From positions 624,030,001 to 624,094,000 of the forward strand of contig NC_067400.1 of the NCBI RefSeq assembly GCF_016432865.1: a DNA stretch of 64,000 bases. The letters are read 5' to 3'. Source of the DNA: Antechinus flavipes (lineage: Eukaryota). Both the position numbers and the translations under genes were made by a program. A model generated the notes under the pieces. That model was not told the origin of the DNA and made no database searches. It worked only from the letters and a program-made list of their open reading frames with translations. Of this stretch, positions 1-64,000 are shown piece by piece (within the stretch, counting starts at the first letter, position 1; each line of letters opens with the position of its first letter).

Positions 1-600
1 GCGGGGCATGGCGTGGGTAGCAGCCAGAGGAACCGGCTGAGCCCCACCCCGCCCATCTGGAGTTCTGGCACTAGTGGGCAGCGCGCAGAGAGGGAGCCGC
101 CGTCGCCGGGACCTCCTGAGCGCACCAGTGCCGAACCGGGCGCCCGCTGCCCCTCTCCCGCCGGCCAGCCGCCCGCCCAGCTGGGACCCCGCCATGGAAG
201 GCCCCTTCGCGTCCCGGATCGCTGAGAACTCCGAGGTGGCCCTGGACGTCAGGTGAGAGCTGGGGGAGGGGCTGCGGCCGGAGGCGCTGTCCAGCGGCAG
301 ATCCGCCCGGGCTCCGGGCGGCGCGCGCCCCGCCTCAGCTTCCCGCCCCTCGCGGCCCGGCCGGGCCCCTTCCCCGGCGCCCGGGGCTCCTCGCCCTGCG
401 CCGCCCGGATGCGGCCGAACCTTCCATTCTTCCTCAGCCTCTGACGTCCGAGTCCGGAGGTCACCGAGACCCAAAGCTCCCGCCCGGCCTCCTGCCCCAC
501 AGCCCCTCCCACCCCGGAGACCCGTGGGCTCTGGAGCACGAGGGACTCCGGGGAGAAGCGGAGCCAGGGACGCCCGGTCCGGGGGGTCCTCCCACACATC
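1..600. promoter_or_regulatory. CpG-island promoter and first exon of SULT2B1
   Basis: Very GC- and CpG-rich, with GC boxes, surrounding exon 1 and the donor AG|GTGAG at 253. Confidence 0.7.
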
Positions 601-3600
601 CCGACGGCCTGGGTACTTCTCCGCTCTCTCCCAGCGGCCGAACCCCTCCGGGGTCTCCTCCCTCATCTGTCCGCGTGTCTTCCCTGCCTCTGCTCTCTTC
701 TTGGATTTTTCTGAGGCAGTTGGGGCTAAGTGACTTGTCCAAGGTCACACAGTCTGAGGTCAAATTTGAACTCAGGTCCTCCCGACTTCAGGGCAGGTGC
801 TCCACCCACTGCGCCCCCTAGCTGCCCCCTGATCTTTTCTCCATCTCTGATTCCTCTCTCAAATTGTTCTCATCCCAGATCCTTTCCCTCTGTTATCTCC
901 CCCATCTTAATCCTTCCTCCGAGATCTTAGGTTTAAGAATTGAGAAATAGTAGGAAGGAACTTCCCAGGACATCCAAGTGCAATCCTCTGGCTGAGGATG
1001 ATGCAAGATCACACCATATGGGAGCTGGTGGCCCCAACAGGATCTGAACCCCTTGACTTCCAGCCACTCTATACTGCTTTAAGTCTCTCGGTGAGGGCCC
1101 AGTCCTCCTCTGGTCGGCCTTGGGGAGGCCTCCTTTTCCTCTGATCACTCCGGGTCGTCTCTTTTTCCTCTGGACGGCTCTGGGTGCCTCCTTTTCCTCG
1201 GATTGCTCTGGGGTCCTCCCCTTTTCCTCTGGATGCCTCCGGGGTCATCCCCTTTTCCTCTGGACGCCTCTGGGATGGCCTCCTTTTCCTTTCTCTCTAT
1301 AGTGGTCTCTCCACTCGTCCCCAGCGCCATCAGCAGACTTCTGGCCTTGATCTTTCCTTGCCTTCTGATTCCTGGCGTCAGTCCCCTCCCGAGCCACGAT
1401 TTCCCGCTCCAGTCTTGGATCGTCCCTCCCTGAGCCTTCCCCTCCAGTGTCCGCCGTCCCCTTCCGACCCCTCTGGAAACCCCAGTTCTTCTCTCAGCCT
1501 TTTCGGGGTTCCAGCGCCTCCCCAGTTCTTCCATGAACTCAAATGATTAAATCAAATACTATTAAAGGCCCGCTCAGGTCTCAGGCACCGAGAATACAGA
1601 ACTCCAGCCTGTCCCTGCCCGCAGAGAGCTTACGCTCTGGGACAGGGGCCAGAGCAAGGGCAGGGGCACCGCCTGTGAGGGGCAGGGGCCAGAGCAAGGG
1701 CAGGGACACCGCCTGTGAGGGGCAGGGGCCAGAGCAAGGGCAGGGATACAGGCAGGTTGGAAGCAAGCTCCTCTTCCCCAGATCTTCTCAGCATGGGGAG
1801 GCCTCCCCCGGTTTCCCCAGAACCTGGGACTCTTTATCTCCCATTCGGTCTCTGCTTTGTTATGATGATCCCTGCCCTTATCTCGGTGGCGTTTCTGGTT
1901 CTTCCTCCCTCCCACTTCATTCTCCCGTGAGCCTTCCTTCCTCCCTCCCCACCCCTTCCCCACTCCCATCTCTTTCTCGCCTCGGATTCTCCCTTCTGCT
2001 TTCTGGGGATCTCTCAGGGCTTTCCTCCTTTGGTCTCTCCTCCATGACCACTCTTCCCTCTCTCGGATGGAAAATCGGCCATTGCCTCCTGGAAAGTCTC
2101 CACTCTGGCCATCGCATCATCTTCCATTCTTCTTTATTGTCTTTTGCTCATCTCTGATTTCTGCGCTCTCTCGTTCCCACCTGGGATCTCTTCCTTCTGG
2201 ATCTCTGATTTCTCCCTCACAATCTCCCTGTGATTTTTTTTATTCCCCCCTTAAATCTCTCTGTTAACTTGTGATTTCTTAGTTTCTTCCCTCAGGCTCT
2301 CAGTCAGTCAACGAGCATTTCTGAAGCACCTACTGTGTGCCAGGCTCCTGGCTAAGTGCTGGGGATACAGAGAGGTCAGAGGCAGTCCCCGTCCTCCCTT
2401 CAGCGCTTTAGTCGGCCCTCCCCCACACCCGCATCCGTCCTTCCTCCGGGATGTGCTTTCCAGCTCCTCCAGTGACCATAGAGAGCCAGGCTTCCCCCCT
2501 TTACTGCTCTGCAGCTGGTCAGTTCTCCCCCCGCTCGCCCCCAGAGTCAGGCCCGGACAGCTCATCTTCTCCAGTCCTACTCCGACTCCTTATGCTTATC
2601 TGACCCTGGGCAGCCACTCACCCCTTTTTGCCTCAGTTTTTTTATCTGTAAAGGGAGCTAGAGAAGGAAATGACCAACCTCTGTCTCTCTGCCAAGGAAA
2701 CCCCAAACGGGGTCACGGAGAGTCAGCCACGAGTGCACACAACAGCAATAACATATTTGTGGCACCCTGACCGGCTTCGGCCAGGCCTCCTGGCCCAGGG
2801 GCCTGGGAGACGGCATCGGGCCGCTGGCAGGCTTTCTCAGGGCTTCCCTCTGTCCCCTGGGTGTCAGCCACTCCAGGCCAGGGCCCTCCGGTCAGGAGGG
2901 GAGGGGGCTTTTCAATAGCTTCAGTGGCCACCAAGTCCAATCCCTCATTCTACCGGGGAAGCAAGACAGGCCCGGGCGGTCCTGCTCCAGCCTGACTCCC
3001 CCGGAGGGGGATCTGGAAGAAGGAACGGGTCCGAGGTGATGATGAGGAACAGGACCACCGGCCCGGGGGGAGGGGGGCAGCCCTCCACGGCTCTCCAGGA
3101 GCAGCCCCCTTATCCAACCAGCTCCTTCAGCCTCTCCCTGAGCCCCTCCTCGGCTGCCTGTACTTTCCTCAGGTTGTTTTGTTTTCTGGGGCCCAGGAAC
3201 ATCTGGTCTCCGGTCCCGGGCCAAAGGGCCGGCAGCTAATCCTCAACAATGGCCTCGGACATTCAGATGTGCATGGGGCGGCTCTGAAAAAGCCCGCTCT
3301 GCTCCGGCCCCTCCGGGGGCAAACCCTGGGGCGCACAATGTCCAGCTGTCGCCGTGTTCCACAGAGGGACTGGCCGTTGCCGCCGTCGCGAGTCAGCATC
3401 TCCTCCCGCGAGGGCCAAGCCCCGGGTCCAAGCCCAGCCGTGTCGTCCCCGCCCTCAGTAATTCTCATTTAGCACTTTCTTGTCTCATTTGATCCTCACA
3501 CCCACCTAGGAGATGGGTGCTTTTGTTACCTCATGATGAAGAGGAGGAAAATGGAGAGGAAATGACCTGCTCTGGGTCACACAACTCATGTCTCATCACA

Positions 3601-6250
3601 TCTGAACTCAGGGCTTCCTGACTCCAGATCCAGCACGCTACCCATCCTGCACCTGGGCTGAGCCCACGGAGACCCTCGGTGTCTGAAGGCTCAGTGGCAC
3701 AGGAATTAGAGCTGGAGAAGCCCTAAGAGATAGTGGAGGCTGACCCTTTCCTTTGACAGAGGAGGCCCCGAGTGGGAGGAAAGCAGTGGGAGGCCGGGTA
3801 GCAGAGGGGCACAGGGAGGGGGCAGGATGGTAAAGGGGCACAGGGAGGGGATAGGGTGGCAGAATGGTGCAGGAGGGGGCTTGGGTGGGAGGCTGTGTGG
3901 CAGAAGGGGCACAGGGAGGGGCAGGATGGTAAAGGGGCACAGGGGGAGGCAGGGTGGTAAAGGGGCACAGGGAGGGGGCAGGGTGGCAGGGGGCACAGGG
4001 AGGGGGCAGGGTGGTAAAGGGGCACAGGGATGGGTTAGGATGGCAGAGGAGGACAGGGAGGGGGCAGGGTGGCAGGGGGCACAGGGAGGGAGGGAGAGAG
4101 GCAGGAAGAGACCAGTGGCCCCCTGCATCCCAGTTCCCTTTAATAACCCATTTTGAATCTGCTGCCGGTGAGCCCTTTTTGAAGTTATTTCTGTTTCCAG
4201 CCTCTTCCGCCTGGGAGAGGTGACTGGTGTGTCAGATTTCAGTTCTGGCCTAAATATTCCTCTTCAGAGCACTGGGGGCCTGGTGGGAGGTGGGGGCAGG
4301 TTGAGAAAGCTGGACCTTGGGGACCCAAGTGCCCCATCCTGTCCCACTTGCTGGAGATGTCTGCTGCTGCCCTTTGGGGCTGCGCGTGACTCCCTCAGTT
4401 TCCTCCTTTGTCCAGCTGGATTCAGGTCAGGAACAGGCTTCCCAGGGATTCTGGTCTTGCCGCTCGACACTGAGCAAGGCTGCCCCCCTTTCTGGGCTGT
4501 CTCCCCGCTCCGGCTAAATACATGGATGAGCAGCATCCAGCTTAGCTTAGTCCAGCCCAACACCCGTTTGCTTGTATCCAGAGTCCTTCTGGCTTTGGAA
4601 AAGGATGGTTCTGAATCTGGATCTGGGGCCCCCGACTGCGGGAGCTGGAGGGACCCTCAGCAGGCCCCGGTCCTCCCCCTCCACCAAAGGCACTAACTGC
4701 GCCGTGTCTGAAAAGTGGCCGCCCGGCCTCCACAAGGAGGGAGTCTGACCTGCTCCTCTCGCTCAGTCGTCTCTCAGCGTGTCCAGCTCTAGGCGACCCC
4801 ATTTAGGGGTTTGGGTTTTTTGTTTGTTTTTGTTTTTTTGACAAAGAGACCTGAATAATCTGCCTTTGCCTTTTCCTTCTTGTTTGACAGATAAGGAAAA
4901 TGAGGCAAATAGATGAAGTGACTTGTGCAGGGTCACACAGCTGCCTAAAAGTCAGTCAGTGTCTGAGCTGGATTTGAACTCAGGACGAGTCTTCCTGACT
5001 CCAGAACCAATGTTCTGTGCACTGCGGTGCCCCTAGTGGCTCAGTCCACTTGGAACAGTACTGATTAGGAGGAAATTTTTCCTGGAGTCAGCTTAATTTT
5101 TTCTCTTCCTAACTTCCTGTGTTTGCTCCTGGTTCTGCCCTTTGGAACCAGATGTACTCTGTCCGTTCAACGCCTCTTCAAATAACTGCAGACAGCCTCC
5201 ACACCCCAGCCCATCCCTGTCTAATCTTCACGCCCAATTTCTACCGCTCCCCACAAGACAAGGGCTTAAGACCCTTCACTCCATTGCTTTTCTGCCCCTA
5301 GAACTCCCCAGCGTACGAATGTCCTTCATCAATCATGGCGCCCAGAACTTAGCACAATACTAATGAGGTCAGACGACTTCCACGTACAGTGGGACTATCA
5401 CATTCCTATTCCTAGAAGCCATGGCCCTTTTAATGCAGTCCAAGGTTATGTTACTAGCAAAAAAAAAAAAAAAAAAATCACACATTGGCCATATTGAAAG
5501 ATGTGTGTTTCATCCCTCTATTTTAGGAGGTGGGCAACATGGTTCATCATTCATCCTTTGGAAGACTGGTTTGGTCAAAGTTCCAAAGCCTTTCCGAATT
5601 GTTGACATGTTATAAATTGTTCCACTTATTTCAATTTGCATCAGTTCATACAAGTCTTTGTAGGTTTCTCTGAAGTCACTCCTTTCATAATTTTTGGCAG
5701 CATACTAATTTTTCAATAATTTGTTCAGCCATTCTTTGCAGAACATAATTACACATCGCTTTTCAGAATATGTAGACCAATTCATAGCTCTTTCAATAGT
5801 GCATCAATGTGCCTGTTCCTGTAGCCTCTCCGATATTAATCATTTTCCTTTTTTGTCATCATTGTCAATTTGATGAGTATAAGTTTCTGAGACTTGCTTT
5901 AATTTGCATTTATCTAAATTTAGTCATTTGGATTGTGTTTATTCATTTATTTTTGCTGAGGCAATTGGGTGCATCATGTTTAAGATAGCTATTGATAGTT
6001 TGAATTTCTTCTTTAGCACTCTACCTCTTCTTATTCTTATGACATTTATTAATTGGGGGGTGACTCTTGTTCTTCAACCGGCTATTATTTTTATCTTAGA
6101 AAGGAGACTTTAGGGCAGGGAGGTGGTGCAATGGATAGAGCATCAGCCCTGAAGTCAGGAGGACTTCAATCCTGAGTTCAAATCTAGTCTCAGACACTTA
6201 ACACTTCCTGGCTGTGTGACCCTCAGCCAGTCACTTAAACCCAATTGTCT

Positions 6251-6281
<31 letters not shown>

Positions 6282-7837
6282 GAAAGAAAAAGAAATTAGA
6301 TTTTTTTTTCAGTTCAGAAAAACCACAAATGATTTTTCCCCAGTTAACTGTTTCTCTTCTATTTTTAAATAAATTGACTTTATTTGTGCAAAAAACTTTG
6401 TTACATAATCAAAACTCTTTTATCATCTATGATTCTCTCTATTCCTTGTTTGCATACAAACTCTTCTTTCTTCCATAGATCTGAAAGATAATTTCTTCCT
6501 TGTTCCTCTAATTTGTATATGATGTGACCTTTTATATCTAAGTCACTAATCTATTTGTAGATTGTCTTGGTATCTGATGTGAAGTGTTGATCTAATTCTA
6601 ATTTCTGCCAGACTGCTTTCCATTTTTCCCAGTAGTTTCTGTCAAATAGTGAATATTTACTTCAAGACTTGGAGTCCTTGGGTTCATCAAACACAAGATT
6701 ACTGGGTTCATTTGCTTCTATATGTCATGTACCTAATCTGTTCCATTGTCCATCTTTTTATTTTTTGACAAGTACCAATTAATTTTGATTACTACTTTAT
6801 AATATAGTTTGAAACCTCGATTTCCTTCATCCCCCCCCCCCTTTTTTGTTATTTATCTTGAATACCTCATTATTTAGCTTGGATATCTTGAATATTTTTT
6901 GCCTCCATATGGATTTTATGATATTTTCTAGTTCTGTCATATAATCATTTGGTAGTTTGGTAGTATATTAGTATATTGGTAATCTATTAATTTAGATGGT
7001 ATTGTCATTTTATTATATTGTCTCAGCTTACACAAACAATATTTCTCCAGTTATTTAGGTGTGCCTTAATTCCCCAAAGAGAGGTTTCTAATGGTTTTCA
7101 TATCATCCCTGTATGTTTTAGTAAGTAGAACCAAAAAATTTTTTAAATAATTTCTATAGTTATATGAAATAGAATTTCTCTTTCTAGTCCCTTCCTCTGA
7201 GTTTTGTTGATAATACATGGAAATGTTGATAATGCGTTCTGATTTATTTTGTATCCTGTAATTTTGCTGGTTATTATTTCAATGAATTTTTATTTGATTT
7301 TCTAGGGTTCTCTGAGTAAACCATAACATCATCAACAAAAAGTGACTATGTTCTCCCTTGCCTATTGTTAGTCCCTCAATTTCTTTTTGTCTTATTTCTT
7401 TTCTTATTTCTATAGCCTGTCTAGTCCTGTATCAAATGATAGTTGTGTCAATGGACACCTTGACTTTACCCCTGATCTTTTTGGAAAGGTTTCTAGTTTT
7501 TCCTAGATATATATGATACTGGCTCAGTTTTTAATAGATATTGCTTACTCTATTAAGGAAAGGTCTTTTTATTCATGGATATTTTAATGCTCTGAAAAGA
7601 AACAGGTATTAAACTTGTGTTTTTGTCAAAAGTTTTTTCCCCCTGCATCTAATGATATATGATGTTTGTTCTCATTTTTGCAAATAGTTTCTGTAATGGG
7701 AGCAGCTAGGTGGCACAGAGGATAGAACACCAGCCCTGAAGTCAGGAGGACCTGAGTTCAAATTTGGTCCCTGACACTGAAAAGTTCCTAGCTGTGTGAT
7801 CCTGGGCAAATCACTTAATCCCAATTGCCTCAGAGCA

Positions 7838-7870
<33 letters not shown>

Positions 7871-10800
7871 TTTCTGTAATGGTGGAATAGATTTTTCTGT
7901 GAATCTTCAATAATTTATTTGTAAATTTGGTTATTTTGGGGATTTCTTCATTGAGAGTTTACTTATCATTTGAGGTTTTTATGTCCAAATATATGGTCAA
8001 TTTTTGTATAGGTTCCATGAATTGCTGAGAAGAAAGCATACTCCTTTCTGTCTCCATTCAATTTTCTCCAAAGATCTGTCATATCTAACTTTTCTAGTAT
8101 TCTATTTACTTCTTTGACTTCTTTTTATTTATTTTGTGGTTTGATTTATTTAATTATGAGAATGCAAGGTTGAGATCTCCCATTATGATAGTTTTGCTGT
8201 CTATTTCTTCTTGCAGCTCTCTTAATTTGAGAGTTTACTTAGGAATTGGGCAATCTCTTCCCCTACCCCTCACTTCCAAAATTAAGTGATTTAAATGAAC
8301 TATTTTTTGTTCTGTTTTTCTAGGTATTTTTCATTTTTGTAAAAAATTTTCCATTTCATTTAAGTTGTTGGTTTTATTGATATATAGCTGGGTAGAACAG
8401 TTTCTAATATTTTTCTTTATCCTTTTCATGTATTGTGAGGGAAAGCATTTATATAATACCTACTATGTGCCAGGAAGTGTGCTAAGTGCTTTTTAAGAAT
8501 CCTTACAAAAATGTGGGAGATTGGCACTATTTTCATTCTTATTTTAAGTTGAGGAAACTGAGGCAAGCAACAAGTAAGCAATCTTCCCAGGGTCACATGG
8601 CTTTTAAGTAACTGAGGCTGGATTTTAGCTCAGATCTTCTTTCAGACTTCAAGACCAGCACTTTTGTCTACTGTGTACCCTACTATGGACAGCTGTTGTA
8701 AATTCTCCTTTTTTTTGGTAATCTTATTTTCCTTGTTCTTAGACAATTAGACTTGGCTGAAAGATGTAAACAAGGAAGCTACAAGTACCAAAGACATAAA
8801 TTAATATTGACACTAAGCAATACTAAATTATAGTTTTTCTATTTCTCTCTGAAGTTTTTTTTAACTCAAGTATGGGATATTAAATTAATGATTTACATAT
8901 TTTATTGATATTTCCAATTTTTTTCTTAGTTTTATTTATTTTTCTTTTTTTGCTTCCAATTTTGTTACCCCTTTCAATGATTTTCAGATTTTTTTTAAAA
9001 TGGGGTTTTTTAGTTTATTGAATTTTAGGTTTTTCTTAGTTGCCTGCCCAATTCATTAATCTGTTTTTTCTTTATATTGAGAGTTTCTCTGTATTTCTCT
9101 TATGCCCTGCTTTGGCTTCATCTCAAAAATTTTAACTTGATCATCTCTTATTATTCTCTAATAAATTTTAATATTTTCTCCCATCAATATAATTTTATTG
9201 CACTTTAAGTAGCAAAGGAAATTTTTAATTTTTCTAAATTTGTTTGTGATGTTTTTATGTCCTAATACCCATTCAATTTTTGTAAAGGTGTCATGTGAAA
9301 TTGAGAAATATGGCTAGATCTTTCATATTTTATTTTTTAAAACTTCTGTGCAGATCCTTTATTTCATTTTTGTTGCTTTTTGTTTGTTTTCTCTAAGTCT
9401 GAAAGGGATACATTGAAATTCTCCACTTATCATTTTATTGTCTATTTTTCTCTGAAATTCATTTAACTTTTTATTTGAGTCTTGGATATCCCCAAAGTCT
9501 CACTATACTTTTCTGTTATTCAAAACTTAAAACTGCAGACTTTGGGGGTATCCTGTACTTAAGCTAAATAAATTTTAGGGAGAAATAGAACAACTATAAT
9601 TTAGTATGTCACACCTCAACATTAATTTGTTATCTTTGGTACCTGTAGTTTTCATGTTTACATCTTTTTAACCAAGTCTAATTTTACATTCGCCTCATCT
9701 GAGATCATGATTACTATTCCTGGCTTTTTAAACAATTGAGGTGAGGAATAATAACCCCTTATTTTAACTCTGTATGAATTTTTATGATTCCAGTGTCTTT
9801 CCTGTAAATGATATATTATGACATTCTGATTTCTAAAACATTCTAGTATCCTCTTCCACTTTATGAGTGGATTAATCCTTCTTACATATAGCTATAATAT
9901 ATCCCTCTAGCCTTTTCTCAAGCCTTTTCCTCTCTCCCCCTCAGCTCTATCTTTATGAAGAAGAGAGGAGTGAGCAATGAGCAGCACTAATGAATTTTGC
10001 TTGCTGTAATCTTCTTCCACCTCCTTTCCCCAAACAACTAATCATATGCCTTACCTTTTCTTTCTTTTCCTTTAAGTCCTCCAAGGCTGGAGGTTTTTTT
10101 TGTTTTTAGTTATGACTACTATATCTCTGAATTTATCTTCCCTGAAATTTCCCCATTTCCCTTTTTCCCTATCCCATTCTTCTCTATTTTTGCATTGAAC
10201 TGAATGTATTTCTATACCGTACTATATGGGTATACATATTATGACCTTTGACAAGTTCAGATATGAGGTTCAAGTAAAGCCCATCCCCAATCCCTTCCTC
10301 CTTTTTTGTATAGTCTTCTGCTTGTTCATCTAGATTGTATGAAATTGTAAATAAACACACACACACATACACACTCTTATGTAGAATATTCCTTTCCCTT
10401 CCCTTTTCTTCTTTTAAGAGCATCAAAACATTATAAACTATTTCCCAGAACCCTCTTATGTCTATCACAATGACCTGTGGTATTTCTTCTAACACTATTA
10501 ACTGGCATTTACAGAGCACCTTAAGATTTGCAATGTTTTACATTTTATCTCGTTTGATCATCACAAAAATTCTATGAAGAAGATAATTTCCCCTCACTTT
10601 ACAGATGAGGAAACTGAACTAAGAAACATTAAGCAAATAATTCTTTCTATTTGCCCAAATGTAGTTACCTTTTTGTTTGCCTGGGTAGATAGTTTTTGTT
10701 CTAAATCTGTATGTTTTGCCTTTGGTCATATTGTTTATCCAAGCTCTTCTCTCTTTTAGCCCAGAAGCCATCAAATCTTGTGTGATTCTGAAAACAGCTT

Positions 10801-13800
10801 CTCAATGTGTGACCTAATTTTTTTCTTTTCTGGATCCTTGCATCATTTTTTTTTTCTTTGACCTGGAAACTCTAGATTTTGGTGGTGACATTCTGAGATC
10901 TTTTCATTTTAGAATTTCTTTCAAGAATTGATCAGTGAATTATATTTTTCATTTGGCTTTCTCTTTCTAATAGGTCAGAGAAGCTTTCAATTATATCTTA
11001 AAATATGGCATCCAAACTAACTTTTTTGGTTTTGGCTTTCATGTAGTTTAATAATTAAAAAAAAAATTCTCAGTGACCTGTTTTCCAAATCAATTGTTTC
11101 GATATAAAATATCTTATATTTCCTCTCCTTTTTAAAAAAATTTTTTGGCTTTCTTCTAACATATATCCTAGGTCCATGAAGTCATTCACTTCTGTCTTAT
11201 TCATTCTAATTTTGGGGAAATCATTGAATGAGTTAGGTTTATACATAAACTGTTCATTTTCCTTCCAAGACTTTCCTCTAGAGTAGTTCTTCCTTTTCAG
11301 ATTCTTTCCACAAGAGATGTCATTTCATTTATTGGGAGTTCCTAGCTCTGTAACAGCTCTTACGTGAGTGTCTTTATTTTATTTTATTATTCTTTTATTA
11401 TAGCTTTTTATTGACAAAACATATGCATGGGTAATTTTTCAACACTGCTCCTCGCAAAAACTTCTGTTCCAACTTTTCCCCTCTTTCCCTCCACCCTGTC
11501 CTCTAGATGGCAGGTAGTCCCATACATATTAAATTTATTAAAGTATATGTTAAATACAATATATGTATACGTATTTATACAGTTATCTTGCTGCACAAGA
11601 AAAATTGGATTTAGAAAGAAGGTAAAAAATAACTTGGGAAGAAAAACAAAAATGCAAACAAACAATAACAGAAAGAGTGTAAATGCTATGTTGTGGTCCA
11701 CAGTGAGTGTCTTTTTTGTTGTTGTTGTTTATCCTTTCTTTTATCCTTAATCCCAGAATTGAGAGTTTGTGTTAGGGCTACGCTCTGAGCTTTTATGAAA
11801 GCAATGTCTAAATCTTGATGGGTCCTAAATTTATTCTCTTGGAGCCTTTCTCCAGGTATTGATTTCTGTGTTTTCCAAGGATAAAAGAGGTGGCTTAGAA
11901 ACCTTCAAGCTTTTCAGAGCATCTTAAGCAGTCTGAATGTTTGATTGCCACCTTCCTAGACTGAATTTTATACACTCTTGATCCCACTTTGGGTCTGGTT
12001 GAAACTTCTTTAGTCTGGCCCAGAGTTGGAGCACCAGTAAGCTACTTCTGGCCCCAGGCCAGGCTCTGCCAGCTTAGCTAGAAGGGTTTTCAGGAGCAAG
12101 TGACAGACTACAAGTTAGTCTTCATCTTTGCTAGGGCCCCTGCTTCCTCAGCTGTGCTCCTTAGAGCTGAATGTGCAAACCCCAACAGAAGTCAGAACCA
12201 AACAGCAGTCGTTGCCTCCTTTTCCTGCTCTTTGTTCAATGTAACCTTAGGCTTGATTTATACTCATCTGTGACCTTTTTCTCAATGCATTTTATACTAG
12301 TGACCCAGCTTCTGGGTCAACAGACTAGTTTCTGGATCAATGGACCCAGCTGCACAGCTCAGATCACTGTGCCGGATCAGTTCCCATGCTGGAAGGAAGC
12401 ATGCAGATATGTATCTTCCTGACTGAACTCTTCCCATTAATCCCTGGCCTCCGGCTATATACTTTTGCTGACCTTGGCTAGAAAAATTATTTATTAAAGA
12501 GAGATTCTTCAACCAGTTTTCTTGTATTTCCCAATCACTACTTTGTCAGGCGACTTTTCCTTAAGCAATATGGAGCAGTTATGAGATTTCTTCCTATTTT
12601 GGAATCTGCTGATTTCTATTGAATTTCATCTTAAGACCCTTTCGATTATGACTTTGTCATCCATTCTGCTAAATATCTCTTCCAATTTTGTGCCATCTGC
12701 CATTTTGATGAGTATTCCACTTGTACCTTTGCCCAAGTAAGCAATAACATGTTAACCAAATATATACCCCCAGGGGCACTCTGAAAAATCTGTGAAGCAC
12801 TAATCATTAACCATTAAGCTCTTTGAATCTGGTTATCCAACCATGCCTGAATCCATCTATTATTGACTAGTCCACTTTTCCCCATCTTTTTCACAAGAAG
12901 AAGTTGAAGACACTCTATCAAAAGCTTATTAAAATCCCATGAGGAGGAATCGTTAAAATCTATTATTAAAATTATTAAAATCTAAATGAACTGTATCCAT
13001 AGTACTCTCCTCATTTGTCAGGTTAATAATTCAGTCTTAAAAAGAAAATGAGGTTGGCTGAGCCTAACCTGAGCTTGATGAAGCAAGGACGGCTCTTTGT
13101 TTATTTTTTCTTTACCTTTTTTTTTTGGCCAGGCAAGTGGGGCTAAGTAACTTGCCTAAGGTCGCACAGCTAGTAAGAGTTAAAGTTTCAGAGGTCTCAT
13201 TTGAACTCAGGTCCTCTGACTTCAGTGCTGGGGCTGTATCTATTATAGCGCCATCTAGCTGCCTCCTGGGCCGACTCTTTGAAATCACTGCTTCTCTTTC
13301 CATCTCTCTAATGATCCCTTCCAGAATTTTGTCAGAATTCAAAGTCAAGTTCACTGACCTAAAATTGGCAGCTTCTGCTCTCTTTCCTCTGGAAACAGAC
13401 GTTTTGTTGTTCCTCCCTCATTATCCACGATCATTTTTTTCCTGGTCTTTCCACCGCCAAGGCCATTCTTCTTTACAAAAATAAAAAATCAAGAATCGAG
13501 CAGTTACATCCACCATAAATAGAGTTCCTTTTTGAATCCTCCTTTTTTCTACCAATGTAGTTTTTTTTAAAAGATTTTTCAAAATGACTCAACTTCACTT
13601 AGCATTTTCAGCTAGTTGTGGGTTTTATTACTTCTGATGTTACTTTTATAAGATTAAATAGAAGCCATTCCTTATAGTCACCTTCTATTTCCTGATCTTG
13701 CTTCCGCCAGTTGATTGGGGTGTTCCCTGCTCATCTACATACATCTCTTCGGCTAGATGTCACGTTTTGTGAGGAATAACGATTCCTCCTCATGGGAATT

Positions 13801-16800
13801 ATTTCCCTCTGTGTCCTGTGAGTGTCATTCTTGAGCACTTCTCATCCCTCCTAAGGGGCCTTCCCCATCACATTGCAGAGTATGGGATCATATCTTTCTT
13901 TCCTCTGAGTCTTTGGAATTTTTTTTTCTAAATCGTGTTCCTATTAGCTTATTCAGAGGCAGTTAGGGGCAGTCTGTTTGCCTCCGTTTCTTTATCTGTA
14001 AGATGGGTATCAGTAACTCCTGCCTCCTCAGGGTTCTTGTGGGGATCAAATGAGATAATCATCAGAAAGCATGGCGGCTGACACATGCTTAACAAACGTT
14101 TATTTCTCTGCTTTCCCCATGCCCAGAGTCCCCTCCCCTATTGCACATGTCAATTCCCGCAGGCTTCCCACCCTCTTCACCCTGATCCAGAATAGAGCCC
14201 TACTCCCTCCCCCTTGGCTTAAAGGATGAATTGGCCCTAAGGCAAGTCAACAAGGGCTTGGCTTCTGGCAGAGACCGGAGAGAGAGACAGGGAAGAGAAG
14301 GAGCTCTCCAAGGTCTCACTTTCTTCCCCACTCCATGGGTGGTTCCAAGCGCCCCTTCCATGGGCTTTGTTTCTCGTGGGCCCTCGTTACCCTCTCCGAG
14401 CCTCGACTTGGCCAATCTGTGCCCTTTGGCCCTTCCCCCAACCCCCCCCCCACAGCCTTACAAACCTACAAAAATCTCAGAACCTAAAGACTTCCTCGAG
14501 ACCCTCTGATTCAAGACCTTTATTTCAGAGATGGCAGAACTGCAGGTGGGAGAGAAATGACTTTTCCAGAGTTGCACATCGAGTCGGGGGCCAAGGGGGG
14601 GCTGGTGGGGCAAGGGAAAGTACCCTGAAATTCTCCTTTCAGAGAGATGACCAGAGAGTACTTCACATACAAGGGCATCAAATTCCCCACGGGCCTCTAC
14701 TCTCCAGAGACCATAAGTTATGTGGAGAAGGACTTCAAGGTCAGGGATGAGGACATCTTCATTGTCACCTACCCCAAATCAGGTAGGAAGAACTTGGTCC
14801 TGTCCTGGGCCCCCAGAGTAAGGACGCAGACTCCAAAGACTCCATACCCACCCGCTCTCTTTGTCCTCTGACCTCCCTCGGTGTCCCCTCTGACCTCCCT
14901 TGATTCCCCCCGTCACTGTCCTTGACTTTTCTTCTGAGCCCTTTCCTTTTCCTCCATCTTCTCCTCTAGGTACCACTTGGATGATTGAGATTATGAGCGT
15001 AATGCTGAAGGACGGGGATCCCTCCTGGGCCCGCACAGTCCCCAACTGGGAGCGGGCGCCCTGGTGCGAGACCATCCTAGGGTCCTTGTCCATTATGCAG
15101 ATGACCAATCCTCGCCTCATCAGCTCCCACCTTCCCATTCAGCTCTTTCCCCGGGACTTCTTCAACTCCAAAGCCAAGGTAAGCCCGGACCAGTGAGCAT
15201 AAGCAGAGCCCGGTGGAGTCCTAGAGACCCACATTCAAAGTTGGCTTCGGACCCTGAGTATCTGTGGGGCCTGAAATGGGCCATTTCAGTTCTCTGGCCT
15301 CCATGGAGCACTGTGAAGGTCGTGAGGGACCAGGGAAGCACCTTAGGTCCATCAAAAATGCCAGGGTGCTCTGGGGAGCCTGGGGGAGGGTCCGAAGCAG
15401 CAGGGGAGGAAGTCCAAGGTCCATCCCCAGGGTCCCAGGATCTCCTCAGTGGCTGTCCCAATCTTGAGCTCCGTCCCTTCCCTTCTCGGTCTTCCCAGGG
15501 GGCCCTAGTTCTTATTCCCCTGGCTTCCTGGCTGGGGAGGCCAGTTCCTCCCAATGATACGAGAGTTTTCGTTTCCCTGGCCCATTCAGGCGTCCCAATA
15601 ACGGCTAGAGCCGGGCTGAGGCAATCGGGCAGGTGAAGATGGAGGGCTCCGGCCCCAGGTCTCAGACTGTTCCAAGCTGCCCCACCCCCTACTCTTATTA
15701 TGTTTCCCACGACTTCCAGAGATGGAGGGGGGGCTGCTCTGTGACCGAGCCCCCATTGCTTCCCTTAGGTGATCTACATAAGTCGCAACCCCCGAGATGT
15801 TCTGGTTTCCCTCTACCACTACTCCAAGATCGCTGGGCACCTCAAGGACCCCGGGAGCCCGGACCAATTCCTGCAAAATTTTCTCAACGGAGAATGTGAG
15901 GAACTAGCAGGGCAGGGACACGGGTCAGAAGGCTGGAGGGCAGCCACGAACAGGCACAGAGATGGAAGGAAAGTCACGGGAAGGCAGAGAGACCCAGAGG
16001 AGCAGAGATGGAACAGGCAGACAAAAAGCGGGTCAGGCCCCAGCTGAGAGACAAAACTGTATCCAGAGACCAGGAAAAGAGAAAGATAGGGAAACAAGTG
16101 GAAAGGAGGGAAGAGGTAGAAAGAGAAGAGAGGCAGGGAGGAAGAAAGGGAGGGAGGAGGGAGGGAGAGCGAAAGAAGAAGGAGAAGAGGAAGAAGAAGA
16201 AGAAGAAGAAGAAGGAGGAGGAGGAGGAGGAGGAGGAGGAGGAAGGAGAAAAGAAGAGGAAGAAACAGAAAAAAGAAAGGAAGAAGAAAAGAAAAAGAAG
16301 AGGATGATGAAGAAGAAGAGGAGGAAGAAGGAGAAAAGAAGAAGAGGAAGAAACAGAAAAAAGAAAGGAAGAAGAAAAGAAAAAGAAGCAAATGAAGAAG
16401 AAAAGAAGAAAGGAGGAGGAGAAAAAGAAAGGAAGGGTGAGNNNNNNNNNNNNNNNNNNNNNNNNNNNNNNNNNNNNNNNNNNNNNNNNNNNNNNNNNNN
16501 NNNNNNNNNNNNNNNNNNNNNNNNNNNNNNNNNNNNNNNNNNNNNNNNNNNNNNNNNNNNNNNNNNNNNNNNNNNNNNNNNNNNNNNNNNNNNNNNNNNN
16601 NNNNNNNNNNNNNNNNNNNNNNNNNNNNNNNGACTGAAGAACATGGAGAGCTAGTCCAGAGCCCCAGAGAGACGGGAGGGTGAATGAAGAAGTGGCGGCA
16701 GGGCCGTGCAGGTTATCAGGCCCGATGTCGGAGGGGACTGGGGGGGAGGGGCACAGGAGTCCCACGGGCCCATGGGAAGTGAAGAGAGGCGGGGTCCTGG

Positions 16801-19800
16801 TGGACGGAGTGCTCCCCTGATGCTCCTGTGTCCTTTCCCCATGTTCTCAGTACAATTTGGCTCCTGGTTTGATCACATAAAGGGCTGGATGCGAATGGAA
16901 GGAAAGGACAACTTTTTGTTCATCACTTATGAAGAGCTACAAGAGGTCAGCAAACTTTGCCCAGGCCCCTGCCCCTCCCCCTTCGGTCCCTTAGGCCCCT
17001 GCCCCTCCCCCTTCGGTCCCCCGGGCCCCTGCCCCTCCCCCTTCGGTCCCTTAGGCCCCTGCCCCTCCCCCTTCAGTCCCCCGGCCCCTGCCTCTCCCCC
17101 TTCGGTCCCTTAGGCCCCTGCCCCTCCCCCTTCGGTCCCTCACCTTCTGGCCCTGGCTGGAGGGCAGCATCCAGGGATGAGACCACCCCTCCCCCCCATT
17201 GACGTAACCACAGACAAGTTACGTCTTTGGGCCTCAGTCTCCCGCTCTGCCGGATGGGTTCGTTAGCCCTTGGCTGGCCCAAATGCGTCACAAGCACCCC
17301 GGCTGTCCGGGATGACTCGGGGCAGCTCGGTCTGACCTCCTGAGCCTGCGGGCCCTCACGCTCTGGGCCGAGCCTTCCCCTCCAGGAGCTGTTGGGGGTC
17401 TGAGCGGGGCAGATGTGGGGGTGCGGCTCTGGGAGCCCCAGCCTGGCGGGGCGGGGGTCAGGGTGGGGGAGGGGGGAGCAGAATGCGGCGCACGCCTCTG
17501 AGATCGGGCCGGCGCCTCCCCCCCCCATCTCTTCCTCAGTTCTCTCCCTCGTGCTCTCGGCCCCCCTGGACTCCGGCCCAGCGCTGTGTTCTCACGGCTC
17601 CTGATCCAGCCTTCACCTCTTTCTAACCTAGAGTCCCACGTCTGTCCCCACCCACTGGGCGTCCATCCCTACGTTCGCAGCCCGTCTTGCCCCCTCCTCT
17701 ATTTCCGGTTCACAGTCCACCTTACAGGCCCGTTCTCATCCTCGGCTCTCACTAAGGGGTCTCCGATCTCTCCCGGGCTACATCACGCACCTCCCCCCCG
17801 CTCTGAGATCAGCCGCCCCCTCCCCCAGTCCCAGGGACCTCCGAGACCAGCCTGCCCCCTCCCCCAGTCCCAGGGACCTCCGAGATCAGCCGCCCCCTCC
17901 CCCAGTCCCAGGGACCTCCGAGATCAGCCTGCCCCCTCCCCCAGTCCCAGGGACCTCCGAGACCAGCCCGCCCCCTCCCCCCTACCTCCGAGATCAGCCG
18001 CCCCCTCCCCCAGACCTCCGATCCGTTTTTTTTGTTCTGCTCACCCGTCCCCTTCCCTCCCCTCTCTGCGCCAGCTGGGCCCCAAGCTGCAGGGCTCTCC
18101 CTCCTCCCCACCTCTTGGGGGCGCCCGAGGCCTTTCCCAGCCCCCACCCCAGCTGCTGCCGGCGGGCTCACCTTCCCCTGCTCTCCTGCACCCCCTCCCA
18201 CCGGACGGGGCTCCCGGGGCAGCCTCGGCCTCGCGGGGATCGGTGCGGGCCTGGCGCCCCGGGGAACAGCTCAGCGCCGGCAGGAGGCCCCCCACGGAGG
18301 CGGGGGCGGGGGCGGCTCCCACCGGTCCCACAGGTTGTGGGAGGGATCCCTGCTCGGAGACAGGTCGGGCGGGATGCCCGTGTCCCTCCCAGCCCCCCGC
18401 GGGGGGGAGTTAAAGGAGCCAGTGAGAAGTGACAGGGGGAGCCACCTGGGGCGGGGGAGGGGGAGGCTCCTGGAAGCGGCGGCCCTGGGCCCGCCTTAGT
18501 CGGATCCATTTACGGAGCGTTTCCTACGCCGGGCGCCGGGCCAGCAGCGGGGAGCAGTCCGAGAGGCGGGGGTCCCGGCCGGGGGGGGGGGGGAGACTGG
18601 CAGGCGCCAGGCAGGGACCGGCTCGGGCCAGGTCGGCGGGTCCTTCCCGCTTTGCCTGGCGCCGGAGCTGCCGAAGGGCGTGACCAGAGCAGGTCATGGG
18701 CAAAATCTTGCGGCCAGCGCGTCCTCCGGGAGGCCCGAGAGCCTGAACCGGGCAGGGAGCTCGAGGGCAGAGCTGCTGGGAGATTTGTCCCGAAGCTGCC
18801 ATTGGCCAGCCGAGGGAGGGGGGGAGGCTGAAGGTGGGAGGGGACGGTGAGGGGGGGGAGAGAAAGGGAGGGGGGAGAGACAGACAGAGAAAGAGATAGA
18901 GAGACAGAGAGACAGGTACGGCCATTTGATCCCTGTCAGGCAGAGGGAGATGACCAAGGTCATCCATCCCCCCAGTCCTCTCCACATCTCCAAAGCAAGT
19001 GCTCATTTCCCCCTTCTTTGCTCTGCTTCCTCGGTTCTGACTTAGGGACTCATCTCCTCAGCTGGGGTCCCTCCTCGGATCCAGGACCCCTCTCCCCACT
19101 CCCGGGGCCTCGCCCCCCACTACTCTGACAGCAGCCCTGGGGCTCCCCTCCCCTGCCGCTTTCCCGTGCTGGCCTGGCTCACACTCTCAGTCTTTAAGCC
19201 GTTGGCCCCGGTCGGTCCCCAGACGCTCCCACAGCCTGAGGTGGGGCCTCTCGCCCGGGTTCTGCTGACCCAGACTGGGCCCTGTCTCGGGGCTGTCCCC
19301 GAACGTCAGCCTTTCTTGGGCTCACAAAGCCTCGGGCCCAAGTTCACACTGGGAAGCTCTGCGGGTGCTGTCGGGCTCCTGTGGGGAGCGGGGGGCTCCC
19401 CTTGGTCCTGCATCCGGGGCCCTGCAGACGTTGGGGACCGAAGTGCCCCCCGCCGCACAGACACGCGCTCAGAGAGGCCAGAAACGGTGGGAAGCTCATG
19501 AAGGCGCCAAAGCGGCCCCTCGGTGACCGGCCCCATCCTCCCTCTTGTCCCAGGCTCCTTCACTCTTGTAACTACGTGCCCCCTCCCCAAAGCTGGGCTC
19601 CATCCAAAAGGAAAACAGCTCTGGAGTTTAGGGCAGCACCCTGATATTGGGGAGGCCCACGGCATCCGGCCTGCGGCAGGCAATGCTGTGCAGCGGTCAG
19701 AGCCCCAGACTCGGGGTCGCCTCAGATGATGACCCTGCATGGGGGCCCTGGGGCCCCAGCAAGTCCCTCCCCTTTGGTCTCCTCAGTTACAAAACGCAGC

Positions 19801-22406
19801 TTTGGTCACCTTGGGGTCCTTCCGACTTTAAGACCTCTGGCTTCTCGGACAGGGAAGAAGCCCCTGAGACCGCTGGCACAGCCTTTGGTTCAGAGCCTGC
19901 TCCTCTCTCTGGCCGGGGTCACTCGGGGGCAGCCCACACCTCGGAGGAGGCCACCAACACCCACCTTCCAGAGAGACCCTGAGTGGGGAGAGGAGGACCT
20001 TACACTGAGGGGCTCAAACCCCCTTCTTACCCGCCCCGAGAGCCTGGGACCAGCCGGGCCCAGGGACGTGGCAGGGAGCCTGCCTCTGCCCCCCTCGCCC
20101 CTTTTAGAGCCCACGTGGAGTCCCCAAAGGGTCATCTCTGCCCTGTCAAGGCCTGCCTCAGGTGTGCTGATTGCAGCCTGGGTCTCGGACTGCCCTTAGG
20201 GAAAGAAATGCCTTAATCTCCTCCCCTCAGTTTCCCCATCTTGAAAATAACAGAGTTGGAATCCCTTTAAAATGAGGATGCAAGAAAGAGTCTAAGACTT
20301 TAAGTAAGACATCTACCCTCTCTGGGCTTCAGGAAAATGACAAATGAAGGTCACTGCACCCCAATGGTCCAGTCTGTGCAGCGCCTCCCTGTCTGCCCCC
20401 TCTCCAGGAACCCAAATAACCCGGCCCACAACAGTGGGAGTCAGCTAGGGACTCCCCATGCTAGACTTGAAGAGGAACTGGGACAACACAGGCAAGGGGC
20501 TTCCTCCCCCAGGAAACTATCATTCGCACGTGGGAAGCCCCTTGATTCCCCTCCTCCGCTCCCCAGAAAAAGCAAAATAGACCCAAAGTAGGGACAGTAC
20601 ATGCCATGTTCCACACCTGTAGCCTCCACCTCTGTCTGGCTCTCCAGAGCCCCGAGCTTAGCTGCTTTTCTAAGGCTGGGGCTCTCCCCGCTGCACTTCT
20701 GTAGTAGGTCCATGGTTCTCTCGGATAGACTCTTTGCAGCGCTGTTTGAGGGAATTGCTCGTTCTCGCTTAATGATAATAGCTAATATTACTTTTTGTTA
20801 GTTGGGTTATTTCAGTCATGTCTGACTTGGTGACTCCTTTTGGATTTGCCATTTTCTTCCCCAGTTCATTTTACAGATGAGGAAACCGAGGTAAACAGAG
20901 TGAAGTGACTTGCCCAGGGTGATGTCGCTAGAAAGTGTCTGGGGCAGGATTTGATCTCAGGAAGGAGGAGTCTCCCTGGGGCTGGGCTCCATCCATCCAG
21001 CTGCCCTAAGATTTACATCACTCTTTGCAAATATTTTCTACCCCTGGGAGCGAGCTGCGGCCGTTACCCCCTTAAAGATGGGGAGATTAAGGCAGACAGC
21101 GGGTGGGATTTGCCCAGTCAGACCCAAGTCCTAGTCGATGCATTTGAAACAGGCCTTAATGAGTGGGGCTAGCTCGTCTCTTGCGCCACCTAGTGCCTCC
21201 AAGCAGCCTTGCTCATATTCCATTTTCAAATAAATTGACTTGGGCCGCCCCCAGGCCCCTTTGCGCCCACTTTTCTTCGGGCTCCCTCGTTGTGGGGCCC
21301 CCCTCACTCCTGTGATCCGGGTTCTCTGCCAGTGTGCGGGCTCTGTACTGCTGCCTCAGAAGCCTCTCCGCCCCCAGGCCCCCTCCGCGCGTGCGCGCTT
21401 TCGGCAGCCTTGGACCCCGCTGCCCGGGACACAGGAGCTGGCCGGAGGGAGGCCGGGAGGCCTTGGAAGTGGAGGACCAAAGAGCCGCAGAACACCGGGA
21501 GGGAGGGGATCTGCAGGCAGGGGCCAGAGCAGAGGCAGGACAGGAGAAGAGTCAGGCTCCGGAGAGCCCGGGAGAGGCTGCAGGGGAAGCCTGCGCCGAG
21601 GACGGGCAGGACAGCGGCGTCCCCCGGAGCTCCCCGGCCCCCGCGGCGTCCCCCGGAGCTCCCCGGCCCCCGCGGCGTCCCCCGGAGCTCCCCGGCCCCC
21701 GCGGCGTCCCCCGGAACTCCCCAGCCCCCGGGTCACCCCCTCTATCCCGCAGGACCTCCGGGGCTCCGTCCGGCGCATCTCTGAGTTCGTGGGCCACCCC
21801 CTGGAGGAGGCGGCGCTGGACTCCGTGGTGGAGAACTCGGATTTCCGGACCATGAAGGAGAACACCATGTGTAATTACACCTTGCTGCCCTCCATCATCC
21901 TGGACCAACGCCAGGGGGCCTTCCTGAGGAAAGGTCAGAGGGCTGTGGGGGAAGGGGCTGGGGAAACTTCTCCGAGGGGAGGTCTCTGGGAACCTCTAAT
22001 CCCATATCCCCATTTAACAGGGAGGGGAAACTGAGGCTAGCGGGGGAACTTGGCATTCATTGATTATTTTTGGAGCCCCAGGCCTGGTAGGTGCCGGGTC
22101 ATGAGATTAAAGAGTCCAATTTCCCGAGGGGAAAACCGAGGCTGACAAGAGAAGCTCAGCGCAGCTCTCCTGGGCCGGCCGGAGGGGAGGGGAGGGGGAC
22201 CCAGGCGGAGACCCCGGCCCTCAGCGTCCTTTCCTGCTGAACCAGGGGTATGTGGAGACTGGAAGAACCACTTCACAGCATCCCAGAGCGAAGTCTTCGA
22301 CCGGGCGTACCGAGAGAAGATGCAGGGGCTGAAGACCAGCTTCCCCTGGGATGAGGACCCTGGGGACACCAGCCCAGCCCTGGCCCCGAGGGCCTGGGAC
22401 CTGTAA
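194..22406 (+). CDS. SULT2B1: Sulfotransferase 2B1 (SULT2B1b-type), 7 coding exons, 323 aa
   Basis: Exons 194-252, 14643-14782, 14970-15178, 15769-15895, 16851-16945, 21753-21933, 22246-22406; all GT-AG, phases consistent, total 972 nt. ATG 194 in strong Kozak context (gccATGG). Motifs TYPKSGTTW (5'-PSB), SSHLP (catalytic His), [13 protein letters not shown] (3'-PB) and [14 protein letters not shown] are present. Confidence 0.95.
716..828 (-). mobile_element. Marsupial tRNA-derived SINE (WSINE1/MAR1-like)
   Basis: Reverse complement reads GGGGCAGCTAGGGGGCGCAGTGGGTGGAGCACC...GAGTTCAAAT...GTGTGACCTTGGACAAGTCACTTA. Confidence 0.8.
1641..1748. repeat. ~41-bp G-rich minisatellite, about 2.6 copies
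   Basis: Unit approximately GGGGCAGGGGCCAGAGCAAGGGCAGGGACACCGCCTGTGAG repeated in tandem. Confidence 0.85.
3790..4100 (+). repeat. G-rich ~30-bp degenerate minisatellite with G-quadruplex potential
   Basis: Recurring AAGGGGCACAGGGAGGGGGCAGG(A/G)TGGT units with many G3-G5 runs. Confidence 0.8.
6113..6295 (+). mobile_element. WSINE1-like SINE with A/GAAA tail
   Basis: GGGCAG..GGTGGTGCAATGGATAGAGC..GAGTTCAAATC..ACACTTAACACTTCC..GTGTGACCC followed by an A-rich tail. Confidence 0.85.
7700..7870 (+). mobile_element. WSINE1-like SINE with (AAT)n tail and 12-bp target-site duplication
   Basis: TSD TTTCTGTAATGG at 7688-7699 and 7871-7882; B-box GAGTTCAAAT present. Confidence 0.9.
11376..11702 (-). 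mobile_element. 5'-truncated L1 3' fragment with 12-bp target-site duplication
   Basis: TSD GTGAGTGTCTTT at 11364-11375 and 11703-11714; T-rich tail at the left end; resembles the L1 3' ends at 55920-56200 and 57916-58150. Confidence 0.85.
12600..13960 (-). mobile_element. CR1/L3 fragments interrupted by a SINE (about 13120-13270)
   Basis: Degenerate L3-like stretches such as GATCCCTTCCAGAATTTTG...AAGTTCACTG; SINE reverse complement ends GCGCCATCTAGCTGCC. Confidence 0.5.
16080..16441. repeat. (GAA/GGA)n purine microsatellite and low-complexity tract
   Basis: Directly visible; runs into the gap. Confidence 0.95.
16442..16631. other. Assembly gap (190 N) in SULT2B1 intron 4
   Basis: Run of N. 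Confidence 1.
16964..17140. repeat. 30-bp C-rich minisatellite, about 6 copies
   Basis: Unit GGCCCCTGCCCCTCCCCCTTCGGTCCCTTA; CTTCGGTCCC recurs at 16981, 17011 and 17041 (period 30). Confidence 0.92.
17806..18022. repeat. 38-bp C-rich minisatellite, about 5 copies
   Basis: Unit GAGATCAGCCGCCCCCTCCCCCAGTCCCAGGGACCTCC. Confidence 0.9.
21614..21730. repeat. 29-bp CpG-rich minisatellite, about 4 copies, just upstream of the SULT2B1 exon 6 acceptor
   Basis: Unit GCGGCGTCCCCCGGAGCTCCCCGGCCCCC. Confidence 0.9.
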
Positions 22407-22414
22407 CCCCCGGA

Positions 22415-22420
22415 AATAAA
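22415..22420 (+). terminator. SULT2B1 polyadenylation signal AATAAA
   Basis: Begins 8 nt after the TAA stop (22404-22406). Confidence 0.8.
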
Positions 22421-22820
22421 GACCACACAGCCCCAAACTTGTCCCGAGTGGCTTACTGAGATAGGCTGGGGGCGGGGTGGGGCAGGGGCCGGCCTGGGGG
22501 CGGGGCAGGGCTAAAGCCAGGGTGGGGGCGGGGCCGGGTGGGGACCAGGGGTGGGGGCGGAGTGGCAGTGCCAGCTGGGGAGGAGGCTGCAGCAGGTGCC
22601 AAAGGCGTGGCAGGGTCCTGAGTCACAGCCAGGCTGGGGCGGGCCTGGGTCCTGTCCTGGGGGGAGGGCCGTTCGGTGGCGGACGGCGCGGCTTAGCTGG
22701 AGGGGAAGGGGCTTCCTCCGCTCCTCGGGACCCCTCTTCCACGCCCACCGGGCCCGGGGCTCTCCCCCCGGAAGAGTACCTCGAGCCGCGCTTGGGAAGC
22801 GCACGGCCGGGGGGCCGGGG

Positions 22821-24900
<2,080 letters not shown>

Positions 24901-24949
24901 TCACCTCTGCATCTCGGCCGTCCTGGGGGCTCCCGCCCAGCTCTCTGCG

Positions 24950-25122
24950 CCTTCCCCCTCCCTCGGGACCACACCAGGCGCCCCTGCCTCCGGGAGTCCC
25001 GTTACAGGCCCCCTCCCGCCCGGCTCTCAGAGCCTTCCCTCTCCCTCGGGACCACACCAGGCGCCCCTGCCTCCGGGAGGCCGGTGTCCCCTGTTCCAGG
25101 CCCCCTCCCGCCCGGCTCTCAG
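24950..25122. repeat. Imperfect ~85-95 bp direct tandem duplication upstream of the FAM83E ATG
   Basis: CCCTCGGGACCACACCAGGCGCCCCTGCCTCCGGGAG...CAGGCCCCCTCCCGCCCGGCTCTCAGA occurs twice. Confidence 0.85.
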
Positions 25123-26175
25123 ACTGTCCCCACGCCTCCGGCCAGCGGCTAAACAGTCACCCTTCCCTGGACAGGCAGCGACCCTTCACTGCGCCCCCCG
25201 AGAGGAGCCTCGGCCCCTGTGGGGTGGGGGATGGGGCTCCAGAGCACAAGGTCCAAAATCCCTGCCTGGGAGAGAGGGAAGCAGTTGTGAGCCCAGCCAC
25301 TGGTCGGTTCCCAGAGCTCCCCTAAGACCCAGAGGCCCCAAGGGGGATAGGGCCCCCAAACCCTTCATAGACACGGGCCCAGCTCCGAGACCCCTGCCCC
25401 ATTTCATGCAGCAGCCATCCTGGGGACAACCGGGAAGGAAACCCCAGAACCCCACCCTCCGGACCCAGGAACCGCTCCGGAGAAGCTTGCCCTCCTGCCA
25501 GTCTCTTCAGTGCCCCAACCAAGCAGTGTTTCCTTCTTCCCCAGCCCTTCTCATCCTGCCCTGCCCCCCATCCTCACCAAGAGCTCAGGACCCCCTGCCC
25601 AGGCCCCCTCACTTCTCCCTCAAGATCCCATCCCTCCCCCCAGCTCAACCCCGGAGATTCCCTACTTGCTTATGGCGAGAGGGGCAGCCAAGAGCCCCCC
25701 ATAATTCGGGCCCCTCGCCGGGCACACCTCACCAGCTCCTCATTCATTCTAGGACTGGCCCAGCCAGGGGAAGGATCAGACTAATGGGGACCCAACCCTG
25801 AATGTAAACAACAGGGCCTGGCCTTGGGGAAAGCAGGAGGCCCCCTGGCACCTGGAGGGGCAGTGGCTCAGTGCTCACCTGCCTGACAGCCAGATCCCCC
25901 GCCGCCCACTGGGGCCACGCCTCAAGATCACCCCCTTGCCCACCCCCTCGGGCCCTTTGTAAAAAGTAGAAGCCACAGATGGAGAAGGGGCAGGTGCCCT
26001 CAATGCTGAGGGTGGGGCCGGCACTGGGAGGAAGGGGAGGACACCTGGGTCCCTGGAGGTAGGCCATGGCATCCTCAGGCCTTCAGCCAAGTAGTGCTGG
26101 GTGGCCACCTGTCACCCTCCCCCTCCCCCCCAAGTCAGCAGACACAGGCAAAGAGAAATGTGTGGTCCAAAAATC

Positions 26176-26181
26176 TTTAAT
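26176..26181 (-). terminator. RPL18 polyadenylation signal ATTAAA
   Basis: Plus-strand TTTAAT about 20 nt after the stop codon. Confidence 0.8.
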
Positions 26182-26200
26182 ATAACAAGGAGTAAGGAAG

Positions 26201-27930
<1,730 letters not shown>

Positions 27931-27960
27931 GCTGGCGCCCTCCCGAACACCAGCCCAAAC

Positions 27961-28260
27961 AGGAAAGACCGACGAGCCGCGAAGCACGCTGGGAAGGCCA
28001 GCGGAGAGGTCGGCGCGCCTGACGTCGCGACGGGATGGGCGGGCACGTCGCGCGCGACACCGCCTCTCTGGCGCGCACGGCCTCCTCTCTATGGTCGCCC
28101 CTCTATTCGCACGACGAGGGGAGGGGCCGGTGGGTGGCGCAGGGCGGGCGGCGGCGCTCTTGCCTCGTCGGCGTCTCGGTGGTCAGGCACAGCTGGCCTC
28201 AGTGTACGCGGAGCGTACAGACCCTCCCCGGCCCAGGGTGCGGCCCCGCCCTGCCAGCTG
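27961..28260 (-). promoter_or_regulatory. RPL18 TCT/5'TOP core promoter and CpG island
   Basis: Minus-strand TCTTTCC at 27968-27962 matches YC+1TYTYY. CRE-like TGACGTCG at 28020 and palindrome GTCGCGCGCGAC at 28047-28058. Confidence 0.75.
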
Positions 28261-28380
28261 TGTAACCGCAGGCCCGGACCCCCCTCCCCATGCCCGGTCT
28301 GAGCCTGACCCCCCGTGCCACCCCCGGCCCGGCCAAAGTGGTCAGACCGGCCTGGCCAGGCTAGGGGGTGTGGCAGGGTG

Positions 28381-28990
28381 AGGGACGGAGAAAGAGAGAG
28401 ACAGACTCTGGGAAAAACAGATTGTGGGTGAGGGAGCACAGGGGGGCTGTGAGGGAGAGACCGCGGGACGGAGAAAGGGGAGAAGGAGCTCCGGAGAGAC
28501 ACGGGGACAGGGAGAGACGCTGAGGGCGCGTAGAGAAGGGGTTGTGGGGGAGGCAGAGGCCAAAGGGAGCGAGGGAGAGACAGACTGGGAAGGCAGACAC
28601 CAAGGGGAGAAGGTGAGGCAGAGAGACAGAGACTAGGAGAAGACGGGCGGGTGTGAGGGGGAGCCAGACAGAAAAGGGGGCGGGGAGAGACACTAATGGC
28701 GCATCTAAGGCAGGGACACTGAGGCAGAATCAAGAGACACAGAGAAACCGAGGCAAAGCCCGAGAGGCAGGAGGAGGTGAGGAACAGAGCCGGGTGGGGG
28801 AGGCAGCAAGGCGGGGGCTGCTTAAGATCGGCCCGAGATCCAGGCAGGAAGAGAGAGCTTGAAGCAGAAACAAGAGCAGAGAGCCTAAGGACAAAGACAG
28901 AGACCACGAGAGGGCAATAGAGGCAGAGGCTGAGACAGAAGGAAAGAGAGAAACAACAGCAGCAAAGGGCCAGAAACAGAAACAAGCCGA
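28381..28990 (+). repeat. GA-rich low-complexity tract
   Basis: GAGACAGAGA-type purine runs on the plus strand. Confidence 0.75.
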
Positions 28991-29859
28991 GTTCAGCCTC
29001 CTCCTGCCCTCAGAGCCCATCTCGCTGTCAGGGCCCGGACCCTCCATTCCCGCCCTGCATCTCCACAAGCTGAGCCTGAGAGCAAGTGTCCAGAGAGAAA
29101 CAGCCAGCCCCCTGCTGCCCCTAGGCCCAGGTCTGAGGAAATGCTGGCTGAGCGGGAAGGGTGGCTGGGGAGGTTTCTCTTCTGCCCTCTTGGAGAGTAG
29201 CTAAAGTGACTCCGTCTCTCCAGGGTCTGACCCCTCGACCCCCTTTTGTCGCTCTCCGTCAACATGGTTATTTTTCTCTCTGAGGTTCTTATGGTCACGT
29301 CCGACTCTCCATGACCCCGGTTGGGGGTTCCTTGACAAAGATACTGGAAAGATTTCCCCTTTCCTTCTATGACTCATTTTACGGATTTAGAAACCGAGGC
29401 AAACAGGCTGAAGCTCACAGCCAAAATCGCACAGTCGGGGTCTAAGGCCATGTGCTTGTGCACCATGGCGCCATCTAGCCGTGGATAGAGTCCCGTAATA
29501 CTCCCGGCCCCCCTGCCGTGTGACCTTAGGCTGGTCCTTTCCTCTGAGCTGTGACTCCTGGCGGGGGATTGTTCGGCCGCCTTGGTGCGCTGTGGGTAGG
29601 GAGGAGCCAGGGACCCGTCTGCTTCTTTATGTTCTTGCAATACTCAGCCCTGCACCGGTGCCGCCGCTGCGCCCAAAGGCGGTTTCCCTGCCCTGGGCTC
29701 CCCGGGAATGTGAGCCCCCCCCCCCCCCAGGGCTCCCCCGCCCGCTTTCGGCCACACCGCCCTTCTCGGCTGCCTGTGGGCGGCCTCTGTTTCCCTGACT
29801 CAGCGTCTGTCACTCTCAGGCTCTCGGGCTCTCTCCTCTCTCTCTGTCTCCTGTTCTGC

Positions 29860-29990
29860 TGAGACAAATGGGATTAGGTGACTGGCCCAGGGTCACACAC
29901 GTACAAGTTTTCAGTGTCTGAGATCAGATTTGAACTCAGCTCCTCCTGACTTTAGGGCTGGTGCTCTTTCCACTGCGCCACCCAGCGGCC
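29860..29990 (-). mobile_element. WSINE1/MAR1-like SINE abutting the left edge of the tandem array
   Basis: Reverse complement GGGCCGCTGGGTGGCGCAGTGGAAAGAGCACC...GAGTTCAAATC; its 5' end is about 10 bp from the first monomer. Confidence 0.85.
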
Positions 29991-29999
29991 CATAGGGTC

Positions 30000-32900
30000 T
30001 TTCAGGCTTTTATTCTCTCAGGGTCCCTGTTTCAGGCTTTTAGTCTCTCAGGGTCCCTGTTTCATGGTCTCTGTTTTAGACTTTCAGTCTCTCAGGGTCT
30101 CTTTTTTCAGGCTTTTAGTCTCTCAGGGTCCCTATTTCAGGCTTTTATTCTCTCAGGGTCCCTGTTTCAGGCTTTTATTCTCTCAGGATCCCTGTTATAG
30201 GGTTTTATTCTCTCAGGGTCCCTGTTTCAGGCTTTTAGTCTCTCAGGGTCCCTGTTTCAGGCTTTTAGTTTCTCAGGGTCCCGGTTTCAGGGTCTCTGTT
30301 TTAGACTTTCAGCCTCTCAGGGTCTCTTTTTCAGGCTTTTAGTCTCTCAGGGTCCCTATTTCAGGCTTTTATTCTCTCAGGGTCCCTGTTTCAGGCTTTT
30401 AGTTTCTCAGGGTCCCTGTTTCATGGTCTCTGTTTTAGACTTTCAGCCTCTCAGGGTCTCTTTTTCAGGCTTTTATTCTCTCAGGGTCCCTGTTTCAGGC
30501 TTTTAGTCTCTCAGGGTCCCTGTTGCAGGCTTTTAGTCTCTCAGGGTCCCTGTTGCAGGCTTTTAGTGTCTCAGGGTCCCTGTTTCATGGTCTCTGTTTT
30601 AGACTTTCAGTCTCTCATGGTCTCTTTTTCAGGCTTTTAGTCTCTCAGGGTCTCTTTTTTCAGGCTTTTAGTCTCTCAGGGTCCTGTTTCAGGGTCTTTG
30701 TTTTAGACTTTCAGCCTCTCAGGGTCTCTTTTTCAGGCTTTTAGTCTCTCAGGGTCCCTATTTCAGGCTTTTATTCTCTCAGGGTCCCTGTTTCAGGCTT
30801 TTAGTTTCTCAGGGTCCCTGTTTCATGGTCTCTGTTTTAGACTTTCAGCCTCTCAGGGTCTCTTTTTCAGGCTTTTATTCTCTCAGGGTCCCTGTTTCAG
30901 GCTTTTAGTCTCTCAGGGTCCCTGTTTCAGGCTTTTAGTCTCTCAGGGTCCCTGTTTCAGGCTTTTAGTGTCTCAGGGTCCCTGTTTCATGGTCTCTGTT
31001 TTAGACTTTCAGTCTCTCATGGTCTCTTTTTCAGGCTTTTAGTCTCTCAGGGTCTCTTTTTTCAGGCTTTTAGTCTCTCAGGGTCCCTGTTTCAGGGTCT
31101 TTGTTTTAGACTTTCAGCCTCTCAGGGTCTCTTTTTCAGGCTTTTAGTCTCTCAGGGTCCCTATTTCAGGCTTTTATTCTCTCAGGGTCCCTGTTTCAGG
31201 CTTTTAGTTTCTCAGGGTCCCTGTTTCATGGTCTCTGTTTTAGACTTTCAGCCTCTCAGGGTCTCTTTTTCAGGCTTTTAGTCTCTCAGGGTCCCTATTT
31301 CAGGCTTTTATTCTCTCAGGGTCCCTGTTTCAGGCTTTTAGTTTCTCAGGGTCCCTGTTTCATGGTCTTTGTTTTAGACTTTCAGCCTCTCAGGGTCTCT
31401 TTTTCAGGCTTTTAGTCTCTCAGGGTCCCTATTTCAGGCTTTTATTCTCTCAGGGTCCCTGTTTCAGGCTTTTAGTTTCTCAGGGTCCCTGTTTCATGGT
31501 CTCTGTTTTAGACTTTCAGCCTCTCAGGGTCTCTTTTTCAGGCTTTTATTCTCTCAGGGTCCCTGTTTCAGGCTTTTAGTCTCTCAGGGTCCCTGTTTCA
31601 GGCTTTTAGTCTCTCAGGGTCCCTGTTATAGGGTTTTAGTTTCTCAGGGTCCCTGTTTCAGGGTCTTTGTTTTAGACTTTCAGTCTCTCAGAGTCTCTTT
31701 TTCAGGCTTTTAGTCTCTCAGGGTCTCTTTTTCAGGCTTTTATTCTCTCAGGGTCCCTGTTATAGGGTTTTATTCTCTCAGGGTCCCTGTTATAGGGTTT
31801 TAGTCTCTCAGGGTCCCTGTTTCAGGCTTTTATTCTCTCAGGGTCCCTGTTTCAGGCTTTTAATTTCTCAGGGTCCCTGTTTCAGGGTCTCTGTTTTAGA
31901 CTTTCAGCCTCTCAGGGTCTCTTTTTCAGGCTTTTAGTCTCTCAGGGTCCCTATTTCAGGCTTTTATTCTCTCAGGGTCCCTGTTTCAGGCTTTTATTCT
32001 CTCAGGATCCCTGTTATAGGGTTTTATTCTCTCAGGGTCCCTGTTTCAGGCTTTTAGTCTCTCAGGGTCCCTGTTTCAGGCTTTTAGTTTCTCAGGGTCC
32101 CGGTTTCAGGGTCTCTGTTTTAGACTTTCAGCCTCTCAGGGTCTCTTTTTCAGGCTTTTAGTCTCTCAGGGTCCCTGTTTCAGGGTCTCTGTTTTAGACT
32201 TTCAGCCTCTCAGGGTCTCTTTTTCAGGCTTTTAGTCTCTCAGGGTCCCTATTTCAGGCTTTTATTCTCTCAGGGTCCCTGTTTCAGGCTTTTAGTTTCT
32301 CAGGGTCCCTGTTTCATGGTCTCTGTTTTAGACTTTCAGCCTCTCAGGGTCTCTTTTTCAGGCTTTTAGTCTCTCAGGGTCCCTATTTCAGGCTTTTATT
32401 CTCTCAGGGTCCCTGTTTCAGGCTTTTAGTCTCTCAGGGTCCCTGTTTCAGGCTTTTAGTCTCTCAGGGTCCCTGTTATAGGGTTTTAGTTTCTCAGGGT
32501 CCCTGTTTCAGGGTCTTTGTTTTAGACTTTCAGTCTCTCAGAGTCTCTTTTTCAGGCTTTTAGTCTCTCAGGGTCTCTTTTTCAGGCTTTTATTCTCTCA
32601 GGGTCCCTGTTATAGGGTTTTATTCTCTCAGGGTCCCTGTTATAGGGTTTTATTCTCTCAGGGTCCCTGTTATAGGGTTTTAGTCTCTCAGGGTCCCTGT
32701 TTCAGGCTTTTAATTTCTCAGGGTCCCTGTTTCAGGGTCTCTGTTTTAGACTTTCAGCCTCTCAGGGTCTCTTTTTCAGGCTTTTAGTCTCTCAGGGTCC
32801 CTATTTCAGGGTTTTATTCTCTCAGGGTCCCTGTTTCAGGCTTTTAGTGTCTCAGGGTCCCTGTTTCATGGTCTCTGTTTTAGACTTTCAGTCTCTCATG

Positions 32901-35430
32901 GTCTCTTTTTCAGGCTTTTAGTCTCTCAGGGTCTCTTTTTCAGGCTTTTAGTCTCTCAGGGTCCCTGTTTCAGGGTCTCTGTTTTAGACTTTTAGTCTCT
33001 CAGGGTCCCTATTTCAGGCTTTTAGTCTCTCAGGGTCCCTATTTCAGGCTTTTATTCTCTCAGGGTCCCTGTTTCAGGCTTTTAGTTTCTCAGGGTCCCT
33101 GTTTCATGGTCTCTGTTTTAGACTTTCAGCCTCTCAGGGTCTCTTTTTCAGGCTTTTAGTCTCTCAGGGTCCCTATTTCAGGCTTTTATTCTCTCAGGGT
33201 CCCTGTTTCAGGCTTTTAATCTCTCAGGGTCCCTGTTTCAGGCTTTTAGTCTCTCAGGGTCCCTGTTATAGGGTTTTAGTTTCTCAGGGTCCCTGTTTCA
33301 GGGTCTTTGTTTTAGACTTTCAGTCTCTCAGAGTCTCTTTTTCAGGCTTTTAGTCTCTCAGGGTCTCTTTTTCAGGCTTTTATTCTCTCAGGGTCCCTGT
33401 TATAGGGTTTTATTCTCTCAGGGTCCCTGTTATAGGGTTTTATTCTCTCAGGGTCCCTGTTATAGGGTTTTAGTCTCTCAGGGTCCCTGTTTCAGGCTTT
33501 TAGTCTCTCAGGGTCCCTGTTTCAGGCTTTTAATTTCTCAGGGTCCCTGTTTCAGGGTCTCTGTTTTAGACTTTCAGCCTCTCAGGGTCTCTTTTTCAGG
33601 CTTTTAGTCTCTCAGGGTCCCTATTTCAGGGTTTTATTCTCTCAGGGTCCCTGTTTCAGGCTTTTAGTGTCTCAGGGTCCCTGTTTCATGGTCTCTGTTT
33701 TAGACTTTCAGTCTCTCATGGTCTCTTTTTCAGGCTTTTAGTCTCTCAGGGTCCCTGTTTCAGGGTCTCTGTTTTAGACTTTCAGCCTCTCAGGGTCTCT
33801 TTTTCAGGCTTTTAGTCTCTCAGGGTCCCTATTTCAGGCTTTTATTCTCTCAGGGTCCCTGTTATAGGGTTTTAGTCTCTCAGGGTCCCTGTTTCAGGCT
33901 TTTATTCTCTCAGGGTCCCTGTTATAGGGTTTTAGTCTCTCAGGGTCCCTGTTTCAGGCTTTTATTCTCTCAGGGTCCCTGTTATAGGGTTTTAGTCTCT
34001 CAGGGTCCCTGTTTCAGGCTTTTAGTTTCTCAGGGTCCCTGTTTCAGGGTCTCTGTTTTAGACTTTCAGCCTCTCAGGGTCTCTTTTTCAGGCTTTTAGT
34101 CTCTCAGGGTCCCTATTTCAGGCTTTTATTCTCTCAGGGTCCCTGTTATAGGGTTTTAGTTTCTCAGGGTCCCTGTTTCAGGCTTTTATTCTCTCAGGGT
34201 CCCTGTTATAGGGTTTTAGTCTCTCAGGGTCCCTGTTTCAGGCTTTTAGTTTCTCAGGGTCCCTGTTTCAGGGTCTTTGTTTTAGACTTTCAGTCTCTCA
34301 GAGTCTCTTTTTCAGGCTTTTAGTCTCTCAGGGTCTCTTTTTCAGGCTTTTAGTCTCTCAGGGTCCCTGTTTGAGGCTTTCAGTCTCTCAGGGTCTCTTT
34401 TTCAGGCTTTTAGTCTCTCAGGGTCCCTGTTTCAAGCTTTTAGTCTCTCAGGGTCCCTGTCTCAGGGTCTCTGTTTTAGACTTTCAGTCTCTCAGGGTCT
34501 CTTTTTCAGGCTTTTAGTCTCTCAGGGTCCCTGTTTCAGGCTTTTAGTGTCTCAGGGTCCCTGTTTCAGGCTTTTATTATCTCAGGGTCCCTGTTATAGG
34601 GTTTTAGTCTCTCAAGGTCCCTGTTTCAGGCTTTTAGTCTCTCAGGGTCCCTGTTTCAGGCTTTTAGTTTCTCAGGGTCCCTGTTTCAGGGTCTCTGTTT
34701 TAGACTTTCAGTCTCTCAGAGTCTCTTTTTCAGGCTTTTAGTCTCTCAGGGTCTCTTTTTCAGGCTTTTATTCTCTCAGGGTCTCTGTTTTAGACTTTCA
34801 GTCTCTCAGGGTCTCTTTTTCAGGCTTTTAGTCTCTCAGGGTCCCTGTTATAGGGTTTTAGTCCTCAGGGTCCCTGTTATAGGCTTTTAGTCTCTCAGGG
34901 TCCCTGTTTCAGGCTTTTATTATCTCAGGGTCCCTGTTATAGGGTTTTAGTCTCTCAAGGTCCCTGTTTCAGGCTTTTAGTCTCTCAGGGTCCCTGTTTC
35001 AGGCTTTTAGTTTCTCAGGGTCCCTGTTTCAGGGTCTCTGTTTTAGACTTTCAGTCTCTCATGGTCTCTTTTTCAGGCTTTTAGTCTCTCAGGGTCTCTT
35101 TTTCAGGCTTTTATTCTCTCAGGGTCCCTGTTATAGGGTTTTATTCTCTCAGGGTCCCTGTTATAGGGTTTTATTCTCTCAGGGTCCCTGTTTCAGGCTT
35201 TTATTCTCTCAGGGTCCCTGTTATAGGGTTTTAGTCTCTCAGGGTCCCTGTTTCAGGCTTTTATTCTCTCAGGGTCCCTGTTTCAGGCTTTTATTGTCTC
35301 AGGGTCCCTGTTGCAGGCTTTTATTGTCTCAGGGTCCCTGTTGCAGGCTTTTATTCTCTCAGGGTCCCTGTTTCAGGCTTTTAGTCTCTCAGGGTCCCTG
35401 TTATAGAGTTTTAGTCTCTCAGGGTCCCTG
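30000..35430. repeat. Large 30-bp minisatellite/satellite array with higher-order structure (about 165-170 monomers plus about 30 14-bp half-units)
   Basis: Consensus TTTCAGGCTTTTAGTCTCTCAGGGTCCCTG. Variants include ..TTTTATTCTC.., TTATAGGGTTTT.. and TTTTAGACTTTCAGCCTCTCAGGGTCTCTT; half-unit TTTCA(G/T)GGTCTCTG. Counts are hand estimates. Confidence 0.99.
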
Positions 35431-35600
35431 TTTCAGGGTCTCTGTTTCAGGATCTCTGGTCTGTTTCAGGGTCTCTGTCTGTTTCAGGATCTCTGGTCTG
35501 TTTCAGGGTCTCTGTCTGTTTCAGAATCTCTGGTCTGTTTCAGGGTCTCTGTCTGTTTCACGGTCTCTGGTCTGTTTCAGGGTCTCTGGTCTGTTTCAGA
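35431..35600. repeat. 18/19-bp repeat tail of the array
   Basis: TTTCAGGATCTCTGGTCTG alternating with TTTCAGGGTCTCTGTCTG. Confidence 0.92.
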
Positions 35601-35869
35601 CTTCCAGGCGCTCTGCAGCTGCCTGAATTGCTTTTCTAGCTTGACTTTCTACATCTATCTGCTCCTGCCTCTGGGTCTCTTTCTTGCTCGGTGTCTCTGA
35701 ATCTTCCTGACGGTGCTCTCCATCTTGTTTTGTTTGTCTCGGCCTCTCTGTGTTTGTCCTGCGGCATCACTCACAGACCTTTGGATCTGAAGAGATCTCT
35801 GCAGCTGAATCTCTCTCTGCGTGTCTGTGTGTCTGTCACCCTACAGGCCGGCCTCTCCTGGGGTAGGGC

Positions 35870-36175
35870 CAGCCGTTCAGGAGAAAGGCGCCTGCGCGGG
35901 CACCGCCCATAGCAAAAATGGCGGCTACAGCTCGCAACCTCCAGTTATGGCGCTGCTTCTCGCGAGAGTCGCACAACCTTCTGCCGGTCAGGCCGGCCGG
36001 AGCCCCGCCCTCTCCGCGATCTTAATGGTTCATCTAAGCCAGGCCTATACTTCAATTGGCTTAAATTCCACACACCTTCCTCCCACCCCTTACCCTCCCC
36101 ACAGTCCTCAGGACCGAAGCGGGAAGGCCGGGCCGGGAGGGGGCGGGACTTCCGGGTGTGAGAGGAGGCGGGGTC
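35870..36175. promoter_or_regulatory. CpG-island housekeeping-type promoter, probably for SPHK2
   Basis: YY1 AAAATGGCGGC at 35915-35925, palindrome TCTCGCGAGA (BANP/ZBTB33-associated) at 35958-35967, ATTGG near 36055, GC box, and ETS ACTTCCGG at 36148-36155. Confidence 0.75.
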
Positions 36176-36189
36176 AGAGATACTGACAC

Positions 36190-36555
36190 TGAGCAGAGAT
36201 TGAGGGGGAGACGGAGCTTGAGAGACACGGAGACTACGAGAGACTCAGAGACTGAGAATGATGCTCAGACTAAAGAGACTGTTATAGAGACGCAGAGATT
36301 GGGAGACACAGAGAGACAGAGATTGATGAGACTTGGAGAGACAATAACGAGACAGAGACTTGGAGAGACAATAGACTGGGGGAGAGAGAGACTTGGATGG
36401 ACAACTTAGGGACGGGGGAGACAGACTCGGAGAGACAATAACTTAGAGACGGCGCGAACACTGGGGGAGACAGACTTTGGGAGAAAATAACTTAGAGACT
36501 GGGGGAGGCAGAGACTTGGAGAGACAATAACTTGGAGACTGGGGGAGACAGAGAC
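36190..36555 (+). repeat. Degenerate purine-rich minisatellite
   Basis: Recurring GAGACTTGGAGAGACAATAAC(TT)AGAGACTGGGGGAGACA. Confidence 0.8.
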
Positions 36556-37508
36556 CACTCAACTTGGGCTGGGTGTCAGGGAGAGGAGATGAGACACTGA
36601 GGGCGCCCGAGACCACTATGACGGGGGAGGAGCCGGGACGGAGCTAGAGCCTTCGGGAGCCTTGACCCGGGCTGGCCCTTGGGGAGCCCGCGGGGATGGG
36701 GGCCTGACGCTGGAGCTGCCGGATCCAGGAGGGTGAGAGGCCTCTGGGCCTGCCAGGCAGAGGGCGTGGCGGGGGCTGGGAAAGGAGGAGCAAAGGTCAG
36801 GTCTGGGGCTGGGTGGGGCGGGGGCGGGCCGCGGGTGGGTGTCCCAGCCAGAGCAGGACCTTGGCCAGAGACATTCGGGGCACCCAGGTCAGTGCTGCCC
36901 CAGCCCACTCCCTGGGGCCTTCCTGCTGCAGTCCCTGAGCGCTGGCCAGACCCAGCTGCTTCTCTGGCACTCTCCAGCTCGCCCGGCTCTCCGGCTGGCC
37001 CTCGGCCCTTGGGTGTCAAAGTCCTCTGGCTCCTTGTCCCTGTGTTGTCCTGCCCATCACTGGGCTCTCTGGGTTCTAGTTTCTGTCTTTCTCTCTTGCC
37101 ATCCTCATGCTGGGCCGTGGGGATGGGGGGGTTGGGGGGGCCTCCTGACCCTGTTCTCTCCTCATGTCTGGCTCTGAGAGGCTTTTCAGTACCCCCCTCC
37201 CCTTGGGTCTCTCTCCTTGGCCTTGGGGTGGGGGCAGAGGCCCTTTGGCCTTGACTTCTTCGTGGGGGCCTTGGGGGCAAGGAGCTCGAGAGATGGGGTC
37301 ACAACAGGGTGGGCCCCAAAGGAGCGCAGGCCTTCAGAGGCTGCTGCCTGGTGCGGGTGTGCGGGAAGGGCCAGACCCTCCAGGTCTTCCCCCAGCCTGG
37401 CCCTAACCTCCCTCCCTCTGTCCCTGCAGATCCTGGCCTTTGGGAAGAGCTGAGCTGACCTCGCCCTGATCCCCAGGCAGCCCAGGCCAGGTGGGGCTGG
37501 GTGGGGCC

Positions 37509-40500
37509 ATGGCAGGCACCCCACTCCTGCATGGGGAGTTTGGCTCCTATCCGGCCCGAGGCCCCCGCTTTGCGCTGACACTCACCCCAGTGGCCTTGCA
37601 TGTGCAGCGGCTGCGCCCCAGACCGGAGGCCTGGCCCCAGGGGGGCCTGGTCCCTCTGGCTGAGGTCTCCGGTTGCCGGACCTTGCGCAGCTGCTCCCCT
37701 AACGACTCTGCTGCTTACCTGTGTGTCTACACTTATCCCCGGGGCCGGCGGGGGGGCCGCCGGCGGGCAGCTCGGACCTTCCGGGCTGACCGGGCCCCCG
37801 ACTACAAGGAGAATCACGCAGAAGCCCAGCGCTGGGCCACTGCTCTCACCTGCCTACTTCGAGGGGTGCCCTTGCCTGGGGACCTTGGTGAGCTGCAGGG
37901 CCAGGGTGGGCACAGGCCACCCGGGGGGAGGGAGTCCAGAAGGAACATGGGGGCTCCAGGTGGATGAGCGGGACCTGGGTTCACAGGGGAACGGAGTGAG
38001 AGGTCAGGGCCTGAGGAGATGGATGCTGGGGGCAGGCCTAGAGCCCCTGGAAGGGGGGGTGCCCATGAGTGGGGGACATGGAAGGGCCGAGAGCCTGCCG
38101 CAGGGAGGGGGGCAAAGATGGGGGTGACCCGAGCAGAGGAGTCCGGAGCCCCCGGTGGAAGGGCCCCCAGGAGGGAGAGGCCGAAGCCTGAGGAGCCCAG
38201 GAAGAAACACACCAGAGGGGCTGTTGGCTTGCTGCGCGCTCCACCTGGGGCCTGTCTGTGTCTGCCTCTCCCGGAGGGTCTATCCCCCTCTCTGTGTGTG
38301 TCTCTCTCCCTCTCGGTGTCTCTGTCTCTGTGTCTCTCCCAGACACACACACACAGACACAGCTGACTCTGCAGCTCTTTGTGTTTCTGCATTTCTGAGG
38401 GCAGACACCCAGGAGCCCCAAGAGGGTGGGCCCCAAACCCCATCCGTGGGGCTGGAACAGAGGCCTTTTGGCCCTAGGAGTCTCTGTCCCCCCCACTTCC
38501 AAGGCTGGCTTCTTTACACTCCCCCAGCCCTCCTCTGGGTGCCTGCCCCCCACCCTCATGGGGGGGATGGCTACAGGGGTGGGGAGCGATCCTGTGGCCT
38601 GGGAGGACTCCCTCTCAGTCTTTCTGTCTCCCCACCTGCCTCCCAGGGCTCTCTTTCTGTCTGGGTGATTGAACACCTGGGGATTAGGTGGGTGGGTCGC
38701 TGTAAGCCAAGAACAATTAGCTCCCCTTTCTCTGCCCACAACACCCCCACGTCTGGGCCGGGCGCCAGGACACCTGGGTCCAAAGAACGGAGGCGATGAA
38801 ATATCAGCCCTCCCCATTGTTCCCCGTTGGGGTGGGTGGTGTGGGAGATGCTGGGGCCTGGGAGGGGAGGGGGTAGGGGGGAAGGGAAGAGGATGCCAGG
38901 GCCTGCCTCAGAGAGAAGGGTCACGTGGGCGCCTGGGGGTCTCCAGAGGGTGGGCAGGGAGAACCTGGAACCACAACTCCCAGCGGGCCTGGGCTCGCCG
39001 GGCTCCCTGCCGGAGGGAGCTGGGCCCCGAAGCCTTCTGGGAGTTGTAGTGTCTCGCTTCCAGGACGGTTGACACCTTTTGTTGTCCCTTTGCGCCAGAG
39101 ATCACACCGGAGCTCTTGCCCCGGCCCCCGCGGCTGCTCCTATTGGTCAATCCCTTTGGGGGGCGGGGCCTGGCCTGGCAATGGTGTAAGAACCACGTGC
39201 TGCCTATGATTTCCGAAGCGGGCCTTTCCTTCAACCTCATCCAGACGGGTGAGCTCGGGTCTGGTGGGGGTGGGGGTGCCGGGGACCTCGAGGCGGGGCG
39301 AAGGGCGGCTGGCTGGGGCCCGTCCCCCTCTCACGCGTCCGGGCGCTCCTCTCCCCAGAGCGGCAGAACCACGCCCGGGAGCTGGTGCAGGGGCTGCGCC
39401 TGAACGAGTGGGACGGGATCGTCACCGTCTCCGGGGACGGCCTCCTGTACGAGGTGAGTTGGGACCGGGGCCCCTGCGGCCGAGCTGGGGGCCCGGGCAG
39501 CCCCCCCCTCAGCCTCCCGGGGCCCGGGAAGCCCCCCCTCAGCCTCCCGGGGCCCGGGCAGCCCCCCCCCCCTCAGCCTCCCGGGGCCCGGGCAGCCGTC
39601 CCCCCCCCCCCCCCCCCCCCCCCCGCCCGCCTCTTGGGGCACCCACGCAGCCTCCGTCTGCCCACAGGTGGTGAACGGGCTCCTGGACCGGCCAGACTGG
39701 GAGGAAGCCGTGAAGATCCCGGTGGGAGTCCTGCCCTGCGGCTCCGGCAACGCTCTGGCTGGAGCCATCAATCAGCATGGGGGGTAGGCAGGGGGCCTCC
39801 CCTTGGGCTCCTCCCTCCCGGCCCGTGGGTCAGGATGTCTCGGCAGCTCCGCCCCTTCCCTCCCTCTCCGGCAGGTTCGAGCCCGCCATCGGCCTAGATC
39901 TGCTGCTCAACTGCTCCCTGCTCATGTGCCGCGGGGGCGGCTCCCCGCTGGACCTGCTCTCGGTCACCCTGGCCTCCGGAGCCCGCTGCTTCTCCCTCCT
40001 CTCCGTGGCCTGGGGTTTCGTGTCCGACGTGGACATTCAGAGCGAGCGCTTCCGGGTCCTGGGCCCGGCCCGGTTCACCCTAGGCACGGTGCTTCGGCTG
40101 GCTTCCCTCCACGTCTACCCGGGCCGTCTCTCCTACCTCCCGGCCTCCCCCCCGGCCTCCAACGGCCCCCCGGCTGCACCCCAGCCCCTTCCCCGCGCTG
40201 CCTCCGAGCTGGCCCTGGCCCCGGCCCCGGCTTCGGCCCCTTCGCCAGAAACACACTCCCCCTTGCACCGCTCTGTGTCAGACCTGCCTCTGGCCCGAGG
40301 GCCGGACTTCCCCCGTGGGCCCCAGGAAGACCCCTCGCCCTCCCCGCCCCCTTCCCCAGGGCCCTGCCTCCTGTCCCCTGACCCGCCCCTCCCCCCTGGG
40401 CCTCCCTCCCTGGGCCACAGCCCCCCGGGCTCTCCGGCCTCTCAGACAGGGGCCTCCTGTGGGCTCCCTCCCTCAGAAGGGCCTCGGGAACCCCCGGCCC

Positions 40501-41075
40501 CCATGAAGGCCCCGGCGTCCCCCGACACACAGACTTCCCCGGATCCCGCGGCTTCTCCCGATTCGGAGTCCCCTGCCCCCGGGACCCTCCACGGCCCCAA
40601 GGATGACCTGTTGCCCCCCCTTGGCTCCCCGCTGCCCCCAGGCTGGGTGACCCTGGAGGGTGACTTTGTGTTGATCCTGGCGCAGTCCCCGAGCCACCTG
40701 TGCGCTGACCTGGTGGCGGTCCCCAATGCCCGGTTTGGGGACGGGCTGGTGCACTTGTGCTGGGTTCGAGGAGGGGTTTCCAGGGCCTCCCTGCTGCGAC
40801 TCTTTCTGGCCATGGAGAAGGGGGGCCACTTTGGCCTGGGCTGTCCCCAGCTAGGCTACGCTACCGCTCGAGCCTTCCGCCTGGAGCCGCTCACGCGCCA
40901 CGGCATCCTCACAGTGGACGGGGAACAGGTGGAGTACGGGCCTCTCCAGGCCCAGATTCACCCCGGCCTGGGGACCCTGCTCACAGGTCCCGAGGCCCCG
41001 GGATCCCAGCTGGCCGGGGGGGAGGCCTGGGGGCCCAAGTGTGGCCCGGTCCCCTGGGGAGGGGGCAAAGTCTAG
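37509..41075 (+). CDS. SPHK2: Sphingosine kinase 2, 5 coding exons, 646 aa
   Basis: Exons 37509-37887, 39099-39248, 39359-39453, 39668-39783, 39875-41075; total 1941 nt. Motifs LLVNPFGG, SGDGLLYEV, LPCGSGNAL, SDVDIQSE and VDGEQV; basic NLS RGRRGGRRR. The acceptor of the first coding exon is at 37430. Confidence 0.96.
39494..39600. repeat. ~33-bp C-rich minisatellite in an SPHK2 intron, followed by a poly-C run
   Basis: GGGCAGCCCCCCCCTCAGCCTCCCGGGGCCC repeated 3-4 times. Confidence 0.85.
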
Positions 41076-41569
41076 CCTGAGCCTGGCTGGCAGGAAGTCT
41101 AAGCGGGCCCGGGCCTGCTTGTTGGGGGGAGGCCGGCCAGCCTGAGCCAGCAGGTCCACGGCTTCCCTGTCCGGGCCCAGGCCCGGGGGGGAGGGGTGGC
41201 CTCTGCTGGAGGACGGAGCGCTGCCCCGCGGCCACTGGCCCGTTCCTCTCACCTCAGGGGACGAGGCTGGTCACCCAGAGCCAGCCTCCACACAGGGACC
41301 AGGCTGGAGATAGGGTCTCCAGGACCTCCTGAGGGCAGAGCCTCCCCCTCCTCAGCCCCATGATGGGACCCAGAATGTGGGGGGCACCGACGGCAGACTG
41401 CCTTCCTTGGGCCCCCAGACGGGGGTGCCCCTTCTGCCTCCTTTGCTCCTGGTGAGCATCCCCCCCCCCGTTCTTTTGCACTAGGACCTCCTCCCTGAGG
41501 AGTGGGGCAGACCCCTGCCCCAGTTTCCCTCCTCTACCCCAGTGGTCTTCAAGGCTACAGCCTCTATGC

Positions 41570-41575
41570 AATAAA
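41570..41575 (+). terminator. SPHK2 polyadenylation signal AATAAA
   Basis: First AATAAA after the stop, about 500 nt downstream. Confidence 0.75.
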
Positions 41576-41722
41576 CAGTAACTACGCTTGCTTCAGCCCT
41601 TTGGCCCTTCCTACGTCGGGGGGAGGGGGGATCACTTTACAGATGGGGGGGAGCTGGGGAAAGGGCCTGCCCGGGTCCCGAGGTTCCAGCCCCCCATGCA
41701 GCAGATGCTCAGCTTCTCATGG

Positions 41723-41728
41723 TTTATT
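41723..41728 (-). terminator. DBP polyadenylation signal AATAAA
   Basis: Plus-strand TTTATT about 550 nt after the DBP stop. Confidence 0.75.
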
Positions 41729-42281
41729 GGAGTTATTCAGTTGGAGAGGGCCAGGGAGCAAAGGAATGGGAAGGGGGGCCCCCCCAACTCCCGCATCCTC
41801 CCCCCACTCATCTCAGAGGAGGAGGAGGGGTCTGTACTTTTTTCTTAAAAAATATATATATATATATAGATAGATTTATCATCATCTCAGCACCGTGCCC
41901 TACTGATCCCTGGGCCTTAGCCCCTCGAGGAGCCCAGACGGCCCATCCCCGGCCATACTAGTGGGCAGGCAGGGGGCAGAGTTCAAGGGAGAGTAATGGG
42001 GCTGCCGCGGGACGCTTCCCCGGGGCTGGCCCCTCAGTCCTGGCCAGGGAGGAAGGGGTGTCTTGCAGCCCGGGGAGGGGGCCAAGTCTGCCCAGGGCCA
42101 CAGTGTTCCTGGGAAGAGCCTGCTGGTCCCAGTGTGCCAAGAACTTGGGGTTGTGGGGCCCAGGGCCTCCCCAAAGGAGAATGTTCTGGGGTGGAGGTGG
42201 GAGCCGGCAACCAGTGGGGACCAGGAGGCAGTGTCCGGAAACGGGGAGGCCGGGGTGGGGCCTGGGGGCGCTGGGGAGGCG

Positions 42282-45035
42282 TCACAGGGCCCCGTGCTGG
42301 GCCTGGTAGCGCGACAGCACGGCGCGGTAGTGGGAGAGCTCCTGGCGAACGGCGACCACCTCCTGTCTGAGCAGGGCGTTCTCCTTCTCCAGGAAGGCCG
42401 CCCGCACCGAGATCTGGTTCTCCTTCAGCCGCCGCGCGTCCCGCGAGCGCTTGGCCGCCTCGTTGTTCTTGTAGCGCCGGCTCCAGTACTTCTCGTCCTG
42501 GGGGGGCGGGCAGGCGGGGTTGGGGGTGCGGACGAGGCCGGCCCTCCGGGCGGCCCGCAGCCCAAAGCTTGGGGAGACTCGGCTGGCGGCCGACCAGCCA
42601 GAAGGGCAGCGGCGCTCCGCCAGGGCTGCCCTCGTGGGGCAAAGGAACCGGGGCTCGGGGAGGGGAAGGGCTGGCCCGACACCAGGTGGCCCCCAAAGCC
42701 CCTCACCCCCTGGGGTACAGCGAGGCTGGTCCCCCAAAGCAGGCTCACCTTCTGCTCCTCTGGCACCTGAATCTTCCGAGCCTTCTTCATGATGGGCTGC
42801 GGCTTCAGCTCCTCCTCAGAGAAGCGGTGCTTCCGGGGGTCAAAGGTGTCCTGGCCTGGGACGCTGGACAGGGCCAGGTCGGCCGGGTCGGGGTCAAAAG
42901 TCATCAGCACCTCCACCGACTCCGGGTCCACCGGGCTGGGGGTGTCCCGGGAGGCCGGGCCTGAACAAGAGTGAGGAGGGGCACAGTGAGCAATGCGGGG
43001 TCCCCGAAGCTCCCGGCTTGGGCTGCTCTGAGGGGCCTGACTCTGGGGTCACCGTGTCCATTCCCTGTCTCCTCCTTCCCCCACACCGAACAGAACTTGG
43101 GCAGTGAGGGGGCGAGGGAAGTCCTTCCGGCAGTCTCGCCAGCAGCGCTCCTGCTGCTTCCCCAGACCCGTCCTAGGGGCCTGGGAGAGAGAACAGAAAG
43201 GACGGGACCCAGAGGGCCTCCCCACTAGGAAGAGCAAGGCGCATGCGCACACCCTTCCCCTCCGCCTGCCGGGGCCAGCCGAGGACAAGGCTGCTGGGGA
43301 GGGGGGGGGGGGTGAGGGGAGGAGTCACGTGTCTAGGCATCCTCCGCTCCCGCCCCCGCCGCACGTGACCGCGCGCCGCTCGGGGCTGCCTGCCCTGGGG
43401 AATGGGGAGGGGCTCACGTGGGCCCTGAGTGTGAGGCTGCGGCCCCGGGCGGGGCCTGGCCAGGGAGGACACAGAAGACTTGCCGGGCCGAGGTACTCCA
43501 GTTCCCGGCAGGCCCCGCGGCAGAAACTCGGGCGAAGAGCGAGCGGCCTATCTTAAGGGCTGCTGGGAGCTGTAGTTCAAACATCGCCTGGCCCAGACCT
43601 CACTGGAGGGGCTGGCGGATGGGCCGCCCCCTCGGGGATCTTGCCCTCCCCCCCCCCCCCCCGGGGCCCCGTATCTCCCCTCTCCTTTCCCTCGCCCTGG
43701 CGCACCTGCGCGCTGGGAGCCCGAGCCACCTGCGCCTAGGGCCCTGGGGCCCAATACGTGTCCCCCCGAGGTCAGCCGTGGAGAGGCCGGCGTGGGCGTT
43801 GGCACTGGGGAGGAAGAGCTGGACGGGGCCGGGGACGAGGAGCCCGAGGAACAGGACGGGGCGGCGGCGTTAGGGGCAGGGGCTGCGCGGGGCGGCGGCG
43901 GCCCAGGGTCCGGAGGGCTGGGCGGCAGCCCGTGCTCCAGCAGAAAGGCGTCCAGGTCTACGTCGTCCACGTCGCCGAAGGGCAGGGGCCGCTCCCACAG
44001 CAGGGAGGCCAGCAGAGCTCCGGGACCCGGGCCCGAGCGGGGCCGGCCCGAGACCCCTAAAAGGCCGCCCACTTCCTCGCTGCCGCCGGCCGCCGCCTTG
44101 CGCTCCTTGTCCTTTAGGAGACCTAGCGAAGAGACGGGGCGGACGGGGGAAGGGGGGTAAAGGAGGGGAAAGAAGGGGGCGGGGCGCAGAGCGGCACAGG
44201 GACAGCAAGTCACACGCAGACGGGGCACAGGGGCAGCGAGTCACGGACACGCGCAAAGTGGGACAGACGCAGAGAGGGACAGTGAGATGCAGAGCGAGAC
44301 GCGCAGAACGAGGCGGAGGGGGGAGGGAGTACAACGATTACACAAACGCAGGGGGTGCAGAGGCCGGACAGCGCCCCGGAAATGGGGAGTCAGGAAAGGA
44401 CCGAGGGAAAGCCCCGGGGGGCGATCCATGGGGCATCCAGCCCGAAACAGGGGCGCAGGCAGAGGAGTAAGATGGCACAGAGGGACCGGGCAGGAGAGGC
44501 AGTTGAGGATCCGTGCGGGGACACAGCAGCAGCTCGGAGAGGGAGCGGGACGCGCACGGAGGGCCACCGAGAGGCAGAGGCGCGGGGCAGGGGACGACAC
44601 GGGAGGGGGACACGCAGGGAAGAGCAAGGGCAGGGTCAGCGACTTCTGACCTAGACTCCCCTGAGCCCTTCGCACCCATCCCCAAGGCCCGGGCTTTCCT
44701 CTTTGCGCCCCCCGAAGGGGCACGAACCGGCGGGCAGGGCCAGGAGAGGGCTCCGCCCCGTCTTGGGCCCGCGGCCCCATGTGACCCCGGGAAGCCCCGC
44801 CCCGGCCCGTGTCCGAGCCTTGTGAGCTCCCGACCCCCGCCCGCCCATAGCCGCTGGGGTCCCGGGGGAGAAGGGGACGCCTGGGTCCCGCCGCGGGACA
44901 CTCACAACTGGCCGGCGGCTCCTTGGTCTTCCCGGGCCCCTGCAGGAGGCTTCGCAGGCCGTGCAGCGCCGCGCCTCCCGCCGGGCCGCCCAGCAGCTGT
45001 GGGGCCGGGGACCTGTCGCTCGAGGGCCTCGCCAT
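42282..45035 (-). CDS. DBP: D-box binding PAR bZIP transcription factor, 4 exons, 324 aa
   Basis: Exons 45035-44906, 44122-43706, 42960-42749, 42497-42282; total 975 nt. PAR region [17 protein letters not shown] and b[32 protein letters not shown]. Confidence 0.97.
43239..43576. promoter_or_regulatory. DBP intron 2 enhancer: three CACGTG E-boxes, an NRF1 palindrome and a ZNF143-type motif
   Basis: CACGTG at 43326, 43362 and 43415; GCGCATGCGC at 43239-43248; TGCTGGGAGCTGTAGT at 43561-43576. Confidence 0.8.
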
Positions 45036-45239
45036 CCCCCGGGGGCTGGGGGCCGTCACCGGCTCATGGGCGACGAGGCTGCACCTTTGGAGACTTCGGG
45101 CTAGCAGTTGCCGCGGTGCCCCGGGGCAGAGACCCTTGCCAACCCCGGCTCGCTTATGCGTAGGAGCCAGGCGTCCGTGGCAGCTCGCAGACCCCCGGGT
45201 GGGCCGGGCGAGCGCCTGTCTGCAAGGGGCTCTGGCGAG

Positions 45240-45980
45240 GCCAGGTGCCGGCGGGCGAGCGGGCAGCGGCGGGCGCCCTGTGCTTTAAAGCCCGCGAGCC
45301 TGAGCTCGTGCACATCGGAGGCGCTTGGCAAGCCTGCACGGGGGAGGCGTGTGTGTATGTGTGTCTGTCGGAGTGTGCAACGGGGATGGAGGCTGGCCGA
45401 GAAGCAGGCGGAGCCAAAGGCGCAGCAAACTTCTTTGGATGCAAAAGAAAAAAAAAGCAGGCTGGGGGAGGGAGCGGGGTGTGGATTGGTGCAGGCCCCA
45501 CGGCGGCCTCTCTGCCTGCCCCAACCCCGCTCGCCCCTCCTTCTACGGGCCTGGCCTCGCCTCGTGCCTCGTGGCCCCTCCTCCCCTCCCGCCCGCCCTG
45601 CCTTCCCTAGCTCTATATTCACCGGCCAATCAGGTGCGGGCTGGGGAAATGACCGACCAATGGGGATGCTCCTGCCTCGAGCCTGCTCCCTGGCTCGTTT
45701 TCATTTCCCCCCCCAGCGCGTGGCGGGGAGGGAGCGGGGCGGAGCCCTGACCTAGATTCCTCCAATGAGGATGGGCGCTGTGACCCAGATGGGGACAATG
45801 GGGCGGGGCGGGAGGTGGGGTGGGGGGAGCACGTGGCCCTGCGCGTGCCACCCGCCAAATCCTGAGGACTGGAGGGAGGTTGCAATTTGTGAGAGGCGGG
45901 GGAGTTGTTAAAGGGGCCGTGGCCAGCTGGGGGAGCGGAGCCCCAAAACCTTCGGCTTACGGAGAGGGTTACGTCATCCT
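45240..45980 (-). promoter_or_regulatory. DBP promoter region
   Basis: TATA-like TTTAAA at 45284, CCAAT boxes near 45485, 45626, 45657 and 45762, E-box CACGTG at 45830, and GTTACGTCAT at 45968. Confidence 0.7.
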
Positions 45981-46060
45981 TCTGCCGTTCCCCATATACC
46001 CCTTTTCCCCAAGCCCTCGGACCCCAGCTTCTCCAACTACACAAGAACGTGTTCTGCTTC

Positions 46061-46066
46061 TTTAAT
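46061..46066 (-). terminator. CA11 polyadenylation signal ATTAAA
   Basis: Plus-strand TTTAAT about 53 nt after the CA11 stop. Confidence 0.7.
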
Positions 46067-46118
46067 AGATTTAGCTTTTGCGGGTGGGGGGGGGGGGGAA
46101 GGCAAGCAGGTCCTCTTC

Positions 46119-51941
<5,823 letters not shown>

Positions 51942-52409
51942 CACTCCGGCTCACACGTCCAGGCAGCCAGGCCTTCGGGGGTCTCTTCTCCCCTCCCCCC
52001 TTCCCCGCCCCCGGCCCTCTTCTGTCTCTGTCTCCCTGTCTCTCGGGGGATGGTGTCTCTGCCTCTCCTGCTTTCCAACACACCCCTTCTCACCCCTCCC
52101 CACCCCAGTCAAGGGGCCTGTGGTCTCCAAGTACCCCGACAGTGGAGGGGGCTCTTCCCCCTGCTCCGAGCCTGCCCCTGCCCCTTCCCTGTCTTTTCCT
52201 CCCTTTAGTCAGCCTCTCGCTTTCTTTTCTCCCGTCTCTTCCGATTTTTTCTTTCTCTCTCTCTGTAACTACCTTCCCCTCCTCTGTCTTCTCTTTCCCT
52301 GTGTCTGTCTCTGGCTTTCTGTCTCTCACTCCTTCCTCCCCTCTTTCCTGCTCTGTATCTGCTCCCTTTCTGTCTTTTTTCTTCCTCAGTTCATTCCTTC
52401 TTTATAAAC

Positions 52410-52440
52410 CTCAAATTCTCCTCTCTCTCTCTCTCTCTCC

Positions 52441-52498
<58 letters not shown>

Positions 52499-52830
52499 GA
52501 TGTTTCCCCCTTTTACCTGCACCTCTCTTCCCACCCTACTCAGCTTTGCCTCTGTCCCTCTTCCCTCCCTGCCTAGATCTCTCCCCACCTCTTATTTTTC
52601 TCTCCCTCTCTCTACCTTCCTCTCTCAATCCTACCTTCCCCACCTTCTCTCTGGATTCTCTCTCCCTCTCCTCCCCCCTCCCCTCTCTCTGCCCCCTCCC
52701 TTTCTCCCCTGCTTCTCTCTCCCTCCCCCTCCCTCTCCCTCTCTTTGCCCCTCCTCTCCCCTGTTTCTCTCTCCAGTTTCTTGCTTCTCCCTCCCTTCCC
52801 CCCTTCTTTCTCTGTGTCTCTCTTGGTTTG
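52410..52830. repeat. (CT)n microsatellite plus extended polypyrimidine tract upstream of the CA11 ATG
   Basis: About 40 CT units at 52415-52496, then CT-rich low complexity. Confidence 0.92.
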
Positions 52831-55800
52831 GGGAGGTGGGGGCTTAAGTCGGGGAATCGGGAAGACAGGGAGAGGAGGGTCCCCTGTTCAAGCTGCACTG
52901 GGGAGGGGGGGGAGGAGTGGTCCAGACACCTGGGGCCCCGTCCTGGCAGTTCCCATTCTCTGCAGGAGGAGAGGGGAGGGGGAGGGGGAGCCTTAAGGTG
53001 GATCGGGAAGAATCCGAGTCTTTCCTGGGTCTAGCTCCTGCCCTCCTCCCACCTACCTCCCCCCTAAAACCTCCTGATCTTCTCAGGCAGCATCAGGCCA
53101 GCCTCTTAATCCACTCTTCCCCCTCCTCTCTCCATCCTGCGCCTGGGGCTGCCTTAATGGAGCTTGGGGATCCTCTGGGGGAAAGTCTGGCTGTAGTGAG
53201 CAGAAGGAACCACCAGAGGGAGTCAGAGACCACGAAAATAGAGGTTGGGGGCCGCCATTGGGACGCGCGGATCTCTAAAGGCAGAGACAGAAAAGAGAGA
53301 CTGGGAAAGGAAGGAAAGGAGGCAAGAGGGAGAACCGCAGCAAAGCAGGAGAGAGGAAAACAATGAGAGACACCGGAGAGACAGCTCACCAAAGGAACCA
53401 ACCAATAAGCATTAATTAAACGCCTACTGTGTGCCAGGGCTGCGGGATACAAAGAGGCAAAAGGCCATCCCTGCCCTGGAAAAGTCTAATGGGAGACACA
53501 GTCAGAGGAAGAGAGACCAAAGTTCTGGGCAGGATGGGGGGCTGGGAAAGGCTTCTTGGAGAGGGCGGGCTTAGAGAAAGGGAGAGCAGTAGTCAGAGGA
53601 GTGGAGGGGGGGTCCAGGCCTGGGGGACACAGAGAAACTGCCCGAAGCTGGGAGATGAGGGTCTCGCTCTGGGAGCAGCAGGGATCAGAGGGCACAAAGG
53701 CTTAGGCCACTGGAAAGATGGGATATGAAGAGCTCTGACGACCACGCGGAACATGTTCCGGAGGTAATAGGGAGCCACTGAAATTTATTAGGTAAGGGGG
53801 GGAGAGGTTCCATGATCAGATTTGCGTTTGAGGAACGTTTCTTTAGTGGATGGATGCAGAACGGATCAGAGAGGGCAGACTCCCCCTCCCATTCCCCAGG
53901 AGACTTTCAGAAGTCCAGGCGGGAGGTGAGCAGGACCTGCACCAGTCGGTGAATGAATAAAAAGCATTTATTAATCACTTACTGTGTGCAAAGCCTGTAT
54001 TGGAAACAAGCAGGAAAGCCTTCCAGGAGCTTACGTTCTAAACCTCTGGGGAGTTTTCCCAGAAGAAAAGGCTTCACGTGCTTCCTTGGGGTTCGGAGCA
54101 TCACTGCCGAGATCCTGCTTCTGGTGTTGAAGGAACCGCGGGCGCCAAGGCCTTCAGAGTGCGGCTCCGCAGAAGCCGATCAATAAGCATTAATTAAATG
54201 CCTACTGTGTGCCGGGTGCTGTGGGATCCAAAGAGACTCGGACACGGGCTGGGAGCGGGAACAGGGCCTGGGAAGGGCTCCCAGCCTTGGGCGCTGGGGA
54301 AAATGGGGGGAAGCATTGAGGTGGAAAGGAAAGGGCTCCTTCTGCACGGTGATGGACGGGAGGCGGGGGCTGCTGGTTTGAGGGGCACCGGATTCTGTGG
54401 CGACTTGGAGGTCCTGCGGGGTCTGGGTGGAGAGGGGGGGATCACAGCGTCTCCTTGGAGACTGTATTACTGCACGGAAAGACTGGATAGAAAAAAGAGG
54501 CATCTGGGAGCCCAGGGGGCCTCCAGACAGAGGGGCAGGGAGGAAGGGATCGGGTGGAAAGTCTGCGGGGAAAGTGGGGGAAAGGTACAGGGAGGGGGAG
54601 GGGGAGGCGTGGAAACCGGAGAGCCGAGCGGGCCTGCGCTGGGCTCCAGCTGTCGATTTCATGGCCATCAGTCTCGGGCACTGGGAACAAGGTTGGGGTC
54701 AGGGAGAAACACATGGACCAGTCCTTCTTTCCCTTGGCAGGCAGGTTCCGTAGGCCCTCCCACCTCACCCCTCCCCCAGGCCTTCCAGCCGGCTCCCAGC
54801 CCCCGCCTAGCACTGGGGGCACATGGGGCTCAGAACCTTTGGGCCTCGTAGCAGCCAGCGGAGTCTGAGGCTCCCACCGTGGAGAGGACCCTGAACTCCT
54901 TCTTCCAGCCCCCCTTGCAAGCTCTCGAAGCCTTTGCCCCGCCCAGGAACTGGTCAGGGGGTTCGTTGAGAAAGCAATGAGAAGATCTCGGGGTCCACAG
55001 CCAGCGAGGGGGGAGGGGGGCGATGGTCTTACCATCCTCCCTTGGCCAGACCGGATCCGAGCGCTGGGCCAATGGCCTGAGAAGGACAGTCCCGGAAAGC
55101 CGGCCAGCCTGGGGAAGGGCCGGGAGCTCCCAGCAAGCAGCAGCATCTGTTGAAAAGAAGGGGGACGTTCCCTGGAGAAGAAATGGGCTCCCCAGGAAAC
55201 CTAATTGTCTTTGATCTGTTTGACCCCAGAGCACAGGACCAAGATAAAAAGGGAAAGTGGGCTGGAGAGCTGGAGGCCTTCGGAAAGGGAGAAGGAGCTT
55301 CCCTTCCCAGCTCCAAGCAGAGTTGCCAAAGCCTGAAGGTTGAAACTGCTGGGGGATGATTTCTTCCAGAGGTGAGAACTTCGCTTTAATTGGATCAAGA
55401 AGGGAAAGATATGATTGTCTAACCCTTCCGGGGAGCTTTAAATAGAGACTTGTAACCTTGGAATCAGTCAGCGCCAAGCAATCCAGGACTCTGGAGTGTC
55501 TTGGCCGCAGGCCCTGCACCTGCAACACAGGGAAAGTAAAGTGGGGGGGGGGCGGGTTACATTACTCCCCACCCAGGAGCATATTATTAAAGAGACAAAG
55601 TAAGTCAGAGAGAACTCTGAAAACAGTCACAGAAAGCCGCCACCCCGGAGGAGAAGCACCTTCCAGAAGTGTCACCCCGCGCACCACTTACTATGGACTC
55701 ATGAAAAGGGTTTCACCAAGCAGGAGTCTTCAGTCAAATGTATTTTCTATAATCAGAGCCCATTTTCCCACAGGCCTGTATATACTTGCGGTAGAGCGCC

Positions 55801-55914
55801 CCAGACAATTTTTAGGGATGTTTTGGACTTACTGTTCTTATACCTTCTTAGTAGTAACCTAAAAACCCTCGAGTTTACCATCGGAAAGCAGAGAAAGAGC
55901 AGATCCTGTCAGAT

Positions 55915-57240
55915 ATATTTTTTTAATAATAGCTTTTTTTCTCAAAAAAATTTGCAAAGATAGTTTTCAGCATTCATCCTTGCAAAATCTTGTGTTCCAA
56001 CTTTTTCTCCCTCCTTTCCCCCCACCCTCTCCTCCTAGACAGCAAGTAATTCAATATAGGTTAAACTTGTGCAATTCTTCTATCCATATTTCCATATACA
56101 TATTCTTGCTACACAAGAAAAATCAGATCGAAAAGTTTAAAAAAATGAGAAAGAAAAGAAAATTCAAGCAAACTACAACAAAAAGAGTGAAAATGCTGTT
56201 GTGATCTGTAATATTCTTCTCTAAAATGTAATGTTCTCTTGTTGGGGTTTTCAGTGACTTGAAAGGAAGGCTGCTTCCAGAGAACCCCAAGAAAACCCCA
56301 GCCAGGTGTTAAAGTCCAAATCCTTTATTGTCTCTTTCAAAGTCTTGTCTCCTTCTCTTAGGACTCGGCTGGTTTCAGTGGGGAAGCGAAGGAGGAGAGC
56401 CGGCCACCATTTCTCTGGGCTTCCCTTGTTCTGGTTCTATCTCAGCCTCCAAGAGTTTCTAGTGCACTTGTCCTTCTGGCCCTGAGAGCTGTACACTGAG
56501 TATACACCAATCATTCTATCACTAGGAAACCATTATTTGTTGTAGGATTAAATCGATGCTAAACTAGATTTAACCATTGTCTCCTCAAATCCACTTAGTA
56601 CCTAGTTTCAAGTTCTGACCCATAACATCTCCTTGTAGGATTAAATCAACCATACTGAACCCTGCTAAGTTAGATAACTATTGTCTATCAATTCCATTGA
56701 CTTAGTACCTTATAAGAATCCTTTGTTTCAAGTTCAGAGTTCTGGCTCATAACAGTGATCCACCCTCAGTTCCCACAGTCCTCTCTGTGGGTGTAATGGC
56801 TTTCTCCATCACAAGTCTATTGGAACTGACCTGAATCATCACATTGTTGAAGAAAGCCTTGTCCTTCAGAATTTATCATCTTATAATCTTGCTGTTGTCA
56901 TGTACAATGATCTAGTCCTGCTCATTTCCCTCAGCATCAATGCATGTAAGTCTCTCCAGGCCTCTCTGACATCCTGCTGGTCATTTCTTACAGAACAATA
57001 TTATTCCATAATACTCATGTACCAGAACTTATTCAGCCATTCTCTAACTAATGGGTGGCAGCCACTCAGTTTCCAGTTCCTCGCCACTACAAAGAGGGCT
57101 GCCACAAACATTATTTCACATGTGGGTCCTTTTCCCTTCCTCATGATCTCTTTGGGATACAAGCCCAGCAGAGACATTGCTGGATCAAAGGGAACGCAGT
57201 TTTACAGCCCTTTGGGCATGATTCCAAATTGCTCTCCAGA
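55915..57240 (-). mobile_element. L1 3' fragment (ORF2 C-terminus and 3' UTR) split by an LTR
   Basis: Antisense L1 sequence such as GATCTCTTTGGGATACAAGCCCAG and AAATTGCTCTCCAGA; continuous across the LTR insertion. Confidence 0.85.
56207..56754 (-). mobile_element. Solo LTR (548 bp), probably ERV class II
   Basis: TG...CA termini, perfect 6-bp TSD GTGATC (56201-56206 and 56755-56760), minus-strand AATAAA at 56324-56329. Confidence 0.9.
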
Positions 57241-57559
57241 ATTATCTGCCAGATAATTTCAGTGGAAGTTGAAGAAGCCGGGAGGGTTATCCCAAAGTGT
57301 AATGGACCACCTGGGTGTAGTATGTTTCCTGTCACTGGAAGTCCTCCAACAGAGACCAGTCATAGCATCTGTCAGGTAAGTGGTCTGGAAAATTCTGGCC
57401 TGGAGACCTCTGCTGTTTCTTTGAACTTTGACATTCTGAGGATCTGACCTGGACAAAGTCTAGGTCTCATTCTCCGTTCCTTCAGTGAACAGTACAGTCA
57501 GCCAATCATTTGTAGTCAAATTACAGTGTGGCTGACTGTGGCTCAGAGTGCACCGCCAC

Positions 57560-58190
57560 AGATCGGACACAAATAGGCCCCTTTTCCCTCATTTAGGGAA
57601 CATTTGGGGTGACTTCTCTAGCTTTTTGCAGCTCACATTTCTTCTGAGCTGCTCCAATTCTGCTTTACTCGGAGAGCATGGCACCCTCTCCAAGGAGGGC
57701 ACGCCATTCCTGACTGTCCTGTGCCAGGGTTTCCCATGTCATACAATCGATTCTAAAGTTCCTAAGAGAGACCTTGAGAGTGTCCTTGATCACTTTTTCT
57801 GACCCCCTTGTGAGTGATTGCCCTGTGTAAACTCTCCATAAAATATGTTTTTAACAAGCATACATTTGGCATTGGAACCACGTGGCCAGCCCAATGGAGC
57901 TGCGCTCTCCTCCAGGGTAATTTTTACATTATCCCTTACACTCACTTCTGTTCTGATTTTTCCCCTCCCTTCCTCCATCCCCTCCCCCAGATGGCAAGCA
58001 GTCTTATACATGTTAAATATATCACAGCAAATCCTAGATACAATATGTGTGTACAGAACCATACAGTTCTCTTGTTGAACAGGGAGAATTGGATTCAGAA
58101 GGTAGAAATAACCCGGGAAGAAAAACAAAAATGCCAACAGTTTACAAAGTTGCACTCTCCTCAGTAGAGCTGGAACTCTGGGCAGTCTAG
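57560..58190 (-). mobile_element. RTE-clade LINE 3' fragment with a nested L1 3' piece (about 57916-58150)
   Basis: Minus-strand translation IFYGEFTQGNHSQGGQKK matches the RTE RT C-terminal motif LFYGEL..GKRS.GGQKK. Confidence 0.75.
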
Positions 58191-58204
58191 TTTGAGAAAA
58201 GACC

Positions 58205-59375
58205 TCAGTCACTAAGCTTTTATTAAGTACCTCTTATATGCCAGGCAGTGGAGATACAGAAAAAGGCAAAAGATTATCCTTTCTCTCAAAGAATTTACAA
58301 CCTAAAGGGAAAGACAACATGCAAACAAATGTGGACAAAGCAAGCTAGATACAGGATACAGAGAAGATGCTTAACAGAGAGAAGACACTGGGATGAAGAA
58401 GGTTCCCACCTTAGAAGGTGGGAGTTTAGTAATCCGAGTGGAGGAGGAGAGTGTTCCAGGCATGGGGGACAGCCCCGAGCCCCGAGATGGAGGATCCTGT
58501 TTGTGAAGCAGCAAGGAAACCAGTGTCATCCAAAAATATATGTTGGGGGTGAGATGTAAGATGGTTGGAGAAGTAGGAGGGGTCCATTTCAGAAGAACTT
58601 TGAACACCCAAAAGAGAATTTTGTCTTTGCTCATGGGCACTTTAAGGGGCCTCTGGAGTTTCCAGAATAGAGGGGGTAGATATAATCTAACCTGCACTTT
58701 AGGAAAAATGGCTTTGGTGGCTGAATGGAGAAAGGCTTGGAATGGGGAGAAACCTGAGGCAGTTACTGCCCTAACCCCCATCTAAGTGAGCAGGGTCTTC
58801 ACCAAGGTGAGGGCAGTGTCAGAAGAGGGAAGGGGATGTACTGGGGAGTTAATGCTATGGTGAAATCTTGGCAACAAGTTGGATGTAGGAGGTGAGACAT
58901 AATGAGGAGTTCGGCATGACTCCAGAGTTGTGCACTGGGAGGATGGTGGTGCCTTCTAAGTAACAGGGAAGGCAGGAAAGGAGGGAGGGAGGCTGTAAGG
59001 GGAAAGATGCTGAATTCTGTCTTGGACATGATGAGTATAAGATGTCTACTGGACATTTAATTGGGGAAGGAGCTTAACTGAGAGGTTGGGGCAGGAAAGA
59101 TAGTTTTGAGAATCCTCAGCTTAAAGATGGTAAATAAATCCATGGGAACTGAGGAGACCCCCCAAGTGAGGTAGTACGGAGGAAGAAGAACAGTAGAGGG
59201 CCCAGAAAAGACCCTGAGGGATACTTGGGATCGGAGATTGTGACCTGCAGGAGGATCCAGGAAAGGAGAAAGAGAAGGAGCAGTCAGAGAGGGAAGAGAA
59301 GAGCTGATAGAAGTGGTGACCTGAAAACCTCGAAAGAAGAGAGCAGCTTGGGACACAAAGCCTCGGTGACCCTCG
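58205..59375 (-). mobile_element. LINE-2 fragment
   Basis: L2 3' end as TTTATTAAGTACC..TGCCAGGC on plus; minus translation MSSRHLILIMSKTEFSIFP resembles the L2 RT C-terminus. Confidence 0.75.
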
Positions 59376-59382
59376 AGGAGTC

Positions 59383-59992
59383 TGTATGGGGTTCGTGTCT
59401 CCTTCCTAAAAGCCTATTTCACAGAAGATGGACACAAGGCCCACGCTCACATGGAGGTCAGAAGAAGCATGGAGTGCCCGCACCCAAGAAGCCCAAGGAA
59501 CCCCAAGATGTGGACACTGAGCACTCTCTCCACCCCAGATGTTCATGGGACTATCTGAGTTAGAGCCTTCCCAGCTCGGATTGGTCTGATCAGCCACACT
59601 GACCTTAGCCCTGCCAACGATCCTTTGCGATCGCCTCTGGATGATCTCAGCAAAGTCCCAGAGTTGTTTTGTAGAATCATGGTGTTGCTCTGGCCAGTGC
59701 AGGTGTGTCTGAGCTCAGGTGAGCGCCTTCTGTGTCCGTGTTCCGGTCCCGAGGCCCTGCTGTGAAAACCTTGTTGCTGTTACACTTCATTGTCAGGGCG
59801 ACACTCACGGTGTGGCCACTTGCGTGGGAACTAAGCTCTCCCTGCCCCGCCTCAGGTCCCTCCCATTGGAGTGGGGCTGTTTCCCTCTCTTTGAAAATAA
59901 GCTTCTGTTTGATTTCTGGCTCATTTATCTTTCTGTTCTGCTCCAGCCATCCACAGATTAGAACCCGGTTCTGGGCAGGTGATAACCCGATA
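59383..59992 (+). mobile_element. Possible solo LTR (about 610 bp)
   Basis: Starts TGT and is flanked by candidate 4-bp TSD AGTC (59379-59382 and 59993-59996). It ends TA rather than CA, so the call is tentative. Confidence 0.35.
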
Positions 59993-60846
59993 AGTCATGT
60001 CATTTGGGGCCTCTTCAAGCATAAAGAACAACAAGGTTTAAGACAGAACTCAGGTGGCCTTCCTATCCAACACCTCCCCCCAAATCTGGAAGAGGGTCTG
60101 GATCTCCTTTCCCAGCAGAGAGGGAAAGAGGGAAAGAGCTGATATCTGGAGGAATCAGAAAGGATCTTGGGGAAAAAATGGGGCTAGAGCTGACCCTGAA
60201 ATGAAGCTAGAGGTTTCTAGAGTGCAGAAATAAGGAAGGGGAGAACATGACAGGTATAGAGGAACAGCTCCTGTCTCTGAATGATGGAATGATTCATAAG
60301 AACAACAATTCCAACGGGCTGAACCAGAGGGTGTGAGGGAGAGGGAGGTATGATGAGCTGGATTTATAATCTGTTTCTGAAAGACTTTGATGTCAAGCAC
60401 TGTTCAAAGTGCTGGCAACTCAAAGAAAGACAAAAATAACCAAGGGAGACAACATGCTGATATCTATATACAATCCTGTTATATAGGGAACAACCTGGAA
60501 ATAATTAACAGAAGGGAAGACATAGATAGGAGGAAGATGGAGAAAGGCTTCCTGTTGGTGGCAGGGTGTTGGTTGGAACTTGAAGGATGCTGAGATGAGA
60601 AGAAAGAGCATTCCAGATCCTGGAACAGGGAGAACAAATGTCCGGAGCCAAGAGCTGAAACAGGCAAGAGGCCAGTGGCGCTAGAACAAAGAGAACGAGG
60701 GGAAGATTGGGAAAGTTATGAGGGACTGTGAACACTAGAAGATTTTGAATTTGATCCAGGAGGTGATCAAGAGCTACTGGTGAATAATGAGTAAGGGGAG
60801 GGGAGAGGTAACATGCGCAATCCAGTACTTTAAGAAAATCACTTTG

Positions 60847-61845
60847 AATGAACAATTTTTAGATGAAGAAATTGAAACCATTTCTAGTCATATGAGAAGG
60901 TGCCCTCAATCATTATTGATCAGAAAAATGCAAATTAAGACAACTCTGAGATACCACTACACACCTCTCAGGTTGGCCAAGATGACAGGGAAAGATAATG
61001 ACGAATGTTGGAGGGGATGTGGGAAGACTGGGACATTGATGCATTGTTGATGGAACTGTGAACAGATCCGACCATTCTGGAGAGCAATCTGGAATTATGC
61101 CCAAAGGGCTCTCAAACTGTGCATACCCTTTGACCCAGCGGTATTTCTACTGGGTTTATATCCCAAAGAGATTTTAAAGAAAGGAAAGGGACCTGTATGT
61201 GCAAGAATGTTTGTGGCAGCCCTCTTTGTAGTGGCCAGAAACTGGAAACTGAGTGGATGCCCATCAGAATGAGTTATGGTATGTGAAAGTTATAGAATAT
61301 TATTGTCCTGTAAAAAAAGACAGCAGGATGATTTCAGAGAGACTTGGAGAGACTTACAGGAACTGATGCTGGGACAGGAAATGAGCGGGACCAGAACAAT
61401 GTACAATGCAACAGCAAGATTATACGATGATCAATTCTGATGGATGTGGCTCTTTTCAACAATATGGCGATTCAGGCCAGATCCAATAGACCTGTGATAG
61501 AGAGAGCCATTACACCCACAGAGAAGACTGAGGGTGGATCACAAGATAGCAGTTTCACTCCTTTTGTTGTGGTTTGCTTGAATTTTATTTTCTTTCTCAT
61601 TTTTTAAACTTTTTTGATCTGATTTTTCTTGTGCAGCAAGATAATTGTATAAAAATATATGCATATATTGGATTTAATATGTATTTTTTTTACCATGTTT
61701 AGCATATATTGTATTACTTGCCATCTAGGGGACGGGGGTGGGGGGAGAAGGGGGGGGATGGGAACACAAGGTTTTCCAAGGGTCAATGGTCAAATATTAT
61801 CTTTGCTTTTGTTTTGAAAATAAAAAGCTTCAGTAAAAAAGAAAC
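60847..61845 (+). mobile_element. 5'-truncated L1 (ORF2 C-terminus and 3' UTR) inserted into an L2, with 12-bp TSD
   Basis: EMQIKTTLRYHYTP-like peptide and CWRGCGKTGTLMHC; TSD AAAATCACTTTG at 60835-60846 and 61846-61857. Confidence 0.9.
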
Positions 61846-62639
61846 AAAATCACTTTGGAGGCTGAATGGACAACGGAATGGAGTTGGGGGAGATTTGAGA
61901 CAGACCCTTTGGGGATAATCAAAGTGATGTGGGCGTGTACCAGGGTAGCAGCTCTGCTGGAGGAAGAATGTGCTGAAGATAAAATTACAGGCAACAAATT
62001 AGATTTGGATAGTAAAGAGTATAGTAACAGCACATGCAGAAAGTGGACCTTGGCAAGCAGAAGGGAAAATTCATCATAAGAGCTTAAAGCAAAAGAGTAA
62101 AAAGTGAGGAATAATGTGAAGGAATTATTTGATGAAGAGGGGAGAAGAGAAAACTCATGGTGAATGGACTCCATTGCTTAATGAATAAAAGTCAAGGTCT
62201 TCAACTGAGGGTCCCAGGAGGGAGAGGTGTGGAAGGCTTGAGGGGAGAAGAGAAGGTTGGGAAGAATCCTTAGAGGGAAATGATGGATAATCCTTTAGGG
62301 AGGAGTGCAAAGATTATCCTTCTGTAGTGAGTCCAGTTAAGATGGGCTAGCCTAAATATGTAGTAGACTAGTCACTCAACATGATTTTCTTGACTTGCTC
62401 CAGCTCCATTCAGCAGCACAGGAGGAGAAGTGAGGGAACAGGTTCCAGGGGTAATTCAGGACTGGAGATTGTCAAGACCTAAGCAATCGTAGGACAATGG
62501 GTTGTACTCGAGGCCATGAAAGGAAGAAAGTAAAGGGAGAGCAGGGGTGATGATCCAAAGGAGTTCCAAGAGTTGGAGGTTGTGGTATGGAGGAAGGATA
62601 GGTTTAGGATTGACACATAGGGAGGGATGGAATTATCAA

Positions 62640-63520
62640 CAACAGAGAGTTACCAAGCACTTATTAAATGCCTGCTACATGCCAGATCCTGTATGAAGTG
62701 TGGGGGATACAAAGAAAATCAGGAGACAGTCCCAGTTCCAAGGGGCTCAGTTTTATGGGAAAGATAATATGCAAATAAATTACATACAAAGAAGATGGAA
62801 ACAAGATAAATTGGAACTAATCAGCAGAAGGAAGAAGGAGGATTAGAAAGATTTCTCAAAGGAGAAGCTGAGACTTGAGGGAAGCTAAGAAATAAGGAAG
62901 GAGAAAGTTCCAGACATGACAGACTCCAAATAAAAGTGTCTGGAGCTGAGAGATGGGGTGTGTAGTTAGAGGAATAGTAGAAGACTAGTATCACTGAATC
63001 TCAAAGTACAAGGAGAAGGGAGGAGATGCAAAAGTAAAAAAAAAATAATCTGGAAAGACTGTGAAGGGCTCAGAATGCCAAGCGGACAAGGTTATGTTTG
63101 ATACGACAACAGGGAGGAACCCTAAGTTGATTGAATAGGGAGATGGCGTGGTTAGATATGCATCAGTGTGATAGCTGAATGGAAAATGGATAAGAGCAGG
63201 GAAACGTGAGGCAAGGAGGCCATCAGAACTAGTGCAGTGTCCGGGCAGGAGGTGAGAGGGGCCGTGTCAGAAGAAGGAAGGGCACATGTCTGTATGGGAG
63301 AGAGACTGTAAATGGTGCTTGGCAGCTGATTGGGCATGGGGGATGGGGCAGGAGTCAAGGAGGACTCCCGAAGGTGAGCCAAGGTGACTAGGGAGATGGT
63401 GTCCTCTGCAGCAACAGGCGTGATGGGAGGGAAAGATGATGAGTTCAGTTTGGTCCTGATGGATGGAGAGATGGCGGTGATCCTGATCCAGACACAGACA
63501 GCCAAGCAAGTGGCCATCCT
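62640..63520 (-). mobile_element. LINE-2 fragments
   Basis: L2 tail CAAGCACTTATTAAATGCC on plus; minus peptide HRHLSIHQDQTELIIFPS. Confidence 0.65.
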
Positions 63521-64000
63521 CGGGTGTGTCCAGAGTGGGGGAAATGGGGAAATTGAAGAAAGGCACACCAGCATAAGGAGCCTCTGTCTTCTCAGTCCCT
63601 CAAAGTCCCGTCTCCTTCCTCCCTGCATAGTTTAAGGATATGGAGGAGAGAATGCCCAAAGGAGGCGCGATTATTGTCTTCGATTATCTACAGGCTACAA
63701 GGAAGATCAGACCTGATCTGTCTGGCTTCACGGGACAACTTCAAGAACAATGGCAGAGAACTGAGGTCATGAGCTGGCAGGAAAACTACCCCTTGGAGCT
63801 GTCCCAACATGGGAGAAGTTTCCTCAAGAGACGGTGAGCTGCCCTTGCGTGGAGCAGAGCAGGGAGAGCCACTTGTCAAGAGACTAGTGAAGGACATTCT
63901 GAGACTAACCCCGATTCAATCTTAAATATTTTGGGCTTCTGAGATAGCGTGTAATGTTTTGGGCAGTGGGCAAGTCATCTCTGCCTCAGGCTGCTGGAAC

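Follow-up and report, generated by a model that had tools for sequence, protein, structure and literature searches.

Two probable ancient promoters and a fast-evolving spacer between RPL18 and SPHK2 in Antechinus flavipes

The window analyzed here, a stretch of 64,000 nucleotides from Antechinus flavipes, carries RPL18 and SPHK2 in the gene order and divergent orientation known from eutherians, FAM83E-RPL18(−)/SPHK2(+)-DBP-CA11. Our analysis favors, with a probability of roughly 0.7, an interval that consists of two independent and evolutionarily old promoters and a fast-evolving spacer between them. On the left, CpG island A provides the leftward-transcribed RPL18 with its TOP-type promoter. 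On the right, patch B (taken over 35850–36300) is predicted from its sequence to be a small TATA-less SPHK2 promoter of the NF-Y/Sp1/ETS/YY1/TCTCGCGAGA type.

Results

The RPL18 promoter and CpG island A

27930–27967, minus strand: RPL18 exon 1, read directly, from the C at 27967 (CTTTCC) to the ATG at 27930–27932
27318–28365, no strand assigned: CpG island A, an unbroken Gardiner-Garden run of 1048 bp

Exon 2 of RPL18 (27465–27553) and later exon pieces, all on the minus strand, match the Pfam family Ribosomal_L18. Ribosomal-protein genes were classed as TOP genes when the start is a C that leads into a pyrimidine run and the 5′ UTR is short; RPL18 displays CTTTCC from position 27967, 35 nt 5′ of its ATG, and this motif is kept in Tasmanian devil and dunnart. 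An earlier note on this DNA had placed a TCT start of RPL18 at about 27967. A TOP-type start does lie there, on the C of CTTTCC and inside a 1-kb CpG island, and position 27967 is the presumed cap site.

Island A spans the RPL18 promoter, the 5′ exon, intron 1 and upstream elements that include a CRE (TGACGT) at 28020 and a GC box at 28037. Its right-hand part reaches about 400 bp past the RPL18 start. The GC content over 27400–28250 is 0.70 and the CpG o/e is 0.91, and the region qualifies as an island both by Gardiner-Garden/Frommer (≥200 bp, GC ≥0.5, o/e ≥0.6) and by Takai-Jones (≥500 bp, GC ≥0.55, o/e ≥0.65). Positions 27850–28100 are 91–97% identical to devil and dunnart.

Patch B as a candidate SPHK2 promoter

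35850–36175, plus strand: patch B, conserved candidate SPHK2 promoter module (P2), from motifs and cross-species alignment
35903 (−), 36005 (−), 36141 (+): GC boxes
35915 (+): YY1-type AAAATGGCG
35958: TCTCGCGAGA
36024–36028: degenerate CCAAT box 1 (AATGG)
36055 (−): CCAAT box 2
36071–36076: CACACC
36148 (−): ETS CCGGAAGT

The separate motif-rich island that the earlier note had described at 35870–36175, past the array, was borne out in that YY1, TCTCGCGAGA, CCAAT, GC box and ETS were all located by the motif scan. These 306 bp have a GC content of 0.63, an o/e of 0.79 and 24 CpGs, and the five motif classes occurred together in 0 of 20,000 sequences of matched composition generated by a first-order Markov model. 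A double CCAAT at 31–32 bp, GC boxes, ETS, YY1 and TCTCGCGAGA are the standard make-up of a housekeeping core promoter. Patch B is promoter-like. With alternative and internal CpG-island promoters in housekeeping-type genes, of the NF-Y double-CCAAT/Sp1/ETS/YY1 class, it shares the lack of a TATA box, CpG richness, an inverted CCAAT pair spaced by about 32 bp, GC boxes together with an ETS site by the inferred start, a YY1-type ATGGCG and TCTCGCGAGA upstream, and a purine-rich, GC-skewed 5′ exon next to it. It differs from them in its very small size (about 0.45 kb) and in the mutation of one CCAAT in Antechinus, where box 1 is lost and reads AATGG.

The Gardiner-Garden run of patch B covers 441 bp (35753–36193), a small island. 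Takai-Jones is failed, as the 401 bp at 35800–36200 (o/e 0.68) are too short and extension to the exon 1 donor gives 933 bp with an o/e of 0.60 against the required 0.65. A pyrimidine tract followed by CAG at 36070–36106, conserved in dasyurids, looks like a splice acceptor. The human SPHK2 promoter is bound and activated by YY1, in a report that does not specify the human start concerned (PMC10759737).

The 5′ exons of SPHK2

36150–36300, plus strand: most conserved stretch of the region (sliding identity 95–98% to devil, 87–96% to dunnart)
36190–36555, plus strand: purine-rich tract B with 16–40-bp repeats, 72.1% purine, in the SPHK2 5′ non-coding exon
36501–36732, plus strand: SPHK2 non-coding exon 1, minimum extent, from devil RNA orthology; donor GT at 36733–36734
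36733–37429, plus strand: SPHK2 intron 1
37430–37886, plus strand: SPHK2 exon 2, the first coding exon, with the ATG at 37509 (MAGTPLLHGEF)
39098–39247, 39358–39456, 39671–39784 and 39876–41075, plus strand: later SPHK2 exons (DAGK_cat/YegS_C matches)

The devil RNA contig L001, which is 98–100% identical to the devil genome, aligns with its positions 2–249 to 36501–36732 at 87.7% and then continues at 37429/37430. It covers the 3′ part of tract B, and the exon 1 donor is kept in all three dasyurids. The 5′-most exon of L001 lies 350–600 bp 3′ of the patch B core, and its 5′ end, which falls in 36–40-bp repeats, reflects a break in the assembly rather than a mapped start. The devil exon could in principle be internal. 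SPHK2 exon 1 probably begins within 36150–36300, which would also hold the start-site zone. Isoform X2 of Antechinus flavipes SPHK2 matches the last exon at 100% identity; this NCBI isoform begins with a Met inside exon 3, which indicates more than one annotated 5′ structure.

The spacer between the islands

28381–28990, plus strand: purine-rich degenerate tandem-repeat tract A, 77.5% purine
29858–29995, plus strand: 3′ half of what we take, from the marsupial SINE consensus, to be a marsupial MIR-like SINE, adjoining the array start (sequence read)
30000–35437, plus strand: 30-bp minisatellite, 168 copies (TRF), pyrimidine-rich on the plus strand and free of CpG
35441–35599, plus strand: 19/37-bp tandem repeat, 8.5 copies (TRF)
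35600–35860, plus strand: pyrimidine-rich unique flank 5′ of patch B, 33% purine

The distance of about 8 kb between the islands given in the earlier note was reproduced (7.9–8.1 kb between patch B and the RPL18 TOP start), as were the GA-rich tracts that follow each island, namely tracts A and B. The array (30000–35599) takes up 5.6 of these 8 kb and contains only 3 CpGs. A further putative SINE piece lies at about 29290–29440.

With minisatellites/VNTRs defined as tandem units of 10–100 bp whose copy number varies between relatives, the 30-bp repeat belongs to this class: Antechinus has 168 copies, devil 43.7 (locus L002, 6678–7969) and dunnart none. The 19/37-bp repeat, which is the oldest layer of the array, is found in devil (L002, 7957–8099) and, over about 100 bp, in dunnart (locus L003, 8223–8321). 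In the aligned loci, the equivalents of the whole array are 6650–8112 in devil and only 8223–8332 in dunnart, so that the repeat covers 5.6 kb in Antechinus against 1.4 kb in devil and about 0.1 kb in dunnart. Tract A corresponds in dunnart to a 1.8-kb minisatellite with a 116-bp unit (L003, 4989–6793) and is essentially missing from devil, which lacks about 820 bp equivalent to 28100–28950.

The array shares with other promoter-proximal VNTRs of mammalian intergenic spacers its short units (30 and 19 bp), a higher-order periodicity and a large change in copy number between related species (0, 44 and 168). Unlike them, it sits exactly between two active-looking promoters and is strand-asymmetric, with 46 AATAAA on the minus strand and 0 on the plus strand; the latter carries 128 acceptor-like TTTCAGG and 0 GGTRAG donors. 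Over 27968–35599, a search of the plus strand revealed no AATAAA or ATTAAA, and one strong donor-like site is found, at 28610.

Comparison of six mammals

Loci of 23–26 kb each were compared from Antechinus, devil, dunnart, beaver, pangolin and platypus. The window is collinear with the devil and dunnart loci, and devil, dunnart, beaver, platypus and pangolin each have two CpG-rich patches per locus. Identity within patch B is 94% across the three dasyurids; its flanks are far less conserved in Sminthopsis (42–68% just upstream). Alignment of the core in the six mammals revealed ATGGCG, a GC box, two inverted CCAAT boxes 31–32 bp apart and CACACC, and each locus contains a single copy of the signature ATTGG-N8-14-CACACC. 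Distances from CCAAT box 2 to the LLHGEFG codon, and from the RPL18 start to CCAAT box 2, are as follows.

Antechinus: 1469 bp; about 8088 bp
Devil: 1447 bp; about 3170 bp
Dunnart: 1269 bp; about 4290 bp
Beaver: 1741 bp; about 3310 bp
Pangolin: 1741 bp; about 2730 bp
Platypus: 1098 bp; about 5370 bp

Patch B lies at a near-fixed distance from the SPHK2 coding exon in monotreme, marsupials and eutherians (core 1.1–1.7 kb 5′ of LLHGEFG in all six mammals), and its distance to RPL18 varies without constraint. The islands were therefore apart before the array arose, and probably before therian mammals did. Strand composition changes at patch B: pyrimidines prevail upstream and purines downstream, there with a GC skew of +0.43 to +0.51, a pattern that a CpG-island promoter reading rightwards would be expected to show. 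The purine-rich tract with positive GC skew 3′ of P2 is present in 6/6 species, and the pyrimidine-rich stretch at −500 to −300 from CCAAT box 2 in 5/5 therians.

Discussion

The earlier note had proposed that expansion of the array decoupled a bidirectional promoter. An array does sit between the islands and eutherian SPHK2 5′ exons lie near RPL18, as a single RPL18/SPHK2 promoter torn in two by the minisatellite would have it. This reading fails because the islands also lie apart, with the same motif core, in dunnart, devil, beaver, pangolin and platypus, the very arrangement in other mammals that the note had set against its own proposal. The dunnart islands are 4.3 kb apart with only about 0.1 kb of repeat, those of devil 3.2 kb apart with a 1.4-kb array, and the array-less beaver, pangolin and platypus likewise have the patch B core 2.7–5.4 kb from RPL18. 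The constant distance of patch B is to the SPHK2 coding exon and not to RPL18, and no sequence common to island A and patch B was found. We consider a torn promoter very improbable.

Head-to-head pairs that share one CpG island, such as eutherian RPL18/SPHK2, are like the Antechinus pair in gene order, divergence and the conserved RPL18 island with its TOP start. The dasyurid locus differs in that the SPHK2 5′ exon lies beyond patch B and that the eutherian upstream exons have no recognizable dasyurid counterpart. A bidirectional pair has opposite-strand starts within about 1 kb. By comparison, the documented SPHK2 5′ exon (36501–36732 in Antechinus, by devil RNA orthology) is at least 8.2 kb from the RPL18 start at 27967 and about 3.6 kb from it in devil. 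Instead of one shared CpG island there are two runs, 27318–28365 and 35753–36193, with the 5.6-kb, nearly CpG-free array between them.

Patch B is not the sole SPHK2 promoter in mammals, because SPHK2 RNA contigs of pangolin and rabbit start beside RPL18 and the patch B counterpart is intronic in them. Antechinus may accordingly possess two alternative SPHK2 promoters, patch B and an RPL18-coupled P1 in the right-hand part of island A, from which transcription would traverse tract A and all of the array. The pangolin contig L012 (100% identical to its genome) has exons from about 290 bp off the RPL18 TOP start, and the rabbit contigs map to the equivalent place in beaver. The rightward reach of island A, the strongly purine-rich, GC-skewed tract that follows it in Antechinus, dunnart, beaver and pangolin, the plus strand devoid of AATAAA/ATTAAA with its donor-like site at 28610, and the 5′ structures implied by isoform X2 would all suit such a promoter. 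Against it, the three eutherian exons (72–76% identical between pangolin and beaver) could be detected in none of Antechinus, devil, dunnart and platypus, devil lacks the segment beside island A, and the TTTCAGG sites of the array, with no GGTRAG donor among them, would act as decoys for a crossing transcript. The sole dasyurid RNA contig has no upstream junction, and among the species compared none was shown to use both SPHK2 starts. UTR exons, for their part, can diverge beyond recognition. On balance a functional P1 in Antechinus seems rather unlikely; it can coexist with our preferred interpretation.

It is also conceivable, although quite unlikely in our view, that patch B is a conserved intronic element (enhancer, insulator or splice-regulatory) rather than a dasyurid promoter; the devil exon 1 would then belong to the interior of a longer transcript. 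The intronic position of the patch in pangolin P1 transcripts, the acceptor-like tract at 36070–36106 and the assembly break at the 5′ end of L001 agree with this. The motif set, by contrast, is typical of housekeeping core promoters, CpG retention and the switch in strand composition coincide exactly with the patch in all species, and cross-species comparison detects no upstream exon.

In the preferred interpretation, that of two old promoters, SPHK2 transcription would start slightly 3′ of the GC-box/ETS pair, at about 36150–36250. The transcript would then run through the purine-rich non-coding exon 1 to its end at 36732 and be joined by splicing to the first coding exon from 37430 on, as the orthologous devil exon shows. 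The dasyurid spacer would have favored the growth of tandem repeats. Beside island A, a purine-rich minisatellite would have grown large in dunnart, stayed moderate in Antechinus and been lost in devil, and a pyrimidine-rich repeat would have arisen from the old CT-rich flank of patch B. Its expansion in Antechinus would simply have lengthened a non-coding spacer from 3–4 kb to 8 kb, the array roughly doubling what was already there. The RPL18/SPHK2 arrangement in Antechinus would thus be an ordinary one, as the two also lie 3–5 kb apart in other mammals.

Gene models and promoter elements

SPHK2 and RPL18 were modelled in the window of the yellow-footed antechinus, a dasyurid marsupial, by searching one exon at a time. 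In a protein search, the last exon of SPHK2 (39876-41072) matched 'sphingosine kinase 2 isoform X2 [Antechinus flavipes]' at 100% identity. The first coding exon (37512-37880), used as a protein query, matched only fragments, at identities of 87% or less. The features needed below are as follows.

27465-27553, minus strand: RPL18 exon 2 (later exon pieces match Pfam Ribosomal_L18)
27930-27932, minus strand: ATG in RPL18 exon 1, with a TOP-type start at the C of CTTTCC, 27967 (sequence reading)
37430, plus strand: start of the first coding exon of SPHK2, with its ATG at 37509 (MAGTPLLHGEF)
39098-39247, 39358-39456, 39671-39784 and 39876-41075, plus strand: later SPHK2 exons (match DAGK_cat and YegS_C)
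35915: YY1-type motif of patch B, the small CpG-rich module upstream of SPHK2
35958: TCTCGCGAGA, patch B
36055: CCAAT box, patch B
35903, 36005 and 36141: GC boxes, patch B
36148: ETS motif, patch B

The earlier note described two separate CpG islands with a set of named motifs and a GA-rich tract after each, and all of these are present where it placed them. Island A, at the RPL18 start, forms an unbroken Gardiner-Garden run from 27318 to 28365 (GC 0.70 and observed/expected CpG 0.91 across 27400-28250), and is followed by tract A (28381-28990; 77.5% purine). Patch B is a small CpG island of 441 bp (35753-36193); across the extent assigned to it in the earlier note, 35870-36175, GC is 0.63 and observed/expected CpG 0.79, and the tract B that follows (36190-36555) is 72% purine. 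Among 20,000 Markov sequences of matched composition, not one had all five motif classes within 306 bp. Duplication as the origin of the two islands, or of the two purine-rich tracts, was rejected, as they share only short GAGAGAC-type words, and so was a true inverted repeat flanking patch B, where a single 17-nt arm at 88% was found. Our literature search on the RPL18/SPHK2 promoter layout returned nothing save one report that YY1 binds the human SPHK2 promoter (PMC10759737).

Several further features were observed in and around the two genes. The first residue of the annotated SPHK2 isoform X2 is an internal Met of exon 3 (39098-39247; MISEAGLSFN), which implies an annotated transcript without the canonical ATG exon, through exon skipping or an alternative 5' end; nearby, at about 39000-39500, the sequence is rich in CpG. 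Between SPHK2 exons, a GC-rich repeat with a 34-bp unit (3.5 copies) precedes a 29-nt C homopolymer (39488-39628). Beyond SPHK2, in the CpG-rich region expected to hold DBP, two further inverted CCAAT-type boxes are similarly spaced (46178-46214), and positions 16442-16631 are 190 consecutive N, from an assembly gap or masking. In the devil, the GenBank RPL18 model is a 318-aa product that runs beyond the real ATG into the promoter (L002 3623-5753) and looks over-extended.

Cross-species layout of the two promoter-like elements

The window was compared with genomic loci carrying 10-kb flanks from five species: Tasmanian devil (L002), fat-tailed dunnart (L003), platypus (L004), beaver (L005) and pangolin (L011); opossum and Gracilinanus contributed gene spacing only. 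As far as the flanks extend, all loci share one gene order, FAM83E-RPL18(-)-SPHK2(+)-DBP-CA11, and the window is collinear with the devil and dunnart loci. At every locus, the stretch from the RPL18 coding exons to those of SPHK2 contains two separate CpG-rich patches. The three dasyurids are 94% identical across the block 35840-36260, with a peak at 36100-36300 (95-98% to devil, 87-98% to dunnart) and lower values on either side.

The core of patch B also aligns with beaver, pangolin and platypus, in the order ATGGCG, GC box, inverted CCAAT, a 31-32 bp spacer, second inverted CCAAT, about 12 bp, CACACC and a C/T-rich run. The first CCAAT box of this pair is mutated from ATTGG to AATGG in Antechinus (36024-36028) and independently to ACTGG in pangolin (L011, about 11235), but unaltered in the other four species (devil, dunnart, beaver and platypus). 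The signature ATTGG-N8-14-CACACC occurs exactly once per locus, and its distances to the two genes indicate that the patch B element moves with SPHK2 rather than with RPL18.

Distances from the patch B signature to the SPHK2 LLHGEFG codon and from the RPL18 start to the signature
Species; signature to LLHGEFG codon; RPL18 start to signature
Antechinus; 1469 bp; ~8088 bp
Devil; 1447 bp; ~3170 bp
Dunnart; 1269 bp; ~4290 bp
Beaver; 1741 bp; ~3310 bp
Pangolin; 1741 bp; ~2730 bp
Platypus; 1098 bp; ~5370 bp

From +100 to +300 relative to patch B the sequence is 69-77% purine with a GC skew of +0.43 to +0.51 in all six species, and in the five therians purines make up 28-31% of the interval from -500 to -300. 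This switch in strand composition is the pattern expected of a rightward CpG-island promoter.

These comparisons speak against the proposal that expansion of the array, the minisatellite between the islands, had split one bidirectional RPL18/SPHK2 promoter. The islands are already kilobases apart in species without the array, patch B is tied to SPHK2, and separated islands with the same core motifs, which the earlier note took as an observation against the split, were found in the other mammals compared. What is seen is most likely two ordinary, separate promoters, between which repeats have expanded in one lineage.

First exons of SPHK2 in marsupials and eutherians

A 2731-nt Logan RNA contig (L001), which encodes a 637-aa SPHK2 protein (P0003), was found through the protein match of the last exon. 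It is 99.8-100% identical to the devil locus in the coding exons and 3' UTR and 98% in the 5' exon, and was therefore assigned to Tasmanian devil. Its first ~233 nt align to window positions 36501-36732 (87.7%), and the next base falls at 37429/37430; this jump defines a non-coding SPHK2 exon 1 and, after it, a 697-nt intron 1. The exon ends at a GT donor (36733), the context of which is kept in Antechinus, devil and dunnart. Because the 5' end of the contig falls inside 36-40-bp repeats, we regard it as an assembly break rather than a start site.

Eutherian RNA contigs have a different 5' structure. In pangolin, a contig 100% identical to its own genome has an exon 1 that begins within the RPL18 island, at least 290 bp from the TOP motif of that gene. 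Exons 2 and 3 come after it within 1.5 kb and are succeeded by the canonical first coding exon; the pangolin counterpart of patch B (11000-11500) is intronic, between the upstream exons and this coding exon. Translation of the long pangolin isoform (654 aa) begins in upstream exon 3 (L011 9883-10039), 1.5 kb from the RPL18 ATG, so that the upstream exons of eutherians are partly coding in this species. Five rabbit contigs have a common 5' UTR whose distal part maps to the corresponding RPL18-proximal site in beaver, where the three pangolin upstream exons are kept at 72-76%. No counterparts of these three exons were detectable in Antechinus, devil, dunnart or platypus. The premise that SPHK2 5' ends lie close to RPL18, drawn in the earlier note from human, thus holds in non-human eutherians (pangolin and rabbit RNA contigs). 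Together, the data show two promoter-like elements at the locus across mammals generally: an RPL18-proximal one, represented by the eutherian contigs, and the deeply conserved patch B, which is associated with the 5'-most known dasyurid exon.

In Antechinus, island A would most likely drive RPL18 leftwards and patch B would drive SPHK2 rightwards, from a start predicted at about 36150-36250. The purine-rich exon 1 would then run to 36732 and be spliced to 37430, the exon and junction found in devil.

Repeats in the spacer

The array consists of 168 copies of a 30-bp unit (30000-35437) followed by 8.5 copies of a 19-bp unit (up to 35599), and its 5.6 kb contain only three CpGs. The devil counterpart spans 1.4 kb, in which the 30-bp unit occurs 43.7 times and the 19-bp repeat is also present, and that of dunnart spans about 0.1 kb, with a 16/19-bp repeat only; a series of minisatellite growth is thus seen inside one marsupial family. 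The counterpart of tract A in dunnart is a 1.8-kb purine-rich minisatellite of about 15 copies of a 116-bp unit (L003 4989-6793), compared with 0.6 kb in Antechinus, so that the spacer grows by different repeats in different dasyurids. The 19-bp layer common to the three dasyurids, with short, unscored similarities noticed by eye in the beaver flank, suggests that the dasyurid array grew from the pyrimidine-rich flank upstream of patch B. The 30-bp array starts directly after the 3' end of a SINE fragment (29858-29995), which we take to be MIR-like from the marsupial SINE consensus. A second SINE piece lies at about 29290-29440, and the overlapping block 29250-29350 is 84-90% identical in devil and dunnart, above its surroundings. 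A hidden protein gene in the spacer was rejected: the GC-rich DNA holds only chance ORFs of up to 298 aa, and the devil and dunnart loci have no gene call in this stretch.

The array (30000-35599) is strongly strand-asymmetric, with 46 TTTATT (minus-strand AATAAA) and no plus-strand poly(A) signal. The minus-strand signals are evenly distributed, at 5-9 per kb, with no concentration near patch B. It is possible that they would stop antisense transcripts leaving patch B, which would give the array a putative insulating role; most likely, the minisatellites are lineage-specific filler, and the array probably has no role.

In Antechinus, rightward transcription may start from island A as well, giving upstream-antisense RNA or an alternative SPHK2 first exon, the latter in line with the second proposal of the earlier note, two SPHK2 promoters of which one transcribes through the array. 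The plus strand from 27968 to 35599 would permit this, having no AATAAA or ATTAAA and one strong donor-like site at 28610, and the purine-rich, skewed tract A resembles the sequence after the eutherian upstream promoter. However, devil has lost about 820 bp just past the RPL18 upstream promoter, including the whole of tract A, which Antechinus and dunnart retain (L002 5597-5705 vs window 28100-28950; no Ns at the devil junction). Moreover, the acceptor-like TTTCAGG occurs 128 times on the plus strand of the array, where no GGTRAG donor is present, and an upstream junction is not seen in the devil contig. A more far-reaching scenario, which we consider rather improbable, would make patch B the ancestral mammalian SPHK2 promoter and the sole one in dasyurids, with the eutherian coupling to RPL18 being derived, through new upstream exons that were recruited from the island of RPL18. 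The untranscribed dasyurid spacer would then have been free to fill with strand-asymmetric minisatellites, which could act against promoter interference as a one-way terminator, through the minus-strand poly(A) signals, and as a splice decoy.

Biological significance

What looked odd, a bidirectional housekeeping promoter disrupted by a satellite, becomes on this reading an ordinary pair of old promoters with a repeat-prone spacer, and the current understanding of promoter biology is unchanged. SPHK2 is a sphingolipid-signalling and drug-target gene. What remains of interest is the deep conservation of patch B, a compact SPHK2 promoter module whose motif order has been kept throughout mammalian history, and the hint that eutherians and marsupials may differ in their use of SPHK2 first exons.

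What the first reader, a model, noticed from the sequence alone, without database searches (positions are those of the whole stretch)
30000..35600. 5.6-kb satellite with nested higher-order repeats embedded in a gene-dense housekeeping cluster
Seen: a 30-bp monomer that is itself a diverged dimer (TTTCAGGCTTTTAGTC + TCTCAGGGTCCCTG). A 134-bp cassette (14-bp half-unit plus 4 monomers) recurs with half-units at 31224, 31358 and 31492. A 402-bp block is duplicated (markers 30419/30821 and 30583/30985). Super-units of about 790-850 bp share a rare CAGAGT variant at 31689, 32539 and 33329. Hierarchy like this is typical of satellite DNA, yet it sits between RPL18 and SPHK2, and I know of no such array at the human locus. 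Inference: a young, actively turning-over, lineage-specific VNTR that may be length-polymorphic.
Basis: partly seen in the sequence, partly recalled or inferred. Interest (0 to 1): 0.85.

Follow-up and report, generated by a model that had tools for sequence, protein, structure and literature searches.

The report
Dasyurid minisatellite between RPL18 and SPHK2
A real 5.6-kb non-coding tandem repeat lies between the RPL18 and SPHK2 promoters of the yellow-footed antechinus; it grew in place from a roughly 110-bp seed, exists in shorter form in the Tasmanian devil, and looks like an ordinary but well-documented expanding minisatellite.

Summary
Window 30000-35437 holds about 168 head-to-tail copies of a 30-bp unit, followed by 8.5 copies of a 19-bp unit (35441-35599). 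There is significant higher-order structure: 134-bp cassettes, a 402-bp duplication at 99.3% identity, and exact 224-254-bp blocks recurring 790-850 bp apart.

The window is Antechinus flavipes. The array is intergenic. It starts 2.0 kb upstream of the RPL18 start site and ends about 240 bp upstream of a strongly conserved SPHK2 promoter block.

It is not private to Antechinus. The Tasmanian devil has an orthologous array of about 44 copies with its own variants and a 150-bp higher-order unit. The fat-tailed dunnart has only about 110 bp of 13-19-bp TTTCAGG motifs at the same spot. Four non-dasyurid marsupials have an RPL18-SPHK2 spacing of 3.9-4.2 kb, which equals the Antechinus spacing minus the array.

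The best reading is a locus-specific minisatellite born from a 16+14-bp dimer, amplified and homogenised by unequal exchange, and probably neutral. The Antechinus battery of minus-strand AATAAA signals is absent from the devil array, which argues against a conserved function.

Length polymorphism and genome-wide uniqueness could not be tested. Other first-stage notes of this scan cover the same stretch. Interest is modest.

The parts
27928..27967 (-). RPL18 exon 1: pyrimidine-tract (TOP-like) start CTTTCCT at about 27967, ATG at 27930-27928, then donor GTAAGT. Further RPL18 coding exons lie at 26398-27580 on the minus strand.
   Evidence: Sequence read on the minus strand. Stop-free translations carry RPL18 peptides such as [29 protein letters not shown] and [36 protein letters not shown]. 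Orthologous loci show a Ribosomal_L18 gene at this position.
27500..28250 (.). CpG island over the RPL18 promoter and exon 1.
   Evidence: GC 0.63-0.75 and CpG observed/expected 0.86-1.09 in 250-bp bins.
28187..29011 (+). Degenerate purine-rich (GAGAGACAG-type) low-complexity stretch. Its size differs between species: about 0.8 kb here, about 0.1 kb in the devil, and a 1.8-kb array in the dunnart.
   Evidence: GC skew +0.40 and AT skew +0.70. Weak repeat families. Gap in the devil alignment. TRF on L001 4989-6793.
29860..29993 (+). MIR/MAR1-type marsupial SINE copy directly 5' of the array. It is present at the same place in all three dasyurids and is not the source of the monomer.
   Evidence: Alignment A1. 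Two more copies in the window, at 763 and 7740, have unrelated 3' flanks. The family name is from memory and was not tested.
30000..35437 (+). The 30-bp minisatellite: about 168 copies, consensus TTTCAGGCTTTTAGTCTCTCAGGGTCCCTG, 28 units carrying an extra 14-bp half-unit, 67% pyrimidine on the + strand, only 2 CpG.
30419..31222 (+). Two tandem copies of a 402-bp, 12-unit block, 399/402 identical.
31224..31625 (+). Three successive 134-bp cassettes (14-bp half-unit plus four monomers), 96-99% identical.
31553..34296 (+). Three super-units of 790-850 bp, each beginning with the unit-variant run BBOPMFH or BOPMFHHG. They share exact 224-254-bp blocks and are 87-90% identical over 780 bp.
34297..35437 (+). 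3' domain with a roughly 418-bp partial duplication (CAGAGT at 34299 and 34717) and runs of the TTATAGGG and TTTTATT monomer variants.
35441..35599 (+). 19-bp (37-bp dimer) repeat TCTGTTTCAGGGTCTCTGG, 8.5 copies. It is conserved in size in the devil (7.6 copies) and corresponds to the ancestral seed type.
35840..36210 (+). Strongly conserved promoter-like block, read as the SPHK2 core promoter. It carries GC boxes, AAAATGGCGGC, TCTCGCGAGA, two ATTGG boxes and ACTTCCGG.
   Evidence: Near-invariant across Antechinus, Sarcophilus and Sminthopsis in alignment A3. CpG observed/expected 0.6-0.74. The motif names are from my own knowledge.
36501..36732 (+). SPHK2 non-coding exon 1 (minimum extent), donor GT at 36733. 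Its 5' part runs into purine-rich repeats at 36200-36560.
   Evidence: The spliced mRNA contig L003 of a related dasyurid aligns at 36501-36748 and then jumps to 37429. Sequence.
37430..37887 (+). SPHK2 exon 2 with the start codon at 37509-37511.
   Evidence: 100% identity to Antechinus flavipes SPHK2.

Best explanation
This is a locus-specific, non-coding minisatellite (VNTR-type array with higher-order repeats) in the intergenic spacer between the divergently transcribed RPL18 and SPHK2 genes of Antechinus flavipes.

Shown: it sits at a site that in the dunnart holds only about 110 bp of 13-19-bp TTTCAGG motifs next to an old SINE. A 30-bp unit made of a 16-bp plus a 14-bp motif is amplified at that same site in both Antechinus (about 168 copies) and the Tasmanian devil (about 44 copies). 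The two arrays carry species-private variants and different higher-order units. Within Antechinus, multi-monomer blocks (134, 402 and about 800 bp) are themselves duplicated at 99-100% identity.

Inferred: the array grew and is kept homogeneous by out-of-register exchange (unequal sister-chromatid or homologue recombination, replication slippage, gene conversion). This copies blocks of several monomers at a time and so produces the nested periodicities. It most likely has no sequence-specific function. Its main effect is to push the RPL18 and SPHK2 promoters, already 3-4 kb apart in marsupials, a further 5.6 kb apart.
For: The array and its hierarchy are established. The species is set (100% match to A. 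flavipes SPHK2). One search shows that the spliced SPHK2 mRNA of a related dasyurid has exon 1 at 36501-36732, downstream of the array. One search shows a conserved promoter block at 35840-36210.

Orthology of both flanks to the devil and the dunnart is shown. The devil array lies at L002 6678-7969 (30 bp, 43.7 copies, 150-bp and 102-bp higher-order periods), followed by the 19-bp repeat at 7957-8099. The dunnart has only short 16-19-bp repeats at L001 8223-8321.

Concerted evolution: an Antechinus monomer's nearest neighbour is 0.10 mismatches away in its own array and 1.75 in the devil array. For devil monomers the values are 0.77 and 2.95. Only the consensus 30-mer is shared.

The RPL18-ATG to SPHK2-ATG distance is 9579 bp here and 3979 bp without the array. 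It is 3.9-4.2 kb in opossum, Gracilinanus, brushtail possum and sugar glider.

It is non-coding: only short low-complexity ORFs, with the frame broken by the 44-bp units. No Rfam family matches. The neighbourhood is rich in small minisatellites.
Against: No population or second-individual data exist, so length polymorphism, a usual hallmark of a VNTR, is untested. The monomer could not be searched genome-wide, so other arrays of the same family cannot be excluded. The dunnart state could be a secondary collapse rather than the ancestral seed, because no non-dasyurid DNA for this spacer could be fetched. Neutrality is inferred, not shown. The array abuts a conserved promoter and has a strongly strand-asymmetric motif content: 46 AATAAA on the minus strand and none on the plus strand, and 122 TTTCAGG on the plus strand. 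The assembly is PacBio CLR polished with short reads, so the exact copy number and the few differences between copies are uncertain.
Confidence: 0.8

Rival explanations
1. The array is a functional directional spacer. Its minus strand is a battery of poly(A) signals that terminates upstream-antisense transcription leaving the SPHK2 promoter before it reaches RPL18. Alternatively or in addition, its plus strand, a chain of pyrimidine tracts followed by CAG/G, soaks up splicing or CU-binding proteins on transcripts that leave the RPL18 promoter in the antisense direction.
For: There are 46 AATAAA and 4 ATTAAA on the minus strand and none on the plus strand. There are 122 TTTCAGG on the plus strand. 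No strong donor (GTRAGT) occurs on either strand. The array ends about 240 bp from the conserved SPHK2 promoter block.
Against: The AATAAA comes from one monomer variant (G to T, giving TTTTATT; 28% of Antechinus monomers). That variant is absent from the devil's orthologous array, which has 0 TTTATT. The dunnart has no array at all, yet has the same conserved promoter. The feature is therefore not conserved. The motif asymmetry follows automatically from amplifying one 30-mer. No transcription data are available.
Confidence: 0.07
2. The array lies inside a 5'-UTR intron of SPHK2. This would hold if an alternative first exon sits next to the RPL18 promoter, so that the array is transcribed on the plus strand as part of the SPHK2 pre-mRNA rather than being intergenic.
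For: NCBI lists two transcripts for each A. flavipes SPHK2 protein isoform (two accession numbers each), so alternative 5' ends are possible. The RPL18 CpG island extends to about 28250 on the SPHK2 side.
Against: The only transcript evidence available, dasyurid mRNA contig L003, starts in exon 1 at or upstream of 36501, downstream of the array, with no splice from further upstream. A separate, highly conserved promoter block lies just upstream of that exon.
Confidence: 0.1
3. The array is one locus of a dispersed, possibly already catalogued, satellite family, or the internal tandem-repeat region of a transposable element, rather than something born at this locus.
For: It directly follows a SINE. 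The genome could not be searched, and the scan's own index has no look-alike.
Against: No copy exists outside 30000-35600 in the 64-kb window. In the fetched loci, matches to the monomer and the half-unit fall only within the orthologous repeat region. Other copies of the SINE have unrelated 3' flanks. The dunnart shows a short seed at exactly this site with both unique flanks continuous, which is what in-place birth predicts. No paper in the library contains the monomer.
Confidence: 0.08
4. The array is an assembly artefact: its length or internal order was produced by mis-assembly or over-polishing of a shorter repeat.
For: The assembly is from noisy PacBio CLR reads polished with 100-bp short reads, which can misplace variants inside repeats. 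An N gap lies at 16442-16631 in the same window.
Against: 5.6 kb is well within the length typical of PacBio continuous long reads (my own knowledge; the paper's passages read give no read length), at about 100x coverage and a contig N50 of 51.8 Mb. No gap touches the array. An independent assembly of another genus has an array of the same unit at the same place. The variant pattern is richly structured rather than a collapsed consensus.
Confidence: 0.05

Closest known systems
Mammalian minisatellites / VNTRs, including hypervariable and 'large' VNTR loci in gene-rich, GC-rich, distal chromosome regions
   Same: The unit is 30 bp in head-to-tail orientation, and the array is kilobases long at a single euchromatic locus. 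Copy number changes rapidly between related species (168 against 44 against none). Variant repeats are interspersed. Growth by out-of-register exchange is inferred. The neighbourhood is full of smaller minisatellites.
   Different: Polymorphism within the species is not shown. The array is AT-richer (45% GC) than its 60-70% GC surroundings. It lacks the classical G-rich core and chi-like motifs. The higher-order structure is unusually clear.
Higher-order-repeat satellites (primate alpha satellite and similar)
   Same: Monomer variants are arranged in multi-monomer units that are themselves tandemly repeated, with higher identity between units than between adjacent monomers. There is concerted evolution within species.
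   Different: This is a 5.6-kb single locus between two housekeeping genes, not a megabase heterochromatic or centromeric block present on several chromosomes. The monomer is 30 bp rather than about 170 bp. The higher-order units are irregular (134, 164, 402 and 790-850 bp) and present in only 2-3 copies each.
Tandem arrays born from short seeds next to interspersed repeats (minisatellite genesis by duplication of a dimeric motif)
   Same: The short seed state is preserved in one species, the expanded state in others, and an old SINE lies at the boundary.
   Different: The monomer is not derived from the SINE itself. Many described cases arise from a transposable element's own sequence.

Membership tests
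Minisatellite / VNTR | Tandem head-to-tail repeats of a unit of roughly 10-100 bp | tested here: met
   Period 30, 168 copies, all on one strand.
Minisatellite / VNTR | Single defined locus with unique flanks, array 0.1-20 kb | tested here: met
   Unique flanks are orthologous in three species. The array is 5.6 kb. No other copy exists in the window or the fetched loci. The whole genome was not searchable.
Minisatellite / VNTR | Copy number variable among individuals of the species | not testable with these tools
   Only one assembly of the species was available. Between genera the number differs four-fold.
Minisatellite / VNTR | Classical G-rich core (GGGCAGGANG) or chi-like motif of the Jeffreys hypervariable class | tested here: not met
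   0 matches on either strand. This excludes that subclass only, not the general class.
Higher-order-repeat satellite DNA | Multi-monomer units repeated with higher identity than neighbouring monomers | tested here: met
   Higher-order copies are 99.3-100% identical, against about 81% at lag 30. Shuffle test.
Higher-order-repeat satellite DNA | Large (100 kb to Mb) blocks, usually heterochromatic or centromeric and at several loci | tested here: not met
   The array is 5.6 kb between two expressed housekeeping genes. Other loci were not searchable.
Macrosatellite (kb-sized units such as D4Z4) | A regular unit of 1 kb or more, repeated many times | tested here: not met
   The super-units are 790-850 bp, about three copies, only 87-90% identical overall and irregular.
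Protein-coding tandem repeat (mucin-like exon) | A long open frame kept across the repeat | tested here: not met
   The longest stop-free run is 165 codons on + and 39 on -. The 44-bp units shift the frame. ORFs reach at most 110 aa and are low-complexity.

The most novel reading that the evidence does not exclude
The array has been co-opted in Antechinus as a one-directional transcription stop and insulator between two divergent housekeeping promoters. Its 46 minus-strand AATAAA signals, densest near SPHK2, would end SPHK2 upstream-antisense transcripts before they interfere with RPL18. On this reading, copy-number variation would tune SPHK2 or RPL18 output in a lineage-specific way.
Probability: 0.05. 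Interest if true: 0.55.

Novelty: new member of a known kind. Interest (0 to 1): 0.3.

Why it matters
On its own this is an ordinary kind of sequence, an expanding minisatellite. Its value is as a clean worked example. Three related genomes preserve the seed (dunnart), an intermediate array (devil) and a large nested higher-order array (antechinus) at one orthologous site with unique flanks. The birth of a 30-bp unit from a 16+14-bp dimer, the onset of higher-order structure and concerted evolution can therefore all be read directly. It is also a practical marker candidate for antechinus population studies if it proves length-polymorphic. For annotation, it corrects the picture of the locus. 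The array is intergenic. It did not create the separation of the RPL18 and SPHK2 promoters, because SPHK2 has its own conserved promoter in species without the array. It only more than doubled that separation.

Tried and rejected
1. Monomer derived from the adjacent SINE: rejected. Two other SINE copies in the window end at the same point and are followed by unrelated sequence.

2. Array related, in inverted orientation, to the purine-rich GAGAGAC repeats on either side (28187-29011 and 36190-36570): rejected. Local alignment scores of 22 and 24 lie within about 1-2 SD of dinucleotide shuffles (means about 19, maxima 25-30).

3. Coding repeat: rejected.

4. Known RNA family in 24000-42000: none found.

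5. CTCF-like, PRDM9-like, chi and Jeffreys-core motifs: none in the array.

6. Divergence gradient from the edges to the centre of the array: none. Mean mismatches to the consensus are 2.0-2.9 in every 500-bp bin.

7. DNA of the spacer from non-dasyurid marsupials (opossum, Gracilinanus, brushtail possum, sugar glider): gene tables only, no DNA returned. Only the spacing could be used.

8. A. flavipes isoform X2 and an Arctic fox SPHK2 look-up: not on record.

9. Literature search for the monomer strings: no paper. A general search for marsupial minisatellites with higher-order repeats found nothing on this locus.

10. The scan's own index, searched by sequence: blank.
Full report

Yes. Tandem Repeats Finder reports one array at window 30000-35437 (period 30, 168.2 copies, 77% matches, score 4649; the same span also scores with periods 134 and 164). 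A second array follows directly at 35441-35599 (period 19, or 37 as a dimer, 8.5 copies).

Base composition changes sharply at both borders. GC falls to 0.44-0.47 from 0.56-0.75 outside, and AT skew is about -0.58. Autocorrelation peaks at lag 30 (0.81), then at 134, 164, 60 and 194.

CAGAGT also occurs at 34299 and 34717.

Cutting the array at the CTCAG anchor gives 166 units: 129 of 30 bp and 28 of 44 bp, the latter being a monomer plus a 14-bp half-unit. I gave each distinct unit variant a letter. The resulting string shows:
- the cassette ACDI (134 bp) many times;
- the 12-unit blocks ACDIFBZaKLQb and ACDIFBBNKLQc (402 bp each) side by side;
- longer units that start BBOPMFH or BOPMFHHG.

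The 402-bp copies are 399/402 identical, and the 134-bp cassettes 96-99% identical. Exact 224-254-bp blocks recur 790, 820 and 850 bp apart. Another exact 224-bp block occurs at 30122 and 31941.

The order is far from random. The longest repeated run is 8 unit variants, against a mean of 2.7 and a maximum of 5 in 2000 shuffles. Fifty-two positions lie in repeated 4-unit words, against a shuffle mean of 0.08. The consensus 30-mer with up to 3 mismatches hits 119 times, all within 30000-35400, with 0 expected by chance.

**2. Where is it?**

The large SPHK2 exon in the window is 100% identical to sphingosine kinase 2 of Antechinus flavipes. The published assembly is PacBio at 100x with Hi-C. Its scaffold N50 of 636,717,922 bp equals the length of the contig that carries this protein (PMC9290055).

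RPL18 lies on the minus strand. Its peptides are readable in stop-free translations of 26398-27580. Exon 1 starts with a pyrimidine tract (CTTTCCT) at about 27967 and has the ATG at 27930-27928.

SPHK2 lies on the plus strand, with its ATG at 37509.

A spliced SPHK2 mRNA contig from a related dasyurid (L003, a Logan assembly of run SRR33390036, 96% protein identity) aligns to the window in exon-sized pieces. Its 5'-UTR exon maps to 36501-36732, with a GT donor at 36733, and then joins 37430.

Just upstream, 35840-36210 is almost invariant among Antechinus, Sarcophilus and Sminthopsis. It is packed with motifs typical of TATA-less housekeeping promoters: GC boxes, AAAATGGCGGC, TCTCGCGAGA, ATTGG and ACTTCCGG. 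The alignment is; the motif names are from my own knowledge.

The array is therefore intergenic. It starts 2033 bp upstream of the RPL18 start. It ends 241 bp upstream of the conserved SPHK2 promoter block and 902 bp upstream of the known 5' end of exon 1. An alternative SPHK2 first exon near RPL18 cannot be excluded, and I keep that as a rival.

**3. Comparison with other species**

The orthologous spacers of the Tasmanian devil (L002) and the fat-tailed dunnart (L001) were fetched through their SPHK2 proteins. Both flanks of the array align to both species.

| Species | State of the orthologous site |
|---|---|
| Antechinus flavipes (window) | 30-bp array, about 168 copies, plus 19-bp repeat of 8.5 copies |
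| Tasmanian devil (L002) | 30-bp array at 6678-7969, 43.7 copies, higher-order periods 150 and 102 bp, 44-bp units also present; then the same 19-bp repeat, 7.6 copies, at 7957-8099 |
| Fat-tailed dunnart (L001) | About 110 bp between the SINE and the unique right flank: six or so TTTCAGG-initiated motifs of 13-19 bp, the first two (16+14 bp) matching the two halves of the 30-mer |

The same 16+14 proto-unit is still the first unit of the devil array.

The SINE 5' of the array is present in all three species. Other copies of that SINE in the window are followed by unrelated sequence, so it is a neighbour and not the source.

RPL18-ATG to SPHK2-ATG distance:

| Species | Distance |
|---|---|
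| Opossum (Monodelphis) | 3.9 kb |
| Gracilinanus | 4.1 kb |
| Brushtail possum | 4.1 kb |
| Sugar glider | 4.2 kb |
| Tasmanian devil | 4.25 kb |
| Dunnart | 5.6 kb (includes a 1.8-kb purine-rich array) |
| Antechinus | 9.58 kb; 3.98 kb without the array |
| Platypus | 6.5 kb, no such array |

DNA of the non-dasyurid marsupial spacers could not be fetched.

**4. Turnover**

Monomers resemble their own species' monomers much more than the other species'. For Antechinus, the nearest neighbour is 0.10 mismatches away in its own array and 1.75 in the devil array. For the devil the values are 0.77 and 2.95. Of 32 and 27 distinct 30-mers, only the consensus is shared.

Private variants:
- Antechinus: TTATAGGG and TTTTATT.
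- Devil: CTTTAG, GTGTTTCAGG and CAGTCTCC.

The newest Antechinus duplications differ by 0-0.75%, while the orthologous flanks differ from the devil by 11-17%. If rates are equal and there is no conversion, these duplications fall in roughly the last twentieth of the time since the two lineages split. This is an inference. Short-read polishing may also have blurred differences between copies.

There is no gradient of divergence along the array.

**5. What it is and how it works**

The best explanation is a single-locus minisatellite. It arose in place from a dimeric seed before the Antechinus-devil split. It then expanded and was homogenised independently in each lineage by out-of-register exchange of blocks of several monomers. 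That process accounts for the 134, 164 and 402-bp and the roughly 800-bp layers.

It is non-coding and matches no Rfam family. It lacks CTCF-like, PRDM9-like, chi and classical minisatellite-core motifs. It has only 2 CpG in 5.4 kb.

I rate it as most likely neutral. Its main consequence is to more than double the distance between two promoters that were already separate.

**6. Functional readings raised by other first-stage notes on this stretch**

The minus strand carries 46 AATAAA and the plus strand none. The plus strand carries 122 TTTCAGG. These counts are real, but they follow from amplifying one 30-mer.

The AATAAA-creating variant is absent from the devil array, and the dunnart has no array at all. 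So there is no conservation to suggest selection. No transcription data were available.

**7. Things that did not hold**

- A relation between the array and the purine-rich repeats on either side, in inverted orientation, is no stronger than composition alone gives.
- No paper in the library contains the monomer.
- The scan's own index has no look-alike.

**8. Verdict**

What holds: the array is lineage-restricted and actively turning over.

What needs correcting: it is shared with the devil lineage, so it is neither species-specific nor recently born. It is better called a minisatellite with higher-order repeats than a satellite.

It is a new member of a known kind, of modest interest. Its main value is as a clear three-stage example of minisatellite birth and as a possible population marker.

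Noticed in passing
window 28187-29011; L001 4989-6793; L002 about 5597-5705: A second, purine-rich (GAGAGACAGGG-type) repeat region in the same RPL18-SPHK2 spacer changes size independently between species. It is about 0.8 kb and degenerate in Antechinus and about 0.1 kb in the devil. In the dunnart it is a 1.8-kb array with its own 116, 169 and 200-bp higher-order periods. Each lineage has expanded a different array in this spacer.
   Followed up: partly
window 36200-36560: The non-coding first exon of SPHK2 runs through a purine-rich tandem repeat (GAGACTTGGAGAGACAATAAC-type units of 16-40 bp). The 5' end of the related dasyurid mRNA contig lies inside it, so the 5'-UTR length may vary with this repeat.
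   Followed up: partly
window 35840-36210: A roughly 370-bp block is almost invariant among three dasyurids and carries a dense set of housekeeping-promoter motifs. SPHK2 therefore has its own promoter, separate from the RPL18 CpG island at 27500-28250, also in the species without the array.
   Followed up: partly
window 16442-16631, with 16173-16435 beside it: A 190-base N run (assembly gap or masked) lies next to an AAG-rich microsatellite.
   Followed up: no
window 1639-25123 and 39488-52774: There are many small GC-rich minisatellites (units of 28-83 bp, 2-7 copies) across the window. One lies inside SPHK2 sequence (39488-597), in a proline-rich stop-free reading. The region as a whole is prone to tandem repeats.
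   Followed up: no
L002 3623-5753: The devil assembly's called RPL18 product is 318 residues instead of 188. This is probably an annotation over-extension into the upstream region.
   Followed up: no
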